Part shown: piece by piece, positions 1-64,000 of the stretch
Position numbering within the stretch: position 1 is the first letter of the stretch
Layout: each line of letters opens with the position of its first letter
NCBI GenBank assembly: GCA_048537945.1
Contig: CM108484.1
Span: 19,073,034 to 19,137,033, forward strand
Origin: Mnemiopsis leidyi
Lineage: Eukaryota
Direction: 5' to 3'
Length of the DNA stretch: 64,000 nt
The notes under the pieces: model-generated
The model's input: only the letters and a program-made list of their open reading frames with translations
What the model was told of the DNA's origin: nothing
Databases searched by the model: none
Position numbers and translations under genes: made by a program

Positions 1-539
1 AAATTTTATTCAAGCCAACAGAGGAATTCAACTGTTTGAGATTTATTTCATACCGATACGGAATTCAACCCTAACTTGAACCCTAACTCGAACGCTTGAA
101 TTGAAAATTCTACAGGTACTTCAGTCAACACTGTTCATGTTGTAAAATGGCAAAAGATTTGGTGGACTGTACAACTTTCTTCTGAGTAATGCTGTCAGAA
201 GCTGCTAGATAGCTCGAAAACCCCGTATACGGCCAAAGCACAATGATCGAATTATGATTGATCGCAATTACCAGCACTCCATCGTTTTCCTAGGTAAAAC
301 CACGAAATTGATTGCCAGCTGAAACAACAAGCAATGAAGGAGTCACTATTTAAGCAAGAATTGAAAATCATGAGTGAACGGTGTAAAGACTTCCGACGGA
401 CTAACAATCAAACAAGAAACAGTCAACCCCAGAAATGAGACCAGCACCACCTTTTATATTAAACCGACAAAATTTTACGCTCGATTCTACCGACGAAGGA
501 AAACTGAGCTACTGCGCGCGGTCAGGTGGGTGCTTGCGT

Positions 540-2300
540 CATCAAATTAACACGTGATTTTGTTACTTCAACGTTGGAGAAAGAATCACGTGGCGCGCCG
601 CACGTGGTAGCCCCTCGACCAATAATGAATCGCGGCACTTTTGTGCCGTAAAACAATCGTATTTCGCCCGACTCTCGTTCAGCTTTAGCTGCGTGAGTCG
701 GGTATCACCGCGACAATCGGAAAGAAACGCGAACGTAAAAAGATCTGCGTGGCGCCCGGCAGCGCCCGGTAGCTTTTGCCTCGCGCCCGTCCGTCCTAAT
801 TTCAAGCTAAACTCACAGGGATGTACGTATTTAGCTGAAATATAAATTATAATATCTTCATGCGTTGTCGAGGTGTTACCCAACTCGCGCGCATTTCGCA
901 GCTTGCTGCCTCCCTGGCGTTATGCGTTAGATTGTAGGTTGATAACCTACTGTCGCGGCCATCACGCGCTGTCACGCATTTCTGGCCTGGCGACTTTCGA
1001 AGAAATTCTAGACGCGCATCGCCCGTTGAGCGTTAGACGGAGATCATTTCATCAATTCCAAGCGTCACTCTTTTGATTGCAAAAGGTTCATCTTCAGTTG
1101 ACGAGATTATATGCGTCTAACGTTCTAACGAAAGCTTTAGCTGCGTGAGTCGTTGTCTCACGTTGTGACCCTTTTCAAAAAAATTTTTCAAAAATTTTTA
1201 AAAATTTGAAAATTTTTTTGAAAATAGGGTCTCAGGAATTACATTAGAAATAAGAAAATAACAGCGCCGCGCGCGCCAAAAGACCTGAATATGGAGGGGT
1301 ACGCTAGCATACCCCTCCAAAACGGCGGGAAATCCGTATTTCCTATAGCCCCCTCCGGGGGGGGGGGGGGGCGTGGCCGCGCGCTTCGCGCGCGCCGGAG
1401 GGCTACCGCTTCGCGGCAGCAGGGCTATGCAACGTGTAGCAAGTGAGTCGGGTGACAAACCTTCAGTATACTTGTACAGCAGCGCGCTCCCTCCCGTCAT
1501 TTTATTCTCCTCTATTCGCTAGTTCGAATGAGGGTCGGACAAAGTCAGACAATCAGTATACATTCACTTAACCATGTGCTTGCACACGCTACGCGCGTGG
1601 CTGCTACAGACAACCTTATAACGCATTTGCGGCACTGCGGCACTTGCGGCACTCCAATGCGGCACTTGCGGCACTCACATGCGGCACTTGCGGCACTGCT
1701 TAAATGAGAAATGCGGCACTTGCGGCACTCTCGAATAAAAAATGCGGCACTTGCGGCACTTTTAGATTGCAAATGCACGTATTAAACGTTGCCTAGCCCT
1801 GCGAAGCGGTAGCCAGGCCACGACCGGCGGCGTAAACGCATGTGATCAATGTAGTATTTAAATTTAACATTGTACAGCTCGCTCACTCCAAACACATTTT
1901 ACGCCGCGGCGTTGCTCTAACCATTAAATGCGCGTAATACTTTAAATATTATATTAGGTGAGACGAGTGACATCCGTTTATTGATTTTGTAATTAACTTT
2001 AAAAAGCTGGTAGTTGCTTGTCGAGGGTTTTATTTGACTCTTGCGCGGCTCGTAGCTTTGCTGCTCTCTCGTTTCGTTAAAACGGTAAACGGATATTATC
2101 CCGTTAAGTAGCTGCTTGTCTGGGGACCTCGGTCTAATTGTTGGAGGGATCGGAAACGTAGAGAGAGCCGCGCATTGCCTTGTAAAGTAGCTGCGCGTTG
2201 GTCAGACCCCTGGTTCATAGCATTGTCACCACGCAAGGTCAACAAGCGCGCCGCGCATTATCAAGTATGCAATCAAATTTGAATCAAGCACTCAGACGGC
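540..2300. repeat. Composite repeat cluster 1: modules of a nonautonomous foldback-like family (GTCGCGGTGATACCCGACTCACGCAG palindromic module, GTTAGACGGATATCATCTCGTCAAG terminal module, TTGTAGGTTGATAACCTACTGTCGCGG module, G-run/GGCTATGCAACGTGTAGCAA module, tandem AATGCGGCACTTGCGGCACTC x~7 at 1600-1780)
   Basis: The same modules recur at 14.9-16.6 kb, 32.04-32.13 kb, 37.4-37.7 kb and 39.6-40.9 kb in both orientations. ORF-track ORFs here (563-883, 1198-1500, 1545-1778) lie entirely in repeats. Confidence 0.55.
1465..1550. mobile_element. ~85-bp mini-element (TTGTACAGCAGCGCGC...GGACAAAGTCAGACAA) flanked by CAGTATAC / TCAGTATAC direct duplication
   Basis: The same element appears at 16568-16634, 39605-39690 (reverse complement), 40425-40500 and 40850-40930. 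The 1465 and 16568 copies show clean target-site duplications. Confidence 0.5.
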
Positions 2301-2580
2301 AAAACTATGCTTCTTGAATGCCGGAGCTCTATAATGTCCTATAATGATAAATCCTTATCTGCACTTCAATAAGTGATTAATTGATAATGGATAATTATGC
2401 CAGCATCATCTTGACGAGATTATATTGTCAAACGTTGCCTGACCTGCTGCCGCGCTTGAAAATGGGCCGCAACGCAAGGCAAAGATCAAATATCCGTTAA
2501 GGAAAAGGCAATTTTAGGAAAAGACAATTTTATTATGTTAAAAAACATTAACTCTCTATGGAATATTTCCCCACTGTGTA

Positions 2581-3723
2581 ATGGACAACGATGATTGGCC
2601 TTGTGCACAGTGTGGAAAAAACCTCAGATCAGAAGCAGAGGCTATTGGCTGTGACTCAAGAAGCTGTAATCGTTGGTTCCATCCATCCTGTCTTACTGGG
2701 CTAACTCAATTTGATGTTGATAGCAACAAGTGGTTCTGTCATCTTTGTTCTGGTAACAAAAACAAGGATCAACCCACACCTGAAAATTGTGATATCCTTA
2801 AGAACGTCAAATGGGGAGCCATCAAAGGCAAAGAGCTCCTTGATACTATCACCAGAGCATATGATGAGATTGTGACTTGGCGCCAAAATGTCTTCAAACT
2901 ACCGACTGGGAAGGCTGGAAAGACATTTCTCAAGGAATTAACCACTCTGTTCAGTCTCTTCAATAATGACACCCCATCTAAACCGATATCATTGACTCTA
3001 ATAATGATATTTTGTCCATTAATGCTTCAAAAACCATCCAAGAACTCTAAATCTAAGGACCATGCCAAGTGTCTAGAATATCGGCTGAAGCTTTGGGAAG
3101 CAGGAGATCTAGCTGGACTGCTTAGAGACGGTAGAGCTATTCAGGCACGTCTTCTGAAAGGAAAGAGGAGGCACACAGATGACCACGAAAAAAGATTCTG
3201 CAAACTTATGCTGGAAGGAAAGGTGTCAGCTGCCCTTAAATGGGTCACAGAAAGAAGATCAGGACTTCTGGAGACAAATCAAAAAGTTGTTGATGAGCTG
3301 CTAATGAAACACCCAAAAGCAGAACCTATGCACAACGATGTAGCTCTGGAGGGTCCACATTTCCTTCCACCAAAAGTAACATATCATCCAATCGATGCCC
3401 AAGCCATTTACTTAGCAGCTAAGAACACAAATGGAGCAGCTGGTCCCTCTGGAATTGATGCAGAAGGCTGGAAAAGATTCCTCTGCTCAAGATCCTTTGG
3501 AAAAGAAACCAGTAATCTATGTTTCGCCATCTCAGAATTCACTAGGAAAGTAGCATCTGAAAATCAGGACCCTGATCATCTTTCCCCATTCACAGCTGCT
3601 AGATTGATACCTCTGGACAAGGGTGATGGTAATCATGGAGTTCGTCCCATTGGGATTGGGGAAGTGCTTCGGCGCATTGTAGGAAAAGCTATCATAAAAC
3701 TGTACGACCTTATCAGATCGTAA
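2581..3723 (+). CDS. TE ORF fragment: PHD zinc finger plus N-terminal part of reverse transcriptase
   Basis: CAQCGK..C..C..WFHPSCL...WFCHLC matches a PHD finger. PLDKGDG-HGVRPIGIGEVLRRIVGKA matches RT domains 1-2. Confidence 0.55.
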   Translation: MDNDDWPCAQCGKNLRSEAEAIGCDSRSCNRWFHPSCLTGLTQFDVDSNKWFCHLCSGNKNKDQPTPENCDILKNVKWGAIKGKELLDTITRAYDEIVTWRQNVFKLPTGKAGKTFLKELTTLFSLFNNDTPSKPISLTLIMIFCPLMLQKPSKNSKSKDHAKCLEYRLKLWEAGDLAGLLRDGRAIQARLLKGKRRHTDDHEKRFCKLMLEGKVSAALKWVTERRSGLLETNQKVVDELLMKHPKAEPMHNDVALEGPHFLPPKVTYHPIDAQAIYLAAKNTNGAAGPSGIDAEGWKRFLCSRSFGKETSNLCFAISEFTRKVASENQDPDHLSPFTAARLIPLDKGDGNHGVRPIGIGEVLRRIVGKAIIKLYDLIRS

Positions 3724-4799
3724 TGTAATTGTAAAGTGATAAGTTGATATCTGAGTTAAGATGAATAATGATTGTATATTGTGTATTAACCTTGATATCA
3801 CTACAACTAAATTATAGTTTCTATTTACCTTGTAGCAATGACATGGAGAACTGACTGCGCTAGGAGATCGGAGAAGAAGAATGAAGTACTGCAGAAGATA
3901 GAGCCTAGTCCAGTGTAAGACCGATGGCAGAATCTAGCAGAAGATAAGTAAAGCAGAAGGCAGAGTCTAGCCCAGAAGGAGGCAGAAGGCAGAGCCTAGC
4001 TGAGAAGAACCACAGGGGATAGCAAAGGCAGGTCCTAGTGGTAAGTAATTTAGGTGAAATTTATTATTTGATGACTTTGGTAATTTAGGAATCCGATCGA
4101 TGTGTTTGAGAGTTTTAGTTAGTTAGGAAGTTTATGTATTTAGTTAGGAGTAGTCTTTCTTTCTTAGATTTGTTTACTTGTGTTTACTGTTACTGTAGTT
4201 GTTGTGTGTTCAGGTTCTGTTGGAGTTTTCTGTTTGGAAGTTTGGGTTTTTGGGAGAAAGTAAAAGTGTACGGGACAAGGGAAAAGTTTGTGTTAAAGGA
4301 AAGTTGGACAGTGGTCAGAGCAGGAGTTACAAGTACGGGTTACCAGCAGAAGTTGATTTTTAGAGTGAGTTACATTTACACCAAAGATGTCAAAGATTCA
4401 CCAATTTAATGTTCAAGTTTGAAGTCACGAATGACGAAGTTTTTATTTATTGTAAATTATAATTGAGAGACAATTTAGTATTACCAATTTATGTCATGTA
4501 TTATATTTTGTACAGTTAGTATTTATTTATAATTGAATCACACACACATTCACATTGAGTTTAGAGTCAGAGTAGAGTTTCACCCTGTTAGTTCGTGTTT
4601 ACTTTAGTTCAGTAGTAGTAGTCCTTGGATTAGTTAGTAGTCTCTAGTGTAGTAGTGTGTTATTCTTTTACGTGAGTTTGTATTTTGTATTTTCTTATTT
4701 ACTGTATTATGATTTTCTGATTACAGTTTATGTCTCAAGATCAAAGTGTATTATTTCTGACCACCACTCAAGTTTTAATATAACAAAAACTGCTGAAAT

Positions 4800-5319
4800 A
4801 CGATGTTGCTCAATGTACAGCTCCCATGCAACTATGTGGAGGGGTTAAGGGTGGTGTTGAAGCACTGAAGCAGCAGTCCATGGTCTCAGAGCTGTATGGG
4901 AAGACAATGAAACTGAGGCGGTGCTTCTTGTTGATGCAAGGAATGCCTTTAATTGTATGAATAGAAAAACAGGACTGCAGAATACTGGCATCATCTGCCC
5001 AGAACTGTTTACCTACCTGAACAATACATATCAGAAACCATCAGACCTATTTGTAGCTGGTTCAGAAGGGCTCAAAATCAAAAGCCAAGAGGGAACTACA
5101 CAGGGTGATACAACTGCTATGGCATTTTATGCACTGAGCCTTATGAAACTAATCAAAGATGCAAAGACCAAAGCTCCAGATGCCAAAGAAGTGTTCTATG
5201 CTGATGATGGAGCAGCAGGTGGCAAGTTAGGTCCACTTAGCCAGTTTTGGAAATACCTTCAAGAGGACGGCCCTAAATATGGATATTTTGTGAATCCCTC
5301 AAAGTCCTATCTCATCGTG
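4800..5319 (+). pseudogene. TE RT core (motifs A-E), frameshifted at its start
   Basis: AVLLVDARNAFN (motif A), FYADDGAAGG (motif C), FVNPSKSYLIVFG (motif D/E). Confidence 0.5.
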
Positions 5320-6725
5320 TTTGGAAACTATGGACTGTGTTATGGACCTGTGTTATGGACCTCTTAGAACAGGGTATTCCAGTTGATATACTATTTTTTG
5401 ACTTTAAAAAAGCCTTTGATAGAGTTCCACATAAAAGATTATTGTTGAAGCTTGAATGCTTAGGAATTAAGGGCAAAGTTTTAGATGTTATTAAAGATTT
5501 CTTGATTGGTAGAACTTTCAGGGTTTCATTGCAGGGTGAATTTTCTTCTATTAAAGATATTCTATCGGGAATACCACAGGGTTCAGTCTTGGGACCCTTG
5601 CTATTTATCTTATTCATAAATGATCTACCGGATTGTTTGAAAAGTACTGTAAAGATATTTGCAGATGACTTAAAGCTTATTGCTGATTTGTCTGATAAGA
5701 GTGTGGTTCATAGTGATTTAGTGCTATTGGAAGATTGGGAGAAAAAGTGGCTGTTGGAATTTAATACTGATAAATGTAAAGTTCTCCATATAGAACACAA
5801 TAATAATGAACATTTAGATTATGTGCTTAATGGTAGTAAATTGAAAGAAACTGATCAGGAAAAAGATCTTACCTCTGGCAACTTGCTTTGGAATGATCAG
5901 ATTGAATCATGTATTAGTAAAGCTAACCAAATGTTATGTTGGATTTCTAGAAACCTCATAAGTAGAGAGAAGTTGTTAATGCTTAGGGTGTACAAGACCT
6001 TAATCAGGCCACATCTCGAATATTGTGTTCAGCTTTGGAATCCTGCAGCAGAGCATGGAAATTGGTCTTTGATAATGAGGATTGAGAGCGTCCAGAGACG
6101 CTTTACTCGGATGATTGAAGGGGTAGGCCTTCTTCCTTACTCTGAGCGACTGCAGATTCTACAGCTGACTACCCTCGCTGAGAGACGTTCGAGAGGAGAC
6201 CTGATTGAGGTTTATAAAGCCAGCCAGGGTTTATCCCATTTATCTGGGGTCTTAAATTTTAGTAGATCAGGAGTTAATTTGGTATGTAAACCAGGGAAAA
6301 GTAAAGTTTCCAAAATTAATCGTATTCGTAGAAATTTTTTAAATGATAGGGTTATGTCATTTTGGAATAAGCTACCCATAGAGGTGAAGACTGCATTAAA
6401 TTTAAATGTTTTTAAATCTCATCTTGAGATTTTTAAGGGCAGAACTAAAGCTTTAGGAATTTGTGGTAGTGGGAACTTCTGGGATATTTCTGATGAGATC
6501 TTAAATCGTATTGAAAGTGGAAGTTATTTAGAGAATAAGATAAGACATAATACCTTTCTCAAAGATAATCCTTTTGTAGCTAGAAAAAGGTTTATCAACA
6601 TAAATTAGGATTTTGAATTTCTGTATTTTAGCTTTTAATTGAATTTTAGATTTTTTAAAGATACTTTTGGAGATTAGTTGTGATGATGCTGGCATCATTA
6701 TTTGTTATTTATTTTTTATTTATTT
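5320..6725 (+). mobile_element. CR1/L2-like LINE, 5'-truncated 3' fragment (RT C-terminal half plus 3'UTR), nested insertion with 6-bp TSD ATCGTG (5314-5319 and 6726-6731)
   Basis: ORF 5337-6608 carries FFDFKKAFDRVPH, GIPQGSVLGPLLF, IFADDLKL and the CR1-type C-terminal signature LEYCVQLWNP...ERRSRGDLIEVYK. It is about 90% identical in protein to the copy at 16640-18379. The host-element frame KSYLIV|KPGVRK is restored across the insertion. Confidence 0.7.
5337..6608 (+). CDS. LINE ORF2 fragment (reverse transcriptase, fingers-palm-thumb and C-terminal CR1 tail)
   Basis: The RT motifs and CR1 C-terminal signature listed for the parent feature. Confidence 0.7.
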   Translation: MLWTCVMDLLEQGIPVDILFFDFKKAFDRVPHKRLLLKLECLGIKGKVLDVIKDFLIGRTFRVSLQGEFSSIKDILSGIPQGSVLGPLLFILFINDLPDCLKSTVKIFADDLKLIADLSDKSVVHSDLVLLEDWEKKWLLEFNTDKCKVLHIEHNNNEHLDYVLNGSKLKETDQEKDLTSGNLLWNDQIESCISKANQMLCWISRNLISREKLLMLRVYKTLIRPHLEYCVQLWNPAAEHGNWSLIMRIESVQRRFTRMIEGVGLLPYSERLQILQLTTLAERRSRGDLIEVYKASQGLSHLSGVLNFSRSGVNLVCKPGKSKVSKINRIRRNFLNDRVMSFWNKLPIEVKTALNLNVFKSHLEIFKGRTKALGICGSGNFWDISDEILNRIESGSYLENKIRHNTFLKDNPFVARKRFININ

Positions 6726-6729
6726 ATCG

Positions 6730-7922
6730 TGAAACCAGGTGTAAGAAAAGAAGCAGAAGAACTGTTCCCAAATGTCAACATCACCACAGAAGGTAGTCGA
6801 TACCTTGGCTCCTTTATTGGTACAGAAGAAGGTACAAAAAAGTTTGTCCAAGACCAAGTCAAACTCTGGTTGAGGGATCTTGAGGGCCTATCTAACATCG
6901 CTCAACATGAACCTCACCTATCATACTGCGCCTACATTTACGGGACAAGTAAAAGATGGAATTATCTCATGAGAACTACACCTCAAATATCAGAACATCT
7001 TGAAGATATAGAATGTTACATCATCAAAAGATTGATTCCATCTTTCACAGGTCATAAAGTGGGCATTGACCATCGAGCCATATTCACCCTACCTGTTAGA
7101 CATGGTGGTTTGGCTATAGAAAATCCTGTGGAAATTGCGGATCGAGAATACCAAAACTCATTGAGAATGACAGAAGTGCTTTGGAAAGCAATTTTCAACC
7201 AAGAGCAGAGCATCAGGATAGCAGATACAGAAGACCAAAAGCTTATTGATGACATAAAGAAACAAAAAGAGGAAACATTTATTCAAGTCAAGTTTGAAGC
7301 TATAAGTCATCTGTCCCCAAAAGATGCAAGATTTGTCGCACTGGCATGTGAGAAAGGTGCATCATCATGGCTGTCAACTCTGCCACTGGAGGAATATGGC
7401 TTCTCATTGAATAAACAGGAATTCAAAGATGCTGTTGCCATGAGATACAACTTCCCAATTGAAGGTAGATCAAAAACATGCATATGTGGTGAAGAGAACA
7501 CACAAGACCATTCACTGATTTGTAAACGAGGAGGTTTCACATCAATCCGACATAACACCATTAGAGACACTACAGCAAATCTCCTGGAAAAGATATGCTA
7601 TGGAGTTGAGATTGAGCCTGCTCTCCTTCCTGTAGGAAACCGCAAGCTACCACCTGGCTCAAATGTAAAAGATGGTGCTCGATCAGACATAGTTGCTCGA
7701 GGATTCTGGACACCTTTAGATAAGGCCTATTTTGATATAAGGGTTCTTCACCCAGGGGCTAAATCTAATGAGAACAAATCCTTCGACAAGATGTACAATC
7801 AGCACGAGGAGGAGAAGAAGAGGCAGTACAACAGCCGAATCCAAGACATAGAACATGGAACCTTCACTCCGCTTGTTTTCTCGACCTCAGGAGGAATGTC
7901 CATGAAGGAGGAATGTCCATGA
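6730..7922 (+). CDS. TE ORF fragment: RT thumb plus CCHC / REL-endonuclease-like C-terminus of the RLE-type element
   Basis: CICGEENTQDHSLICKRGG (C..C...H....C) followed by RSDIVARGFW ... YFDIRVLHP. Confidence 0.45.
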
Positions 7923-8482
7923 AGAAACTTAGTGAGGGACTGAGCTTCAGGACCCAACAAGCTTACCCAGACACTATCAATTATGTAAGGAGAAGGCTAA
8001 GGTTTGAACTTCTGAAGACCACCCTTATCTCCATCAGAGGACACCGAGGAAGGTTCTTCCAGAGACCAATCGACCTAGAAGAGATTGATCTTAACTTAAT
8101 AGCAGACTATAGAGTCAAAGACTAAAGAGTTAATCATTCTGAAGAGAGAAGAAAGAAGAAAATAAGATTTTAAATTATTTTAGGTAGATTTATTCAAATT
8201 GGGTTTTAAAGGGTAATTTATTATTTTTAATTGATACTGTATTTTAGGAGGAAGCTCCGGTCAATGATGAAGCAAGACTCCTTGAGTGTGAGGCCGTGAG
8301 CTCCCTCCCCCTTTTTTTAAAAAAAAAAAAAAAAAAAAATTTATTTCATTTTTACGTCTGATAATAGTACATTCAATTAAAATATATTTAGTTTATTCCT
8401 CCAGTTATTTAAAAATCCGCTTTCCGTCACTCACATTTGTGAGCATACAAACTTTGGCTTAACATCTTAAAATTTCCGATTT

Positions 8483-10700
8483 ATGCCAGAGAGCAGCAAA
8501 GCTTTCTCCAAACTTCCTGAAGTAGGAAAAGTCACTCCAGTGCATAAAAAGGGGATCTACAATTATTTGATAACCATAGACCTATATCTATATTACCAAT
8601 ATCTGGTGGGATATATTCTAGACTCTGCAGCTTCTTTGCATCTCAAATGGTGGTTCATGACAAATAATTTGGATTTAGAGCCAACCACTCAACAGCTTAT
8701 CACTCATGCTGTTAATTACTCTTTCAACCATATTCTTGATAACCTGGAGAAGAAGAACTATGTTATAGGAACTTTCATTGATCTTAGTAAAGCTCTTGAC
8801 ACTATTTTGACCATGAAAAATTCCTTGTAAGATTAGAACGCTATGGCATCAGGGGTGCTTGTCTTGAACCTATAAGAAGCTATCTATGTGGCCGACAGCA
8901 ATATACTAACTTCTAGAATACACATTATGAAAACTGTAAGATTAACTATAGTGTCCCTTAGGGAGTTGCCTTTGGGGCTTGGTCCTCTTCTGTTCCTACT
9001 GTATATCAATGACATTACAAATGCCAGTAACCTTGGACATTTTATATTATTTGCAATCAAACAAGAAAATTTCAATCAAACAGGAAAATTTTTTTCACAA
9101 CAATTACAGGATGTATACGATTAAGATTAAAACTCCTTTAAACTTAATTTTTATTCAGTTATTTGTCGAGTTACAGATTTCCTAGATTGATTTTAATCGT
9201 TCAGCCGGACAATTTTAATTGACGAGTAATTTACACCACTTGTACTAACACAACATAGTAGGAATTAAGGTTGCACATACAATAGGTCAATATGACAATG
9301 GCGACGCCAAGCAGACTCGAGATTATTAAAATGAACAACGAAATGAACAGGCGATTGTGTTCAAACTTTGCGCGTGCAGTGCGGAGTTTTTAAAATGCGG
9401 AGTTTTTTAAATCATGCATCGAACGGCTGCATTACTTCGCGCGTCTGTATTAACAAGTGCAGAAAAATTAAATTGACCGAAATTACTGGTTTTTGGTTTG
9501 AGAAATGCGAGTTGCCTGATGCATATTTTGATTCCTCATTCGGCGAATTGTAATAAAAATAAGGGACGTCGCGATACCGGAAATTAAGCGGTTGCCTGAC
9601 ACAAATCTTGTTTTATTTTATAATTCAAATCTTAGCTCATGACATGATTTTGGAAATGTGGCATCATGTTTCATGGTTCAGCCCGACCTTATAAAATTAA
9701 AAACCGTTCACGATGCCACCACGACACGACACCTAACCGCTCAATACTCATGTGAAAAATTTATGAGTATGTCCAATTGCTACTAAAGGCTGGGTGGAAA
9801 TATAACACCCGCCTGTCGGGAATAACAGGCCTAATTCTTGTTTTATTGGTACCATTAATACATAAAAATCGCTGATATAACAATTGAAAAGAAAATTACA
9901 CGAAGAAGTTAGCGTTATCAGTTTTACAAGACAGATGATACCAACATATTTGCGGATGATACTTACATATTTGTAACTGGTAAAAGTGAAGTAGAGGTTC
10001 ATTTTCATGCTAATCAGGTTCTTAGAGCAATTAATGACTACATGGCATCCAACAACATTGGTCATGCATCGCATGAAATATATCGAGTCACTGGCCATAG
10101 GTGGTCTTCATCTTTACATATGATATTTGTAATTTAATAAACCAAAATTTAATTGTTCTAAATGTTCTTTTCTCATATAAATATCAGTAAATCAGTTTAC
10201 ATGCTTTTTCCAACTTAATAGAAACTCCTACTGTGCTTGTGCACGTGAATATAATGGTCATCAACCCCTAAAACTGTCGGATATTGAATTAACTCATAAA
10301 GAAGGGGTCACATTTTTAGGTGTTATAATTGATTCTGGGCTTCATGGGAACCCATGTTGAAAAACTTCAAGCTAAACTTGCATTCAGTGTAAATGCTGTA
10401 ATTAAGGGTATCATGAAGTTTATTTTACACCAGAGTTATTGTATAAGTTGTTGGGGTGGAGTCACAACTTATAGGTTATCCAAGCTGTTCACACTTAAGA
10501 AACGATGTGTCTGCCTCCTCTTTGGAACTAAACCTACTTTTGACAATACTGTATTCTATGAAACTTGTGTTAGAGCCAAAAGAATCTCTGGCCACATGGC
10601 CAAGAAAAATTACTTGCTCGAAAAATCCTTTCCTATCTTTAACAAGGAGAAGATCTTGTCAGATACATAATTACAGTCATCCCCCGATTTACCGGGCCTT
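8483..10700 (+). mobile_element. Degenerate LINE RT remnant (same family as the full-length LINE at 53-58 kb), frameshifted and interrupted
   Basis: LSKALDTI and LPLGLGPLLFLLYINDI (8483-9000); FADDTYIFVTGKSEVE at about 9930-10100; C-terminal region 10329-10670 similar to ORF 53273-54706. Confidence 0.45.
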
Positions 10701-10982
10701 ATTCCTTTCCCCCGAAATTTATTTTATTTCCAAGGCAACTGTTAAATTTTGTTGTCAAAACTATGTAATACAGTCAGACTAACAATTTTTACTTGTTTAA
10801 CATTGTTCCAATGACAAAAAGACGGTATATAGACACATAAGACGGTATATAGACCAATAAGAGACAATTTAGTCCCAATTACGGCCACAAATGGCACTCC
10901 CCCGATTTACCGGGTCCCCCGATTTACCGTGCATTTTTGCTTTCCCCCGAAAAGCCCGATAAATTGGGGGATGACTGTAGTA
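10673..10982. mobile_element. MITE-like element with ~25-bp TIR (TACAGTCATCCCCCGATTTACCGGG ... CCCGATAAATTGGGGGATGACTGTAG) and internal CCCCCGATTTACCG repeats
   Basis: Terminal inverted repeats read directly from the sequence. Confidence 0.45.
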
Positions 10983-11127
10983 TGTGCAATGAACTGTTCA
11001 AAGTCGTTAAAAATCGCCAACCAATATCCCTAGCTAACTTGTTTTAATTAAGTTTGAGGTCTACCCGTTTTCTTATATAAATACCACAATGTAAACTCGA
11101 TTTGTCTATGCATAACTTTGTTTATAT

Positions 11128-11170
11128 CACCAGTCCCTCTCCCTCTCCCTCTCCCTCTCCCTCTCCCTCT
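11128..11170. repeat. (CCCTCT)n microsatellite
   Basis: Seven or more perfect hexamer units. Confidence 0.9.
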
Positions 11171-11339
11171 CACATCTCTTAAATCGAGTTCATTTGATTC
11201 TTGAATCCTAGAAGCTAAGATCTGAAGCAGTTAAGAGACTAATTTAAGATTATTGATTATGTTATTTACTTGTCCATTAACAGTCGATTACTCGATTAAT
11301 TATACTAATGGCATCAAAGATTTCACTGCAACGCTACCG

Positions 11340-11950
11340 CTAAAAAATTCTGATATAGGATCAGCACCAACTTCTTGATGGTTAATCAGGTACATATTTT
11401 GACCGTTAGTTGACTTGATTCTTATCTTAGATCTAGAACCAAATATCCAACTCTTGCAGCTGTTTTATTGGTCTCCTAACTTAACACATAAGCCACACGG
11501 CCATACATTGTAGTAGATAAGTAGATATAGAGTATGGTATTTTGAGGAAGGGTCTCGAATTTCAACCAATCAGAAGCGAGAAAGCAGTGTTTTCTCTCTT
11601 CTAATTGGTTAAAATTTGAGACCCTTCCCGAAAATACCGTACTTTATTGCGTTGACATACAAAATTTTGTTCTTTTATTGCCTACTATTTCAGCTCGATA
11701 AAACATTAGCCGAGTAACAGAACGCAAATTCTCCTCAATCTGCAGCTGAATGATGAATCAACTGTCCGCTTTGTTAGTTTAAGAGAAGAAAGGATCAGTA
11801 CTTCTTGATGGTTAATCAGGTACACATTTTGACCGTAATTGGTTGACTTGATTCTTATCTTTATAAATCTGTAGGTTTAGACCTAGAACCAAATATCCAG
11901 CCCATGCAACTGTTTTATTGGTCACCTGGCTTATCACCATGGTAACAGCA
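11340..11950. repeat. ~140-bp direct repeat pair (11345-11480 and 11800-11940) flanking a ~110-bp hairpin (11523-11637)
   Basis: CTTCTTGATGGTTAATCAGGTACA...TTTTATTGGTC occurs twice. GTATTTTGAGGAAGGGTCTCGAATTTCAACCAAT and its reverse complement form the hairpin. Confidence 0.5.
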
Positions 11951-14889
11951 ACCAGACAATTATCACTTTTTATCATTATACGAAAGTAGAATAGGTAGTC
12001 AGGGGAATTGTTAAAGATCACACCATCACGAGTGTACACAAATTACATTACTCGACAGGTGAACACTTGACACGCGCATTACAATGATGATGGTTAATTT
12101 AGCGGGATATGCCGATACTATAAATAGCATGGCAAGTGTAATCTTGGGAATCGGGCAAGGAATAATGTAATATAGGATTGGTCATTTTGTAAATAAGCTT
12201 GAAAATTTCTGTCTACTAAACGAAATAAAAACATGAGGAAATGATTGTGATTTCTGGGCTTCTATGCGTTAGATAACCTACTTTTGATTACTTGATATTG
12301 ACTAACAAGGCCTAATAATGACAGGAAGATAGTACTGGTCGCTATTTCAGCTTGATGATAGCGAATTATTTGCGCTAATTTAGCAGCGTAAAATGCGATT
12401 ACAAAAGTTATTGCACGAGGCAAGGCCGAGTTGTATAAATACAATTATCGCTCGAAGCGAGACCCAATGTGATCATTTACAGTACCTGACTAACTATGCA
12501 AGGCAAAGCCGAGTGCAAAAACTTTTGTAATCGCTTAGTATGTTGTTGAATTACTGTATTATGCCACGTATCCCCCATGCAGTATCATAAGCTAACATAA
12601 CATCTTATCGTGAGCTTACAAACATTACTGTTCGAGGCGAGGGCTAAATGCAATAATCGCTCGAAGCGAAAAATGCCAACAAAAAAAAGAGCTCGAAGTG
12701 GCATGATAATTTTTCCCAGATTCGAACATCGGCTCAGAGATGGAATACACCATTGTTCAACTTGTAGCTAAAGAGATCACTACTGCTGCCATGTTTTTTA
12801 GAAAGAAACGAAAGCGACAGTTACCGGCAATGAACAAGGTACAAACAGCTGTTGTGTAGAAACTTACAGACAAATATATCAGATTTAAGTTACAAATTAA
12901 TAAACTAAAAACTTACTTAAATGGGTCACGTGACCAACCTACTTGCATTATAACTTGGTAGTAACCGGACAGTAGTAAATAACTAAAGTCTCGTCCCATT
13001 TCTATTGATAATATTAATACAAGTGTACATTTTTACATCTCAATTACATAACACGTACGCTGAACAGACGCAGCATATAACTCATGATCTTGCTTCTCAG
13101 TCGAATAGGCTATAAACTTGAGGAATATTGGTCAAGATCCATGTTTTTTGGTTTCTGCAATATAATTTTTTGGCTTCCTCGAAAAATGTACGATATCAGC
13201 GTCTCCTCGTCTTTTCCGTTGAAATTTGGAAAACTGACTCATCAGACCAAATCTTCAAAGCGGCCCTGAAAAGGATGACTGCAGCCCTTCGGCTTGAACT
13301 AAAATATGTAACTTGTGTGGGTCATGGTCCCTTTGATAATACGCCTCGCAGTTATAGTTATGATCTGGACCGGCCCAGAACCAGCAAAAACTTTCATTTT
13401 GATGTAAGAATTTTGGTGCCTGACTCACGTCACTTGCAAAAATTATTTTGATCAACAAAACCATGATTTCGCTTTTTAGAAAGGTTGTTCCCTAGCCAAA
13501 ATCGACCGTACTTTCATGTGGTACTGTCGAAATTGGCATATCATCAACCACAAAAAGATAAAAGGCAAATGTCATTGTTTTATGGGACATACTTTATGGG
13601 ACATACTTTATGGGACAAACTTATATCAAGCTGCAAATATTTGACAGATTTGATTGTAAGTGAAGATCAGTTTCTAGCTCAAAATCGACAAAAAATAGCG
13701 TGCTAGCCTTGGTTTTTTCAATTAAATTATTACTGTTTATTAGGAAGCAGATAAAAATCTTTTTGAGGCGCACCGAGTTGTAATTATTGACAACTCTTTA
13801 AGCTGGATATACTCGTTCATGTTCATGTTAAATCCCGGAAGGTTTTAACCCCTAACCGGGTCCCTCGTAGAGTTAGCACGTGACAGCATCACGTGTGGGC
13901 TCCTATATCATTTTAAGAGACCCGCCCATTAGCTCCCTCCTTAGGGGTGCCGCCAAGGATATACATGACTGGTCTTTTTAAGTGTCGGGCCGCCTGAGCT
14001 GGCTATGCCTATGAGCACTCCACAGCGACCACGGGTCTGCCATCGTAATCAGTGCTAAGATTGCAACTGAAATTAAGACATTATCGACCCGAGAACAATG
14101 GTCAGACAGTGCAATTAGCCAACTGACCATTCTCCTGAGAATCCTTCGATGCTGGTAGCTGAGATGTCGAAGGACTCTCAAAAGCCCATCTCAGCCGTGC
14201 TATTGTAGGAGGGAGTCTCGCATGTGGTGTTTAACTATAATATTCATTGTCTTATGTTTTGACATCAGTTTAAGAATATTGGAGGCACTAGGGGTATTCT
14301 GAATGTTGTCTAGGCATTAGTTAGTACTGAATTTTCAGACAGGGCTACGGATATACTCTAGAGTGTGGTTTTCAAAACTTATCTGTCTTTTTCGGTGCCT
14401 CATTGAAAGATTCTTTTTTGGCGCCAATTTTCACTAAGTTCAATAAGTTTTGATAATTCTCCTCTCGACTTAAGAAACAGGCATGGAATTAACCGAATTT
14501 TATCGATACATTTCTGCTTTAAGTATAATAGTTGTGTTTAATGGTGCCCAATCATTCAATTTAGGTTTAACATTTTCAGGACCCAAGACCCAGATGTTGA
14601 TCCAGTGATGTAGCGAATAACGTTTAACGACACGAATTACAATCCCGACGTGATGATGGATCAAACCACGCTGATTGTACGACACGCGCTGCAGACTAAT
14701 ACAATCTTTATGTGATAACGACTTCATCGTTGATGTTTCGTATTGTACTGCGCGCGCATGAATCAGTTAAATAATTATGGCGCTACGTTTATTAATCTAG
14801 CTTAGATCTTCTGTACATCATAGTAAGTTAACGGTCTTATTTTGTACAATAAATTAATTTTGTAATCTTCATGGCTTCGTTGAATCTCT

Positions 14890-16445
14890 CATGCCCTTCG
14901 AGGAATTCAATTAGCAAATCAGCTACTTGACTCAGATTCGAACTTGGAACCTACAGCACACGAAACCGGTGCCGTAACCCCTCAACTAAAATAGTGCCGC
15001 ATTTTTCGGAGTGCCGCATTTTTTTACGGCACTCCAGAAAAACGCGGCACTCTGGCTTACAGTGCCGCATGGCATTTCTACGGCATATGACGCTTAGCTT
15101 AGGGGTTAGTCAGTGTTATGGTGCAACCTGTGTGCTTAGCACATATGACTGATGACGTTAGAGGCAATTCAACCTAAAAAACATAAATTTTACCGTAAAA
15201 TTAAAATCGATCTCAATCATGACACTTGAGCTGAATCGATCGCCTATAATTTTTCAAAATCTTTAGACAAAGTCTAAATTTTTTATAGGTAGGTATAAAT
15301 ATTTAATCGGATTGACGTATTTTTCGTACTGATTCCTGATCGCCCCAGCCTAACGTCGCGGCCCGTTTTCAAGTCGAATAAAGTTCTTATGAAAATAGGT
15401 CGGCAGGGCTTCCGCTACGCGGCAGCAGGCCTGGCCTGACAACGTCAGGCAAAATAGTATTAGTCCCATATGACAGAGGGTAAAAAGGCTTTCTGCCAAA
15501 CCCAATGCACAATGGGTCACGTGACCAACCTTGACGAGATGATACCGTTCTGCGTGAGTCGGGTATCTGTTGTCGCGGTGATACCCGACTCACGCAGCTA
15601 AAGCTGAACGTTTCGCTAGAACGTTAGACGGATATCATCTCGTCAAGGTATCTGCGTGAGTCGGGTATCACCGCGACAAGACCAACCTTTCATGATCATC
15701 TTACCAATTCTATATCAAATATCGTTTTTAAATTTACTATTTTATCTCTATGCTTTAATTCAACAATTATTCGAATTTTATTTCTTCGGTTACAAAATAA
15801 TGTCCGTAGTAATAGTATTAGTTGACGGGATGATAGCCGTCTAACTCTAACGTTCTGACTAAATTAAACCAGAACACAGAAACGTCAGAGAGTAGCAAAG
15901 CTACGAGTCGGGTAACACCTCAACAAAGCTAAAGTTTTGGTAATGCATTATGATATAATATAATGCAATTGCCACCCGAGAGTAAGATGGAGAGACTAGT
16001 CGGAGAGTGTCACGTTTTGGTGCCGTTGTAGGTTGATAACCTACTGTCGGGGCGCGGCCATCACGCGCTCCCACGCCTGGTGACAGAAAATGAAATTTTA
16101 GTCGCGCATCCAGCATCGCCCGTTAAAATTATGACTTAATGGTGCCGCAATTTTCATCTTACTAGAGCTAGAGTGCCGCGACTGTGACATGTGAGTGCCG
16201 CATGTGAGTGCCGCAAGTGCCGTAGTGCCGTAATTTTTATTTTAGAGTGCCGCATGTGAGTGCCGCAAGTGCCGCATGATAGTGCCGCAAGTGCCGCATT
16301 ATAGTGCCGCAAGTGCCGCAGTGCCGTAATAACGTAATAAGGTGGGCTCGGCTGCTACCTCTAGTGGCGCGCGCGACGCGCACAAAAGGGCCCTGGTTAG
16401 AGCAAAGTATACAAAATTCAAATACTATATTATTAATGCTTATTA
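14890..16445. repeat. Composite repeat cluster 2: tRNA-like fragment (14890-14990), AGTGCCGCA tandem blocks (14990-15060, 16180-16330), a 120-bp palindromic mini-foldback (15535-15650) flanked by 8-bp GACCAACC duplications, and a TTGTAGGTTGATAACC module (16025-16080)
   Basis: The modules are shared with cluster 1. CTTGACGAGATGATA...TATCATCTCGTCAAG termini enclose the CTGCGTGAGTCGGGTATC palindrome. GACCAACC is found at 15527-15534 and 15683-15690. Confidence 0.5.
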
Positions 16446-16567
16446 ATAAATAAAAAATAAATAACAAATAATGATGCCAGCATCATCACACCTTATCTCT
16501 CAAACTATCTTAAAAGCTTTAAAATTCAAAATAAAAATCTCAAATACCAAAAGTTTAATCCTAATTT

Positions 16568-16634
16568 GTACAGCAGCGCGCACCCTCCCGTCATTTTATT
16601 CTCCGGGACAAAGTCAGACCGGACAAAGTCAGAC
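16568..16634. mobile_element. 67-bp mini-element (TGTACAGCAGCGCGCACCCTCCCGTCATTTTATTCTCC...GGACAAAGTCAGACA) with 10-bp TSD AATCCTAATT (16558-16567 and 16635-16644)
   Basis: The LINE copy at 6609-6700 has the uninterrupted 3'UTR, so the empty site is visible (TTAGGATTT|TGAATTT). A perfect 10-bp duplication flanks the insert. Confidence 0.6.
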
Positions 16635-16639
16635 AAATC

Positions 16640-18379
16640 CTAATTAATGTTAATAAACTTTTTTCTAGCTACAAAAGGGTTCTCCCTGAGAAATTCATTA
16701 TGTCTCATTTTATTCTCAAAATAACTCCCACTTTCAATACGATTCAAGACCTCATCAGAAATATCCCAAAAGTTCCCACTACTGTAGAGTCCTAAGGATT
16801 TAGTTTTGCTCTTAAAAATTTCCAGATTAGATTTAAAAATATTTAGATTTAATGCAGTCTTCACCTCTATGGGTAGCTTATTCCAAAACAACATTACCCT
16901 ATCATTTAAGAATTTTCTTCGAAAACGATTAATCTTGGAAGCTTTACTCTTCCCTGGCTTACATATCAAATTTACTCCAGACCTACTAAAATTAAAGACT
17001 CCAGCTAACTGGGATAAGCCCTGGCTAGCTTTATAAACTTCAATCAGGTCACCTCTCGAACGTCTCTCAGCGAGAGTAGTCAGCTCTAGTATCTGCAGTC
17101 GCTCAGAGTAAGGAAGAAGGCCTACCCCTTCAATCATCCGCGTAAAGCGTCTCTGGACGCTCTCAATCCTCATTATTAAAGACCAATTTCCATGCTCTGC
17201 TGCAGGATTCCAAAGCTGAACACAATATTCGAGATGTGGCCTGATCAAGGTCTTGTACACCCTAAGCATTATCGATTTCTCTCTACTTATAAGGTTTCTA
17301 GATATCCAGCACAACATTTGATTGGCTTTACTAATACACGATTCAATCTGATCATTCCAAAGCAAGGTGCCAGAGGTAAGGACACCCAGATCTTTTTCTT
17401 GAACAGTTTCTTTTAATTTATTACCATGGAGCACATAATCAAAGTGTTTATTATCATTATGTTCTATATGAAGTACTTTACATTTATTAGTATTAAATTC
17501 AAGTAGCCACTTTCTCTCCCAATCTTCCAAAAGTTTTAAGTCATTGTCAACCACTGTTTTATCTGACAGATTTGCTATCAGTTTTAGGTCGTCAGCAAAA
17601 ATCTTTACAACACTCTTTAAACAATCTGGTAGATCATTTATAAATAAAATAAATAGTAAAGGTCCCAAAACTGAACCCTGTGGTATTCCTGATAAAATAT
17701 CTTTAAATGAAGAAAATTTACCCTGCAAAGAAACCCTAAAAGTTCTACCAATTAAGAAATCTTTGATAACATCTGTAGCTTTCCCATTAATTCCTAAGCA
17801 TTCAAGCTTTAACAACAATCTTCTATGTGGCACTCTATCAAAGGCTTTCTTAAAATCAAAAAATAGTATGTCAACTGGAATGCCCTGCTCTAAGAGGTCC
17901 ATTACACAGTCCATAGTTTCTAACAGATTGCTTAGACAAGACTTGCCTTTAACAAACCCATGTTGATGAGGGTTGATCTTGTCCTCAACAAATACCAGAA
18001 TTTCATCTCTAAGAATCTTTTCATAAACTTTACACAGAATACAAGTTAATGACACAGGTCTATAATTTAAAGGGTCAGTTTTAGACCCACTCTTAAATAG
18101 TGCAGTGAGATTAGCAGATTTCCATATTTTAGGTAATTCACCACTATCTGTGCATTTTCTAAATAATTTAACAACAGCTTCAACAAATGAAGAATCGTCA
18201 GCTAATGACTTTAAAAGTTTAGGGTGAATACCATCAGGACCAAAGCTTTTAAAACAATTTAAGCTCTCTAGTTGATGTTTTACTATGTCGAAAGTAATAT
18301 TTATGTCAGACAAAATATCAGGTTCAATGTCAGGTCTCTCAACACTTGGTAGGTTTTCTAAGCATATAAGCATATACAA
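16640..18379 (-). CDS. LINE ORF2 fragment (reverse transcriptase)
   Basis: NYRPVSL, FFDFKKAFDRVPH, GIPQGSVLGPLLF, FADD and the CR1 C-terminal tail. Confidence 0.7.
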   Translation of the reverse strand: MYMLICLENLPSVERPDIEPDILSDINITFDIVKHQLESLNCFKSFGPDGIHPKLLKSLADDSSFVEAVVKLFRKCTDSGELPKIWKSANLTALFKSGSKTDPLNYRPVSLTCILCKVYEKILRDEILVFVEDKINPHQHGFVKGKSCLSNLLETMDCVMDLLEQGIPVDILFFDFKKAFDRVPHRRLLLKLECLGINGKATDVIKDFLIGRTFRVSLQGKFSSFKDILSGIPQGSVLGPLLFILFINDLPDCLKSVVKIFADDLKLIANLSDKTVVDNDLKLLEDWERKWLLEFNTNKCKVLHIEHNDNKHFDYVLHGNKLKETVQEKDLGVLTSGTLLWNDQIESCISKANQMLCWISRNLISREKSIMLRVYKTLIRPHLEYCVQLWNPAAEHGNWSLIMRIESVQRRFTRMIEGVGLLPYSERLQILELTTLAERRSRGDLIEVYKASQGLSQLAGVFNFSRSGVNLICKPGKSKASKINRFRRKFLNDRVMLFWNKLPIEVKTALNLNIFKSNLEIFKSKTKSLGLYSSGNFWDISDEVLNRIESGSYFENKMRHNEFLRENPFVARKKFININ

Positions 18380-21300
18380 ATTTTTAAGTTAATATTTGTT
18401 CTTTTAAAATCATTCGTATTTCATGAAGAATTCCAATTCGCGGCAGGGCTAGGAAACATTTAGCAAGAGAAATTAAGATCAAAATATCAACATTAATTCT
18501 TTTTCAATATCAATTAATACCCTGTCTTTTAGTAGCCATACTTAGGTTAAATCGTTTCTAAAATGAACCTGCTTCTAATTTTATTTTTCAGACAGTCTTT
18601 TTCTTTGATCTTACTTTAAACTACATCTAAAACTTTCAGGTGTCTGTTTCACTACAGCCACATTTAAACCCTTCTTATTTTACCTTGAAATCGTTAACAG
18701 ACTCTGACATCTGAAAATTTTGCATATTTCGGTAGCTTATTTCAAAACGATATGACACGCTTGACGCTCAGGTGTCTGTCTGCTATCTTGCATATATATC
18801 TATTTTGTAATTTGTTCTTAGATGACATACTGATAATCTTATTTCCTGATCTACTCATGCAAAATAAATATTTCCCGTATTCCACTATACCATTGACAAT
18901 TTAAAAGACTTCTGTTAAGTGTTAAGTGGGTTTTTTCACATAGTTAGATGTAGAGCCTTTATCCTATCACTACATGGAAGTGTGACTATGCCTTCATGTA
19001 GGCAAGTAAACCTTTGTTGTACAAATTTATAAACATTTTACATATCATTCTTATTCTTGTTTCAATACATCCTGTAATCAATTCAATTAAACAAATTATT
19101 CAATTAAACAAATTATTCAATTTTATGCCAATTTATACATTCAAATGAAATATTTCATAAAAACAAGATTCCAATATATCTATTTGCATGGTTAATACTC
19201 TTAGATTAGGGTCGATATAGGCTGACGGGGCAACGGGATGGGCGTGCTGTTCGCTTTTGCCCATACCACAATCATATTATTAGTTTTGCTCATACAGCTC
19301 TGAATATTCTGTTTCCAAGTAAAATCTGGTGTGGAAAGGACTACAGGATCCCTCTCAACATCATTAGATTTGTATTTTTACACCAAACCAGTATGCAAAC
19401 CAGTATGGCAGTTCTCAATCCAATATGCGGACCAGTCCCGACTAGATATGACACGATGACAAGTAGGTCACAGATGGCAGATGCAAATTGCTGAATAAAA
19501 GTATCGGTTATGTTTAAGATGTGGTATATTACGGACACAATTCTTTAAGTGCTGCTATCCTGCAGACGCTGCCCACTAGTAACACCTCCGGCAGCAGCGT
19601 TCTAGAAGCTCCTCCAAGCTGGTGGAGGAATGTCGGACTTGCATCACGGACAAAGACTGCCCTTACTTTGCTGCAGCTGAACAGAAGAGAGCAGTTAAGG
19701 AAATCCTCCCTTTTTCTACCTGATTCTGTGTTCTATTAAATTATGTGTTATGTTTCTCTATTTCGTTATTGCATGAAATTGGTATATTCTTAAGTGTTAT
19801 ACAAGTCTGTTGCGTGACTTACTAATTTACAACACCTCCAACTTAATGGTTTTGTCACAACTTGCTCAGGCTGGTTTCAGGAACTGCTGAACCACATCTT
19901 AAACGTAACAGGTACTTTCATTCAGCAAATTAGAATTCCCTGTCAAATGTCAATCCTGGTTCCCACTGATCGTTTTGATATGACTTCCTTCTCCAAATTC
20001 ATTGCAGACGCAGAGGACCTCAATAGCTACTCAATTCTGATGAACACATCTACACACTGAAAAAAAACCTAAAGATACTCCTATTCATCTCTGAAGTCCT
20101 TGCTGAAGGTTTTCACTGAGGATTTAAATCCAGAGTGAACCGTCCAAAGCCAACCCTACAGGAGTATTTTCGTGCTATCCGTGAGCAGCAGGTAGTCAAC
20201 GACTACCACATTGATATACTCAGAGTTAGAAAGACTCCTTAGAAAAGAAAGACTTCCAATGAAGTGCTCTTCAATGTCTGTTCTGAATTTATGTATATAT
20301 TTTTGATAACATTTATCACATTATAACAAACATTCTGAATACTTTGTCTAAATGAAATAAGCCAATAGCCATTCTCCAATATAATCGAGAAGTTTTGAAC
20401 TTAAAATCTGATTTGAAAAAAGACCCTATTATAATAGAGATACACGTTGCCGGAAGTTCTCAGATCATATCATATCTTGGAGGTTCTTATATGTCTTCAG
20501 CACTCTTTTGGTCCGAACTGTGCTATCCTTAATTGCTCTAGGGACCAAAATTTCATCAAACTGTGTATTGAGATAGTTAAAACAGAAGATCTCAACCTCC
20601 GGCTAAAGATTAATCTTCCAAGATTGTTAACTTGAATTGGATATGGTTGAAATATTTTAAAACTGTAGATTTCTGATAGGACAAAATTATTGTTGTCACT
20701 TTGGATTTCAAATATTATACTTTGTGCTCCTATTTAACTTGTGAGATATTGATCTGTTGGACAAGACTTTGATTGTTAAGTAGCAGACTTATATTTTTAT
20801 GCACCACTTAATACACTAACAAACGTTAATGACTTATACATTGTTAAATAAGAGTTTTATTAGAGCTTAAAGATAGTTCAATGAAATCTATGCATTTTTG
20901 GGTACAATGTGATAGGTTGCTTTCAGTCTGTTGTCTTTCATCATTGACTTCTTTGTGCCTACATAAAATGTCTCCCGTTGGCATACAAGTTTCTTTACGA
21001 AATCTTTTTAGACTGGAGAAAGTCAATTAATGGAGCTATTTTATTTCATATGTTTAGTCTTAAGGTTACCAATCGAAAGGACCACAAGCTTTTTAAATTA
21101 GTATCTTTTACCATGTGTTTTCAAATCATAACCATCGTTTTTTAATGCTTGATTTTTGTTATTTAGAGTTTATGAATTAAGAGGTCCTTTCTAGTTTATT
21201 TGTTAATAAAATGCTCATTGTAGCCAGTATTTTATAGATTTTCATCATCATCATATATGTCTTTCAATTCTTATGAAATCATATTGTAACTTTTTAGACT

Positions 21301-22139
21301 GTTTTCATGCTGTCCCTATACAAGTTATGATAAAGTTCCCTGAGACAAATTCACTGTTATCACTTTTTTTCCTCGTGAGAGATTATTACATATATCGTCC
21401 CATAGGGCATTATAACATTATCAATACTTTCAAGGAAATCGGATAAACAAGATTTACTTTCAACAAAACCAAGAGCTGGTTAGGATCAATCTTATGGGAT
21501 ATGTGTATCAACATGTGCTTTCTAACCAACTTTTGAACATGTAATTTACTAACAATGGAAGTAAGTGAAACAGGTCTATCATTTAAAGTCTACCATTTCT
21601 TATAACTTGGTAAAATATCTGCTGTCTTTCACTGTCTTGGCAGTTTGCCACTCACAGGCTTGAAATAATTCAGTTACTGAGTCGATGAAATCTTTGTTAG
21701 TAGCTAGTCCTTTCAATAATATAAGATGTATTTAATCTGGCCCTGAGATCTTACCTATGTTGGTTTTTTAAAACTCATCTGAAACATTACAAGAAGTGAC
21801 CAATCATCTGTGACCAAATCTTCGAATAAATCATAACATTCTTTACTTGACACCACTGCAAAAAAGTTGTATGACAGTAGATTCCTACTTTAATTAAAAA
21901 TCGTTCTAACCGAAATTTTCCTATAAAACGAAATTTAAATTCAATATAAGTTGCTATTTTGAAAGTTTTCAATTAAAACTATCACTTTCATCTAGAATTG
22001 GACAGTTAAGAAGTGATGTTTCGGTTAGCAATTGATGTTTTGATCGAGAAATGGGTGGCCACAGAAAAATCACCTCCAACCGAAAAAATACTTCTGACCA
22101 AAATTTCTGAAATCTTCCTACCAGTAATAAAAACTTTCT

Positions 22140-22275
22140 GCACCTATGTTACTTGAAGGATATATATATATAAATATATCCTTCAAGTATATATGGTTCC
22201 TTGACATATAAAATATGTCAAATTTATGTCACTTACGACATATGGTTCCTTGACATAGACTGAGGCAATCATCAG
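22140..22275. repeat. AT-rich hairpin (ACTTGAAGGATATATATATATAAATATATCCTTCAAGT) followed by a duplicated ATATGGTTCCTTGACATA motif
   Basis: The stem and duplicated motif are visible directly in the sequence. Confidence 0.6.
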
Positions 22276-25200
22276 TACCTTTCAATGTTATTCTTTGTCA
22301 ATAAACCATCTGGCTTTTCAAGAGATGATACACTATCTTTAACAACTTTTTATCCTCAAAGATAAGCATAAAAAGGTTTACAGTTGGTTTCAAGTGTCTA
22401 AATGACATATCTTCATTTTCAAACTTCTCCTGTGGATTATGTGCTACATTTTAATGTAGCACTTAAGATGAAGTAACCCAAGGCTGTTTGAGTTTCAAAT
22501 TATTTTTAATGGCAACAATTTCATCATTATAACTAAACGCATCTTATTGAAAAGTTCATTCCACACATTTTCTGTAGACTTTGTCAAAATATCCTTATTA
22601 TGTAACCTATCTATTTCACATTATTTAAAGTATATTTCTTTTTATGTTACTTTGTTCCAAAGCTGTTTTTGTCACACCATGCTCATTTTCTTTCCCATCT
22701 TGTCTGTTTAAGAAAAATTTAGTTCAACATCAAATCCAACATGGTCACTTTTTCCTGAGGGTGAAACAATTCCTACTTAATTGATAAGGTGTTGTTGTTG
22801 TTTTCTTGAGAACAAATTCAGTCATGAAAGTTGTATGTTGGATTTCTTTGTATTGTCTTCTGTAGTTATGATTAATGATAAGACAATTCTTTGAGGAAAC
22901 CCCTATAAATCTTCTAGTATGTTTAGTTGTACAAAACTGTTTAAAAGCTTGCAGTCACAATTTCCTAAATGATGTGTATAAACGTGATATAAACATGATA
23001 AAAGTGCATAATAATTGAATTTCAAATTATTTGTCTTAAAATAACTCCGATACCTATGGTGGTTTGCTAGGATTTCATCCAGATCAAGAGCAAGTCACAA
23101 GTGCTCTTGCTTTACTCTCCTGGAGTTCTGTTAAACTGTTGCCCCTATCTTTGTCTTTGTTCTTCATTTGAGCTGATCACAACTGCTCTCTGGAATTGTG
23201 AGAAAGGTGAAGATAAGGCTGGAATCAGGCTTTGTTTATGAATGGGCTGGAAATTGGAATTAACCTGCCTGAAACCTGCCCATTGCTGATCTAATCTATC
23301 TAATCTATCTTCTTGTTAACAATAATTTGAAGGAAAGAAAATTTGATAAGTTCTATACAAATTTTAAAATATGTCCAAAGAATTGGAACAGATAAAAAGT
23401 ATCTATTGAAAGGACTTTGGCAACTTTTTACTCTGGAGAGTTTCTTTTACTTACCTTTTACCTTTTATCAGTAGGTTAAAATCAGCTTTCAATTCATCAA
23501 ATGATGTGGCTGCAGTCCGACAAAGGTTCATACAAAGTTATGAATTATTTCAACTAACAAGCCGAAAAGTATGAACAGTCCTTTAATGAACACAATTTAC
23601 ACTCGTGTCCATTCAAATATCTGCTCCGTACACTTCATGTACCTTGGTTGATCCTTCAGCCCAGCCACAACTACATAACACACCCGTTACAAATCAGTGC
23701 ACACCTCTGGGAGTTTACCTTGCTCGAAATGAGGACAACCACATTCAACAGTCCTTTAAAGTATTTGAATTTGAATTTGAATATCAAATTTGTGACACAA
23801 TACAGTATAATGGTAATAAGTTAATAATTTAAAATATATAAAGTGAAGCAATTAGTAAATGTGCCACAGGATGCCACCTGGAAGAATCCAGTTCTTTTGT
23901 CGGGGCACCCTATCTAAGGCCAAACAAAGGATATAGTAATCATATAAACGAAAGAACAACCAGCAAATGACAAAAACATTCCTTTATTCTAAGTAGTCTG
24001 ATTCATTTCTGTTACTGAAAACACGTTAATTTTTCTTGTCTATTCAGCTCATAAGAATTGAGTTTTTGGTATGCTTTGAAGCGATTCTGAAATTTGCAGA
24101 CAATTGAATTTATTCCCAACATACTACAATCAGCCACAATATTGGCTTACGCCTTACATTACTCATTACTCACTAATTCATCGAAACATACAAAAACGTT
24201 GGTCACTTGGGAACCATGCGACCTGCAAACAGTGAAGATACAACTTAAAATTGCCATTTCCACCTGCTCCGAAGATGCCAGTCAACCCCATCGTCCTAAG
24301 ACTTGTAACATGTTTGTGTACACTTTTTTCCTGTCCAGTTCACTGTTCAGTATGACTTAGTTTGTTTTATGTATCTCTTTTAATTTCACATCAGTATTTC
24401 CAGATGTTTTTCTTTGAGCTGTGTGATTTCTTGAAACACTACTAAATTACAAAAATACAAAGTACTAAGTGCAGATTATGATTTGGTTTTCTTGTCTATT
24501 CAGCTCAACGAAAATATCACTTGCAATTTAAGCCATTAAGCAAGTTAAAGCCTTTCACCTTGGCTACTATTTCTGATGTACATAAGCACTTTGTAATCAG
24601 CAATGATGATTGGATACTAAGTTAGGTTCAGGTGGCACGCTTTCCCTCCTAAACCTATAATCCATATTGCATTTCAGAAATTTAAGATTTACACAGTAAC
24701 AGTGTTTCCAAGTGTCCTGGCCTTAAAATAGTGTTAAAGAATTTACAAGGCTTTTAAACCTTTCAACTATTTCAACATTACAAATAATACAAGTTTATTG
24801 AATCCAGTATGTCAAATCAATTAATTGAAATTAGGATAAGACGGTCCTAAGTCGTTAACATAATGGACATCACAGATTGACTTGATAAATAACTTAATAG
24901 TGAATATACGATAAGACTTAGATCGCATTCTATGTGCCATGGGAAAATCATCATTGCTAAATATCTGATGTATTTGTGTAGTTTCCAATTTTACTAATAA
25001 GTAAATAACTAACAGTATATGACTAATAGTATAAAGAGATTGGCCGGCCTCCTTTACACGTTGTCACATATTTACAAATGCCCAAAATTCCTTCCTGTTA
25101 ACTGCTCAAATGGCAATGTGGCCTATGTTTGGGCTAGATCATGTTATGGTCAAGCCAAGATTTGCAAGATCTACCTCGAGAAAGATTTTCATGTGCCGGT

Positions 25201-26752
25201 TTCCATGGCAGGGAAGTCGTTACCATGTCAAAACCACCACAACCTGACTCGGAAAGATTAAGGCGGCAATATTTGCTAAACCAGCACACTGGGGAACCGT
25301 TTTATAAACTAATGGTTCAGAAGAATCTTGGGCAAGCAACTTTGATGGAACATCTTTTCACGTAACTTTAGAGGGTAGCCCATGTCGGCTACTCTTTTAG
25401 TGCTGCTGCTTTATAAATCCTGATTGTAAGGCTGTTATAAGTCGCCTGTTTTGAGGCAGCCATACTTTTGTTATTTACCAAAGAGCTCTTTAAGTAGGAA
25501 AACTAGTTTCCCTGGTAAATCTTGACACAGCATGTATGATCGTTTTGTCCTATCTAATGTACATCTGATCCAGTGGTAGCTTCAAACTTACATTATTACA
25601 GTGAACTTATACCTTTCCTCGGCAGTATTGTATCAAGGTGCCAAAATCTAACTTGGTAACTGTTTTTAAACTTCTTTTTAAACTTCTATAGCACTGAGTA
25701 TTACTGAACAACATAACTTGATATACAAGATTTTTTTGTAACACTGAATTGCTTCATGTGTTTTGAACTTTTTAGAAGCTTAACCCCACAGCAAGTGGCA
25801 ATCTTCTGTGTTGCAGGTTGGTCCCCTGAACACTAAACGGCCACTCAACACGGGTATAAAATGGTTTAATGTTTATCATGGTTAAGCTACTTGTATGTCC
25901 ATATATATCCTAATTATAGTAGAACATTAGAAATCTGTAGACATACTTCTGTGTAATACGATACACCCGATGCTGGCATTTGGCCAAAATTCTTAATTAT
26001 ACAGCACATTCTAAAAGTACCCACTATTCAGTAGATAATGTATGATAGAATGTCCGTGTATAAAGGCTTCATTAACTGCTTTAATTATCGTTGTCTATAT
26101 TTAGCCATAGAGGATGATCCGACGTCGCCGGTAACCTTGGATTTTCATAGTTTTTATATAGTCTGTTAGTCCGCTCAACACTTCTTAAGTCCGCTCTAAA
26201 CTTCAGTCAAAGAATGATTTTCGGCATAACATGATGACTTTGATATGAAGGATTTCATGCATCGTTGGATGTATTATGGGTACGTAAAAGTCGCCTTCAT
26301 GCTGTATATAATGAGAGATTACGAATATAGAATATTTGCGGATATTAAACTACGTATTGTCAGGAACACGCTACGTCTAACATGTTTTATGTGAGATGTA
26401 TAGCGCGCTTATGTTAATACGTACTCACGTGCGCGTAATCATATTTTAATAATTTAGTCATATTTTAATTTAATTCTAAAAAGGTATATTTATTTGAAAA
26501 TATGATGCATATGATAATATTCAACCGCTGGAAAAGTCCTTTCTCGATTTTTGCTTATTAGATGAGTTGCAGCATTTATTTTGTTCCTTATTAAATTACT
26601 CGTTCACTCGAAATCGTATTTGTTAAGTAGTCGTACATTGTTTACTTTTCAATAATTACCACTGTTTTAGGTTCCACGTCTGAGTATATGAGCTATTTAA
26701 CACAATCAAGTGTACCACTAACAGCACTGTTCAATATCACAAAGGTAAGACG

Positions 26753-26851
26753 ATGAAACAAGACAGTATTGAAGAAAGTGACATTCCAAGTGATACAGAT
26801 GAGTACGTCGATCAGAGTCCGGACGGACGTTGGTTTCGCAGAGACGACACA
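26753..26851 (+). CDS. NRBP: NRBP/MADM-like pseudokinase gene, exon 1 (MKQDSIEESDIPSDTDEYVDQSPDGRWFRRDDT)
   Basis: Matches NRBP1 ...ESPCGRWQKRREEV. GTAAGT donor at 26852. Confidence 0.55.
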
Positions 26852-27075
26852 GTAAGTACACGTCATTAAACAACTATCTGGTGGAAACGTCGCTTGCACG
26901 TGACCCTTTCTGCTTCAGAGATGACCTTGCAGAAAACTTAATAGGACAAATTAGGTGTATGTGCACATATCGGGTGACAAAGTAACTTCAGCAATGCATA
27001 TTTTCTTCTTATCTTGATGATCCTCCTATAAATAAGATTTGTAATCACGGCCCCTAAACATGATGCACGTCGCAG

Positions 27076-27408
27076 GTACAAGCACAAGGTATAGGCGGCC
27101 TGACACGCAGCTTTAAAGCGATAGACATGGAGGAAGGGAAGGAGGTTGTGTGGAACGAGATTGAGATAAGTCAGGAGATGCACTCTCTGATAAGACGAGA
27201 CTCTAGCAAGGAGGCCATGGAGGCTATCTTGAAGATATTCAAGAGGATAGAACATGTGAACTTGATCAAGTACAGCGGATACTGGATACATGACTCAGCG
27301 GAGGACGGGATGTTCAAGATTGTCTACATTACTGAGTACACCATGGCGGGAACCCTGCGCAGCTTTCTCAGGAGGAGCAAGTTCAATAAGAAAAAAATTG
27401 GAGCTAAG
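27076..27408 (+). CDS. NRBP: NRBP-like exon 2 (VQAQGIGGLTRSFKAIDMEEGKEVVWNEIE...ITEYTMAGTLRSFLRRSKFNKKKIGAK)
   Basis: Co-linear with NRBP1 GIDSAYLAMDTEEGVEVVWNEV...ITEYMSSGSLKQFLKKTKKN. AG acceptor at 27074-75, GT donor at 27409. Confidence 0.75.
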
Positions 27409-27479
27409 GTTTGTCTCATCATTATTTTCCAATTAGTAGTAACTACTAATTAGACAGCATTGTTTAAAGATTGTTTCAA

Positions 27480-28460
27480 ATTCAAACTAATTGTGCTTTG
27501 GTTTTCCTCTAGAAACTTACTGTTAACTTCCTCTCAACTTACTGTAAACTTCCTTTAAACTTACTGTTAACTTCCTCTAAACTTACTGTTAACTTCCTCT
27601 AAACTTACTGTTAACTTCTTCTAAACTTACTGTTAACTTCCTCTAAACTAACTGTTAACTTCCTCTAAACTTACTGTTAACTTCCTCTAAACTTACTGTT
27701 AACTTCCTCTAAACTTACTGTCAACTTCCTCTAAACTAACTGTTAACTTCCTCTAAACTTACTGTTAACTTCCTCTAAACTTACTGTTAACTTCCTCTAA
27801 ACTTACTGTTAACTTCCTCTAAACTTACTGTTAACTTCCTCTACACTTACTTTTAACTTCCTCTAAACTTACTGTTAACTTCCTCTAAACTTACTGTTAA
27901 CTTCCTCTACACTTACTGTTAACTTCCTCTAAACTTGCTGTTAACTTCCTCTAAATTTTTTATTAAATTCCTCTAAACTTACTGTCAACTTCCTTTAAAC
28001 TTACTTTTAACTTCCTCTACACTTACTGTTAACTTCCTCTAAACTTACTGTTAACTTCCTCTACACTTACTGTTAACTTCCTCTAAACTTGCTGTTAACC
28101 TCCTCTAAAACTTTTGTTAACTTCCTCTGAACTTACTGTTAACTTTCTAAAAACTTACTGTTAACTTCCTCCAAACTAACTGTTAACTTCCTCCAAACTT
28201 ACTGTTAACTTCCTCTAATCTTACTGTAAACTTCCTCTAAACTTACTGTAAACTTCCAGTAAAATTACTGTTAACTTCCTCCAAACTTTCTGTTAACTTC
28301 CTCTAAGCTTATAGTTAACTTCCTTTAAACTTACCGTTAACTTCCTCTAAACTTACTGTAAACTTCCTCTAAACTTACTGTAAGCTTCCTCTAAACGTAC
28401 TGTTGACTTCCTCTAAACTTACTGTGAACTTCCTCTAAACTTACTGTTAACTTTCTGATT
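27480..28460. repeat. 22-bp minisatellite (CTTACTGTTAACTTCCTCTAAA)n, about 44 units, filling almost all of NRBP intron 2
   Basis: Units are contiguous, with point variants such as GCTG, CACTT and TTTT. Confidence 0.9.
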
Positions 28461-28467
28461 GTTTTAG

Positions 28468-28508
28468 GTGTGGAGAAGATGGTGCAGACAAATTCTCAGA
28501 GCTATAGA
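28468..28508 (+). CDS. NRBP: NRBP-like exon 3 (VWRRWCRQILRAI)
   Basis: Matches NRBP1 AWKRWCTQILSAL. GTAAGT donor. The acceptor is formed by the last unit of the intron-2 minisatellite. Confidence 0.65.
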
Positions 28509-28607
28509 GTAAGTCGTGCACCTTCTTTTGTGATCATTTCCTTTTAAATGAACTGAATAAGAATCGATTGTCTGGGATTTTATTTGGTGTGAGACCAATA
28601 CGCCGAT

Positions 28608-29078
28608 AAGGGGTCGTTCACATATGACGTCATCACCTAGGAGGGGAGGGGGGTTTCCAAATGATGATGATTGATGACGAGGGGGGGGAGGGGGGTTTGG
28701 CCAATGATGATGTCATCAAAAATTTTTATGATTTATAGAATTTTTTGAAAATTTTTGATTTCTTTTGTAATTTTTATCAGAATTTTACAAAATCAGAAGG
28801 AAAATTTTCAAGTAAAATTCTGATTCAGAAATCTGATGAAAAACTGTGTTTTTATTGACTAAGTATAACAAGTTTCAAAAATGACTGCAAATTAAAACAC
28901 CAAAAATCAAGTTTTTTGACATGAAGTAGGGAGGGGGGTTCCGACTGTGATGATGTCATCATGGTGATTTACCTCTGACATTTAGGGGGGGTTTTGTCAT
29001 GATGATGAATGATGACGGAGGGGGGGAGGGGGGTAAAAATTACCGAAAATTTGCTGACGTCATATGTGAACGACCCCT
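28608..29078. mobile_element. MITE with 23-bp TIR GGGGTCGTTCACATATGACGTCA and internal GGGGAGGGGGGTTT / TGATGATGTCATCA subrepeats, flanked by TAA / TAA
   Basis: A perfect TIR pair at 28608-28630 and 29056-29078. A truncated second copy lies at 37072-37330. Confidence 0.6.
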
Positions 29079-31129
29079 AATTCGGAAATGATTTATAAGA
29101 TATCTGAGTTAAATGTAAATGATAGAGATTGTTATAGTAATATGTTTATCACATAAGACTTGCTACTGCTTTGATTTACATTGAAGTTGATACTCGCTTA
29201 ATTATTTATTTCTCTAGTTTATGTTTATTTGTTATCCGAGAACTAGAATTCCCCCGAGTCTGTCATCTTTGTTTCATAACACCCTCTTACTATAAACCCA
29301 TATACCTACTTGTTATAGACATAAGCCCTGCTTTTAACAGAGCCTATGTGATACTCACCTAAACCTACACAAGCGGGAGTAGTGTCACTGTTAAAGGTTG
29401 TATCCTCAGTACAGGTGACAGTGTCACTGCCTTTCAGTAGGAACTCGTCTTCGCATGTCACTGTCAGTTCTGTTCCTGTGTCTACCGGGAATGCAGTTTC
29501 TGTTCTGAGGTGGTTCCAGGCTGGGTCCAGACCAGTGCACTGTTGCAAATCTGAGGAGTGGTTATCGTGGATAGGAATTATTCACAGTGGAAGTTTTGTA
29601 TGAGTAAGAACCTGAGCAGACCAGAGCACACTGTGGAGTGTGAATGTTAGATTAGCATCGAAATCCAAGTGTTTATCATAAATTGTCAACCTCATCTTTA
29701 ATTTTATATTAGTTACACTTAAGTTTTTCTGTATCTGAATGATTACATTTCAGTTCAACGACTTAATAAATAAAACTTGGGTAAAGGAATGTATCTATAT
29801 TTATGTATGTATATTGTTGTATCTACATTTGTCGAATAGAACACACTGTGTAGGTACATTACCTATAGCGTATCTGTAGTGAGTGCTGACTTTGTCTTCT
29901 ATATTGTTAGCTTTAAATATCATTCCTGTCATGGTACTCCTCATTTTACATGTTCGATCTTCTCTGTTGTCTTCATAGATCCAGGTTACTTTCAGAACAC
30001 CCTCGAACCAGATCTGTAGTTGTGTAGTTGTCTTCAGGAAAGTTAGGTCACCAGCTCTCTGGAGGAACCCCATCGTGGCTTGTTCTTCACTGCTGAAGTC
30101 TTTAACACAATACTGAGCCCCTATCTTTGTCGATGTGACCCAGAAAAAGCTAACTCCAGCAAGAATCCATCTGATATCGTTACTTCTATCTATCTTCTTG
30201 TCAGTTCTTATCTGGAACTTCCTACCCTCCTTTATCTCACTGATATATGTTGACTTTTCTGCTGGTACTGGTATCCACTCACTGTAAGTCGTCCCTGCGT
30301 TTTAACTCGTCAGTTTGTCAGTCAATACGCAACACTAAAAACTAGGGAGGGGGCACTAAAAAAACTCAATGTCACCCTGAAATTCCCAAAATAGATAGTT
30401 TTTTAGAGTTATGAATAGATTTCCCCAAATTAATCAATAAACCATAGGAAAATCTTATAAGAGGCATTTTGTGGTGAACACAATGTACCATGCGATAAAT
30501 TTTGAAATATTTCTGTATAATGCAACTGGAAAAAAATTCTATATCTGAAAACCTTAATAGGGCCCTTAAATTCCCCTAAAATTCCCAAAATTGATATAGA
30601 TTTTTATAGAGTTTTTTTAGTTGGCCCCCTCAAACTACGTTTTGCTTAGCTCAGAAAAGCGCATACCATAATCTAACAACGTTTCCAACCTCCTCGATTA
30701 TTAATGTCGATGGAGAAAGTTATTTTTGTATTGCATGACAGAGATTGACCAATGAGAAGTCAGGTACGGCCAATCAATATTATACAATGCCATCACGTGA
30801 TATAAGCCACTCCCCAAAATACCTTCTATAAGTATAACAATGGTTTAATTGTGATATAAGCCCATTGGTACCCCTCCTCAAAATACCTTCTATATACTTA
30901 TACTTGGTATAAGTATAAAGATTATTTAATTTTAACTTCTAAAATAACTTACCCTCAATGTAGCTCGGCAAGCTCAACAACAGTAACGTTAAAATAGTCA
31001 CAGATACTCGTATCTTTAACATAGCTACATAATTATTAAGAGAATTTTAATTAATTTTTGGACGGAGCAATTTGTAAACAAATTCGAGACAGCTAAAACT
31101 TCTAGAAAAACGCGGACTATTTATGTGAG

Positions 31130-31375
31130 ACTCCATTTTTCTATGTAAGTGATCGGGGGTTCGATTCCCAGATCTGCGAATCCAAGAGGAGTTTGCTGAG
31201 GGCATTCGCCTATCCAATCTTCTTTGGTCGACTCAGCGGAATGACCGGGAAATCGTGACTGAGGGTTAAATGAGGAGGGTCTCCTTAAAAAATCTAGAAT
31301 ATTTTATCTTCCAGGAGACCCTTCGGTATAACTGTAAAAGCCTGGGTACAGGTTTAACTCTGTAACAAATGCAAA
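31130..31375 (+). mobile_element. tRNA-derived SINE copy in NRBP intron 3, slightly 5'-truncated, ending ...AAAGCCTGGGTACAGGTTTAAC(AACAAAT)
   Basis: GGTTCGATTCC box-B-like head. It is about 85% identical to the copies at 54611-54868 (-) and 42400-42580 (+). Confidence 0.7.
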
Positions 31376-32040
31376 TTGTTGTTACTGATTACATGTTCGT
31401 TTCGGCACGTGGGTATAAATCATGGAACAGCTAAGCGAGGTCTGAGCTGAGTCTGTAAGAAACAAGAGAGTTTGATAAGAGTACCGGAAATAAGAACGTT
31501 CTCTTAAGCCAGCTAATTTAGCAAAAATGCAGCTGTCGTTGTTAGCCACGCCTTGTTTATCAGTAGCCTAATGCATTGATACCTGCCACTGCAAGTGTGT
31601 ACAGTTGTTAACTTTTAAGGGTATCAAAACTAAGATGAGTGGCAGTGAGACCGCCAACGAGTAGTTTTTATTTTTAAGAATAAGGATGGAGCCAATAGAA
31701 GAAAATTGCACCATGCCAGTTTATAGTTGCCACCTGCCCTCCCTCGTATAGGGACCCATAAGAATTCTAATTAAAATTATACTCACGTGCCGCAACTTTA
31801 GTGTTTAAGTTTGACATAGACTTAGTCAGAAATCAGGTGTCCGCAAAAAGATAATTTTTGGGCAAGGAATGCACTGGGAAGATTTATTTTAGGACCGATA
31901 ACAGCGATTGACCTGTCAGCGTAGGTAAAAATATACAATTTTATATGACAGGTAAGTAGAAATGCTGTAACTGTAAGTTCTGGGTCTGGTAAATGTTTGA
32001 TGCAGTTTGAACATTAAAGTTACCTCCCCCTTAGTTATTT

Positions 32041-32130
32041 GTCTCACGTTGTGACCCCCCTCCGAAGGGAGGGGGGAGGGGGCGTGGCCGCGCTGCGCGC
32101 GGCAGCGGGGCTATGCAACGTGTAGCAATC
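32041..32130. repeat. Fragment of the composite repeat family (GTCACGTTGTGACCCCCCTCC...GGCTATGCAACGTGTAGCAA module)
   Basis: Near-identical to 1150-1460. Confidence 0.6.
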
Positions 32131-32262
32131 AGTTATCACGTTACCTTCAGTTATCACGTTACCTTCAGTTATCACGTTACCTTCAGTTATCACGTTACCT
32201 TCAGTTATCACGTTACCTTCAGTTATCACGTTACCTTCAGTTATCACGTTACCTCCCCCCTC
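32130..32262. repeat. 18-bp tandem repeat (CAGTTATCACGTTACCTT) x7, abutting the exon-4 acceptor
   Basis: The last unit degenerates into CCCCCCTCAG|TTATCTACATTCC, which is the exon-4 start. Confidence 0.85.
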
Positions 32263-32264
32263 AG

Positions 32265-32416
32265 TTATCTACATTCCTGCGCTCCAAGCATCACACACGG
32301 ACACCTGAACTGTGACAGTATATACATCCACCATGACGGTATCATCAAAGTGGGATCTGTAGCACCCAACATCATCAAGGACTTTCTCTCATCTCTTCTT
32401 GAGGACAAAGATTTTG
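32265..32416 (+). CDS. NRBP: NRBP-like exon 4 (DYLHSCAPSITHGHLNCDSIYIHHDGIIKVGSVAPN...EDKDFG)
   Basis: Matches NRBP1 [35 protein letters not shown]. Phases are consistent. Confidence 0.75.
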
Positions 32417-32557
32417 GTAAGCTTAAGATTAAAATTCGGGATTAAAATGTAGTTTAGAAAATCTCAGTGGATGAATTTTGAGTGAAGGAATTGGACTAAA
32501 TATATTTTTCTGGTTAGTGTAAGTCTTCTCATTTAACATTACAATGTTTCCCATCAG

Positions 32558-32691
32558 ACGAGAAAGCGTGCTACAAAACTCCCAACTCGAAAGACATCTC
32601 TGATTTTGGTAACTGTTTGCTTGAGATTTTCGCGACTGGGGTGGAGGAGGCGGATATGAAGAACGTGGCTCAGATAAGCTATGAAAACGAC
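32558..32691 (+). CDS. NRBP: NRBP-like exon 5 (DEKACYKTPNSKDISDFGNCLLEIF...ISYEND)
   Basis: Aligns with NRBP1 VTNVTTAVDIYSFGMCALEM. AG and GT sites, phase 0. Confidence 0.6.
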
Positions 32692-32824
32692 GTATATACT
32701 AAAACCCAGCTTTTCTTTGTTGCTTGTGTTAAATTTCTTTATATGTATGTTTATGTTTCAAACATTGACAAAGTATCACAGCTTTAAACAGTTTGTGATT
32801 TGGAATATCTCACAGAAAAAGAAG

Positions 32825-32965
32825 AAAAACCGACGAGATCTCACTGAAGAAGAACGAAGACTAGTGTTAGAAACGTGCGGGGAAAGCAAGAGAAACTTTC
32901 TGAAGGAATGTTTCAGCAACAGTGCCCCTGTGGGTCAGCTCATCAACCATACTATCTTCATTGAG
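32825..32965 (+). CDS. NRBP: NRBP-like exon 6 (KKKKNRRDLTEEERRLVLETCGESKRNFLKECFSNSAPVGQLINHTIFIE)
   Basis: Aligns with NRBP1 REFIQKCLQSEPARRPTARELLFHPALFE. The donor GAG|GTAACA is the first unit of the 41-bp tandem array. Confidence 0.65.
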
Positions 32966-33330
32966 GTAACAATCATGTGCTTATCAACCATACTATCTTC
33001 ATTGAGGTAACAATCATGTGCTCATCAACCATACTATCTTCATTGAGGTAACAATCATGTGCTTATCAACCATACTATCTTCATTGAGGTAACAATCATG
33101 TGCTTATCAACCATACTATCTTCATTGAGGTAACAATCATGTGTTTATCAGCCATACTATCTTCATTAAGGTAACAATCATGTGCTTATCAACCATACTA
33201 TCTTCATTGAGGTAACAATCATGTGCTTATCAACCTTAATATCTTCATTGAGGTAACAATCATGTGCTTATCAACCATACTATCTTCATTGAGGTAACAA
33301 TCATGTGCTCATTAACCATACTATCTTCAT
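32941..33330. repeat. 41-bp tandem repeat x~9.5 built from the last 26 nt of exon 6 plus the first 15 nt of intron 6, so each unit carries GAG|GTAACA
   Basis: CATCAACCATACTATCTTCATTGAGGTAACAATCATGTGCTTAT repeats, with the first unit being the genuine exon end. Confidence 0.9.
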
Positions 33331-33641
33331 AAGCTGCCTTTTTTAGATTTTACTTTCGATAAAAAAAGATATGTGCAAGCTGTGTCATCAAGTCACAGAT
33401 TGTAAACATCTTTTCCATCCAAAGGAGCAACCGAAATTGCCAATCTAATTCTTCAGGATGATAAAACCGGTTTAACCGATCTGTCCAGGTACTGCCTCCT
33501 GTAGCAAACTACGTCATGTTTAACAGAATGTATTAGGCTCTGTAATTGCTAGAAACACGTAACTAGACGCACGACAGGATTATCCGGTTAATCCTGCTTC
33601 CTCTGCACACAACGTTCACGTCCGTGTTCTCAACAAATCTG

Positions 33642-33840
33642 CTGTATTTGTAGTGTTGAAATAGTTTAACCGTTCAGGTGCCGCCTGTATTTGTAGTGTT
33701 GAAATAGTTTAACCGTTCAGGTGCCGCTGTATTTGTAGTGTTGAAATAGTTTAACCGTTCAGGTGCCGCTGTATTTGTAGTGTTGAAATAGTTTAACCGT
33801 TCAGCTGTATTTGTAGTGTTGAAACAGTTTAACCGTTCAG
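33642..33840. repeat. 43-bp tandem repeat x~4.5 (CTGTATTTGTAGTGTTGAAATAGTTTAACCGTTCAGGTGCCGC), with each unit carrying the exon-7 acceptor plus the first 7 nt of exon 7
   Basis: The final unit continues straight into exon 7 (CCGTTCAG|GTGCCGCCTCTGCG). Confidence 0.85.
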
Positions 33841-34022
33841 GTGCCGCCTCTGCGAGTTATGGCGTACTATGCCATGTACAACTGGCTGGGGGACAGTCTC
33901 AACAAAGCGATAGACCCCAAGCACAGAGAGCAAGGCGACAGCAAGATCGTGATTGTAGATGACGTGCCCAAGAAACTGGAAACATCACCCCTCGATATCG
34001 AGAAACTCTCTTCGGATGTGGA
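33841..34022 (+). CDS. NRBP: NRBP-like exon 7 (VPPLRVMAYYAM...LDIEKLSSDVE)
   Basis: Aligns with NRBP1 VPSLKLLAAHCIV ... ELDKFLEDV. The acceptor is the last unit of the 43-bp tandem array. Donor GA|GTTAGT. Confidence 0.65.
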
Positions 34023-34133
34023 GTTAGTGGAGTTACTTGAATAATTGTGGGATCGAATAGTGAATTAAATATGATTGTTTAGTTACAGTTGTTTCGTATG
34101 TTGCCATGACGACTTACATTGTTCACATTTCAG

Positions 34134-34245
34134 AAGCGGCATGTTCCCCTTGTGCGGTATTAAAATTCTCACTCAAACTGCCAAGGAAAGATCACCAACT
34201 GAAAATGAGACTGAAGCTACAATATCAAAAGCGGAGGAGCGCCTT
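34134..34245 (+). CDS. NRBP: NRBP-like exon 8 (SGMFPLCGIKILTQTAKERSPTENETEATISKAEERL)
   Basis: Aligns with NRBP1 NGIYPLTAFGLPRPQ. GTAAGT donor. Confidence 0.65.
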
Positions 34246-34392
34246 GTAAGTATTTTGAATAAGGGCCTTTTTCTCTTCTTGTCGACTGAGTTTTTAATTC
34301 GACGTAAATTCGGCGCTGTGGCAATGTATAGGTAGTAGGTACTTACAATTATAAGATATTTTGAAATTAAATCTACTCTGCCTTTACTTCAG

Positions 34393-34449
34393 ATTCTAAA
34401 GATAAACGGGAAGATAGTTTGCAAAGGTAACGATCCTGATAAAGCCAAT
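34393..34449 (+). CDS. NRBP: NRBP-like exon 9 (ILKINGKIVCKGNDPDKAN)
   Basis: AG and GTAAGT sites, phase 0. Only weak similarity to NRBP1 KVVLMQCNIESVEEG. Confidence 0.45.
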
Positions 34450-34634
34450 GTAAGTAAAAATACTTATGTTTTAGCTACAAACACATTGGTAGTTTTTTGT
34501 AAAAAAACTGTAATTTCCCCAACTTATGGAATTTTAGATAATAACTTTCTTTGTTAGATTTGCTAAAAATTCAACGACTTACTTAATTACTTACTAACTT
34601 ATGTTTCAATTTAATTAAAATATACTTATTTCAG

Positions 34635-34701
34635 TTATCTCTGGAATTCACAATGTCTGATCACATGGTGCGGAAGCTAGATACAGAAATATCGCTTAAA
34701 G
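34635..34701 (+). CDS. NRBP: NRBP-like exon 10 (LSLEFTMSDHMVRKLDTEISLK)
   Basis: Aligns with NRBP1 LTLLLKLEDKLNRHLSCDL. GTAAAC donor. Confidence 0.5.
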
Positions 34702-34747
34702 GTAAACTTCAAGTATATTCTGAGTTACATTTTGTGTTAATGTTAGT

Positions 34748-34900
34748 GTTCATGTTATTGTTATTGTTATTGTTATTGTTATTGTTATTGTTATTGTTAT
34801 TGTTATTGTTATTGTTATTGTTATTGTTATTATTATTGTTATTGTTATTGTTATTGTTATTGTTATTGTTATTGTTATTGTTATTGTTGTAATTGTTAGC
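34748..34900. repeat. (TTATTG)n microsatellite, about 25 units, in NRBP intron 10
   Basis: The sequence shows the run directly. ORF-track poly-L and poly-N ORFs are artefacts of it. Confidence 0.95.
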
Positions 34901-35009
34901 GCAAGTGCTAGTCTTATTGTGGTTGTTAGTGTTATTGTAGGTGGTAGTGTTAGTGTATCTGTTAGTGTTAGTGTAAGTGTTAGTGTTCATAACGGTTTTT
35001 ATTTCACAG

Positions 35010-35065
35010 AAGACAATCCTTCGAAGCTTACTGACGAGCTGATAGATTACAATCTTCTTAATATA
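35010..35065 (+). CDS. NRBP: NRBP-like exon 11 (EDNPSKLTDELIDYNLLNI)
   Basis: Aligns with NRBP1 ENIPELAAELVQLGFI. The donor ATA|GTGAGT is the first unit of the 56-bp tandem array. Confidence 0.6.
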
Positions 35066-35830
35066 GTGAGTACCACAGCTCATTAGAATCATTCCTGATA
35101 GATTACAATCTTCTTAATATAGTGAGTAGCACAGCTCATTAGAATCATTCCTGATAGATTACAATCTTCTTAATATAGTGAGTAGCACAGCTCATTAGAA
35201 TCATTCCTGATAGATTACAATCTTCTTAATATAGTGAGTAGCACAGCTCATTAGAATCATTCCTGATAGATTACAATCTTCTTAATATAGTGAGTAGCAC
35301 AGCTCATTATCTAATCATTCCTGATAGATTACAATCTTCTTAATATAGTGAGTAGCACAGCTCATTATCTAATCATTCCTGATAGATTACAATCTTCTTA
35401 ATATAGTGAGTACCACAGCTCATTAGAATCATTCCTGATAGATTACAATCTTCTTAATATAGTGAGTAGCACAGCTCATTAGAATCATTCCTGATAGATT
35501 ACAATCTTCTTAATATAGTGAGTAGCACAGCTCATTAGAATCATTCCTGATAGATTACAATCTTCTTAATATAGTGAGTACCACAGCTCATTAGAATCAT
35601 TCCTGATAGATTACAATCTTCTTAATATAGTGAGTAGCACAGCTCATTAGAATCATTCCTGATAGATTACAATCTTCTTAATATAGTGAGTAGCACAGCT
35701 CATTAGAATCATTCCTGATAGATTACAATCTTCTTAATATAGTGAGTAGCACAGCTCATTAGAATCATTCCTGATAGATTACAATCTTCTTAATATAGTG
35801 AGTAGCACAGCTCATTAGAATCATTCCTGA
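35039..35830. repeat. 56-bp tandem repeat x~14 built from the last 27 nt of exon 11 plus 29 nt of intron 11, so each unit carries ATA|GTGAGT
   Basis: CTGATAGATTACAATCTTCTTAATATAGTGAGTAGCACAGCTCATTAGAATCATTC repeats, with the first unit being the real exon end. Confidence 0.9.
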
Positions 35831-35904
35831 TTTAAAGCAAACTTAATTTCTGTACCATTTCCTTAATTTGGCGATGTTTGTATTTAATTTCTCAATCCAT
35901 CCAG

Positions 35905-35955
35905 AAAGACAGAGAAATGGTCATCGAGTCTATACAAGACGTGCTCTCCTCTTGA
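35905..35955 (+). CDS. NRBP: NRBP-like terminal exon 12 (KDREMVIESIQDVLSS*)
   Basis: Aligns with NRBP1 SEADQSRLTSLLEETLNK. In-phase stop TGA at 35953-35955. Total CDS is 1425 nt, giving 474 aa. Confidence 0.5.
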   Translation, partial: KDREMVIESIQDVLSS

Positions 35956-37071
35956 TTTACATCATACTGAACGTGAAACAGTTTCATATGATTGAAATTG
36001 TTAACATATAATTTTTCAAATCATCGGTTCCAAATGAAAGTCTCCCCGAGATTTTACCGAAGAACTCTGAATTGGGGAATTTTAAGTGTTGCTGCTTTTT
36101 AAGTTTTTATACCAGATTTGATCGACTGAATAACTGATAAAGTATATACGAGTAATAACGATAATCTTTGAAATGGCGATCATATTTTGTTCATTTCTGA
36201 TTGACAACCGAAGCAATTTTTATGTTTCGTTTTATCTTTTAATGTTTTACCATTGTCAGTTTTTCGTATGACCATGAAATATTGATACTTGTTGGGGTTT
36301 CCTTTGAATTTTTATCTTTTGAGATAACAAAAGAGTTGACAGAAAGCATGTAATATCATGTTAAGAAAGGCTGAAATTTTGATTATTGACTTTGAGCCTG
36401 TGATTGATAATCTGCCTTTATGTTTATGTTTGTGCCTTTATGTTTATATTCATGCCTTTGTCATTATGTTTATATTCATGGTAGTAATAACTAAGAAAAA
36501 GATTGCCAAAAACTTGCCCATGTTGTGTTGAAACAGTTTGAGTTGTCATGTTAAAGTTAAACTAAGTTTACTACGAAAGTTGTGCTCGAACTAGTAAGGT
36601 CAGTTAACATGAGACGAAACGAATGAAAGCTGATACTATAAGTATCCTCAAGTACCCCCTCAAGTAAGTAAGTACTATATTTTTGGATTAAAGAGTTTTG
36701 GATTTTTTCGAATCACCGATCTAGTATTTCTTATTTGTTATTAGAATAGGTACGTGAAATCGTAGTTATAATAAATAGTTGAATCTTCGAATATGATATC
36801 ATTTCAGTTTCACAATCTTTCACTTCAACTGCAATTGATATTAATTATTTATAAACATTAAAATCAAGTCATAATATCATCCATAAGTAACTAGAAATTT
36901 TCCATCCAAATTTTTTAACTGTCTCTAGTTGTAAAGCTGTTTCTAACTGAAACTCAATGTACTATTGTGAATTAAATGTCCTATTTTCATTTTTCTTTGA
37001 AGCGCTAAGTGTCTTAGGTCTTGTATCTGTATTTGCAACCTCGACAAATCTGTATTTGAAGTTCGATCGAT

Positions 37072-37330
37072 AGGGGACGTTCACATATGATGTCATTATC
37101 CTGGGGGGGGGGGGTTCAAAATGATGACGATTGATGACGAGGGGGGAAGGTGGTTTTGCGAATGATAATGTCATCGAAAATCGACAATTTTTCGGAGATT
37201 TTTTTAGAATTTCAAAAAGAATTTATATTAATTTTTTATGATTCTTTTTGAAATGTTTCAAAAAAAGAAGAACAATTTTCAAGTGAAATTCAAGTAAGAC
37301 AATTTGCAAGTTAATTTTCTGTAATATAAG
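37072..37330. mobile_element. Truncated copy of the GGGGTCGTTCACATATGACGTCA-TIR MITE (left half only)
   Basis: GGGGACGTTCACATATGATGTCATTATCCTGGGGGGGGGGGGTTCAAAATGATGACGATTGATGACGAGGGGGGAAGG matches the start of 28608-28700. Confidence 0.5.
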
Positions 37331-37429
37331 GTAAAATTGAAAATGGTATAATCTAACCTGTAAGCGCTAAAGATATGGCCCATTTCTGCCAAGCCACCTA
37401 CATATGTCTCAGTGAAATTTAAGGCTGCT

Positions 37430-37700
37430 CATGCTTGTACTGGGAATGTTTGTCGTTGTCGCGGTGATACCCGACTCGTTAGAACGTTAGACGGATATAA
37501 TCTCGTCAATGTTTGTCGCGGTGCAGATACCCGACTCACGCAGTTTCGTTAGAACGGTAGAAGGATATAATCTCGTCAAATCAAGATGGATTAGTGTTGT
37601 CGAGGTGTTACCCGACCCGCGCGCGGCTCGCAGTTTTCTGCTCTCCTCGCGAGAGAACGTTAGACGGATATCATCTCGTCAAGATTAGTGAAATTATGAA
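37430..37700. repeat. Composite repeat cluster: three successive right-end modules (...GTTAGACGGATATAATCTCGTCAA) of the foldback-like family
   Basis: TGTCGCGGTGATACCCGACTC and TTGTCGAGGTGTTACCCGACCCGCGCGCGGCTCGCAGTTTTCTGC modules, each ending in CGTTAGACGGATAT(A/C)ATCTCGTCAA. Confidence 0.55.
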
Positions 37701-37984
37701 TTACGTCGCTAATTGCTAATCACAGCGCTGGCAAGCGCGACCGGTTTTTTCTTCTTCCACCAAAAACTTGCCAGCACTGTAATACAAAATTGGTACGATT
37801 TGGCAAAAATGGCCATGTTCAGGTGTCTTAAAAACCATGTTAGAATTGAGATAAAAACTTGAAACTTTGCAAACCTACTAGAAGTTGGCCGAACTAATGG
37901 CAAAAAAAATTTGAAGGTCAACAAGTATCGGGAAGGGGGGTTTCTGGAACCCCCGTTTTCAAACAAATTGTCGTTTTATTATTA

Positions 37985-38575
37985 TTATTATTCATTATCG
38001 AGATAATCGCGGATGAAGATAAGCGTTTTTTACTAAAAATCACGTGAAATGTCTGCAATTTTGTGCAACTTATAACGAAAGAACCATACATAATTGAGCT
38101 TAAAACGACCTAGGGTCTAAAAGATAATCGTTTGGGGCGTGCTTTAGGCTAGGTCTCATTTCAAAATGTTAAAAGGCAACGCCCCTATGACGTCATCATT
38201 TTTAGAAAAAATTTCATTATCGAATATTCAAAAACCAAATTTTTTAAAGTTCATTTTATTGTTTTAAGATGCAGATTGAGTGAAAATGAAGACCATAATA
38301 ACGAAAGATAATCGTTTCTACTGTCGAATGCTGTCGTCCAAAAGTCGATTATCTTGTTTCATTATCAAGATAATCGCGGATGAAGATAAGCGTTTTTTAC
38401 TAAAAATCACGTGAAATGTCTGCAATTTTGTGCAACTTATAACGAAAGAACCATACATAATTGAGCTTAAAACGACCTAGGGTCTAAAAGATAATCGTTT
38501 GGGGCGTGCTTTAGGCTAGGTTTCATTTCAAAATGTTAAAAGGCCACGCCCCTATGACGTCATCATTAGAAGAAA
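37985..38575. repeat. ~215-bp direct repeat x2 (37990-38210 and 38350-38570), about 98% identical
   Basis: ATAATCGCGGATGAAGATAAGCGTTTTTTACTAAAAATCACGTGAAATG...CCCCTATGACGTCATCATT is present twice. Confidence 0.85.
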
Positions 38576-38809
38576 AAGTTTGTGAATTTTGAAAATTTTG
38601 CAATATTTCATAATTGAGAAAATCGACTTTTTCAAAGTTCCTTCCTAGCAGGTTAAAGGATGCATTTTAAACTAACTCGAAGGCAATGGCTCGAAAGATA
38701 ATCGCTTTGTCTTAATGCCTTTTCACATCAGCTTCAATCATCCCACCAAATCCAAAGTTCTAAACCAGGCTTCTATACAGTTTTTGCACGTATAGCGGCC
38801 ATCCTAAAC

Positions 38810-39500
38810 CAAAAGATGTGATATAAATTGACCAAAACCCAAAACTTGGGTGTATGTGACCGCTTTTTAAAGACCCTCGATTAAATCGCTATCAAAAGTA
38901 TCGCAGCTTAATAAACAACGTTATCTAAATGCGTTAAAAAGGTGTGATATCGAAAGTTCTGACCGCTATTTCTTAACTCGAAAACGGTCGCTTGCTTTGG
39001 CCGTCACGCCATTAATGTCAGTTGTCAGGCTCATCAAATTATGAAAACCTTCAAATTTTTAAAGAGTATTTCTTTCAAATCTATTGGAATACTGCTTATA
39101 TCTAAGTTAAACTGTTAAATGCCGAAGTTCAATAATTGTAGGCAGTCCATATTGACCTACCGCAAGTTGACCTATAATTTTAGCTTCACTTTAGTGCTCA
39201 GATAACAACTTCAAGTTCATACCTGCCTCGAACTTCAGTACAAAGCGTTAACAATCTTTCTTTGAACTGAAAATTTTGTCGAACAATTTGATGAGCCTGA
39301 AAACTGACAAATGGCGTGACGGCCAAAGCAAGCGACCGTTTTCGAGTTAAGAAATAGCGGTCAGAACTTTCGATATCACATCTTTTTAACGCATTTAGAT
39401 AACGTTGTTTATTAAGCTGCGATACTTTTGATAGCGATTTAATCGAGGGTCTTTAAAAAGCGGTCACATACACCCAAGTTTTGGGTTTTGGTCAATTTAT
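38810..39500. repeat. Large inverted repeat (foldback): arms about 38810-39050 and 39285-39500, with a ~235-bp spacer
   Basis: GACCGCTTTTTAAAGACCCTCGATTAAATCGCTATCAAAAGTATCGCAGCTTAATAAACAACG... recurs as its reverse complement. Confidence 0.8.
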
Positions 39501-39589
39501 TGTCCAAAGCTTTTTGAGTTTTTGAAACGTGGCTTCATACTCATCACTCATTACCGGGCGCTGCGCGGCTCTCTCTACGTTTCCCCCAA

Positions 39590-40930
39590 AGTTTGAAGTT
39601 GTCTGACTTTGTCCGACCCTCATTCGAAGCGAATAGAGGAGAATAAAAATCAAATGACGGGAGGGTGCGCGCTGCTGTACAACCTCAAGCAACATAGACT
39701 AGACTGAGGTCCCCAGGCAATGCAACATATTCAATCATCAATATTGCTAAACCAGTTACTCTAACCCTAGAGCCCTTTTACGCGCAACTGCAGCATGCAG
39801 AGATAGCGTAGCTGGTAGCGTCGCGTTCGTAAGCATCTTTGCTAAGCTAACATTGACGAGATGATATCCGTCTAACATTCTAACGAAACGTTAGGAGGAG
39901 AGCAGAAAACTGCGAGCCGCGCGCGGGTCGGGTAACATCTCGACAAAGCTAACATAGTCCTGTGGCTCGCGCGCCCGCGTCCTAATTTCGCGCTAACAGC
40001 TAAGCTCGTGCACAGGGATATACGTGATACGTGTTTAGCAATAAGCACCTGAGCTGGTTATATAGGTGAGCTAAACCAGTATAGTATAGTCCTTTCTAAA
40101 CACATATATATCCCTTGCTTAAGCTTACTAGCTTAGCGCAAAATTAGGACGGACGCGCGACGCAAAAGCTCACAGATAGGCCACGCGCAGCGCGAGCCAC
40201 AGGGCTATGTTGGTTTAGCAAGTATAGCCCATATGTGTGTGCGCGCAAATTCGCGGACAGGTCGCCAGACACGGCAGCTCGCTCACACAGGTGAGAACTT
40301 GTCGCGATGTTACCCGACCCGCGCGCGGCTCGCAGTTTTCTGCATTCTAACGTTTCGTTAGAATGTTAGACGGATATCATCTCGTCAAGTGAGAACAGGC
40401 ACACACATATGGGCTATACTTGTACAGCAGCGCGCACCCTCCCGCGTCATTTTATTCTCCGCTTCGAATGAGGGTCGGACAAAGTCAGACAAGCGCCATA
40501 CTGGTTAAACAAATTAAGCCAAGCTTTTTCAGCCAGCTGTGGTGGTTGCTAGACGTTGCCTGGCCGGCCGGCGCGCACTTTGTAGTGGAAATATGGTGGC
40601 GCACGCGAAAGGGCTCTGGTTAGAGCAATATAAATATGAAAGGGCATGATGGCTAAGTACTTTGGTCCTTGTCGCGGTGATACTCGACTCACGCAGATAA
40701 ATTGCTCTAACCAGAGCCTCTTTTCGCGCGTCGCGTAGCAACCGCGCGCGTAGCGTGCGTAAGTACCTGGTTAGGTGAACAGCTAGAAGAACGGTAAACG
40801 GATATAATCAATAATCTCGTCAAATAAGTTCCTTGAAAAAGATTAAGTTCAGCAGCGCGCATCCTCCTGTCATTTTGTTGTCGGAGATTTATTATTCTGT
40901 TCGCTTCAAATTAGGGTCGGACAAAGTCAG
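39590..40930. repeat. Composite repeat cluster 3, including a ~540-bp foldback-like element (39853-40390) with ~95-bp, ~95%-identical TIRs and nested internal palindromes, plus three mini-element copies (39605-39690 reverse complement, 40425-40500, 40850-40930)
   Basis: Left TIR CATTGACGAGATGATATCCGTCTAACATTCTAACGAAACGTTAGGAGGAGAGCAGAAAACTGCGAGCCGCGCGCGGGTCGGGTAACATCTCGACAA. Its reverse complement lies at 40290-40390. Confidence 0.6.
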
Positions 40931-42264
40931 ACAAGAAAAAGAACACACAAGTACCTTGAAAAAGAACACACTAAACCCATCTTCAACAGGCTTAAGATTA
41001 TTACTGTGCAAGCGTTATACAAATACCACAGTATTTCTGAAATCTTAAAAATCGTCGGATCTCTCAGTCCAAACCCCATTAAGAAAGGAGAGATATTTAT
41101 CCAAACGTGAAACAAATTATGTAATCTATTCATTCATGACTATCTATTCAAATCAAAAGGATATTTAGATAGGAACTGAAATTTATCTTTCTACTTCGTG
41201 GATATCTATAATCATGTATAGGAAATCATTGATTTAGCTGTAATTGCGGGGCTTGGTCAGCACAACTTCAATAATTTATAATTTTTCACAAGGGAAGATT
41301 GACTGAGAGCTTTTGAGCCTATCCTAATTTCTACAGCTTGACTAACAAAAAGAGACCTAGTAGCAAAGGGGGGTACACAATCCTCACGGTCTTTACTCTC
41401 CTATATCAGCCAGTTTTCTCAGTTTTGCATATAATTTCTCAACTAGAAAACCTTAAGTGACCGATTTTATTGCTATGACATTGATACCTGCTTTTCTCAA
41501 GCTAACAGGACCTCGTAATCTTTGGTAAAAAGTAGGATTATTAACGATTTATTTTAATTGATGCTTTTCATTTAAAAGGACCCCTTCCGTTTCATGATAT
41601 GAATTTAATTTGTTGTTTTCCTGAATTTGTTTTTTCCTACCAATGTTTGAGATTCCTTTCCAACTCTTGGATCTCATCAAGCACAATGTCTGGATCTCCT
41701 GTAAAAACTGCTGCACCCTCCAATAAACATTTCTGCCATGTTTTTCTGTGTCGTTTTTGTAATTGATTGGTCGCATCTGGCAATCGCTGTCACTCAAAAG
41801 AAACAATTTCAGATTCCAAGAATTCTGACATTCACAACTTCCAATGAAAGCATTATGAGGGTATCCATTGTCTCAACAGCTAGAGACTGTTTCCCTCATA
41901 CCCTATGTATGAAGTGTGTGAAAGTCATTTCTCAAATCAATATCAATTTTAAAATTAGATTTCACAGGCTCTTAATTCCCTGCTTTGTGAGATTGAAGAA
42001 CTTAACTTGTGTTCATAATCAAGCATATTGTCTTATATTGCCTTTCATCTGCTTTCATCTGCTTTCTTCTGTGAAAGATTATATTGTCTTATATTGCCTT
42101 TCATCTGCTTTCATCTGTGAAAGATTATATTGTCTTATATTGCCTTTCATCTGTGAAAGATTATTCAACTTGATCTGTGTTTAATTATTGAAGCTTTTCT
42201 TAGATTTCATCTGCTATATATGAAATTGATGTGATTTCTGAAACCTTATTTTTAGGATAGCAGA

Positions 42265-42310
42265 ATGGCAAGTAATCAACCTGCTTGGATGGCTTGGCCC
42301 CTTCCACCAG
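42265..42310 (+). CDS. WW-domain gene, exon 1 (MASNQPAWMAWPLPP, phase 1)
   Basis: The ATG is followed by LPPG, which runs into the WW domain of exon 2. GTTTAT donor. Confidence 0.45.
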
Positions 42311-42399
42311 GTTTATTTTTTTAATAAAAGCCTGTACATAGATTAATTAAGATACACAATTTGTTGAACTAAAACTTTTTTAAAATCAGTATTATTAAA

Positions 42400-42580
42400 T
42401 ACTAGGAGTGCGCTGAAGGCATTTGCCTATCCAATCTTCTTCAGTCCACTCAGCCCAATGACCAGGAAACTGTGTTGGAGGGTTAAATGAGGAGGGTCTC
42501 CATCAAAAGATCAAAAATCTTCCAGGAGCCCCTTCAGTTTAACTATAAAAGCCTGGGTACAGGTGTGACAAAAAATTAAA
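42400..42580 (+). mobile_element. tRNA-derived SINE copy (5'-truncated) in intron 1 of the WW-domain gene
   Basis: GCATTTGCCTATCCAATCTTCTTCAGTCCACTCAGCCCAATGACCAGGAAACTGTG...AAAGCCTGGGTACAGGTGTGAC matches the copies at 31130 and 54611. Confidence 0.65.
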
Positions 42581-42653
42581 TTCACTTTAAAATCTATGAT
42601 AATTTATAATGTGATGCAAAAAATGATTCTATTGCATTCTATAATTTCGTCAG

Positions 42654-42769
42654 GTTGGGAGGCCAGATATGATGGAAATACTCGAAGATACTTTTTTATC
42701 AACCATCAAACCAAACAAACACAATGGAATGACCCTAGGATTGCAATCTATGAAGAGCAGCAAAGAGGG
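42654..42769 (+). CDS. WW-domain gene, exon 2: WW domain (GWEARYDGNTRRYFFINHQTKQTQWNDPR)
   Basis: Canonical WW signature W...G.YY.NH.T..T.W..P. AG at 42652-53, GTGAGA donor at 42770. Confidence 0.75.
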
Positions 42770-43420
42770 GTGAGACATTTATATTTTCACATTGCATCAT
42801 ATCTCCCTTACCAACAGTTTTGGTTGGTTTTAAGTGATTTACATATATGAAACAAAATTTGCTAGTATTAGCAAATCTCAAATGTTGGCAGGAATCTATT
42901 GTGCACTAAGTTTGTGCTAAATTGAAAATAGTAAAATAGCTTGTTTCATAAAACAGGACAGTCAAGCTTTAACAAAAATAAAGAGTAAAAACGCTCTCTA
43001 AAGAATTATTTGATTCATTACGTCTTCTTGAAATTTAAGTAATTAACAATGTTTGGTAATGCACAGATTCGAGCTCGACAGGAAGCTCAACTAAAACAGA
43101 AAGTAAACTAATACTTCTGCTTTCCTGCTGTTGGTTCTATAGTGTGATCTTAAACGACTTATGTGCAGCAACTTTTTTTTAAACTTTTGCCTGAAATGAT
43201 AGTGATTAAGGTAGTCAAGAAGTTTGTAGGCTTCTTCCATTCCACTAAAAGAAGCTCATGTTACTTCTGTCTTGTTAGGAATTTTATCTTGTGTGTCATC
43301 CCACTTATCTATTGTAGATTCTTTTCCCAGTGGCCTACTTATCCCTTTAAGTTCCTTCATTGAACAACTTTGTAGAAAATTGAGTACACCATTTTTATTG
43401 AATATTCATTGAAACAGCAG

Positions 43421-43489
43421 GTTCAAGCTCAAGCTCAAAGAGAAGCTCAAGCCCAGAGAGAAGCTGAACAAAGACAACAAAGAGAGCTT
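43421..43489 (+). CDS. WW-domain gene, exon 3 (VQAQAQREAQAQREAEQRQQREL)
   Basis: AG and GTAAGG sites, phase 0. Q/A-rich heptad-like sequence. Confidence 0.55.
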
Positions 43490-43823
43490 GTAAGGATTTG
43501 CATGAGAAGCTTTCTTTGCCACTTTTGCATGGCTGTTCAAGATATGATTAGGTTTACTTAATGGCTTCCTCAGAACCAAAACATGGCTGTTATAGTATTA
43601 ATATGCATATAGAATAGTAAAAAGGTTGTAGACACTCAGCACTTTCGATTGATTTGAATTTGCTAGTACTTATAAACACTTAGCTGAACAAACTAGTAAA
43701 TGATTTCAGATGATATGCTATGAGAAACATTTTCACTTCACAATATAATTGTATATTGTATATATATATATATAATTTATAATATATCAATAATATCTCG
43801 AAAATACAATGTGACATGTTCAG

Positions 43824-43877
43824 CAACAACAAGCACAAGCTCAAAGAGAGGCCTATGAGCGTCAACAGAGGGAAATT
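43824..43877 (+). CDS. WW-domain gene, exon 4 (QQQAQAQREAYERQQREI)
   Basis: AG and GTAAGA sites, phase 0. Confidence 0.55.
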
Positions 43878-44174
43878 GTAAGAATGTGGCTTCTAAACTA
43901 AGAAAATTATCTTAATTCATTTTTCTTAAGCCCGTTTTTAATCGTTTTTGCAAACAATCTGTAGTTTTTAGAGTTGATATTTTTAATCAAGTGCCAAGTT
44001 TGTTCAATTCGTAACAAAAGTTGCTACAAAAGAAGCACGAAAATTTGTTGGCCATAGTTAACACTCAGAAGTTCAGTAGTTGTTTGGGATATAAGTTTAC
44101 TCGTGACAGAATTTGTGATTTTGATGTGGTTGGTTAGCAATTATGCCATCCATACCTTATGTGAGTTATTGCAG

Positions 44175-44234
44175 CAGCAACAACAACAAGCACAAGCTCA
44201 GCGAGAAGCTCATGAACGTTACCAAAGGCAATTA
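44175..44234 (+). CDS. WW-domain gene, exon 5 (QQQQQAQAQREAHERYQRQL)
   Basis: AG and GTAAGA sites, phase 0. Confidence 0.55.
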
Positions 44235-44796
44235 GTAAGACACCAACGTTGGACAAAAATGACGATTTGCAATATGTTAAATATGCAGCATCTTTTAGAT
44301 ATCTATAACTTATTTCATTTCTTTTTATGCTAGATGATTCTAGTAACATCTTCATTCTCACCATGATTGTTAGCCTGATTATAACTTCATCACAAAATGT
44401 CCTGTGATGCATGGTTTGATCTTCTAGTCCTTGTCAGAACATTAAACAGTTCTAGTTTTGAAACTGCATAATATATGATAATCAAGGTTAAGATTCTAAC
44501 TTGTAGATAGTGTGAAAGGGGAAATTTCCACTTGTATGCAATACACGTTTTGCCATATTTATACTTTATTACTCGAGTACCCAGGTACAGGTGTTACCAT
44601 TACTATCTATTTTCTAATTTTGATATCTCTCTTATTTTTTACTTTGTATTACCTAGACCTTAGTCTTCAACTTTATCCGTAGTTATCAGTGCTGAAGTTC
44701 CTCTCAACCGTTGTTCCTTTCGTACACTGTTTTGCAATTTCACTTGATAAACAGTTTTTGTTGTTTACAAAGAGATGAAGGTGCTAAACATTGCAG

Positions 44797-44865
44797 CAAC
44801 AGCAGCGTCAGGCTCAGGCACAAGCTCAGGGTCACGCATGGGCTCAAGCGCAGGCTCAAGCACAG
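44797..44865 (+). CDS. WW-domain gene, exon 6 (QQQRQAQAQAQGHAWAQAQAQAQ)
   Basis: AG and GTACCG sites, phase 0. Paralogous to exon 8. Confidence 0.5.
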
Positions 44866-45213
44866 GTACCGATTAAAGAAAAAGAAGTTATGAGGATGTC
44901 TGTCTTGTGTATTTATCTCCTTCCTCAAGACCTTACCCATTGTTAATCTATATTCAAGTGTACTTCTTTGCTTGTTGCTCTTTTTGGATGTCCAGATAAC
45001 ACTTTTGAAGCCCAAATCAGTTTTAAGATATTGGCTTTGTTGGACATTTTCATTTTTCACTCTACAGTTTTGGGTCACATATTGGTACTGCTGTGCTTAA
45101 TTGAAAATAATAGACTTATTTATTTTGGTGACTTACTATATTTAATGAAATTTTTTCTTTTTGTTTCTTAAACATGGTTTTATAACAATTTCAACCATAT
45201 TTGTTAATTGCAG

Positions 45214-45279
45214 CAGCAACAGCAACCAGCGCGCCCCCTAACAGCTAGGGAACAGTATGAGCGTCAACAAGGAGAAATT
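45214..45279 (+). CDS. WW-domain gene, exon 7 (QQQQPARPLTAREQYERQQGEI)
   Basis: AG and GTAAGA sites, phase 0. Paralogous to exon 9. Confidence 0.5.
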
Positions 45280-46090
45280 GTAAGATACCAGAGCATTTGA
45301 CTGACAAGAAATCTTGAACATCAAATTTTTGTGTTTTTTTCTATTTTAATCTGTTTATAATCTTTCGTATGCTAGTTCACTACAGTATGCTCCCTACTTT
45401 ATTTCACTGATTCTGTGAAAAGGATTTTAATTGAAATCTAAAACTTTTTAGCTTTGCCACTTAGATGCTGAAGATCTTGACTTGATTCATCATAAAACAA
45501 GAGACGTCCTCCGTGAATGCCCTCGGGTTATAGAAGCATCTTGTGGCCTTTACTAGCATTTGCATTTTTTGCTTTTTTTTCGCATTAGCCTCTTCGCCTT
45601 TTGCCAATACTGATGATTCATTTTTTACAAAAACTTTTGTTTTCTTTTTTCTAAGTTAAGCTTTTCTTTCCTTTTTTATAAGGAAACACACTTTCTTGGG
45701 AGTCATACAATCCTGCCAACTATGTGTGTATTCCCTAACTGTGAGCGTTTCCAGAATTCAATGGAGTTGTGTAGATAGATTGATTTGAATTGAAAATTGT
45801 TTAAAAAGTTGTTTACGGTACAGGTGTGACCATTATTATCTATTTCTTCATTCAGATCTTGTTAAGCAGAGTTTAAGCCAATTTTGAAATTTTTCCGTAT
45901 TCTTAACTTCTGTACCACCTTAGTTTGTAACTTTATCCTTAGTCATCAGTTACCACCTTAGTTTTCAACTTTTTCCTTAGTCATCAGTAAGAAAGTTCCT
46001 CCCGGTGGATCCATTCGTTAACTCTTTAGTAATTTCACTTGATAAACAGTTTATCTTGTATACAAAGAGACAAGGATGCTAAACATTGCA

Positions 46091-46171
46091 GCAACAGCAA
46101 TGGCAGGCCCAGGCTCAAGTGCAAGCTCAAGGGCAGGCTCAAGCACAGGCTCAAGCTCAATCTCAAGCACA
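46091..46171 (+). CDS. WW-domain gene, exon 8 (QQQWQAQAQVQAQGQAQAQAQAQSQAQ), a duplicate of exon 6
   Basis: Lies in the second copy of the 1.25-kb tandem segmental duplication. Splice sites are conserved. Confidence 0.45.
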
Positions 46172-46578
46172 GGTACCGATTAAAGAAAAATAAGTTATGA
46201 GGATGTGTGTCTTGTGTATTTATCTCCTTCTTCAAGACCTTACCCATTGTTAATCTATTTTCAAGTGTACTTCTTTGCTTGTTGCTCTTTTTGGATGTCT
46301 GGATGACACTTTAAACCCCAAATCAGTTTTAGATATCGGCGTTGTTGGACCTTTTCCCTTTCTAGTTTTAGGCCACATTTTGGTAATTCTGTGCTTAGTT
46401 GAAAATAATTAATTTTGGTGATTCTAAAACTTATGTAGTGTGGTACTTGTTATTACCTTGTTTACTAGATTCAATGCACTTACTTCTCTTTGTTTCTTAA
46501 ACATATTTAATGAACTTTTTTCTTTTTGTTTCTTAAACATGGTTTTATAACAATTTCAACCATATTCGTTAATTGCAG

Positions 46579-46644
46579 CAGCAACAGCAACCAGGGCGCC
46601 CCCTAACAGCTAGGGAACAGTATGGGCGTCAACAAACAGAAATT
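46579..46644 (+). CDS. WW-domain gene, exon 9 (QQQQPGRPLTAREQYGRQQTEI), a duplicate of exon 7
   Basis: As for exon 8. Both members of the exon pair keep phase 0. Confidence 0.45.
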
Positions 46645-47477
46645 GTAAGATTTCAGAGCATTTGATTGACAGGAAATCTTCAAGAACATCATATTTTTAT
46701 GATGATTTTTACGATAGTCCGTTTAACTTTTTGTTTTCACTTTGCTACATACTTTGTTTTGCTCATTTTATTTTTCTTGGCATCATTATAAACTAAGACT
46801 TTCATGTCAAGTTATACCATTGACTCATAGAGTCGACTTTGCCAGATGGTCAATGCTCGGGGCTTTATATACATAAACTGTCATAGCTTTGCCACTGAAA
46901 TACCAAAGATCTCTACCTAATTCGTCATAAAACAATAAAAATTCCTTCGTGGACATCTTCATGGAGCTTTCTTCAAATATTTTTGTCATAAATGACATTG
47001 TTTTACCTGATATTTTGAAACTCTTGCTTATATAATCTCTGGTGTGTTTTAAGACATTGGTTTAATATATATTAACCTAATAAAAAACTGTCGGACAACA
47101 GTGTTGACTGACTTGACTAAACTTAGACGTTCGACTTCTGCTATATCAGCACATTGCATGAAGCATCACTGATTCTTTGATCTGCAACCATTATAGCACC
47201 AAGTACTTATCATACTATCCTGCAATAATCCTCCGATAACAAATGATATTCAGGTGTCTGATCAATACCAGGAACTGGTTTTAGAACAGGAACTTTGTAA
47301 TTTAATTTTTAATTTATCTTAATACTAGCAGTAAGTTTTACTTACTCCTACTCCCTCTAGATACAATAGTAGTAACTCACACACAAATGTGTTGTTTATC
47401 TGAATTCTGAATGAGAGGATATTGCAGTCACACTGCTCCCCTTGAGAACCAAACACACCCGGAGGAACATGGCAGTA

Positions 47478-47750
<273 letters not shown>

Positions 47751-47757
47751 ATTTCAG

Positions 47758-47879
47758 GCAGCCCAGCAGTCTACTGCAGCTGACGAGGCGAGGCGAGAGG
47801 AAGAAGAGCGGGAACGACAGAGAGAAGAACGGGAGAGAATGAGGAGGCAGGAGATGCAGCAAGTTACAATGTTCGACCC
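47758..47879 (+). CDS. WW-domain gene, exon 10 (AAQQSTAADEARREEEERERQREEREERMRRQEMQQVTMFDP)
   Basis: AG at 47756-57, GTACGT donor, ends in phase 2. Confidence 0.55.
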
Positions 47880-48082
47880 GTACGTGATACTTCATTTAAT
47901 TCCATTGCAGCTATTTTGTGTGTAATTGTGATTACATAGTTGGTCCCCTACCTAAATATCTTTTAACTTTTAATAACATTCTCTACAGTATACTAGAAAA
48001 TTTCTGGCACTCAACACAACAAATATGACCACATTTAAACGTCCTACTATTATATAAACCAAACTTTAAATTTCAATTTTAG

Positions 48083-48311
48083 TGAGCCAGAACCTGAACC
48101 AGAGCCTGCTGAAGAGTACGATTTTGAAGTTGACCTCGATGACGCAGACTTCGGTCCAAGTGCCGGAGAGAAGGTAGCCATGATAGACAGTCTTAAAGAA
48201 AAGTATTCCATGCTGGATGAGAGTGTGATAAGCATGGCTCTCGAGGCAAGCAACTGGGACGTCGACCTTGCCACGGTTATCTTTGAAGGGCAAAAAGAAG
48301 AGTTTGAAAAG
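48083..48311 (+). CDS. WW-domain gene, exon 11: acidic EPEPEPEP stretch plus a CUE/UBA-like helical domain (SLKEKYSMLDESVISMALEASNWDVDLATVIFEG)
   Basis: The phase-2 junction gives Pro. Continuous frame 48083-48311. GTTCGA donor. Confidence 0.55.
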
Positions 48312-48491
48312 GTTCGAACGACTTGTTTTTCAGCGTTGATACTGGTTCCATTAAAAAGTCAAATCATTCAATTGTGTCTCTGATTAGAAATCGGAGCAGG
48401 AGTTTGAAACGTGCTTACTTTACCACACTTAGACTTTAAGTATAAAGTGCGTATATTGGAGTCTCCATCCTCCAAGTGATGTTCGTTTCAG

Positions 48492-48626
48492 GAGCAGAAA
48501 AGAAAGCAAGAGATGATGAGGAGGTTGATGGGATCTGACGAGCCAACACCCCCTCCTCAGCCCCAACCTGAGGAGAATTTCAACATATTTGATGATGAGG
48601 AACAAGACGATAAGTCTGAAGATGAT
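48492..48626 (+). CDS. WW-domain gene, exon 12 (EQKRKQEMMRRLMGSDEPTPPPQPQPEENFNIFDDEEQDDKSEDD)
   Basis: AG and GTTAGT sites, phase 0. Confidence 0.5.
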
Positions 48627-48768
48627 GTTAGTACTGCTAACTACCCTTCCTGTTTTCACTTAGCTTCTTTATTCAATTGTCAATTGGGTCATCTATACGC
48701 TGAAATACGAAATTTTTGTCGACTAATAAGTTTTGAAATCTAAGACTTAATAATTTATTTCTGTGCAG

Positions 48769-49120
48769 CTTATCGCGGCGATGGAGGCTGCTAGACTCGA
48801 AGAGGAAGAGCGCAGAAGAGCTGAGCGTGAGAGAAACAGAGAAGAACAGCGACGTCGCAAAGAAGAAGACCGAGAGAGACGCAGACAACAGCGTGAAGCA
48901 AAGCACCACCGCACACCTGCACCCAGATCTCAAGAACGCCCTCGCCCCAACACCCCCAAAGCTGCTAAACCAAAGAAAGAACGTGTTGTCAGTGACAAGC
49001 CAGTTTTTGTCTCTAAAAATGCGCTCGGTCGTGATCCCTCCCTCGCTGTCGGACGAGATCCCAGTCTGGTGGGCGCCAAGGCTAATCTCGCACTTGGCAG
49101 AGACCGCTCCATGGCTAAAG
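48769..49120 (+). CDS. WW-domain gene, exon 13: R/E-rich charged helix, basic P-rich linker, and first NALGRDPSL / VGRDPSLVG repeats
   Basis: AG at 48767-68, donor G|GTTTGG, ends in phase 1. Confidence 0.55.
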
Positions 49121-49347
49121 GTTTGGAATCACTCTACACTTCGTTATGTGCATTTTGATATTTAAAACAGTTTTTTTAGAACAGTGGTTTTTTAATCTTA
49201 TAACAGTTTAAAAGTTTCAGTTTATTACAAAGAATGTCCCGTTTTGGTACAGTCGAAACAGACCAATTTTCCCGTCTTAGCAGGTTTTACTCGCTGGAGC
49301 TTAGCCCACCACTAACAATCTCATCAATTTATTTTCCCGTTTTTCAG

Positions 49348-49496
49348 GGAGCGACAAATCACTTTCAAATGGTCGAAACTGTGCCCTCTCCGCCGGGAGA
49401 GATCCTACATTGGTCGGTAAAAATGGAAACTTGGCTAACGGTCGAAACCCATCCCTAGCTCACGGCAGAAACCCCAAACTTGTTGGCTGTCAGTAA
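49348..49496 (+). CDS. WW-domain gene, terminal exon 14 (SDKSLSNGRNCALSAGRDPTLVGKNGNLANGRNPSLAHGRNPKLVGCQ*)
   Basis: The phase-1 junction gives Gly. The NGR(D/N)P(S/T)L repeats continue. TAA at 49494-96. Total CDS is 1614 nt, giving 537 aa. Confidence 0.5.
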
Positions 49497-50741
49497 AGGA
49501 TTTGATCTGTTGAACATCGATATGAAAGGCGAGCTTAGAAGATCTGACTTCATGGTCGTGATCAGTCAAGTTATTAGATTCAACATCTTTCGTTAGCTCT
49601 GGTACTTAAACTTGGGATTGATGCTTATTGAACGACTTTTAAAACTACAGCTTGTAATGCTTGGTAAAGTGCTGCAATCGTTTGACTGAGTGTCGATCTT
49701 ATTGAAAGTTTGCAACTTTATAATCCCAAGGACATGGCTCGTACTGGTATCTAAGAGTGAGCTCTTAACATAGCTGCAGATAGTGACGTTATACCTTGAT
49801 TTTGTGCAGCAGTACAAAATTCAGAAATACTTACCATTATCTTTCCATGGAGTATAAATTCAAGTCATAGCTATTCTTTTAGAATAAGATCAAGATTTAT
49901 TTTGTGTCTAGTTTAGGTAGAAGTAAAATATAAATATTGTGAAGATCAGGACTTACTGCTGAATTGAGAGGTAGTTGTACAAACAAGCTCGTTTGTAATA
50001 CTGCCGCGTGTAAATTGTAGACGGTATATAACTGCACACTACTTAAGTTTTTTTGCAAGTTCGCTGTTTATAAAACTCCTGCAAACTGCATTTGTTATTA
50101 TCAACTGTAATTTTTTGTACAGTGTATGTACTGAACATTACAAATTTATTGATATGATAGATATCATAATATTGAGATTTGAGACTGTATTTTCGAGATT
50201 TTATATTATTTTGAAATTTCAAGTTATTATTTCCCGCTCCTTAATCAGATGCTTAGCATACATTTTAATCTGCTCAAGAAAGAGATATGCTATTTTATTC
50301 CTTGTTTAAGGTCCTGAAACTATAAAACCTAAAATCTCTGACAAGTTGCCACCATTTGTTAGAAAAAATAGAGAGTTTACTTTTCAAATAAGTTTATGTG
50401 GCACGATATTCAAAAGTACGAGATTTTATATTGTCGAAATTTGGTTTCAGTTATTTGGACTATGATATCAGTTTCAGTTTGTATATACTTAAGTTGTACT
50501 TGGAAAGTTTTATTTACTATGAGTTGCAATTTTCTGATTTGATATTTTCCTGCCAAAAGTTTTTATCGTTTGATTTGTGTCTTGCTATCAGTCAAGCTGA
50601 GTATCCTCGTTTACTATAGTTAAGAAATTTTTTGAAAGTTTTAGGGGCTATTCATTGCTGTATAACTCATTAAACTCCAATAATTTTGATAGTGTTAGCA
50701 AAATATGATAAAGCCAATTTAAGGCTAGTCAACACTCAACA

Positions 50742-52118
50742 ATGAAAGAGAAGCTACTGAATGTAAAGATCTCGTGTCAGTTAACATTCGATGTCCAATC
50801 GGACGATTTACACGATTCCCAAACAGACTTCTCAGACTTACAGACCTTCCTGTCCGATCTCCAAGATAACTTGGAACTGTTGGATCTGATCAAAGCAGGT
50901 GAAATTGTTGAAACAGACAACTTCGAGCTTACTCCTTCAGAAAATAGTCTTATCGCGATTTCGAGATTTTCAGACCGACAGTCTCCCTTTTACCTCTCAT
51001 GTGATACCTTGAAATCAATTTCTAACACACTTTCCCTTTACGATCTAAATGAGAAGTTATTAAAGGTGGGAGTTGGGTTTGAAAACCGGTCGGACACATT
51101 AAGAGAAACGGAAGTGTTTAATCCGAGTGTAACTTCGGTACCTGAAAGAAGCCAAAATAGTATTCTGGACATTAACATCAAGGAACAAAATTTATCAAAT
51201 TTTGGCTCTGTTATTGTCAATAAGGACACTGTAAATGATGATTCTGACATCATTGCTGGCAACAGTCCTACAGATCCAGTCAGCCACTTCGAGGGTTTTG
51301 TAGATAATAACAAATTAGATTCTATGACGTCCGTTAATCTCAATATTAATTCTTATCCTGAGTCAACCGATAACAAAAAGCATCCTTCTAATCATATCAC
51401 TAACATGAATGACACGAATAAACATAAAAATACCGGCCACCAAACCACTGACAGTGAAATTCAAAGGAACTTTGACAAACGGTCAGGAGCTTGTGCCGTG
51501 GATTCTCTTATCGCTGCTCATGTTTACAGTGACTTCCTTGATGCTCCCAGAGAACCTGACGACGACCTACCACCTCCTGAGTTGAACACAACCGCTACTC
51601 TCAAAGAGTACTTATTAAAAAAAGGATCTGACTCTGCACTGTCTTCTTTAAAGTCTGAATGTTTTACACATAAAACAGCACTTAATCCAGTATTTTCTTA
51701 CGAGCTTCATTTCGTTATTGGCTCTGTGAAGCACATCTATAAATGCTGTACTAGGTTTGCACGGAAATCGGATGCTAGGAGGCATGTTGAGTACAAGGCT
51801 TGTCAAGCACTAGGCATGTCTTGGAGGTCAGGTCAGCCGCTTTCTTCGAACGAGATCGACCAAACCCCAAGAACTTCAGATTTTATGGGAATTCTAAACA
51901 GATATTTGCAGAGTAGGGGCTCTGAACATTCATTAACATGGCATTTTGATACCTTAGTTATCCTGAAAAGCTGCCGAATAATGACCGCCACACTTTCTTT
52001 TAGGGATGGAGGAGAATTCCGCTTTTTTCATTCTAAAGAGTCGCCGAACCAGAGCGAGGCAAAAAGAAATGCTGCATACAGAGCTTGCAAATCACTCGGT
52101 CTGTGTCCTTTAAATTGA
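50742..52118 (+). CDS. Intronless 458-aa ORF: S/T/N/D-rich N-terminal region plus two C-terminal dsRNA-binding-motif-like segments
   Basis: NPVFSYELHFVIGSVKHIYKCCTRF...ARKSDARRHVEYKACQALG and DFMGILNRYLQ...FRDGGEFRFF...SEAKRNAAYRACKSLGL fit the dsRBM pattern (hydrophobic core, G.G.SKK.AK..AA..AL). No homologue was recognised otherwise. Confidence 0.4.
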   Translation: MKEKLLNVKISCQLTFDVQSDDLHDSQTDFSDLQTFLSDLQDNLELLDLIKAGEIVETDNFELTPSENSLIAISRFSDRQSPFYLSCDTLKSISNTLSLYDLNEKLLKVGVGFENRSDTLRETEVFNPSVTSVPERSQNSILDINIKEQNLSNFGSVIVNKDTVNDDSDIIAGNSPTDPVSHFEGFVDNNKLDSMTSVNLNINSYPESTDNKKHPSNHITNMNDTNKHKNTGHQTTDSEIQRNFDKRSGACAVDSLIAAHVYSDFLDAPREPDDDLPPPELNTTATLKEYLLKKGSDSALSSLKSECFTHKTALNPVFSYELHFVIGSVKHIYKCCTRFARKSDARRHVEYKACQALGMSWRSGQPLSSNEIDQTPRTSDFMGILNRYLQSRGSEHSLTWHFDTLVILKSCRIMTATLSFRDGGEFRFFHSKESPNQSEAKRNAAYRACKSLGLCPLN

Positions 52119-53272
52119 GCTTTAATGTAATGTCCTGCACCTTAAAGAAAAAAAAGAAGAATTAGTGATTATTCATCATGCTTTAATAACTTTATTTGTT
52201 TTAAAATAGAAATGCGTTTGAATAAATACCATGAAGATGGAAATAGCAGATGACTTTTTTCACTTTAAATAAATTGTGATTTTTAAAAAATCATTATAAA
52301 AACATTGCACATTCAATCAATCAGATGCTGCCATAAAAGTTTTCTCTTACGAATTTAAATTTATATTTTCATATTTAATGAAGATTGTATGTTATATTTT
52401 GAAATTATTCTAAGCTCAACAACTCGAGTTTGAAATAATGCAATTTTTTGTGATTTTTTGCGTTGAAAATTTAAATCAATTCGATTTTGAAATTGCGTCT
52501 TGGACATTCCTTAAGGGTGAATTGTAAAAATTTAGCTAGACCAACTGACTGTACAGGAACCTAAAGCACCCTAACGGGCATCAATTGCACCACTTATTTT
52601 TTTATTCTAACATGACGCATAATTTAATTTTTGAAAATCGCAAAAAGATAATTTTTCCGAGAATTTGGAAATTTTTGGAAATTTAAAACAATTTTTTTTT
52701 AAACAATTTTAATTTTAATTGATCAACAATTACACACCAAAACGCACACACACAAAAAGTAGAAATATCCTTGAGATATGAATGCTCAGTCACACTTAAA
52801 TAAAATTTGCATTATATGTGGGAAAGAAATTGGGATTTATAATCTGCATGTTTACACATATCATTTCAAAGAGAGAGAGTTAGTATGAATGAGCTCAAGT
52901 TATAGAAATTTAAGTGTTACAGTTACGTTACATGTGGAATAATTGATCTTGACGGCATGCCAAGTGACATAGGTGGTAGAAACTAGATGATTAAGATAGT
53001 CAGTCACCAGAAACTTCTGCCGTCCAGTGGGTAGCAGGAAACACGTATTGAATAGTTTTTGTACTTCTTATCTATCACCATAAATATTCATTGTACGCAC
53101 AAAATATAAAGTTGATAAGACTATTTAGAAGTGAGAGCTAATCTTAGGATTACAATACAGAAACACATATCATGGTTTTCTTAATGTGCTGTGGCAGTGA
53201 AATTTTAGATAAATTGGACTGATTCACGTATAAGCATAAGCTATTATTTATAATTTACATTCGGTTTATTTA

Positions 53273-54706
53273 TTAAGCTGTTAAATTTTCGGTGTATGGG
53301 TTATTTTTCATAGCTTCCAAATACAATTCTAATGAGTTATTGATCGGTATCCATGAGTTCACATCGCCAAATAGTTGAGCTTTACGTATAAAGTTTTTCA
53401 GTCGTGACATAAGGCAGCTTAATGTCGGAGCACAGGTTATTGAGTCACATTGTGAAGGCGAAGAACATAGATTATTCCAAAGTTTTACAGATTGATAGCA
53501 GAAATTGTTTTGATAGTGTGAAAGTTTAAGGTTAAGAGGAGTAATTCTTTTTCTTTTTTCTTCTTTTACGTTGTGAAGTTCCAGCAGTTCAAATAAATAC
53601 ACGGGTTTTTTAAATATCAGAAGTTTTATTAAATGAAGCAAGGTAGCGTAGTTATAAAGATTATAAACAGTCAAAATACGTAGCTCATTAAACTTATTTT
53701 TCGTATGTCCTTTCACAAATTTTGATTCACGTTTTATAGAAAAAAGGTTTCTAAGAGCCCTTTTTTGGAGCACAAATAATGGCTTAAGAGAATCATGCGT
53801 TTTGAAAGCTCCCCAGACTGCGATAGCATAAGATAATTGAGAGTTTATAATTGCATTATAGACGTTTATTTGTAAGTTCTTTGGTATGACCTTTCTCATA
53901 TTCCAGAGTTGAGAAATACTGTTACGTACTTTATTACTAACAGCTGTAATGTGTGTCTTCCAGCTTAGTCTACAATCTATTAGAACTCCAAGAAACTTGA
54001 TACAATTTACTCGTTCTAAGTCAGAGTTTCCAAACCTTGGGTTAAACTGTGTTTGCAGCTGAGCACTACGGGGCGATTGAAAGTGCATATACTTAGACTT
54101 CAAAACATTAATATGTAGAAAGTTTGCTTCTAAGTACTCTTTAAGTTTACTAAGGATGATGTCAGTCTTTTTTGTGGCATCAAGAACCGAATTTCCCTCT
54201 ACAAATAGGTTTGTGTCATCAGCAAATAAAATAAATGTTGCATTGTCAAGACAGTTGGACAAGCAGGTTGAAGATTCACACGTACATTGACTATGTACTA
54301 AGTCATTTACGTACAAGAGAAATAATAATGGTCCTAGGACAGATCCTTGTGGAACACCATCAAGTACATCAAGTAGATCAGATTCAGTGTCACCATGAAA
54401 CACAAGTTGCTTACGGTCAGTTAAATAACTTCGAAACAGTTCATGAACATTGCCTCTGATCCCATAGTGTTCAAGTTTGTCTAGCAATATACTGTGCTTT
54501 ACGGTGTCGAAAGCCTTACTGAAATCCAAGAAGATTCCATAAACTGTACGATTATCACTTAACCCTTTCAAGATTTGAGTAATAGCTGAGTTAAGGGCAT
54601 GGATTGTATTTGTATTTGTATTTGTTACACCTGTACCCAGGCTTTTACAGTTATACTGAAGGGGCTCCAGGAAGATTCTAGATCTTTTAACGGAGACCCT
54701 CCTCAT
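53273..54706 (-). CDS. LINE ORF2, C-terminal part: RT motifs and the CR1/L2-type C-terminal domain
   Basis: FLDFSKAFDTVKH, GVPQGSVLGPLLFLLYVNDL, LFADDTNLF, ...VLQKRALRNL...HTKNKFNELRILTVYNLY. Confidence 0.7.
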   Translation of the reverse strand: MRRVSVKRSRIFLEPLQYNCKSLGTGVTNTNTNTIHALNSAITQILKGLSDNRTVYGIFLDFSKAFDTVKHSILLDKLEHYGIRGNVHELFRSYLTDRKQLVFHGDTESDLLDVLDGVPQGSVLGPLLFLLYVNDLVHSQCTCESSTCLSNCLDNATFILFADDTNLFVEGNSVLDATKKTDIILSKLKEYLEANFLHINVLKSKYMHFQSPRSAQLQTQFNPRFGNSDLERVNCIKFLGVLIDCRLSWKTHITAVSNKVRNSISQLWNMRKVIPKNLQINVYNAIINSQLSYAIAVWGAFKTHDSLKPLFVLQKRALRNLFSIKRESKFVKGHTKNKFNELRILTVYNLYNYATLLHLIKLLIFKKPVYLFELLELHNVKEEKRKRITPLNLKLSHYQNNFCYQSVKLWNNLCSSPSQCDSITCAPTLSCLMSRLKNFIRKAQLFGDVNSWIPINNSLELYLEAMKNNPYTENLTA

Positions 54707-54868
54707 TTAACCCTCAATCACGGTTTCCCGGTCATTCGGCTGAGTCGACCGAAGAAGATTGCATAGGCAAATGCCCTTAGCGCACTCCTCTAGGATTGAC
54801 GGATCAGGGAATCGAACCACCGATCTTCTGCATAGAAAGTCGGGGTAGATACCACTACACCACCAACC
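54611..54868 (-). mobile_element. Full-length tRNA-derived SINE inserted in LINE ORF2 (tRNA head GGGTTGGTGGTGTAGTGGTATCTACCCCGAC...GGTTCGATTCCC; tail ...GGTACAGGTGTAAC(AAATAC)3)
   Basis: It splits FGFRKRHST | IHALNSAITQ of the RT. The SINE-internal GAGGGTTAAATGAGGAGG supplies a TAA then ATG that splits the ORF track at 54706 and 54707. Confidence 0.75.
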
Positions 54869-56554
54869 CATTGTGGAATGACGCTTGCGGAAACCAAACT
54901 GCTTCTTGTAAATAACATTGTGCTTTTCAAGGAACTTGTCTATTCTAGTATGTATGAGCTTTTCAAATATTTTAGAGAATACGGGTAATAAAGATATCGG
55001 TCTGTAGTTGACTATGTCATTTTTGTCACCGCTTTTGTAAAGTGGTACTACTCTAGCAATCTTTAATACATCTGGGAAGATTCCAGCATACATGCAGTTG
55101 TTAAATAGTACTGAGAAAGGTGCACTGAGATGATGTTTAAATATCTTCAGTATTCTTGGCGATATATCTGATGACTTGTTGGGATTTAGATCTTTTATAA
55201 TGCTATCGATTTCGTTGCTTTCAATTTCTTCGAAAAAAAGTGTTGACTCAACACGATTTTTCATAAATTTGGTATAGTCTGTAAAATGTGGACTAGATTT
55301 ATTTGCATTAAGGTTTTTTGCAAGATCAACAAAATGTGAATTTAATTTCTGCACAATTACTCTGCGGTCAGTTATGAGTTGTCGATTGTATTCAATGTAG
55401 TTCGGAAAAGACAGAGATTTCTTTTTATGTCTCATTTCATTAATAACTTTCCAACATTTCTTTAGATCTCCTTGGCATTTTTCAAAACGTTTTCTTAGAA
55501 AGCTTTCTTTTGCTTCCTTTTTAATCTTATCAAGTTTACTTCTATATAGCTTATAGTTAGCTTCTAATGCATTTAAATTGGGGTCACCTTTTTTCCTAGC
55601 TGAGATAACATTAACATGAAGTTTATTCTTAGTTTCACAGGCTTTTGCTATTCCTAAACTTATCCATGGTTTGTCAATAAAATTTCTTTTACTCGTTATG
55701 TCAACAGTGTCTAAAAAGCAGTCGCTATAGGCCTTTTTGAGTTCATTATAATAAGAATTAAATTGTTCGACACACTTTTCTTTAATTATACAGGGGTCAA
55801 GAACAATACTCTTAACAAACTTCGAATTTATTGACAAAATTGAATTTTCAAACTTTTCTATTGTTCTAGAATTTATATTGTGGATCTTAATCAAGTTAGT
55901 AGCAGCATCATTTGAATTAAGAATAGAGTCGGCTGATGTTGGAACACAAGCAAAAATGGGCATATGAGCAGAAGTAGACACGTTAAGAATACCAGAGGAT
56001 ACATTGTCAGATATTATGTTACACCAGATATGGTCAATAGCAGTATGTGATACACCTTTAAAGTGAGTTGGTTTATTAATTAGTGGATAAAAACCAGAGC
56101 AAATGAAAGTATTGATGTATTCCTGGACGTTTGAGTTATTTTCATAATTTAGAGTATTGAGATTGAAATCTCCAAGAATCACTGTTGGCTTGTCAGCAAC
56201 TGTATCAAGAAAAGATTGAAGTTCAGTAATACTTTCTCTTATTTTACTATTAGACGAATATATGTATACAACTATGACATTTACACTGCCTATATCTGTC
56301 AGAAAAGTACCACCTAGGCATTCGAAGTAATTGTTACGTAATGTTAGAGCTTTGGAAACTTTGAATTTTAAGTTGTTCCTATAATATAGAGCCAAACCCG
56401 ATCTCTTGGCTTTACCCTCGATGCTATAAAGGAATTCAGCATTGTACCCGTCAATCGTGAAGTCATGATCAATACCCTTTTTTAGATTGGTTTCATTGAA
56501 GCAAAGAAAGTCAAACTTTTTGTTAGTACTCTGTGTCTGATCAAGAAATTCCAC
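54707..56554 (-). CDS. LINE ORF2, N-terminal part: AP endonuclease plus the first half of RT, ending inside a SINE insertion
   Basis: The exo-endo-phosphatase fold is suggested by VILGDFNLN and TAIDHIWCN. RT region: PRILK, NYRPISLLPVFSKIFEKL, FGFRKRHST. The terminal ...TMGWWCSGIYPDF... is a translated SINE. Confidence 0.65.
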   Translation of the reverse strand: MEFLDQTQSTNKKFDFLCFNETNLKKGIDHDFTIDGYNAEFLYSIEGKAKRSGLALYYRNNLKFKVSKALTLRNNYFECLGGTFLTDIGSVNVIVVYIYSSNSKIRESITELQSFLDTVADKPTVILGDFNLNTLNYENNSNVQEYINTFICSGFYPLINKPTHFKGVSHTAIDHIWCNIISDNVSSGILNVSTSAHMPIFACVPTSADSILNSNDAATNLIKIHNINSRTIEKFENSILSINSKFVKSIVLDPCIIKEKCVEQFNSYYNELKKAYSDCFLDTVDITSKRNFIDKPWISLGIAKACETKNKLHVNVISARKKGDPNLNALEANYKLYRSKLDKIKKEAKESFLRKRFEKCQGDLKKCWKVINEMRHKKKSLSFPNYIEYNRQLITDRRVIVQKLNSHFVDLAKNLNANKSSPHFTDYTKFMKNRVESTLFFEEIESNEIDSIIKDLNPNKSSDISPRILKIFKHHLSAPFSVLFNNCMYAGIFPDVLKIARVVPLYKSGDKNDIVNYRPISLLPVFSKIFEKLIHTRIDKFLEKHNVIYKKQFGFRKRHSTMGWWCSGIYPDFLCRRSVVRFPDPSILEECAKGICLCNLLRSTQPNDRETVIEG

Positions 56555-56781
56555 AAAGTTTGACTGGAATCCGTCAATATTATTGAAAAGAAAAGAAGTA
56601 CCTTTAAATTCAACGTTCGAGACTAAAGAAGTTGTGTCATAATATCTACAGTTATCTAGAGTATTTCTGGAATATAGTAATGTTTCATTATATTCATCGA
56701 TCTCATCATCGAAGAATCGGTTCTTATCATTATCTTCGGAATCGTTAAACGGGTTGAAACTAACATCTTTAAATAGTTTAT

Positions 56782-57240
56782 TTAGAGTATGGGAGCCTTG
56801 CGAACCAGATTTTCGATTAAAAATATTGTACTAGGGAGGCAGTTTTTGCAGCAAAGGTTAGATATTTTCATACAATTATAGTGACTAGTTTGGTTACATA
56901 GCACACATTTAGAAGTTCTGTGTTTCTGAGGGCTTATATTTTTTTCACAACTTATGCACGTAGATTTGATGTTAGAAGAATGAGGGTTAGAAGGGCAAAT
57001 AGCAATATTGATGGGTAGTATTGATTCGATGCAGATAGGGCAAAACCAATCATTTTGTTTTTGTATTTCAAGAGCCACATCAGTTTCTATCTTGAGACAC
57101 TTCGCATGATAAATTTTTCCGTCACAATCACATATAAGTACTGTATCATGAGTGTAAATAGGTTTAAAGCAGAGCCCACACTTCTCTCTTTGGATTGATT
57201 TGTGTATTGTATTTATATATAAAATCCACAATCTGTCCAC
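56782..57240 (-). CDS. Cys-rich ORF with a PHD-type zinc finger (CGLCFKPI...CDCDGKIYHAKC...WFCPIC) between ORF1 and ORF2 of the LINE
   Basis: C4HC3 spacing. A further CxxC...C...C cluster follows. Confidence 0.5.
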   Translation of the reverse strand: MDRLWILYINTIHKSIQREKCGLCFKPIYTHDTVLICDCDGKIYHAKCLKIETDVALEIQKQNDWFCPICIESILPINIAICPSNPHSSNIKSTCISCEKNISPQKHRTSKCVLCNQTSHYNCMKISNLCCKNCLPSTIFLIENLVRKAPIL

Positions 57241-57863
57241 ACCTTACGTAGTCAAAAGTTTATAGAACACTCGGATAAAAAGTTTGTAGAACTATTAAAC
57301 AGTAGATACTTTGCTCATAAAGACCGTTGAACATACTGTGGTTAAAAACAAGTTCCTAAATGTAAATACTAATTGTACATTAAATACGAGTAGAGTAATC
57401 ATCATCACAGGAAACAGCTGGGATACCGTGTAAAATTTAAGCTGGCTATTTTATAAAAAAAAAAGAAACATACCATTTTCCAGGTTCACAGAGGTATGCG
57501 GTTGAATGATGATATATCTTTGAAAACAAACAACAACTGACAATTTGAGAAAATACACATCTAATTTATACACTTCGACCGTGTATGTCTAAGTATGATA
57601 CTGAATACATACACGGTGCGACTTATCAAGTATAACATCTAGAGATAACGTATATAAGCAAGATATCAAAATTCGTGTAATTATGGCGTGGATGCAGTAA
57701 TTAATAAATAACCAAGATTGGGATTAATGTGTTACTGAGCAATTAACTTCCAGAGCATATACAGAACGAAAATTATAAACAACACAAGCCAAAAAACTCT
57801 AGGCTCGTCAAAGAGCGAACTATCCACAATCATCACAGAAACTTTCGAACTAGATTTTTGTAG

Positions 57864-58697
57864 TCAGTTAACACGACAATCAGGGAACTTGTTAATAATC
57901 TGCCTAACAAAATCTTGCCAAACGTGTATACCGTTAAAATACTCGCCAGACGCGAGCTTCACGGCGAAACCTGAAGTTGGTGACTGATATGTCACCCACT
58001 TAGGTTTAAGTCCTACGTTACGAATCGGGCCACTCACATAAGACTCATCATTCTCATCAGACTTTAAAAACTTGAAAATACCAGATCTCAAGTCAGCATA
58101 ATGCTGAGTCAACGATTGATAAACTTTAACTTGTCGAGGTGCCGACGCAGCTTGATCAAAATTACGGTAATTCCTAATAACAGAGTCCTTCTTGTTAATT
58201 TTACTAAAACGTACAGTAACAGAGGGCGGAATAGTTTTCCCCCTGATAATACGGTTGTCACGGGAATTACGGTGTATCGCCGAAAAATCATTTGGGGAAA
58301 CGTCAACACCACTAACGCTAAGAGTCTGAGCCACTTTCTGTGACAGGGTAGCCTCAGTTTCAGACTCGGGTTTATCAAGTCCAACTACAGTTATTGTGTC
58401 GCGTCTTGAATATTGTTCCGTCTTAACAACGGAGAGATGTAGATCGTCAACTGATTCAACAACGTTCCTATTACGCACAAGCATTTCCTCCCTTAGCTGG
58501 GCATGTTCATTTCTAAGTTCCTTCACCTGGCAGTACAAAACACCCATAAAATCGAACATAGACTTTTCGAAGTCGGAAGATGGTTGCGGACCAGTTTTAA
58601 ACCTATCATAAAGAAGGTCAAGAGTAGGAGTCAAGGACGAAATACGCTGACTCTGATCATTGAGCCTAGCAGCAGCACCACGAGTGTTAGCCGGCAT
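57864..58697 (-). CDS. LINE ORF1 protein (N-terminal coiled coil plus RRM-like domain: EQYSRRDTITVVGLDKPESE ... HRNSRDNRIIRGKTIPPSVTVRFS)
   Basis: The YSRR(N/D).I.(I/V).G(I/L).E motif is typical of LINE ORF1p RRM-type domains. Confidence 0.6.
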   Translation of the reverse strand: MPANTRGAAARLNDQSQRISSLTPTLDLLYDRFKTGPQPSSDFEKSMFDFMGVLYCQVKELRNEHAQLREEMLVRNRNVVESVDDLHLSVVKTEQYSRRDTITVVGLDKPESETEATLSQKVAQTLSVSGVDVSPNDFSAIHRNSRDNRIIRGKTIPPSVTVRFSKINKKDSVIRNYRNFDQAASAPRQVKVYQSLTQHYADLRSGIFKFLKSDENDESYVSGPIRNVGLKPKWVTYQSPTSGFAVKLASGEYFNGIHVWQDFVRQIINKFPDCRVN

Positions 58698-58847
58698 GTT
58701 GAAAGCGGTGTGGAGCAGATTGTAAGAGTTACGTCAAGATGTAGATTTTCACGTTAAGTTATACACTGTGAGATGTATAGCTATAAGCTAAAGGTAAACG
58801 CTTATCACCACTAGTTGAACAAACGTATTAAATGGTTAAAGATAAGA

Positions 58848-59232
58848 TACATTGCATGAATAAAACTCAGCCGTTTCTAATTGCATCATGCTGAAAATTT
58901 GCACGAATTTCATTTATACCTTTGTGAAGCAGCTGTGAAAATTTCACGAAAAACTAATAAATGTAACTGACTTAATGGCACCTGTCCAACGTTGCCAAGT
59001 CCCAAAAATTTATTTTTTTATGTTATCTAACTTTGAAAATTTGCACACGTTACTGTGAACTGTCAAGCACCTTGAAACTTTGCACACACGTAGAAGACTT
59101 CGATAAAAAAATTTTGATGCTATGAAAAATCTGTTTCCAAGGAAAGGGGAAAGATTTATGGACACTTGAAATAAAAGTAGCAATTTATCTGTCAAATTTC
59201 AACTTGAAGACAAAAAATTGTTAAAATCGTGT
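58848..59232 (-). repeat. ~385-bp nonautonomous repeat R, a copy lacking the terminal ~70-bp LINE-type tail. It is in the same orientation as, and immediately 5' of, the full-length LINE
   Basis: About 85% identical to 63567-63935 in reverse orientation. Confidence 0.7.
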
Positions 59233-61077
59233 TACATTCATTTTTTCCATCTCTAACACTTTTTTGCCGAAGGCAAAAAAGTAAAGTAGATGGTTTAAAG
59301 TGGTCGGATTTTGGAGGTGGTAGGTGGGTAGGTAGGTAGATGGACGTGTCCAGTGTCCGGTGTCTGGTGTCCCACCGCAATTTAACACATAGTGCAGTGC
59401 GCGCCACCGTTACCATGTCGACGTGACAAATTGCCTCCGCAAAGTTATTCTATGCCGAATATATATTTGTAAGTTTATCGCCGTTGTGCGGCGTACGTAT
59501 CACTATCAGAGTATTACTCCGAAGTATTATGTCAATTTTATATTCAATTCTAATGCTTATCTGACTTATGGTTTTAAGTTTATGCGCAACAGTGGCCAAT
59601 TATTTTATTGTTAAGTTTGCGATATCACGATGATATCAATAGATTATGTGACACAATATGACGACACGCAAATCTAACTGTGTAGCGTTGTCCTAATAAA
59701 CACATCGCAATGGGCCGATTGAATCAGCTATCGTTATTACTTCACGAATCGCATACCTCATGAATCGCGCTTGTCTGCACCTGATTTCACTTTCTTCATC
59801 AATATGAGTTATATTTGACTAGATGTAATGCGAGAGCCGCGTATCAGCCAAAGCAACATTCAAGCTAATGACACTGAAACTTCCTACAAAATTTAAGCAA
59901 AAAATAGACCTAGTCAAACTATTTGACTGCACCGTCAAAATTATCCACATCCGTTGTTTTGAATAGCTAAAATTTCACGGCCGGCTTTAGGTTTTCGAAA
60001 CCGAAAACTTATATAAATAAACAGCAGCCATTATCATCAGACAAGTTGCAATAAAAATGTTTCAGTTTCACGGCAAATATTTTCACTGTAGCTTCCATGG
60101 TATTCCATCAGCAGTCTTTGCGGCAGGATTTATTTTTACAACATATCTGCTGCCCAAATTCTATGCTTCTACTTCTAGCACTAGCAGAGGGCAAATCGAA
60201 GAAGCCTCTATACAATTTTAGAGATGGAAATCTAGCGTCCGCCTGAGACCTAACTAAGCGGGAACAATTCTTGTTTAATCTGGCATTCGACAAACACCCC
60301 TACAGAAAAGTGCCTCTAATTGTACCGACGGTACCTTAAATTTATGGTCTAAATTAAATTTTAAGTCGGACAAAAGTTGCTCAAGAAATTTTCGAAAAAT
60401 TCGAAACCTTAATTCAGGATTTTGAGGTCAAGCTTAATTGAGATCAGTATGATTTTTCAATTTAGCTTCATACACTAAATTTAATCTACACCATTTAAAA
60501 TGTACCTTCAACTCCAACAGAAAATAATTGAATTCAGGTCATCGTTGGGCTAAATTTTCAAATTATTTTTCTCAAATAATTAATTTAGGATTAAAGATTA
60601 AAATAGAAATCTTTAACTCCTAATAAAAAATTCTAAATTAGGGTCTTGATCGAGGCCTGATTAACTTTTTGATGCTAGAATTTTCTATGCGTAGATATTA
60701 ATGTTATTCATGATATTCATCTAAATAGATTCATTCTGACTGTTTCTGTTTAAATCAGTGATTAAGTTATGATATCACATTCACAAAATTGTTTGCAATG
60801 CAACAATTTGATTAGAAATATTGGTTCAATACAGCTAGCCATATTGATAATCGACAAACTGCCAAGTTTCCAGCAATCATTTTGAAATTATGTTTCTCTT
60901 TGCATATAACTGTATTTATCGATGTCACACTAACAGTGACCATGTATTGTAGATTAACGCACTTAAAATCGCTTACTCCAATTCGACTTACATCAATTTC
61001 AAAACTATCATTGATATTTGCCTTTATTACCAAATCGCTTCTAGGCCATTCTATTTGCGAATATTTTTGAAATTTTT

Positions 61078-61800
61078 CGCCTGCGGCGGGCATTTACTGA
61101 ATCATAAGATTTTAAATCATGCCCTTGAACCTCAGTTTTGTATCCATTGAAAGACTTCCTATGAGATTGGCCTTTATTACCAAATTGCTTCTAGGTCTAG
61201 GTCTGTGTCCAAATCCTCAAATTTTTCGCCTGCGGCAAACATGTTGAAATATAGATATGTGCAGAGGAACTTTATGCAAAAACTTTATGCTGAAAGCACG
61301 TTAGTTTCAAATTTTTGTGAATTCGGGGACAAAATATCTAAATTAAAAAAATATTTTCGGTACCTTAAATTGGGTAAATTTTAACTTATTTGCACCCATG
61401 TCGACAAAAGTCAATTAAACTTAAGTTCAAAAGAATTCTTATCGACTTTACTTTCACTTGTTATTGTTTGATCGTACATCTTGTTGCAGTTGTTGCAAGG
61501 CAATTATGTATACATTTCATGATGCAGATGTGAAATCCATTCTGCGGCCTGAGGCAGTTAAATCCTTTATGCTTTCAGCATAAAGTTTTTGCATAAAGTT
61601 CCTCTGCACATATCTATATTTCAACATGTTTGCCGCAGGCGAAAAATTTGAGGATTTGGACACAGACCTAGACCTAGAAGCAATTTGGTAATAAAGGCCA
61701 ATCTCATAGGAAGTCTTTCAATGGATACAAAACTGAGGTTCAAGGGCATGATTTAAAATCTTATGATTCAGTAAATGCCCGCCGCAGGCGAAAAATTTCA
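61078..61800. repeat. Near-perfect palindrome: 225-bp arms (61078-61302 and 61558-61800) around a ~255-bp spacer
   Basis: CGCCTGCGGCGGGCATTTACTGAATCATAAGATTTTAAATCATGCCCTTGAACC... and its exact reverse complement. Arm identity is about 99%. Confidence 0.85.
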
Positions 61801-61899
61801 AAAATATTCGCAGATTAAGATTAAGTGTGTAGCGTGTGTAGGTTTGGTATCGATTTAACCGCTCTCGTTTACTGCTCTGTTTAACGCCTATAGTACCTT

Positions 61900-62853
61900 G
61901 TGTATATACACTCGCACCGTGTATACAAGTGTTATCAGGGAACCATGCCTATGCCCCTTAATAACAAGCATGTGCATTTTCTTGATGAGACCTTTTGTGA
62001 ACCTTTCAATGCAAAATTTGTGGAGCAGATCTACCGAGCAACGGACAGTATTTGTGCGGAAATGCGAGAATGTATCAATGTCGATGGAAATGACCTAGTG
62101 CGGGCGGCAAACATGATGAAGAAGACTATCACTCGTGATAAGCTTATCAGTTGGGTGGAGACACTAAATTGTATTTTGGATGGTCATGTTGTTCCTCTTC
62201 TGGAAAAGGCAGTTGAAATGCAATCCGAGAATCAGAAACTAAAAGATGAGAAAATCAAGGATCAAGAAACGATTATAAGTCTACAAAATAAACTAGTCGA
62301 GAAGAAGGATGAAGAAATTTCCTCGATGAAGTCCACTGTCCAAACGGAGCTGAAAAGCTATTCTTCAGCGTTGTCTCAAAGCTGTAAAGCCGCCCTAGCC
62401 CCTAGAAAAATTGAAGCTGCAGTGAAGAGAGTGTCTGACAAGGAGGACAGGAGCAGAAATGTTATCATTTACGGCGTGAAAGAAGAAAGTGGAGAAGACC
62501 TTAATCAGTGTGTCGACAGTATTTTGACTGAAATTGAGGAGAAACCACGTATAATAGACTGTTGCCGAATCGGAAACGTGAAGCAGGATATGTGTCGCCC
62601 GATAAAGTTTACCGTGTCAAATTATGACCATGTGAGACAGATCTTGCAGAAATGTAAAACACTGCGCAACAAAGAGGGATATAAATCAGTATATCTGAGT
62701 CCTGATCACACCGTCGATGAACGTAAAGCTTTCAGAAAGCTGCTTGATGAGCTTAGACAGAAAAGGATTTCTGAACCGGAATTTGTTCATATATTGAGGA
62801 ACAATAAGATAACCAGTGTTCCGAAGGACAGTGCCACAGCCAACACTGGATAG
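61900..62853 (+). CDS. LINE ORF1-like protein (coiled coil plus RRM-like: DKEDRSRNVIIYGVKEESGE ... RIGNVKQDMCRPIKFTVSNYDHVRQIL), with no ORF2 following
   Basis: The RSRN.II.G..E, RIG, RP.K.T motif order is as in ORF1p. Only about 700 bp separate it from a LINE-type 3' tail repeat. Confidence 0.5.
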   Translation: MYIHSHRVYKCYQGTMPMPLNNKHVHFLDETFCEPFNAKFVEQIYRATDSICAEMRECINVDGNDLVRAANMMKKTITRDKLISWVETLNCILDGHVVPLLEKAVEMQSENQKLKDEKIKDQETIISLQNKLVEKKDEEISSMKSTVQTELKSYSSALSQSCKAALAPRKIEAAVKRVSDKEDRSRNVIIYGVKEESGEDLNQCVDSILTEIEEKPRIIDCCRIGNVKQDMCRPIKFTVSNYDHVRQILQKCKTLRNKEGYKSVYLSPDHTVDERKAFRKLLDELRQKRISEPEFVHILRNNKITSVPKDSATANTG

Positions 62854-63227
62854 TTCTGAACATAATTGAGTTTCAATTTTCACGTGACCGGATCACCGCA
62901 CGTTTTGTTTTTGTTTATTTTAAGGGGCCAAGTTTATACAGGTACAGACTTTCTAGTCAGTACAATCACTGTGTTTTGGTATCCCATCATTTTATACAGA
63001 CGGATGCAACTTTATTCGGATATTTATTTATGATCATGTATAATTGCTGTTCTGTATAATTTGAAAAGATTTCGATAAAAAAATACACCATTAAGTTTGA
63101 TAAAGGAGCGTGCGCATGGACGGACGGACGGACGGATGGACACAATTTGAGCTAATATTCCAAAATACTCCGATTTACGCTGTCGATCGCCAACCCTTGT
63201 TTTGTACTTTTTGTGCACGTGCACAAA

Positions 63228-63300
63228 ACGTATCAAAAAAATCTTGCCATTGGGCCCTTCGGGCCCAAATGGCAAGATACGGGAAAAAATCTTTTGCAAG
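63228..63300. repeat. 16-bp-stem perfect hairpin (TCTTGCCATTGGGCCC TTC GGGCCCAAATGGCAAGA)
   Basis: The stem and loop are visible directly in the sequence. Confidence 0.8.
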
Positions 63301-63566
63301 GGTCCCCCCGTGTGTTCAAAATCGAGAATTTTGAAGAAAAACTCATTAGTCACAAAGATTGTTATGACACACTTTCTTAGACTATTTTTAAGCATAGAAT
63401 TCAAATATGACCATGAAAATTGTTTAAAATTTTCAGAAAAGGCAAAACAAATAAAAATATACATAAATCACACAAAGTGTTGTTATGGTAAACTTAAAAA
63501 AGTGTTCGATTTACAGCCCAAAAAAAGTGACCTTATATCTGGCATTTAGACAACTCAAGGGTGGCT

Positions 63567-64000
63567 CTAACAATTTTTGTCTGCAAGTTGAAATTTGTCA
63601 GAAAAATTGCTACTTATATTTCAAGTGTCTGTAAATCTTTCCCCATTCCTAGGAAACAGACTTTCCATAGCATCATAATTTTTCTACCGAGGTCTTCTAC
63701 CTGTGTGCAAAGTTTCAAGGTGCTTGACAGTTCTCAGTAGGGTGTGCAAATTTTCAAAGGTAGTTAACATAAAAAATAAATTTTTGGGACTAGGCAACTT
63801 TGGACGGGTGCCATTAAGTCAAATTTTATTAGTTTTTCGTGAATTTTTTACAGCTGCTTTACAAAGGTATCAATAAAATTCGTGCAAATTTTCAACACGA
63901 TTCAATGAGAAACGGCTGATTTTTATTCATGCAATGTAAATTTCCAAAAATTTCCAAATTCTCGGAATTGATGGTGCAATTGATGCCCGTTAGGGTGCTT
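63567..64000 (+). repeat. Nonautonomous repeat R, full copy with LINE-type 3' tail (...AAATTTCCAAAAATTTCCAAATTCTCGGAATTGATGGTGCAATTGATGCCCGTTAGGGTGCTT), running off the window end
   Basis: The last ~75 bp match the 3' terminus of the LINE at 52562-52640 (reverse complement). The body matches 58848-59232. Confidence 0.7.

Follow-up and report, generated by a model that had tools for sequence, protein, structure and literature searches.

Short inverted-repeat transposons inserted into one another form the repeat clusters of a 64-kb Mnemiopsis leidyi locus

Results

The window, the whole 64-kb stretch of M. leidyi DNA that was analysed, contains CR1 LINEs, satellite DNA, a gene near 50.7 kb and four clusters of short repeats. 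In keeping with this species origin, the ORF at 50742-52118 matches M. leidyi ACHWQZ_G012835 with 100% identity and the CR1 reverse transcriptase shares 82-89% identity with ctenophore proteins; a Pfam scan of the window ORFs returned LINE domains or nothing. A repeat finder and self-BLAST locate the same modules, in both orientations, in all four clusters and in a fragment at 32.04-32.13 kb, in agreement with an initial annotation of this DNA; the modules common to the clusters are far above chance.

The repeats are real and consist of piles of several families of very short transposon relics, mobile and non-autonomous inverted-repeat elements (MITEs) that inserted into one another. At least nine families are distinguishable, named F1, F2, D, E, H, J, K, L and M. 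MITE units measure 54-361 bp, with no ORF or Pfam content found; the two ends of a unit match each other imperfectly (10-13 of 16 positions), and nearly all copies carry 5'-TTG...CAA-3' termini. Each copy is a separate insertion that duplicated 8 bp, sometimes 9 bp, of its target. The clusters are, with high probability, nests of at least nine short non-coding inverted-repeat MITE families that inserted into each other, two of the clusters being the ends of one large element, J-long.

In the first cluster, an F1-like MITE (865..1055 (+); TTGTCGAGG...TTTCATCAA) is flanked by TTCATGCG and TTCCAAGC, a 5/8 match that represents a decayed target-site duplication (TSD). Its A end holds a nested H MITE (932..1029 (+); TTGTAGGTTGATAACCTAC...) with the perfect 8-bp TSD GCGTTAGA. 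An F2 MITE (1098..1458 (-); TTGACGAGAT...GGGTGACAA; TSD ATCTTCAG/ACCTTCAG, 7/8) was itself struck in its B end by a long E element (1153..1442 (+); TTGTCTCACG...GTGTAGCAA) bounded by the perfect 8-bp TSD GTGAGTCG. A D MITE with the perfect 9-bp TSD TCAGTATAC (1472..1552 (+); TTGTACAGC...GTCAGACAA) is found 10 bp beyond the left tip of J-long.

Nesting within a single family is found in the second cluster, where an outer F2 MITE of 149 bp (15531..15679 (-)), with the perfect 8-bp TSD GACCAACC, contains an inner F2 MITE (15570..15646 (+)) with its own perfect 8-bp TSD, GGTATCTG. This pair had been annotated as a single minimal unit at 15535-15650; the GACCAACC duplication noted there exists, but it bounds 15531-15679, and two nested elements lie between its copies. 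Further along are a diverged F1 (15822..15932 (-)) and an H MITE (16026..16139 (+); 3' end ...TTAA) with the perfect 8-bp TSD TGGTGCCG, whose target is the subterminal array region of J-long. The isolated fragment is a short E MITE (32039..32128 (+)) within an 18-bp satellite, with the TSD TTAGTTAT/TCAGTTAT (7/8) and a strong hairpin fold (z = -5.0).

The third cluster comprises a short F2 MITE (37456..37509 (+)) with the perfect 9-bp TSD TGTTTGTCG, which struck the 5' tip of the adjacent F2 element (37513..37579 (+)), landing in its first 6 nt, and an F1 MITE (37597..37682 (+)) with the perfect 8-bp TSD GATTAGTG. Taking this cluster as a single unit with AGTGAAATT flanks was rejected as chance, the 9-mer being present 5 times in the window.

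In the fourth cluster, an L-type element (about 39552-39727; TTACCGGGCG...CCCCAGGCAA) encloses a D MITE (39599..39682 (-)), and an M element (39839..40222 (.)) with inverted ends (TTGCTAAGCTAACATAG.../...CTATGTTGGTTTAGCAA) carries an F1 MITE (39853..39946 (-)) in its left end. A second F1 MITE (40299..40388 (+)) is followed by D MITEs at 40420..40492 (+), with 9-bp flanks GGGCTATAC/GCGCCATAC that match at 7/9, and at 40847..40934 (+), where the 5' tip is damaged. Clean TSDs are absent from several copies: the D MITEs beginning at 39599 and 40847, the diverged F1 beginning at 15822, the M element and the L-type element.

The initial annotation had described 39853-40390 as the best, 540-bp member of one modular family of Foldback or complex MITE type with shuffled modules. 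Its arms (39853-39946 and 40299-40388) are indeed inverted and 98-100% complementary in blocks. They are, however, not the TIRs of one element but two independent F1 insertions with different perfect 8-bp TSDs, AGCTAACA on the left and GTGAGAAC on the right, and the unit as a whole has none. The palindromic interior corresponds to the M element, and the ability of the stretch to fold back comes from its inverted F1 copies together with the inverted ends of M. Recurrence of the modules in both orientations agrees with a single family. Yet modules also stand alone, with their own TSDs, in such unrelated places as a LINE 3'UTR, a satellite, a metagenome contig and another species, and we regard one shuffled family as very improbable; the repeats are instead at least nine separate short families inserted into or beside each other.

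An empty site is available for the D MITE at 16566..16636 (+), which has the perfect 8-bp TSD ATCCTAAT and lies directly past the stop codon of CR1 copy 2, in the LINE 3'UTR. The paralogous CR1 copy 1 has the site unfilled at about 6602-6613, and another ctenophore has four CR1 copies that likewise lack a D element at this position. Together, the TSDs and the empty site prove that these elements inserted, and transposition, as originally argued, stands. Tandem arrays are present, as a locally rearranged satellite or segmental duplication formed without transposition would have them, and a 9-mer, GTTCGAATC, at 14935(-) could be taken for part of a tRNA-derived SINE module. We give such origins almost no credence in view of the unit-specific TSDs, the paralogous empty site, and elements that have inverted ends and lack poly(A) tails. 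A tRNA-like fragment with a box B had been proposed at 14890-14990; an ARAGORN scan of the window returns no tRNA, Rfam gives no hit at gathering score and none at E<=10 in 14800-15150, and the box B sequence GGTTCGAATC is absent, with only GTTCGAATC occurring, at 12719(-) as well as 14935(-). A tRNA-derived SINE was rejected on these results.

J-long is a foldback-like element of 14,843 bp (1563..16405 (-)) with the tips TTCACTTAACCATGTG... and ...CCCTGGTTAGAGCAA. It is bounded by a perfect 8-bp direct repeat, AGTATACA, at 1555-1562 and 16406-16413, whose core GTATAC is a palindrome, so that only the two outer bases show the repeat to be direct. Because AGTATACA occurs twice in the whole window, both times at these outer boundaries, clusters 1 and 2 are the two ends of J-long. 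The left (1563..1790 (+)) and right (16150..16405 (-)) inverted ends, ~230-260 bp long, align as inverted repeats right through their arrays; overall identity in the alignment is 76%, and the arrays are nearly identical. The left end contains a (ATGCGGCACTTGCGGCACTnnn)n array at 1623-1760 and the right end its counterpart at 16188-16326, both built of tandem units of 22/31 bp. There are 26 copies of the motif GCGGCACT where 0.36 are expected, all of them at 0.6-1.8 and 15.0-16.3 kb; its arrays are subterminal parts of the J-long inverted ends.

Long inverted ends made of tandem sub-repeats, which define Foldback elements, were found in J-long only. The Foldback label of the initial annotation thus fits J-long, a structure it had missed, and not the 540-bp unit to which it was applied. 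The interior of J-long holds LINEs and further MITEs; an array-bearing pair of ends can therefore bound a unit of ~15 kb that contains other transposons. The parts of J-long that were scanned, its ORFs at 3.5-13.4 kb and all six frames of 10650-14900, yielded no Pfam domain of a transposase, and a profile of the spurious ORFs running through the arrays had no match among 5.8 billion proteins. A short J MITE of 78 bp (40702..40779 (+); flanks CAGATAAA/CAGCTAGA, 6/8), made of both J-long tips joined at ~85% identity, is an internal-deletion derivative of J-long.

A controlled window scan recovered 7 TTG...CAA units of 40-400 bp with exact 8-bp flanks, against 0.17 expected, and this pair of termini has the highest count among all 64 terminal trinucleotide classes with such flanks. 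One further candidate, a TTG...CAA unit at 27320-27380 with a one-mismatch flank, resembles coding sequence and was judged a chance match. Exact TSDs number 16 of 8 bp and 5 of 9 bp over the window and the loci examined, and 9-bp cases are seen in families D, F2, H and K. The sample is small, comprising the 64-kb window, a further M. leidyi contig and ~115 kb from another species.

Lack of consistent termini and TSDs would have spoken against a mobile family, but both are consistent across copies, whether in the window, in a metagenome contig or in a second ctenophore. A metagenome scan gave one true copy (L001), an F1 element that is 94% identical and has the TSD CATTGTCA; another hit (L002) was a chance bacterial match. 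The second ctenophore has H, J, K and F-like copies with 8- or 9-bp TSDs. Scans of bacterial and archaeal genomes gave only chance 20-mer matches (L004-L007), DNA-pattern scans of viral contigs gave no further copies, and none of the modules lies within +/-10 kb of the ortholog of the 50.7-kb gene (L011).

Most family ends take the form of TT followed by a 7-3-7 palindrome. Among the distinct element ends, 37 of 38 begin with TT, mostly as TTG, and their terminal 24 nt have a mean folding energy of -2.82 kcal/mol versus -1.18 +/- 0.17 for shuffles. The A and B ends of F elements differ by two compensatory pairs and a bulge base, giving a covariation score of 0.264 versus 0.122 +/- 0.028 that was reached by 0 of 500 shuffles and that derives essentially from one split, A-end versus B-end. 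Sites with TT and a hairpin number 4.9 per kb in the clusters versus 0.53 per kb outside. As a class the elements are ordinary selfish DNA, and the small hairpin at nearly every element end is their unusual feature.

Of the 15 insertions bounded by TSDs, at least 8 fall inside another element of the group or no more than 15 nt away from one. The clusters have a CpG observed/expected ratio of 1.3-1.9 versus 0.66 elsewhere. New copies may prefer to land in or beside resident copies, a habit that would build CpG-rich nests. LINEs occur in the nests as well, so permissive chromatin or weak selection, instead of self-targeting, may explain why the elements cluster. That the nests are tolerated or accessible landing spots for any transposon, with no targeting of each other's ends, is quite plausible, and we put it only a little short of an even chance: CR1 LINEs lie in or adjoin nests in the window (16442 onward) and at L003, L008 and L009, one CR1 copy was found inside a MITE, and the clusters are CpG-rich. 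Against this, the terminal palindromes themselves were struck, at 37456, 932, 1153 and 39853 in the window, at 13552 in L003 and at 6947 in L008. Three insertions overlap within 14 bp, sharing the one 14-bp target ACCTTCAGTATACA, and only two insertions fall in the ~19 kb of LINE and satellite DNA of the window.

Discussion

No transposase was found, and we therefore infer the enzyme class from the TSDs only: a staggered duplication of fixed length points to a cut-and-paste (DDE-type) transposase, which would be supplied in trans by autonomous elements outside the window. No autonomous element with matching ends is present in the window or in the ~115 kb of other loci. The hAT superfamily makes strict 8-bp TSDs and has ends of the form YARNG. 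Membership was rejected, as 9-bp TSDs occur here and the ends read TTGNC or TTGNA.

Drosophila Foldback (FB), which makes 9-bp TSDs, and Galileo resemble J-long in their long, internally repetitive inverted ends and in large variable middles able to carry other DNA. No sequence similarity links them to the elements described here, which are mostly MITEs of 54-110 bp that lack long ends. The end repeats of Galileo are multiple transposase-binding sites and offer a model for the GCGGCACT arrays, which may likewise be multiple putative binding sites of a transposase; the Galileo TSD is 7 bp versus 8 bp in J-long (PMC3688188, PMC3573991).

The TSD length is compatible both with the Mutator/Foldback (Phantom-like) group and with Merlin. 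The elements could belong to the Mutator superfamily, in the Foldback/Phantom-like branch that includes Tm1 of root-knot nematodes, an assignment we make tentatively and with some doubt. The 8-9-bp TSDs fall within the 8-11 bp of MULEs (PMC6446971) and the 8-10 bp of Tm1, which in Meloidogyne also shows TSDs with no consensus and nested insertions (PMC3169594). Tm1 shares with J-long its composite inverted ends with tandem sub-repeats, its unequal terminal motifs and its short MITE-like derivatives (PMC3169594). Tm1 TSDs, however, are mostly 9 bp, whereas the commonest length here is 8 bp (16 versus 5), as in J-long, whose TSD is inside the Tm1 range but off its commonest length; the Tm1 tips are CGGTTAA and CCTACCC and not TT with a hairpin (PMC3169594). 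Tm1 has an identified Phantom-like transposase (PMC3169594), whereas neither a MULE nor a FLYWCH protein was found in the window ORFs and the six-frame scan; nor does the MULE survey mention ctenophores (PMC6446971).

That the elements are Merlin-superfamily MITEs seems unlikely. Merlin TSDs of 8 or 9 bp are the exact mix observed here, and ctenophore genomes contain the superfamily, with remnants reported from M. leidyi and two further species retaining intact ORFs (PMC8101967). Merlin inverted repeats, in contrast, have a conserved terminal 5'-GG-3' (PMC8101967) that is absent from these elements, which start with TTG, TTC or TTA, and no linked IS1595-type transposase (domain DDE_Tnp_IS1595) was found in the window.

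We found these families undescribed in the literature searched. The TT and 7-3-7 palindrome conserved at the tips may be what the enzyme recognises. Since such ends are common to otherwise unalignable families and are preserved through compensatory changes, it is conceivable, though we think it improbable, that they mark an undescribed ctenophore cut-and-paste lineage, possibly a superfamily. Its transposase would read DNA structure (a hairpin or cruciform) instead of sequence and prefer such palindromes as targets, so that new copies would home to tips and CpG-rich nests would form. Should the hairpin ends prove to be what is recognised, recognition by structure would be an unusual trait among eukaryotic cut-and-paste transposons. 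Short hairpins that seem to be important through their structure also lie at or near the ends of IS200/IS605 and Helitron-type elements, which move as single strands by HUH enzymes, make no TSD and insert beside a fixed short motif. Variable 8/9-bp duplications flank the copies here, so membership of this hairpin-end class was rejected and the likeness is resemblance only.

As CpG-rich islands in an AT-rich genome, the nests could influence methylation, chromatin or rearrangement. TT-hairpin ends combined with an 8/9-bp duplication provide a clean annotation rule for the large, GC-rich and hard-to-parse repeat fraction of ctenophore genomes; without it, nested copies are easily misread as complex satellites or large palindromes. 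Jiang and Wessler (2001) reportedly found that maize and rice MITEs insert preferentially inside other MITEs, forming multimers. Those nests are of Tourist and Stowaway elements with TSDs of 2-3 bp, whereas the present elements have TSDs of 8-9 bp and often struck a terminal palindrome.

Short elements and their target-site duplications

Repeat finding and self-BLAST connect five regions in both orientations (0.5-2.5, 14.9-16.6, 37.4-37.7, 39.6-40.9 and 32.04-32.13 kb), in agreement with the shared modules described in the initial annotation. The modules are separate short elements, each of the form 5'-TTG...CAA-3' with its own flanking direct repeat, and fall into short MITE families (F1, F2, D, E, H, J, K, L and M). 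A scan of the window recovered seven TTG...CAA units (40-400 bp) bounded by exact 8-bp repeats, where 0.17 would be expected. Once tandem repeats are masked, TTG/CAA heads the 64 terminal trinucleotide classes; all five hits of the second-ranked class trace to one 367-bp direct repeat.

Exact 8-bp target-site duplications (TSDs) flank three F1 copies (37597-37682, GATTAGTG; 39853-39946, AGCTAACA; 40299-40388, GTGAGAAC), an F2 (15531-15679, GACCAACC) and a second F2 nested within it (15570-15646, GGTATCTG), an E (1153-1442, GTGAGTCG) and a D (16566-16636, ATCCTAAT). Exact 9-bp TSDs flank another D (1472-1552, TCAGTATAC) and F2 (37456-37509, TGTTTGTCG), and TSDs with one mismatch an F2 (1098-1458) and an E (32039-32128). 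The scan missed two H copies (932-1029, GCGTTAGA; 16026-16139, TGGTGCCG) solely on account of mutations at their 3' ends.

Further copies lie in a second, related ctenophore (ENA ERZ25070731 and ERZ25071805; loci L003 and L008-L011), several nested within J, H or L elements: a 90-bp J (L009 14545-14634, TSD GGCCATAC), four H (L003 13552-13644, ACCAGAGCC, and 13673-13762, GCGTAGTGT; L008 6947-7047, GTAAGCCT, and 6858-7059, ACCGCGCA), two K (L003 8822-8881, GCCGTTAC; L008 6594-6695, GAGAGGAGC) and an F-like element (L010 21396-21461, CCAAAACC). A JGI marine metagenome contig carries a 94% identical F1 copy with TSD CATTGTCA, immediately outside a J-like tip. Exact TSDs in the window and these loci combined comprise 16 of 8 bp and 5 of 9 bp, both lengths occurring inside single families. 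The copies inserted in separate events, with staggered duplication of a fixed 8/9 bp.

The 540-bp element proposed at 39853-40390 dissolves into a pair of oppositely oriented F1 copies; each has a TSD of its own, and none is common to the whole. Its palindromic interior does possess inverted ends, but as a separate element, M (ends TTGCTAAGCTAACATAG.../...CTATGTTGGTTTAGCAA), into whose end the left F1 copy (39853) inserted. The supposed 120-bp minimal version is indeed a TSD-flanked insertion, although not a single unit, being the nested F2 pair at 15531-15679. A 21-bp string, AATGGGTCACGTGACCAACCT, occurs uninterrupted at 12921-12940 and again at 15513-15532, where it bears this F2 pair; this could be where a further repeat family ends, or else an empty site in a paralogous copy.

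D at 16566-16636 directly follows the stop codon of CR1 copy 2, and CR1 copy 1 aligns on both its flanks (16442-16567 with 6727-6602; 16635-17380 with 6613-5868). The empty site is a 12-nt overlap in copy 1 where copy 2 has the 71-bp D and a second ATCCTAAT; D is also absent from four CR1 copies of the other ctenophore. As read from these alignments, the filled and empty sites are proof of insertion.

Terminal hairpins

Folding of single elements reveals a small hairpin at the tips, beginning directly after TT. Written as TT, arm, loop, arm, the tips are TT GTAGGTT GAT AACCTAC (H), TT GCCAGAC GTT GTCTGGC (K), TT GACGGAT GAT ATCCGTC (F-like), TT GTCG(C)GGT GAT ACCCGAC (F B end) and TT GCTCT AACC AGAGC (J). 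The conserved TTG...CAA therefore consists of TT and the opening base of the stem. Across 38 distinct ends, the first 24 nt have a mean DNA folding energy of -2.82 kcal/mol versus -1.18 ± 0.17 for shuffles, and 513 TTG 24-mers of similar G+C give a background of -1.18. The density of TT-plus-hairpin sites is 4.9 per kb within clusters and 0.53 per kb elsewhere; the clusters hold 27 such sites, versus 1.9 ± 1.4 after shuffling. The TT-hairpin tips are conserved.

F elements have A and B ends that differ at five positions, comprising two compensatory pairs (T-A to A-T, G-C to A-T) and a bulged base. Pairing holds for 90% of cells across 13 distinct F ends. Their covariation score is 0.264, reached by 0 of 500 shuffles (0.122 ± 0.028), and slid controls score much lower; as this is effectively one evolutionary split, the covariation is suggestive, not conclusive.

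A foldback-like element spanning clusters 1 and 2

GCGGCACT occurs 26 times versus 0.36 expected and is confined to clusters 1 and 2 (0.5-2.3 and 14.9-16.6 kb), where the tandem blocks noted initially are found as 22- and 31-bp units. The two arrays are inverted relative to each other and separated by 14.5 kb. An alignment of 1545-1790 to reverse-complemented 16150-16438 defines inverted ends of ~230-260 bp that extend from tips TTCACTTAACCATG... and TTGCTCTAACCAGG... across the arrays. The 8-mer AGTATACA abuts both tips on the outside (1555-1562 and 16406-16413), with no other occurrence in the window on either strand. Inverted, array-bearing ends and this shared 8-mer mark 1563-16405 (14,843 bp) as one foldback-like insertion unit, J-long, so that clusters 1 and 2 belong to a single element. 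A 78-bp J MITE (40702-40779) is ~85% identical to the two J-long tips joined and is therefore a deletion derivative, giving one foldback-like parent and its MITE derivative.

The interior of J-long contains a poly(A)-tailed PHD+RT LINE with a CR1 copy inside it, degenerate RT fragments and further MITEs. Neither the ORFs at 3.5-13.4 kb nor a six-frame scan of 10650-14900 yielded a transposase domain, and on this evidence J-long is non-autonomous. Either subsequent insertions swelled it, or it moved as a composite.

The PHD-finger and reverse-transcriptase LINE (2581-8340) is poly(A)-terminated and split by the CR1/jockey-like copy (5337-6727). A second CR1 copy, in reverse orientation (16442-18379), lies directly right of J-long; its CR1/jockey-like reverse transcriptase (16640-18379, minus strand) shares 82-89% identity with proteins of M. 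leidyi and ENA. The tRNA-like fragment claimed for cluster 2 found no support: neither ARAGORN nor Rfam gave a hit, even at E ≤ 10, and the box B decamer cited for it does not occur. A tRNA T-arm-like sequence, GTTCGAATCTG, is present on the minus strand in both 12690-12770 and 14900-14990; neither region matches a tRNA or SINE model, and both may be decayed tRNA-derived SINE pieces.

Nesting and target choice

Many insertions struck another element, often at its terminal palindrome. F2 37456 entered the first 6 nt of an F2, H 932 and a K-like element at 2425 each an F A end, E 1153 an F2 B end, and H 16026 the J-long arrays; in the other species, L003 13552 entered a J tip and L008 6947 an H tip. 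Within 14 bp, ACCTTCAGTATACA, the targets of three independent insertions overlap: F2 1098-1458, D 1472-1552 and J-long; the stretches concerned are 1459-1562 and 16406-16413. Further D and J TSDs end in CTATAC or CCATAC (40420; L009 14537), and there are hints of a weak target preference for (C/T)ATAC.

The clusters have 44-49% G+C and a CpG observed/expected ratio of 1.3-1.9, versus 36% and 0.66 in the remaining window, the nests forming islands rich in CpG. LINEs also lie in or beside the nests, which makes permissive chromatin or relaxed selection a serious alternative to self-targeting. At L003 8870-13152, a full CR1 copy (8946-13135) sits within a 'P' MITE whose tip reads TTGTTGTCCGCTCG..., and AAAC appears to be duplicated; LINEs thus land in nests too.

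Mechanism and known systems

The elements would move by cut-and-paste through a DDE-type transposase supplied in trans, the terminal palindrome being recognised by structure and landing preferred at resident tips. The GCGGCACT arrays may provide multiple binding sites, by analogy with Galileo long ends (PMC3688188).

Merlin, present in ctenophores, has 8/9-bp TSDs in common with these elements, but its conserved terminal GG is missing from their ends (PMC8101967). MULE TSDs measure 8-11 bp (PMC6446971). The closest anatomical match for J-long is Tm1, a nematode Mutator/Foldback element that also has tandem-repeat inverted ends, unequal tip motifs, MITE derivatives and 8-10-bp TSDs, although its commonest TSD is 9 bp versus 8 bp here (PMC3169594). 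hAT was rejected on its strict 8-bp TSD and YARNG ends, and HUH hairpin-end elements on the TSDs, which HUH elements lack. No autonomous copy was found in the window or in about 115 kb of further loci; on TSD length, either Mutator/Foldback or Merlin membership would fit. The repeat group is real, mobile and of an ordinary kind, namely nested MITEs and a foldback-like non-autonomous element; only the hairpin-tip signature and tight self-nesting might prove unusual. To our knowledge the group is undescribed for M. leidyi; literature searches returned no account of these families.

Other features of the window

The window is eukaryotic in character (~37% G+C), containing LINE reverse transcriptases and satellites, and is taken as M. 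leidyi DNA on the protein identities of its CR1 reverse transcriptase and of the ORF at 50742-52118. A third LINE (APE + RT) lies at 53273-56554 on the minus strand. Between clusters 3 and 4, a 678-bp foldback-type element (38823-39500; 191-bp arms, 99% complementary) lacks a clear TSD, and the sequence at its ends, ATAAATTGACC..., differs from that of the TTG group. A ~5.1-kb element (58848-63938) has inverted ends of ~370 bp beginning CATTGCATGAATAAAA and TA at both flanks, and is thus Tc1/mariner-like by TSD. Its ORF at 61900-62853 gives two weak, sub-threshold Pfam matches (DUF2031 and DUF3972, E 0.004-0.009), and its 246-bp inverted duplication (arms 61053-61298/61570-61815), 100% complementary, may have arisen very recently or reflect an error of assembly.

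The ORF at 50742-52118, a single-exon, fast-evolving orphan, is 100% identical to M. leidyi hypothetical protein ACHWQZ_G012835 across the aligned part, which covers 79% of the ORF. The top matches outside M. leidyi, encoded on long ENA contigs of the other ctenophore, reach 58-59% identity, and Pfam yields one weak, sub-threshold Dicer-dimer-like match. Satellites occupy 27504-28453 (22 bp x43), 35039-35831 (56 bp x14), 32938-33330 (41 bp x9.6), 33641-33847 (42 bp x5) and 32129-32254, the last, with seven repeats of an 18-bp unit at 100% identity, being the target of an E MITE insertion.

Follow-up and report, generated by a model that had tools for sequence, protein, structure and literature searches.

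A short insert in a LINE copy and its relatives

The stretch of DNA analysed here (64 kb, hereafter the window) comes from the LINE-rich genome of the comb jelly Mnemiopsis leidyi. Products of its open reading frames are identical to M. leidyi proteins (genes ACHWQZ_G012835-37). The LINE considered below carries endonuclease and reverse-transcriptase domains, and the multi-copy open reading frames of the window are reverse transcriptases with PHD fingers. One LINE copy is interrupted in its 3' region by a short insert. This insert is a genuine transposable element of M. leidyi that is non-coding and has moved recently. The ends of this tiny element, 5'-TTGTACAGCAGCGCGC...GGTCGGACAAAGTCAGACAA-3', are sharp, its length is 71-92 bp, and its consensus is approximately 78 bp long (TTGTACAGCAGCGCGCACCCTCCCGTCATTTTATTCTCCTCTATTCGCTTCGAATGAGGGTCGGACAAAGTCAGACAA). 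Its copies in the window and their target sites are as follows:

1472-1552, plus strand: copy c1, 81 bp, 1.3% from the consensus; perfect 9-bp duplication TCAGTATAC at 1463-1471 and 1553-1561
16566-16636, plus strand: copy c2, 71 bp, short variant; antisense, within the 3' region of a LINE copy (16442-18379, minus strand)
16558-16565: upstream duplication of c2, ATCCTAAT, matching at 8/8 positions
16637-16644: downstream duplication of c2, ATCCTAAT
6604-6611: ATTAGGAT (reverse complement of ATCCTAAT), the empty target as it stands in the LINE paralogue
39599-39682, minus strand: copy c3, 84 bp; duplication decayed; the host is a repeat with uninterrupted paralogues
40420-40492, plus strand: copy c4, 73 bp; left arm of the central hairpin deleted
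40411-40419 and 40493-40501: 9-bp duplication of c4, GGGCTATAC/GCGCCATAC, 7/9
40843-40934, plus strand: copy c5, 92 bp, diverged; 5' end TTAAGTTCAGC
40835-40842 and 40935-40942: perfect 8-bp duplication of c5, GAAAAAGA

Motif searches allowing mismatches and an nhmmer profile gave a total of exactly five copies in the window, so the initial annotation, which had counted six or more per 64 kb, was too generous. Terminal 15-mers of the element matched the window 5-6 times, against 0.04-0.13 matches expected by chance. The cluster of three copies reported earlier was found again: c3, c4 and c5 lie inside 1.4 kb of a region dense in other short repeats. We also considered the inverted pair c3/c4 as a composite transposon and rejected it, the outer flanks carrying no duplication.

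The insert in the LINE had been described as 67 bp long, with a perfect 10-bp duplication. The duplication is indeed perfect, but both lengths had to be corrected. The 10-bp string AATCCTAATT is present twice (16557-16566 and 16636-16645, with 69 bp between); since its last T and first A are the terminal T and A of the element in every other copy, the duplication is 8 bp and the insert 71 bp. A BLAST comparison of the two LINE copies gave the blocks 16442-16567 = 6727-6602 and 16635-17636 = 6613-5621, which overlap by about 12 bp on the first LINE copy, and such an overlap is the signature of insertion with duplication. The comparison with an uninterrupted paralogue proposed for c2 thus held, and the LINE relatives in the contigs L001 and L002 were uninterrupted at the same target. 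A second paralogous empty site was found for c3, whose host repeat is uninterrupted at 2120-2200 of the window and at 14030-14180 of L001.

Four extra copies, on the public contigs L011-L014, were reached by searching protein collections with the tiny element translated in open frames. Each lies in unrelated flanks, and three have perfect 8-9-bp duplications. Nine DNA copies were therefore examined, and at least four more are visible as translated segments within the proteins P0238-P0246. No copy was found in L001, L002 and L004 (67 kb; a related ctenophore or a divergent source), in the short contigs L005-L010, in viral contigs or in bacterial and archaeal genomes. JGI metagenome contigs, scanned twice by pattern, yielded nothing the first time and one chance match in a GC-rich bacterial gene (L003) the second. 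A search for related loci using the LINE protein also returned nothing, and a literature search on Mnemiopsis MITEs found no published description of the element.

Duplications of 8 or 9 bp flank seven of the nine copies and are perfect in six of these seven: 9 bp in c1, L013 and L014, and 8 bp in c2, c5 and L011; c4 matches at 7/9 over 9 bp. A constant length of 8 bp had to be discarded, as an in-register check showed that c1, L013, L014 and c4 need 9 bp; the ninth base matches in 4/4 of these copies. The duplication length, previously given as 8-10 bp, is 8 or 9 bp across the family.

These data also bear on whether the element is independent at all. Three copies within 1.4 kb among other short repeats might suggest a piece of a larger repeat spread by segmental duplication, or chance similarity. 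However, the nine copies share no flank similarity, and in an alignment including flanks, the similarity breaks off at the same two bases, precisely at TTGT and ACAA. Abutting exact repeats of at least 8 bp occur at 0.4% of random window positions but at 3/5 window copies, and perfect 8-9-bp ones at six copies overall. There are, moreover, two independent empty sites, and no longer repeat enclosing the element was found. This explanation is contradicted by the data, and we give it practically no credence. The earlier description of the element as discrete, tiny, non-coding and mobile, with duplications and an empty site, is borne out by nine copies with sharp ends.

Asymmetric ends and internal variants

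Being non-coding, multi-copy, homogeneous in size and below approximately 600 bp, the element has the dimensions of a MITE, and its duplication lengths are typical of a DDE superfamily. None of the five window copies is contained in an open reading frame of 150 aa or more; some frames run through the element without a stop codon. Terminal inverted repeats of the kind expected of MITEs were sought in its 30-bp ends, and, in agreement with the initial annotation, only the pair TTGT/ACAA was seen (p = 0.15 local and 0.12 global against shuffled ends). ACCCTC/GAGGGT, the one inverted match inside the element, does not reach significance and is absent from c2. Several copies are just 1-4% from the consensus, so the absence of inverted repeats is a family property rather than decay.

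The 5' end is full length in 9/9 copies and the 3' terminus is CAGACAA in 9/9. Both termini are intact in all nine copies despite deletions and duplications inside. In c2, a 15-bp 3' unit, GGACAAAGTCAGACC, is copied in tandem (16606-16634) in place of the central hairpin; in L011-L013, the 5' heptamer is duplicated; L012 consists of the 5' half of the element followed by a full copy and has no clean duplication. A small hairpin, GTCGGAC-AAA-GTCAGAC plus AA, lies right at the 3' end.

Such a structure invites comparison with a SINE-like retroposon, in which a short RNA would be copied by target-primed reverse transcription and a 'stringent' LINE enzyme would recognise the 3' hairpin with its AA. 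SINEs that depend on stringent LINEs, such as those of the UnaSINE1/UnaL2 type, are short and non-coding, lack poly(A), and end in a 3' stem-loop with a few fixed bases after it. The genome offers many LINEs, and the element combines asymmetric ends without an inverted repeat, a hairpin at the very 3' end and a duplication length that is not strictly constant. The junctions of c2 and L011 are ambiguous by 1-2 nt, as in microhomology priming, the tandem 3' unit of c2 skips the hairpin, and the arrangement in L012 is like that of template-switch chimeras.

However, none of the hallmarks of a SINE was found, neither a pol III head, nor an A-rich, simple or LINE-shared tail, nor truncation, nor variable duplications. 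ARAGORN detected no tRNA, and Rfam gave no match at the gathering threshold or at E<=10, a search that would cover 5S, 7SL and snRNA families. A weak, partial B-box-like GTTCGAAT, spotted by eye, occurs in c1 alone and is deleted from the clean insertion c2. All nine copies lack a poly(A), microsatellite or variable tail, which upholds the earlier statement about poly(A). There are no 5'-truncated copies (0/9), and the duplications of seven copies measure just 8-9 bp, a narrow range that sets the element apart from SINEs of the stringent type, as does the lack of a pol III promoter, a small-RNA head and a partner LINE tail. The 3' end is unlike the LINE 3' ends of the window and of the fetched loci; it matches instead, at 17/20 positions, the inverted repeat of a DNA-type MITE (see below). 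The folding energy of the sense strand is no better than that of shuffled sequences (z = -0.25 to +0.65). Overall, we regard a SINE-like origin as unlikely. A spliced-leader or other small RNA was also considered and rejected, as there was no Rfam match, no good splice donor and no Sm site.

A co-resident MITE family and a proposed mode of transposition

The window also contains members of an abundant MITE family, which we define here as family M. Its members are 58-315 bp long, with ends TTGYCWGACGTTG and 8-bp duplications. The end motif TTGYCWGACGTTGYCTGRCC, in the form TTG[TC]C[AT]GACGTTG[TC]CTG[AG]CC, occupies the two ends, where it forms true inverted repeats. It includes the terminal dyad GTCAGAC-GTT-GTCTGAC, which is maintained through both-side changes at 2/7 positions. 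The following members were delimited:

1153-1442, plus strand: 290 bp; ends TTGTCTCACGTTG...CAACGTGTAGCAA; perfect 8-bp duplication GTGAGTCG
2425-2482, plus strand: 58 bp; ends TTGTCAAACGTTGCC...GCAACGCAAGGCAA; 8-bp duplication AGATTATA/AGATCAAA (6/8)
L002 8822-8881: the same member as 2425-2482, in a related ctenophore; perfect 8-bp duplication
32039-32128, plus strand: 90 bp; 8-bp duplication TTAGTTAT/TCAGTTAT (7/8)
L004 3609-3717: 8-bp duplication, 8/8

The 3' end of the tiny element, read as its reverse complement TTGTCTGACTTTGTCCGACC, is identical to the terminal 20 bases of family M at 17/20 positions and is homologous to them. Among the 902 20-mers of the window starting with TTGT, the background best match to M is about 9; a handful score 15 or more, and these are mostly tiny-element 3' ends and M ends. 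The 5' end (the non-M-type end, TTGTACAGC) scores at most 10/20, which is background, and has TTGT alone in common with M. The M motif is thus present at the 3' end only. The duplication length also differs, being 8 bp in three and 9 bp in four copies of the tiny element and 8 bp in all four clear M members.

Overall, we conclude that the tiny element is probably a miniature non-autonomous class II family (cut-and-paste DNA elements) of M. leidyi, and that a DDE-type transposase most likely mobilises it in trans. The enzyme, whose gene would lie at another place in the genome, would cleave at TTGT and ACAA; the element would then be inserted at a target opened by staggered cuts 8 or 9 bases apart, and repair would leave the flanking duplication. 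The 3' end is a diverged copy of the family M terminal inverted repeat. As the 5' end shares just TTGT with that repeat, the element possesses one canonical and one diverged end. The sequences themselves show that the element is discrete and mobile, with duplications, empty sites, asymmetric ends and a 3' end homologous to family M; the DDE mechanism, mobilisation in trans and the origin of the variants are inferred. The internal variants that keep both ends (central hairpin lost, 3' unit inserted in its place in c2, 5' heptamer doubled in L011-L013) suggest errors of gap repair.

Several observations count against the class II reading. Classical DDE transposition requires two recognisable ends, but the ends of the tiny element are not significant inverted repeats, and its 5' end gives only a background match to M. 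The duplication length varies between 8 and 9 bp, and a reverse transcriptase that switched templates could also have produced the arrangement in L012. Neither a transposase gene nor a long element with the tiny-element termini was found in the window or in the fetched loci (70 kb of related sequence in the case of the transposase). Family M ends were also paired over longer distances in a search for long elements flanked by corresponding duplications, and the pairs obtained were all spurious. The PHD-finger multi-copy element at 2581-8330 was considered as a Rehavkus or MULE partner and rejected, its open reading frames being reverse transcriptases.

It is tempting to speculate, although we find it quite improbable, that the enzyme moving the TTGYC-type MITEs of ctenophores accepts a second end specified by scarcely more than TTGT, perhaps together with the palindrome TGTACA, or that it uses one structured dyad or hairpin end without the classical synapsis of two TIRs. 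The element would then be efficiently mobilised with one canonical end, and the shift between 8 and 9 bp would follow from the mismatch of its ends.

The tiny element is a modest curiosity, and no new element class is required. To call it atypical for known classes, as had been done, goes too far: several DDE superfamilies normally make duplications of 8-9 bp (PMC6446971, PMC8101967), and as for size, the same genome has TIR MITEs of 58-60 bp with 8-bp duplications whose terminal 20 bases are 17/20 alike. With its filled and its empty sites, its perfect duplications and some copies that differ from the consensus by about 1%, it offers a clean, datable case of recent transposition in a ctenophore, a group whose mobile elements are poorly catalogued. 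Family M represents a larger, apparently unclassified set of very small MITEs (58-315 bp) in Mnemiopsis and a related ctenophore. Elements of this kind also turn up as translated parts of gene models (P0238, ACHWQZ_G016581), and annotation would benefit from a catalogue of them. Finally, the asymmetric ends pose a small puzzle for substrate recognition by the transposase involved.

Comparison with known transposon systems

Duplications of 8 bp are made by hAT and P elements; in hAT elements this length is constant, and short inverted repeats start with YARNG. The YARNG motif is absent from the ends of the tiny element (TTGTAC... and TTGTCT...), and four of its duplications are 9 bp long. Helitrons make no duplication, insert between A and T, and run from 5'-TC to CTRR-3', whereas clear 8-9-bp duplications and TTGT...ACAA ends are found here. 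Merlin elements make duplications of 8-9 bp, as the tiny element does, and have inverted repeats of at least 24 bp with terminal 5'-GG, while the ends found here begin with TT and carry no such repeats (PMC8101967). MULE duplications measure 8-11 bp, and some MULEs (VANDAL, Curupira) are without TIRs (PMC6446971). The duplications of the tiny element and its lack of long inverted repeats agree with the Mutator-like pattern (8-11-bp duplication; long or no inverted repeats), which means compatibility, not kinship (PMC6446971).

One might therefore suppose a regular MITE of one of the named superfamilies with 8-9-bp duplications (hAT, P, Merlin or Mutator-like), for instance a miniature non-TIR Mutator-like derivative, whose inverted repeats have decayed or were never long. 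The duplications fall within the MULE (PMC6446971) and Merlin (PMC8101967) ranges, and the termini have stayed intact despite internal rearrangement. However, copies 1-4% from the consensus argue against decay, the ends fit neither Merlin nor hAT, and no transposase of the hAT, P, Merlin or Mutator-like type was found nearby. We consider such an assignment unlikely. Non-TIR MULEs such as VANDAL and Curupira are kilobase-sized and encode a transposase, while no MULE transposase was found here; what they have in common with the tiny element is duplications within 8-11 bp and mobility without recognisable inverted repeats (PMC6446971).

MSITEs, e.g., Microuli of Aedes aegypti (Tu and Orphanidis 2001, as summarised in PMC2872659), are described in that summary as having TTAA duplications and clear subterminal inverted repeats. 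The tiny element differs in its 8-9-bp duplications and in an internal inverted match, ACCCTC/GAGGGT, that is not significant. The two are alike in being miniature and non-coding, in apparently transposing without TIRs and in having a short motif in common with a TIR MITE of the same genome (PMC2872659).

Finally, family M differs from the tiny element in carrying its motif at two ends instead of one, and in being present in the related ctenophore contigs L002 and L004, while the tiny element is absent from 67 kb of those contigs. The two share the dyad GTC.GAC-NTT-GTC.GAC, found in the tiny-element 3' end, as well as tiny size, a lack of coding sequence and the same genome neighbourhoods; of the seven tiny-element duplications, three have the 8 bp seen in family M and four have 9 bp. 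Most likely, then, the tiny element is an odd relative of an ordinary miniature DNA transposon family of the same genome, with which it has one end in common.

Copies and insertion sites

The initial annotation placed six or more copies of the tiny element, a non-coding insert of 71-92 bp with the ends TTGT...ACAA, in the window; motif searches and an nhmmer profile reduced this number to five. DNA scans of public collections for further copies returned nothing useful, and no copy was present in the 67 kb of L001, L002 and L004, contigs whose source is a related ctenophore. When protein collections were searched with the element's open-frame translations, ORFs running through further copies were retrieved (P0238-P0246). 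The DNA of four such ORFs (L011-L014) comes from short ENA metagenome contigs having other Mnemiopsis repeats in common. Duplications were checked in register in all nine copies.

Tiny-element copies and their target-site duplications (matching positions)
c1, window 1472-1552: TCAGTATAC, 9/9
c2, window 16566-16636: ATCCTAAT, 8/8
c3, window 39599-39682, minus strand: decayed, no match
c4, window 40420-40492: GGGCTATAC / GCGCCATAC, 7/9
c5, window 40843-40934: GAAAAAGA, 8/8
L011: CAGTCGAG, 8/8
L012: no clean duplication, no match
L013: CGTTGCCTT, 9/9
L014: AAAACATTA, 9/9

In the nine-copy alignment the ends are identical and sharp, and the flanks of the window copies are unrelated, similarity stopping abruptly at TTGT and ACAA. 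Several copies lie 1-4% from the consensus, which suggests recent activity.

At 16558-16644, ATCCTAAT, a 71-bp insert and ATCCTAAT again follow one another. Two co-linear BLAST blocks join the LINE copies (16442-16567 with 6727-6602; 16635-17636 with 6613-5621), which makes the c2 insert extra sequence; about 12 bp of LINE copy 1 belong to both blocks. The empty target, ATTAGGAT, lies at 6604-6611 in LINE copy 1, and LINE relatives on two other contigs are likewise uninterrupted at this point. The 10-bp flanking repeat annotated initially, AATCCTAATT, is indeed present, but its outer A/T is the terminal A/T found in all other copies, so that the duplication proper is 8 bp. For c3, uninterrupted paralogous sites exist at window 2120-2200 and in L001. 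Abutting exact repeats of at least 8 bp occur at 0.4% of random window positions. Given the duplications, the empty paralogues of c3 and this rarity of chance repeats, the tiny element is a discrete mobile unit, and the original reading of a real mobile element was right.

Two predicted M. leidyi proteins from outside the window, P0238 and P0240 (ACHWQZ_G016581), contain translated tiny-element copies. In the former, repeat-derived sequence comes after a 7TM-like N-terminus; the latter is a reverse-transcriptase model. Both probably reflect gene-model read-through into repeats.

Anatomy and the family M end

The consensus is about 78 bp long, and TTGT/ACAA is all that its two ends have in common: alignment scores between the 30-bp ends are at the level of shuffled sequence (p = 0.12-0.15). 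The sequence includes two hairpins, one central (CCTC-T-ATTCG / CGAAT-GAGG) and a small one at the 3' end (GTCGGAC-AAA-GTCAGAC); overall, its folding energy is ordinary. Internal variants retain both ends and differ in their interiors. The central hairpin is wholly or partly absent from c2 and c4, being replaced in c2 by a second copy of a 15-bp 3' unit; the 5' heptamer is duplicated in L011-L013, and in L012 a 5' half precedes a full copy.

The 3' end's reverse complement, TTGTCTGACTTTGTCCGACC, is identical at 17/20 positions to the terminal inverted repeat of family M. This co-resident MITE family, whose ends are TTG[TC]C[AT]GACGTTG[TC]CTG[AG]CC, is abundant in the related ctenophore contigs as well as in the window. 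Among the 902 window 20-mers starting with TTGT, the typical best match to an M end is about 9, and only a handful, mostly tiny-element 3' ends and M ends, score at least 15. The 5' end matches family M at background level only.

Family M members and ends
Window 1153-1442: member, 290 bp, duplication 8/8
Window 2425-2482: member, 58 bp, duplication 6/8
Window 15429-15452, minus strand: end
Window 32039-32128: member, 90 bp, duplication 7/8
Window 40546-40569: end
L002 8822-8881: member, 60 bp, duplication 8/8
L004 3609-3717: member, 109 bp, duplication 8/8
L013 321-631: member

Family M consists of ordinary MITEs of very small size (58-315 bp), whose ends are inverted and whose duplications measure 8 bp. 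Every M end contains the dyad GTCAGAC-GTT-GTCTGAC, which is kept through compensatory changes at 2/7 positions and pairs in 79% of cells, versus 12-59% with partners slid. Seven perfect 18-bp tandem units (TCAGTTATCACGTTACCT; 32129-32254) begin exactly where the 90-bp MITE ends, and the first 8 bases of this array are that MITE's target-site duplication.

Neighbouring repeats and genes

LINE copy 1 (5320-6720) is nested within a multi-copy retroelement (2581-8330) encoding reverse-transcriptase and PHD-finger ORFs; its empty site is seen at L004 10189-10201, in a 92%-identical copy of the host retroelement. The multi-copy PHD-finger ORFs adjoining c1, considered as a transposase source, were rejected, as they belong to a retroelement. 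Related minisatellites in opposite orientation (1613-1761 and 16142-16343; unit TGCGGCACT and its complement) lie 60-250 bp from c1 and c2, and no fixed spatial relation of these two to the tiny element was found. Immediately upstream of the three-copy cluster, a 218-bp inverted repeat (38823-39040 / 39285-39500; 98% identity, 244 bp apart) may be a foldback or long-TIR element.

Minisatellites are numerous in the window, which is of eukaryotic origin and also contains several LINE reverse-transcriptase ORFs; a sizeable share of its centre is taken up by large tandem arrays.

Tandem arrays in the window
27504-28453: 22 bp x 43
32938-33330: 41 bp x 9.6
34735-34987: (TGTTAT)n
35039-35831: 56 bp x 14
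47482-47734: (AC)n

The best named relatives of the window LINE are from M. leidyi. Ctenophore-type LINE proteins matching the window LINEs (P0050, P0125, P0146) are assigned in public databases to MAGs of bacteria, namely Moritella sp. and a Saccharospirillaceae bacterium, which suggests that animal-host contigs were binned into these MAGs. For four window ORFs, the databases list the exact product as a protein of Mnemiopsis leidyi (KAL5258021.1 is one of these), and three of the four match genes ACHWQZ_G012835-37 of a 20.9-Mb contig. The window gave no tRNA or Rfam matches.

Mode of movement and known systems

We consider it fairly probable that the tiny element is a non-autonomous DNA element, which a DDE-type transposase making a staggered cut of 8-9 bases would mobilise in trans. 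We favour this because duplication lengths span a narrow range, the ends are constant and untruncated, interiors are rearranged while termini stay intact, and one end is homologous to a bona fide TIR family. Counting against it are the missing inverted repeat, the 8/9-bp variation of the duplications and the failure to find a transposase gene in the window or the fetched loci. It is also favoured by the tiny element showing neither a polymerase III head nor an A-rich tail, nor a tail like those of the LINEs in the window or the fetched loci. A SINE-like retroposon is unlikely, though it would suit the asymmetry of the ends, the hairpin at the 3' end and the chimeric structure of L012. The tiny element is less exotic than the proposal that it is atypical for known MITE and SINE classes. 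It is likely an offshoot of a local MITE family, and the most fitting place for it is among the miniature DNA transposons, as a new member with asymmetric ends.

Literature searches found no published description of it. Its 8-9-bp duplications are compatible with Merlin, but the GG-terminated repeats of at least 24 bp that Merlin requires (PMC8101967) are not seen. With hAT the duplications agree less well. Mutator-like elements make 8-11-bp duplications, and some of their families are without inverted repeats (PMC6446971); here too the duplications are compatible, which is compatibility and not kinship. A precedent is Microuli, cited in PMC2872659, a miniature element that moves without terminal repeats and has a motif in common with a TIR-bearing MITE, although its duplications are TTAA, whereas those of the tiny element are 8-9 bp.

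Follow-up and report, generated by a model that had tools for sequence, protein, structure and literature searches.

Which mobile elements make up the end of this stretch of Mnemiopsis leidyi DNA, and does any of them depend on the LINE that lies among them? In the 64,000-nucleotide stretch analyzed here (hereafter the window), a long LINE, designated LINE-X, adjoins one copy of a repeat, R, and an ORF1-like gene lies upstream of a second R copy in the opposite orientation. The initial annotation assigned these sequences to LINE-family insertions linked by a common 3' tail. We found that the region represents three unrelated mobile-element events located side by side. The explanation we favor, at a probability of about 0.78, is that LINE-X is nested in R and has decayed, and that the ORF1-like gene belongs to a separate ORF1-only retroposon, which would be mobilized in trans.

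Repeat R and the insertion of LINE-X

R is indeed present twice in opposite orientations, as had been noticed before. The part of copy 1 that adjoins the 5' end of LINE-X (58848-59223, minus strand) aligned at 89% identity with the other strand of 63568-63938 (376 aligned columns, E 1e-140), which belongs to copy 2 (63568-64000, plus strand), a copy that has no LINE interruption and runs off the window end. This proximal part of copy 1 stops precisely where the uninterrupted copy runs on into the supposed tail, and the corresponding sequence is found on the other side of LINE-X: 63937-63967 matched the reverse complement of 52655-52685 at 31/31 positions, and 63972-64000 matched that of 52564-52592 at 29/29 positions. 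Between these blocks lie 4 nt in copy 2 and 62 nt (52593-52654) in copy 1, with a deletion of ~58 nt at 63968-63971 of copy 2 relative to both copy 1 and a diverged R-like copy at another locus, L008. The latter copy (L008:344-582), which is partial and 67% identical, aligned with LINE-excised R as a single HSP across the junction (E 2e-12), covered the 62-nt segment and continued to ~52510; its body and "tail" are contiguous, and the nearest LINE fragment at this locus is 9.4 kb away. The distal part of copy 1 was accordingly placed at 52510-52685 (minus strand), downstream of the LINE insertion point in the minus-strand reading, with an approximate outer limit of ~52510. R is a non-coding interspersed repeat of at least ~560 bp, with two diverged, oppositely oriented copies in the window and the partial one in L008. 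Metagenome scans with R 21-26-mers gave no match.

LINE-X itself (52686-58847, minus strand, 6.2 kb) was delimited by Pfam domains and by termini common to other copies. It is an APE-type non-LTR retrotransposon, as Exo_endo_phos and RVT_1 domains were detected both in the window copy (APE and RT region, 53273-56554) and in the intact ORF2 of L011. On the same minus strand are its ORF1 (57864-58697), the start of ORF2 with a PHD finger (56782-57240, Pfam PHD), and a 3'UTR followed by terminal AAAATTGTTT repeats (52686-52718; TRF reports the repeat at 52680-52718). The 5' end at 58847 was reproduced at L011:8857 and L012:8855, where homology starts at 58847-58849 and the upstream flanks are unrelated. 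The 3' end, ...AAAATTGTTTA or ...GATCAATTAAAATTAAAATTGTTTA at window ~52700-52686, is common to L008, L011 and L014, and flanks diverge beyond it. Both flanks of the window copy are collinear with the uninterrupted R copy, 58848 corresponding to 63938 and 52685 to 63937. The apparent LINE tail is R sequence beyond the insertion point of LINE-X.

These boundaries bear on the proposal that R is a non-autonomous element borrowing the RT of LINE-X via a shared ~75-bp tail, and that minus-strand R and the LINE are tandem LINE-family insertions. In favor of this proposal, the end of plus-strand R matches DNA just past the LINE 3'UTR without a mismatch over 31 and 29 nt. However, with the LINE limits set by L008, L011 and L014, the stretch in question (52564-52685) is not part of the element: it was found in none of these three independent copies that reach the 3' end, all of which terminate at ...AAAATTGTTTA. 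Besides, minus-strand R stops exactly where the stretch starts in the other copy, and the diverged L008 copy, with no adjoining LINE, contains body and "tail" in one piece. The idea of tandem insertions fails likewise, since the 58847 end recurs in L011 and L012 with unrelated flanks and the two R pieces are collinear. Dependence of R on LINE-X through a shared tail is therefore already contradicted, and we regard it as very improbable. A second possibility is that R represents the 5'UTR of LINE-X and 52564-52685 its true 3' end, in which case plus-strand R would derive from a LINE by an internal deletion that brought the 5'UTR and the tail together. Although R directly adjoins the LINE-X 5' end and the plus copy joins R to the stretch without a gap, homology to L011 and L012 begins at 58847-58849 with unrelated sequence upstream, and the stretch is missing from the 3' end in L008, L011 and L014, which makes this view barely credible.

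These data show a nested insertion: LINE-X entered the minus-strand R copy by target-primed reverse transcription, at the point in R that corresponds to 63938/63939, and this event split R copy 1 into 58848-59223 and ~52510-52685. As in other nested TE insertions, with a LINE inside an older repeat, the LINE flanks are collinear with an uninterrupted repeat and the termini are reproduced in independent copies; nothing is unusual here, and the only duplication visible at the insertion junctions is TA (2 bp).

The window copy of LINE-X has decayed since its insertion, through acquisition of a tRNA-derived SINE in the RT domain, loss of ~480 nt and a frameshift. The SINE (54604-54869, minus strand) combines a head resembling an A box and a B box, TGGTGTAGTGG ... 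GGTTCGATTCC, with an (ACAAAT)n tail; it splits the RT reading frame between FGFRKRHST and IHALNSAI and is missing from L011 and L013-L015. Further copies of this SINE are present in the window at 31138-31358 and 42404-42572. Comparison with L011 placed the ~480-nt deletion where intact relatives encode an AlkB-like ORF, and no ORF was found at 57241-57863 of the window copy. Thus, the earlier description of a full-length LINE holds insofar as a long LINE with ORF1, PHD, APE and RT is present at 52686-58847, but the copy is damaged. Members of the LINE-X ORF1 family were found on 6-7 kb contigs.

One addition would be compatible with nesting of LINE-X in R, namely that R is itself a LINE-X-dependent retroposon in the opposite orientation. 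The R end at 59223 (63568 on the other strand), ...GACAAAAA(A)TTGTTA, resembles the LINE-X terminal AAAATTGTTTA, and the motif AAAATTGTTDA occurs 4 times on both window strands vs 0.8 expected, with one occurrence exactly at the boundary of R and another at the end of the LINE. On the other hand, only ~10 AT-rich nt are involved (rough chance probability ~0.004), no further similarity to the LINE-X 3'UTR was seen at word size 7, and there are only two R copies. We consider this addition possible but doubtful.

The ORF1-only retroposon

The second element in the region is located at 61825-63083 on the plus strand. This 1,259-bp unit consists of a 120-nt 5'UTR, a CDS (61945-62853) and a 230-nt 3'UTR ending GATTTCGATAAAAAAA. 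Nine close copies with 87-99% identity (L001-L007, L020, L021) showed the same boundaries and unrelated flanks. The 3' end, ...GATTTCGATA(A)n, lies 485 bp before R. A composite unit of ORF1, ~700 bp and a LINE tail, as proposed for this element, was not observed: homology among copies ends at 63083, short of R by the same 485 bp. Among 14 loci examined, a short A-run terminates the element in all 12 in which the 3' end is reached; its length was 4-9 nt in the 7 close copies whose contig reaches the 3' end and 4-20 nt across all subfamilies. Target-site duplications were not consistent: some copies had one that did not exceed 3-4 nt (AAT in L001, TAGT in L021), and none were evident in others. 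The element at 61825-63083 is an independent, sharply bounded, multicopy retroposon without RT or endonuclease: it contains a single ORF, and none of the 13 other copies examined had an ORF2 inside.

A separate foldback structure (61053-61815), which belongs neither to R nor to the ORF unit, ends 9 nt before the retroposon. It is composed of 246-nt inverted arms (61053-61298 and 61570-61815; 100% complementary in the repeat search, 99.6% by blastn) and a 271-nt loop, and has relatives at L002:15877-16126 (74% identity).

Could such units come from an autonomous LINE with both ORF1 and ORF2, whose copies lost the 3' part through premature polyadenylation? Two observations point in this direction. 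In L002, a degenerate APE and RT of another family follows the unit on the same strand, with its start ~1 kb beyond the A-run, and one M. leidyi gene model (P0084) joins an ORF1-like N-terminus to an RT. However, the RTs that adjoin ORF1-like genes differ in family between L002 and P0084, with only 33% identity, and L002 was the exception, as 13 of 14 loci had no same-strand ORF2 nearby; no RT was found within 6-10 kb of the members in L001, L009, L010 and L019-L021. Retention of the 3' module (described below) between subfamilies with only 41% protein identity, purifying selection on the ORF and the typical size of contigs with family members (mostly 1.1-2 kb) also argue against truncation, which we consider unlikely.

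The 302-aa protein

The CDS starts at the ATG at 61945 and encodes 302 aa plus stop. The 317-aa ORF previously delineated at 61900-62853 is real, but its GTG start at 61900 stems only from use of the bacterial genetic code, and the true product is the shorter protein. It was 100% identical to M. leidyi KAL5258021.1, and at least nine NCBI-annotated M. leidyi proteins fall in its 90% cluster, spread over contigs of six sizes (14.6-20.9 Mb). The family is very large, with 11,107 cluster representatives at E ≤ 1e-3, and the 150 best are almost all ~300 aa, from contigs that mostly measure 1.1-2 kb, in contrast to the 6-7 kb of those with LINE-X ORF1 relatives. The protein is predicted to have the LINE-1 ORF1p fold, i.e., a coiled coil, an RRM and a C-terminal domain (CTD): an AlphaFold2 model with pLDDT 80 gave human LINE-1 ORF1p as the top 12 Foldseek matches in PDB (E 8e-6 to 2.4e-3). 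This match, together with the lack of an ORF2 within the element at 14 loci, agrees with the initial annotation of an ORF1p-like gene without ORF2. At the sequence level, no Transposase_22 match was found in Pfam at E ≤ 0.1, and a PDB sequence search with the protein did not retrieve L1 ORF1p.

Both the 302-aa protein and LINE-X ORF1 show the L1 ORF1p fold. Yet alignment of the two, the ORF at 61900-62853 and LINE-X ORF1 at 57864-58697, which had been suggested as a check, detected no sequence similarity (BLASTP E 2.5); profile comparison gave an hhalign probability of 1.4% and no HMM match, and the nucleotide sequence of the element had no match to LINE-X. Derivation of the ORF1-only element from LINE-X was rejected on the basis of this lack of ORF1 or UTR homology.

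The ORF is under purifying selection, with a dN/dS of 0.23 in comparison with L001. This value, the intact ORFs and the gene status that the M. leidyi assembly annotation gives them would also fit a host gene family, i.e., a domesticated ORF1 similar to mammalian L1TD1 that expanded by duplication. Such an origin is improbable, since copies that are 98-99% identical share the same ends while their flanks are unrelated, the 3' A-run varies in length, introns are absent and the subfamily structure is typical of TEs. In addition, one copy, in L012, was inserted within the APE domain of another LINE.

A candidate partner LINE and related systems

The retroposon ends with a 3' terminal module plus an A7 run (63039-63083, plus strand), CATGTATAATTGCTGTTCTGTATAATTTGAAAAGATTTCGATAAAAAAA. 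The module motif is unique in the window, where 0.01 chance matches are expected. In the L009/L019 subfamily, with a protein of only ~41% identity, this ~45-nt module showed 90% conservation. The 3' end of LINE-Y, an RT-encoding LINE (L012 11332-11382, minus strand), also has the module, at 82-87% conservation, as seen in a single copy that comes from an ENA assembly and not from the M. leidyi reference; this LINE-Y copy ends in an A10 tail and shows a target-site duplication of 4 nt, ATTT. Tail sharing does occur for the ORF1-only element, but with LINE-Y rather than with LINE-X as proposed, and the sequence of the module suggests LINE-Y as a candidate partner LINE. By analogy with HAL1/L1 and HeT-A/TART, the ORF1p-like protein may package the RNA of its own element, and a LINE that ends in poly(A) and has the same ~45-nt module, such as LINE-Y, may supply in trans the ORF2 protein that reverse-transcribes this RNA.

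HAL1 and HeT-A are the closest known analogues of the ORF1-only element. HAL1 ("half-L1") of mammals is a non-autonomous non-LTR element that encodes an ORF1p-type protein only and needs LINE ORF2p (PMC5753468). The ctenophore element resembles it in coding for an ORF1p-type protein only, in its fold match to L1 ORF1p and in its A-rich 3' end, but it has no sequence-level relation to L1 ORF1/Transposase_22, and its candidate partner is a poly(A) LINE. In the absence of a Transposase_22 domain and of a PDB sequence match to L1 ORF1p, its assignment to HAL1 proper, which is L1-derived, was rejected. No full-length L1 families were observed in a survey of ctenophores (PMC5203782). HeT-A encodes Gag only, has no pol and must take RT from another element (PMC2173066). 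Dependence of one element on another is thus common to the HeT-A/TART pair of Drosophila telomeres and the system proposed here; HeT-A, however, is telomere-targeted, whereas the ctenophore element has a dispersed distribution that extends to sites within other TEs. HeT-A Gag is not known to be a coiled-coil/RRM/CTD protein. A further parallel is provided by SINE/LINE pairs with shared 3' tails, in which the LINE partners are of the stringent type: the ORF1-only element and LINE-Y similarly share the ~45-nt module followed by an A-run, but the non-autonomous member in the ctenophore is protein-coding and presumably depends on pol II.

Repeat R and the neighboring LINE

The non-coding repeat R was confirmed as an inverted pair in the window (G+C content 37%), with copy 1 on the minus strand (58848–59223) and copy 2 on the plus strand (63568–63938) showing 89% identity over 376 columns (E = 1e-140). 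Copy 2 runs on to the end of the window at 64000, and its continuation is the opposite strand of two exact blocks, 52655–52685 (31/31) and 52564–52592 (29/29), which are separated by 4 nt in copy 2 versus 62 nt at 52593–52654. The initial annotation placed this shared sequence in the 3′ UTR of LINE-X, a 6.2-kb LINE on the minus strand (52686–58847), whose reverse transcriptase (RT) R would use by tail recognition. We found that when LINE-X was excised, 59223→58848 followed by 52685→52564 was collinear with the uninterrupted R copy at 63568–64000; the dinucleotide TA (63937–63938) was the sole sequence found at both sides of the insertion. Moreover, a diverged R-like copy from a public assembly (L008:344–582) aligned with the LINE-excised R in one HSP (251 columns, 67% identity, E = 2e-12), which spans the insertion point, includes the 62-nt segment and reaches ~52510 of the window. 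Because this HSP holds the 62-nt segment, copy 2 has a ~58-nt deletion. These alignments show an ordinary nested insertion of LINE-X into an R copy, which had been misread as tail sharing. They also contradict the suggested tandem insertion of LINE-family elements, as well as R being the LINE-X 5′ UTR accompanied by an internally deleted derivative.

Independent copies of the LINE-X family, taken from public assemblies via LINE-X proteins, were used to place the ends of the element. At the 5′ side, homology to the window begins at 58847 in locus L011 and 58849 in L012, and all three copies start TCTTATCTTTAACCAT... with unrelated DNA upstream in each. The 3′ end, ...GATCAATTAAAATTAAAATTGTTTA, is common to L008, L011, L014 and the window, and beyond it all four diverge mutually; the window copy has one additional AAAAAAAATTGTTT ahead of 52685, and TRF places the terminal repeat at 52680–52718. 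The 52564–52685 stretch was absent from every LINE-X copy compared, including L008, L011 and L014, and is therefore not LINE sequence. Thus, the match between R and the supposed tail exists, but its membership in the LINE-X 3′ UTR was not borne out. Had a transposable element library been built from this locus on the basis of a shared tail, neither LINE-X nor R would have been delimited correctly.

R contained no ORF, and terminal inverted repeats convincing by eye, as would be expected of a MITE, were not found. No RNA or tRNA match to R was obtained with Rfam (gathering thresholds, 50000–64000) or ARAGORN (whole window), and JGI metagenome contigs contained no exact match to either a 21-mer of the supposed tail or a 26-mer of the R body. 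At the other boundary of R (59214–59224 and 63568–63579, minus strand), the sequence reads AAAAA(A)TTGTTA. R taken in the opposite sense ends there with ...GACAAAAA(A)TTGTTA, which resembles the LINE-X terminal AAAATTGTTTA; the 11-mer class of this motif has 4 matches in the window versus 0.8 expected. R read in the opposite sense might then be a LINE-X-dependent retroposon, a weak lead that we consider unlikely. In pairwise comparison, 59094–59112 within R copy 1 also matched the 3′ end of the ORF1-only element described below (63066–63084) at 18 of 19 positions (AAGACTTCGATAAAAAAAT, E = 0.004), probably by chance, since the other R copy is diverged there. The R-like copy in L008 has arrays of a ~21-nt tandem unit (GTGAGGTCGGTAAGTCGGGGA) at one side and the reverse complement of the array at the other (L008:1–340, 640–760).

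LINE-X in the window is not intact. Its minus-strand components are a 277-aa ORF1 (57864–58697), a PHD-finger ORF (56782–57240) and an ORF2 with apurinic endonuclease (APE) and RT domains in two pieces (53273–56554). The RT domain carries a 266-nt tRNA-derived SINE (54604–54869, minus strand) with box A/B-like motifs and an (ACAAAT)n tail, which is missing from L011 and L013–L015 and has further copies at 31138–31358 and 42404–42572. ARAGORN, run on the whole window, detected no copy of this evident SINE and Rfam missed the one at 54604–54869, so negative results from these tools say little. In addition, compared with L011 the window copy has lost ~480 nt between 57493 and 57733. In intact relatives the PHD finger forms the N-terminus of an ORF2 of 1,224–1,231 aa, whereas here it and the endonuclease are in different reading frames.

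A bounded ORF1-only element

Nine close copies of the plus-strand ORF1-like unit (L001–L007, L020 and L021, 87–99% identical) showed homology from 61825 (GTGTGTAGCGTGTGTAGG...) to 63083, with unrelated flanks on either side. Seven of them reach the 3′ end, the contigs of L006 and L007 ending short of 63083, and all seven terminate with ...TTTGAAAAGATTTCGATA and an A-run of 4–9 nt. Given these common boundaries, the element is 1,259 bp long and ends 485 bp short of R, and hence the unit previously proposed (an ORF1-like gene, ~700 bp and a LINE tail) does not hold. Distant subfamilies in L009, L010, L012 and L019, whose proteins are ~40% identical, also have a one-ORF layout, with A-runs of 8–20 nt. 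No APE or RT was detectable within 6–10 kb of the element in L001, L009, L010 and L019–L021, and in L012 a family member, oppositely oriented, sits within the endonuclease domain of a different LINE, a clear insertion.

Two cases could suggest that the element descends from a parental ORF1–ORF2 arrangement. In L002, degenerate pieces of APE and RT that belong to another family start ~1 kb downstream of the unit on the same strand, and in the M. leidyi gene model P0084 an ORF1-like part is fused to an RT. This origin appears quite unlikely, as the RT families beside ORF1-like genes are mutually inconsistent; the two RTs are only 33% identical, and we therefore read both cases as adjacency within nests of transposable elements. 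Taken together, the ORF1-only element is a genuine and abundant family of non-autonomous retroposons, and probably an active one. The nonautonomous nature assigned to it earlier was thus retained, in the form of a multicopy element with its own boundaries and without ORF2, and its derivation from the neighboring LINE and that LINE's tail was not.

A near-perfect inverted repeat with 246-nt arms (61053–61298 and 61570–61815, spacer 271 nt) ends 9 nt ahead of the element. Its arms hold a ~150-nt sub-repeat (60992–61045 resembles 61142–61195), and relatives with 74% identity occur at L002:15877–16126. This structure may represent either a foldback element or an artifact of assembly; it is not part of the ORF1-only element, whose other copies have unrelated upstream DNA.

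The ORF1-like protein

The ORF at 61945–62853 encodes a 302-aa protein 100% identical to M. leidyi KAL5258021.1, and close paralogs are annotated on contigs of 6 different lengths (14.6–20.9 Mb). The true start is the ATG at 61945 (MPMPL...), as in homologs, and the GTG at 61900 is an artifact of the bacterial code. No significant Pfam match was found, Transposase_22 included. However, the ORF1p-like assignment of this gene was supported by its predicted fold: an AlphaFold2 model from a 32-sequence alignment (mean pLDDT 80) comprises a long helix and, after it, an alpha/beta domain, and all of the top 12 Foldseek matches in PDB were human LINE-1 ORF1p (E = 8e-6 to 2.4e-3), comprising the trimer (2yko, 2ykp and 2ykq), the RRM-CTD (2ldy) and the RRM (2w7a). 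The same fold is predicted for the ORF1 of LINE-X (pLDDT 87, top match 2yko, E = 6e-8). When the two proteins were aligned as the initial annotation had advised, they proved unalignable (BLASTP E = 2.5, profile–profile probability 1.4%, no HMM hit); judged by sequence, the 302-aa gene is not derived from LINE-X.

Comparison of the window copy with L001 gave a dN/dS of 0.23 (dS 0.30). A profile search with the 302-aa family recovered 11,107 representative clusters at E ≤ 1e-3, and the best 150 were nearly all ~300 aa. Contigs bearing members of this family were typically 1.1–2 kb, those of the LINE-X ORF1 family 6–7 kb. One LINE-X ORF1 homolog (P0440, 52% identical) was deposited under a Planctomycetes metagenome-assembled genome; it is presumably DNA of a ctenophore or other animal mis-binned into a bacterial genome.

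Tail sharing with a second LINE

The final ~45 nt of the ORF1-only element form a 3′ module, CATGTATAATT..CTGTAnnnTTTGAAAAGwTTTnnATAAAA(A)n, in which the window and L009/L019 subfamilies show 90% conservation, the remaining 3′ UTR being unalignable. The same module, with 82–87% identity, ends LINE-Y, a minus-strand LINE of L012 that encodes an RT. LINE-Y consists of the N-terminal half of APE (16325→15702), the C-terminal half of APE with RT (14349→11792), and a 3′ UTR followed by the module and A10 (at 11332), and is flanked by a 4-nt duplication, ATTT. LINE-Y is known from one copy, in which ORF2 is preceded by 311 nt of non-coding sequence and by no ORF1. The module motif occurs only once in the window, and neither the module nor the 302-aa protein family was found when GTDB genome contigs and IMG/VR were scanned. 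The tail-sharing signature sought initially links the ORF1-only element with the poly(A)-type LINE-Y, not with LINE-X.

A broader reading is a split LINE across ctenophore genomes, in which an ORF1p-type chaperone and ORF2 would reside on two mutually dependent retroposons sharing the ~45-nt module and poly(A). We regard this as quite unlikely; if true, an early-branching animal would harbor a dispersed counterpart to the symbiosis of HeT-A and TART. Two distant ORF1-only subfamilies have another short terminus (GGGTTTTCAA...A8–9; L010:~9290–9310 and L012:15690–15717), so that there may be a second type of tail, possibly with a LINE partner of its own.

Comparison with known elements

ORF1-only non-LTR elements are already known as a kind. 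It has been reported that mammalian HAL1 encodes only ORF1p and arose from L1 repeatedly (PMC5753468), and that Drosophila HeT-A, which lacks pol, must borrow RT (PMC2173066). By analogy, the ctenophore element may work in a similar way. It is not HAL1, however: homology to L1 is absent at the sequence level, and in M. leidyi full-length L1 families were reported missing by a survey (PMC5203782). Our literature search found no published description of the ctenophore element, which adds a case from outside mammals and insects, has a candidate LINE partner that can be identified, and should be useful for the question of how cis-preference and trans-mobilization evolve. In the M. leidyi assembly, members of this large and conserved family appear as genes for a "hypothetical protein", and ctenophore gene sets and marine metagenome protein catalogs are therefore inflated.

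Other features

Further RT fragments are present at 5391–6458 (+), 8551–8976 (+), 16790–18331 (−) and 40937–41056 (+). They belong to other LINE families (27–45% identical to LINE-X family ORF2), and none of the four sites has an ORF1-like gene of the 302-aa family beside it. Just past the R fragment, a 458-aa ORF (50742–52118, +) showed a weak match to a Dicer dimerization/dsRBD-like domain (Pfam E = 2.5e-4, below cutoff) and may be a host gene.

Intact LINE-X relatives carry a third ORF of 192–193 aa between ORF1 and ORF2 (L011:10226–10807, L013:2892–3470, L014:1519–2097 and L015:1539–2117), lost from the window copy (equivalent region 57241–57863). It encodes an AlkB-type 2OG-Fe(II) dioxygenase domain (PF13532, 70 bits versus a cutoff of 31). 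Among solved structures it is closest to human ALKBH3 and ALKBH2 (E = 1e-7), and the HxD, H and R..TFR motifs are retained. In our literature search, AlkB was found in orchid Ty3/Gypsy elements and in plant RNA viruses but in no non-LTR retrotransposon, and this ORF may be the most novel item near the locus.
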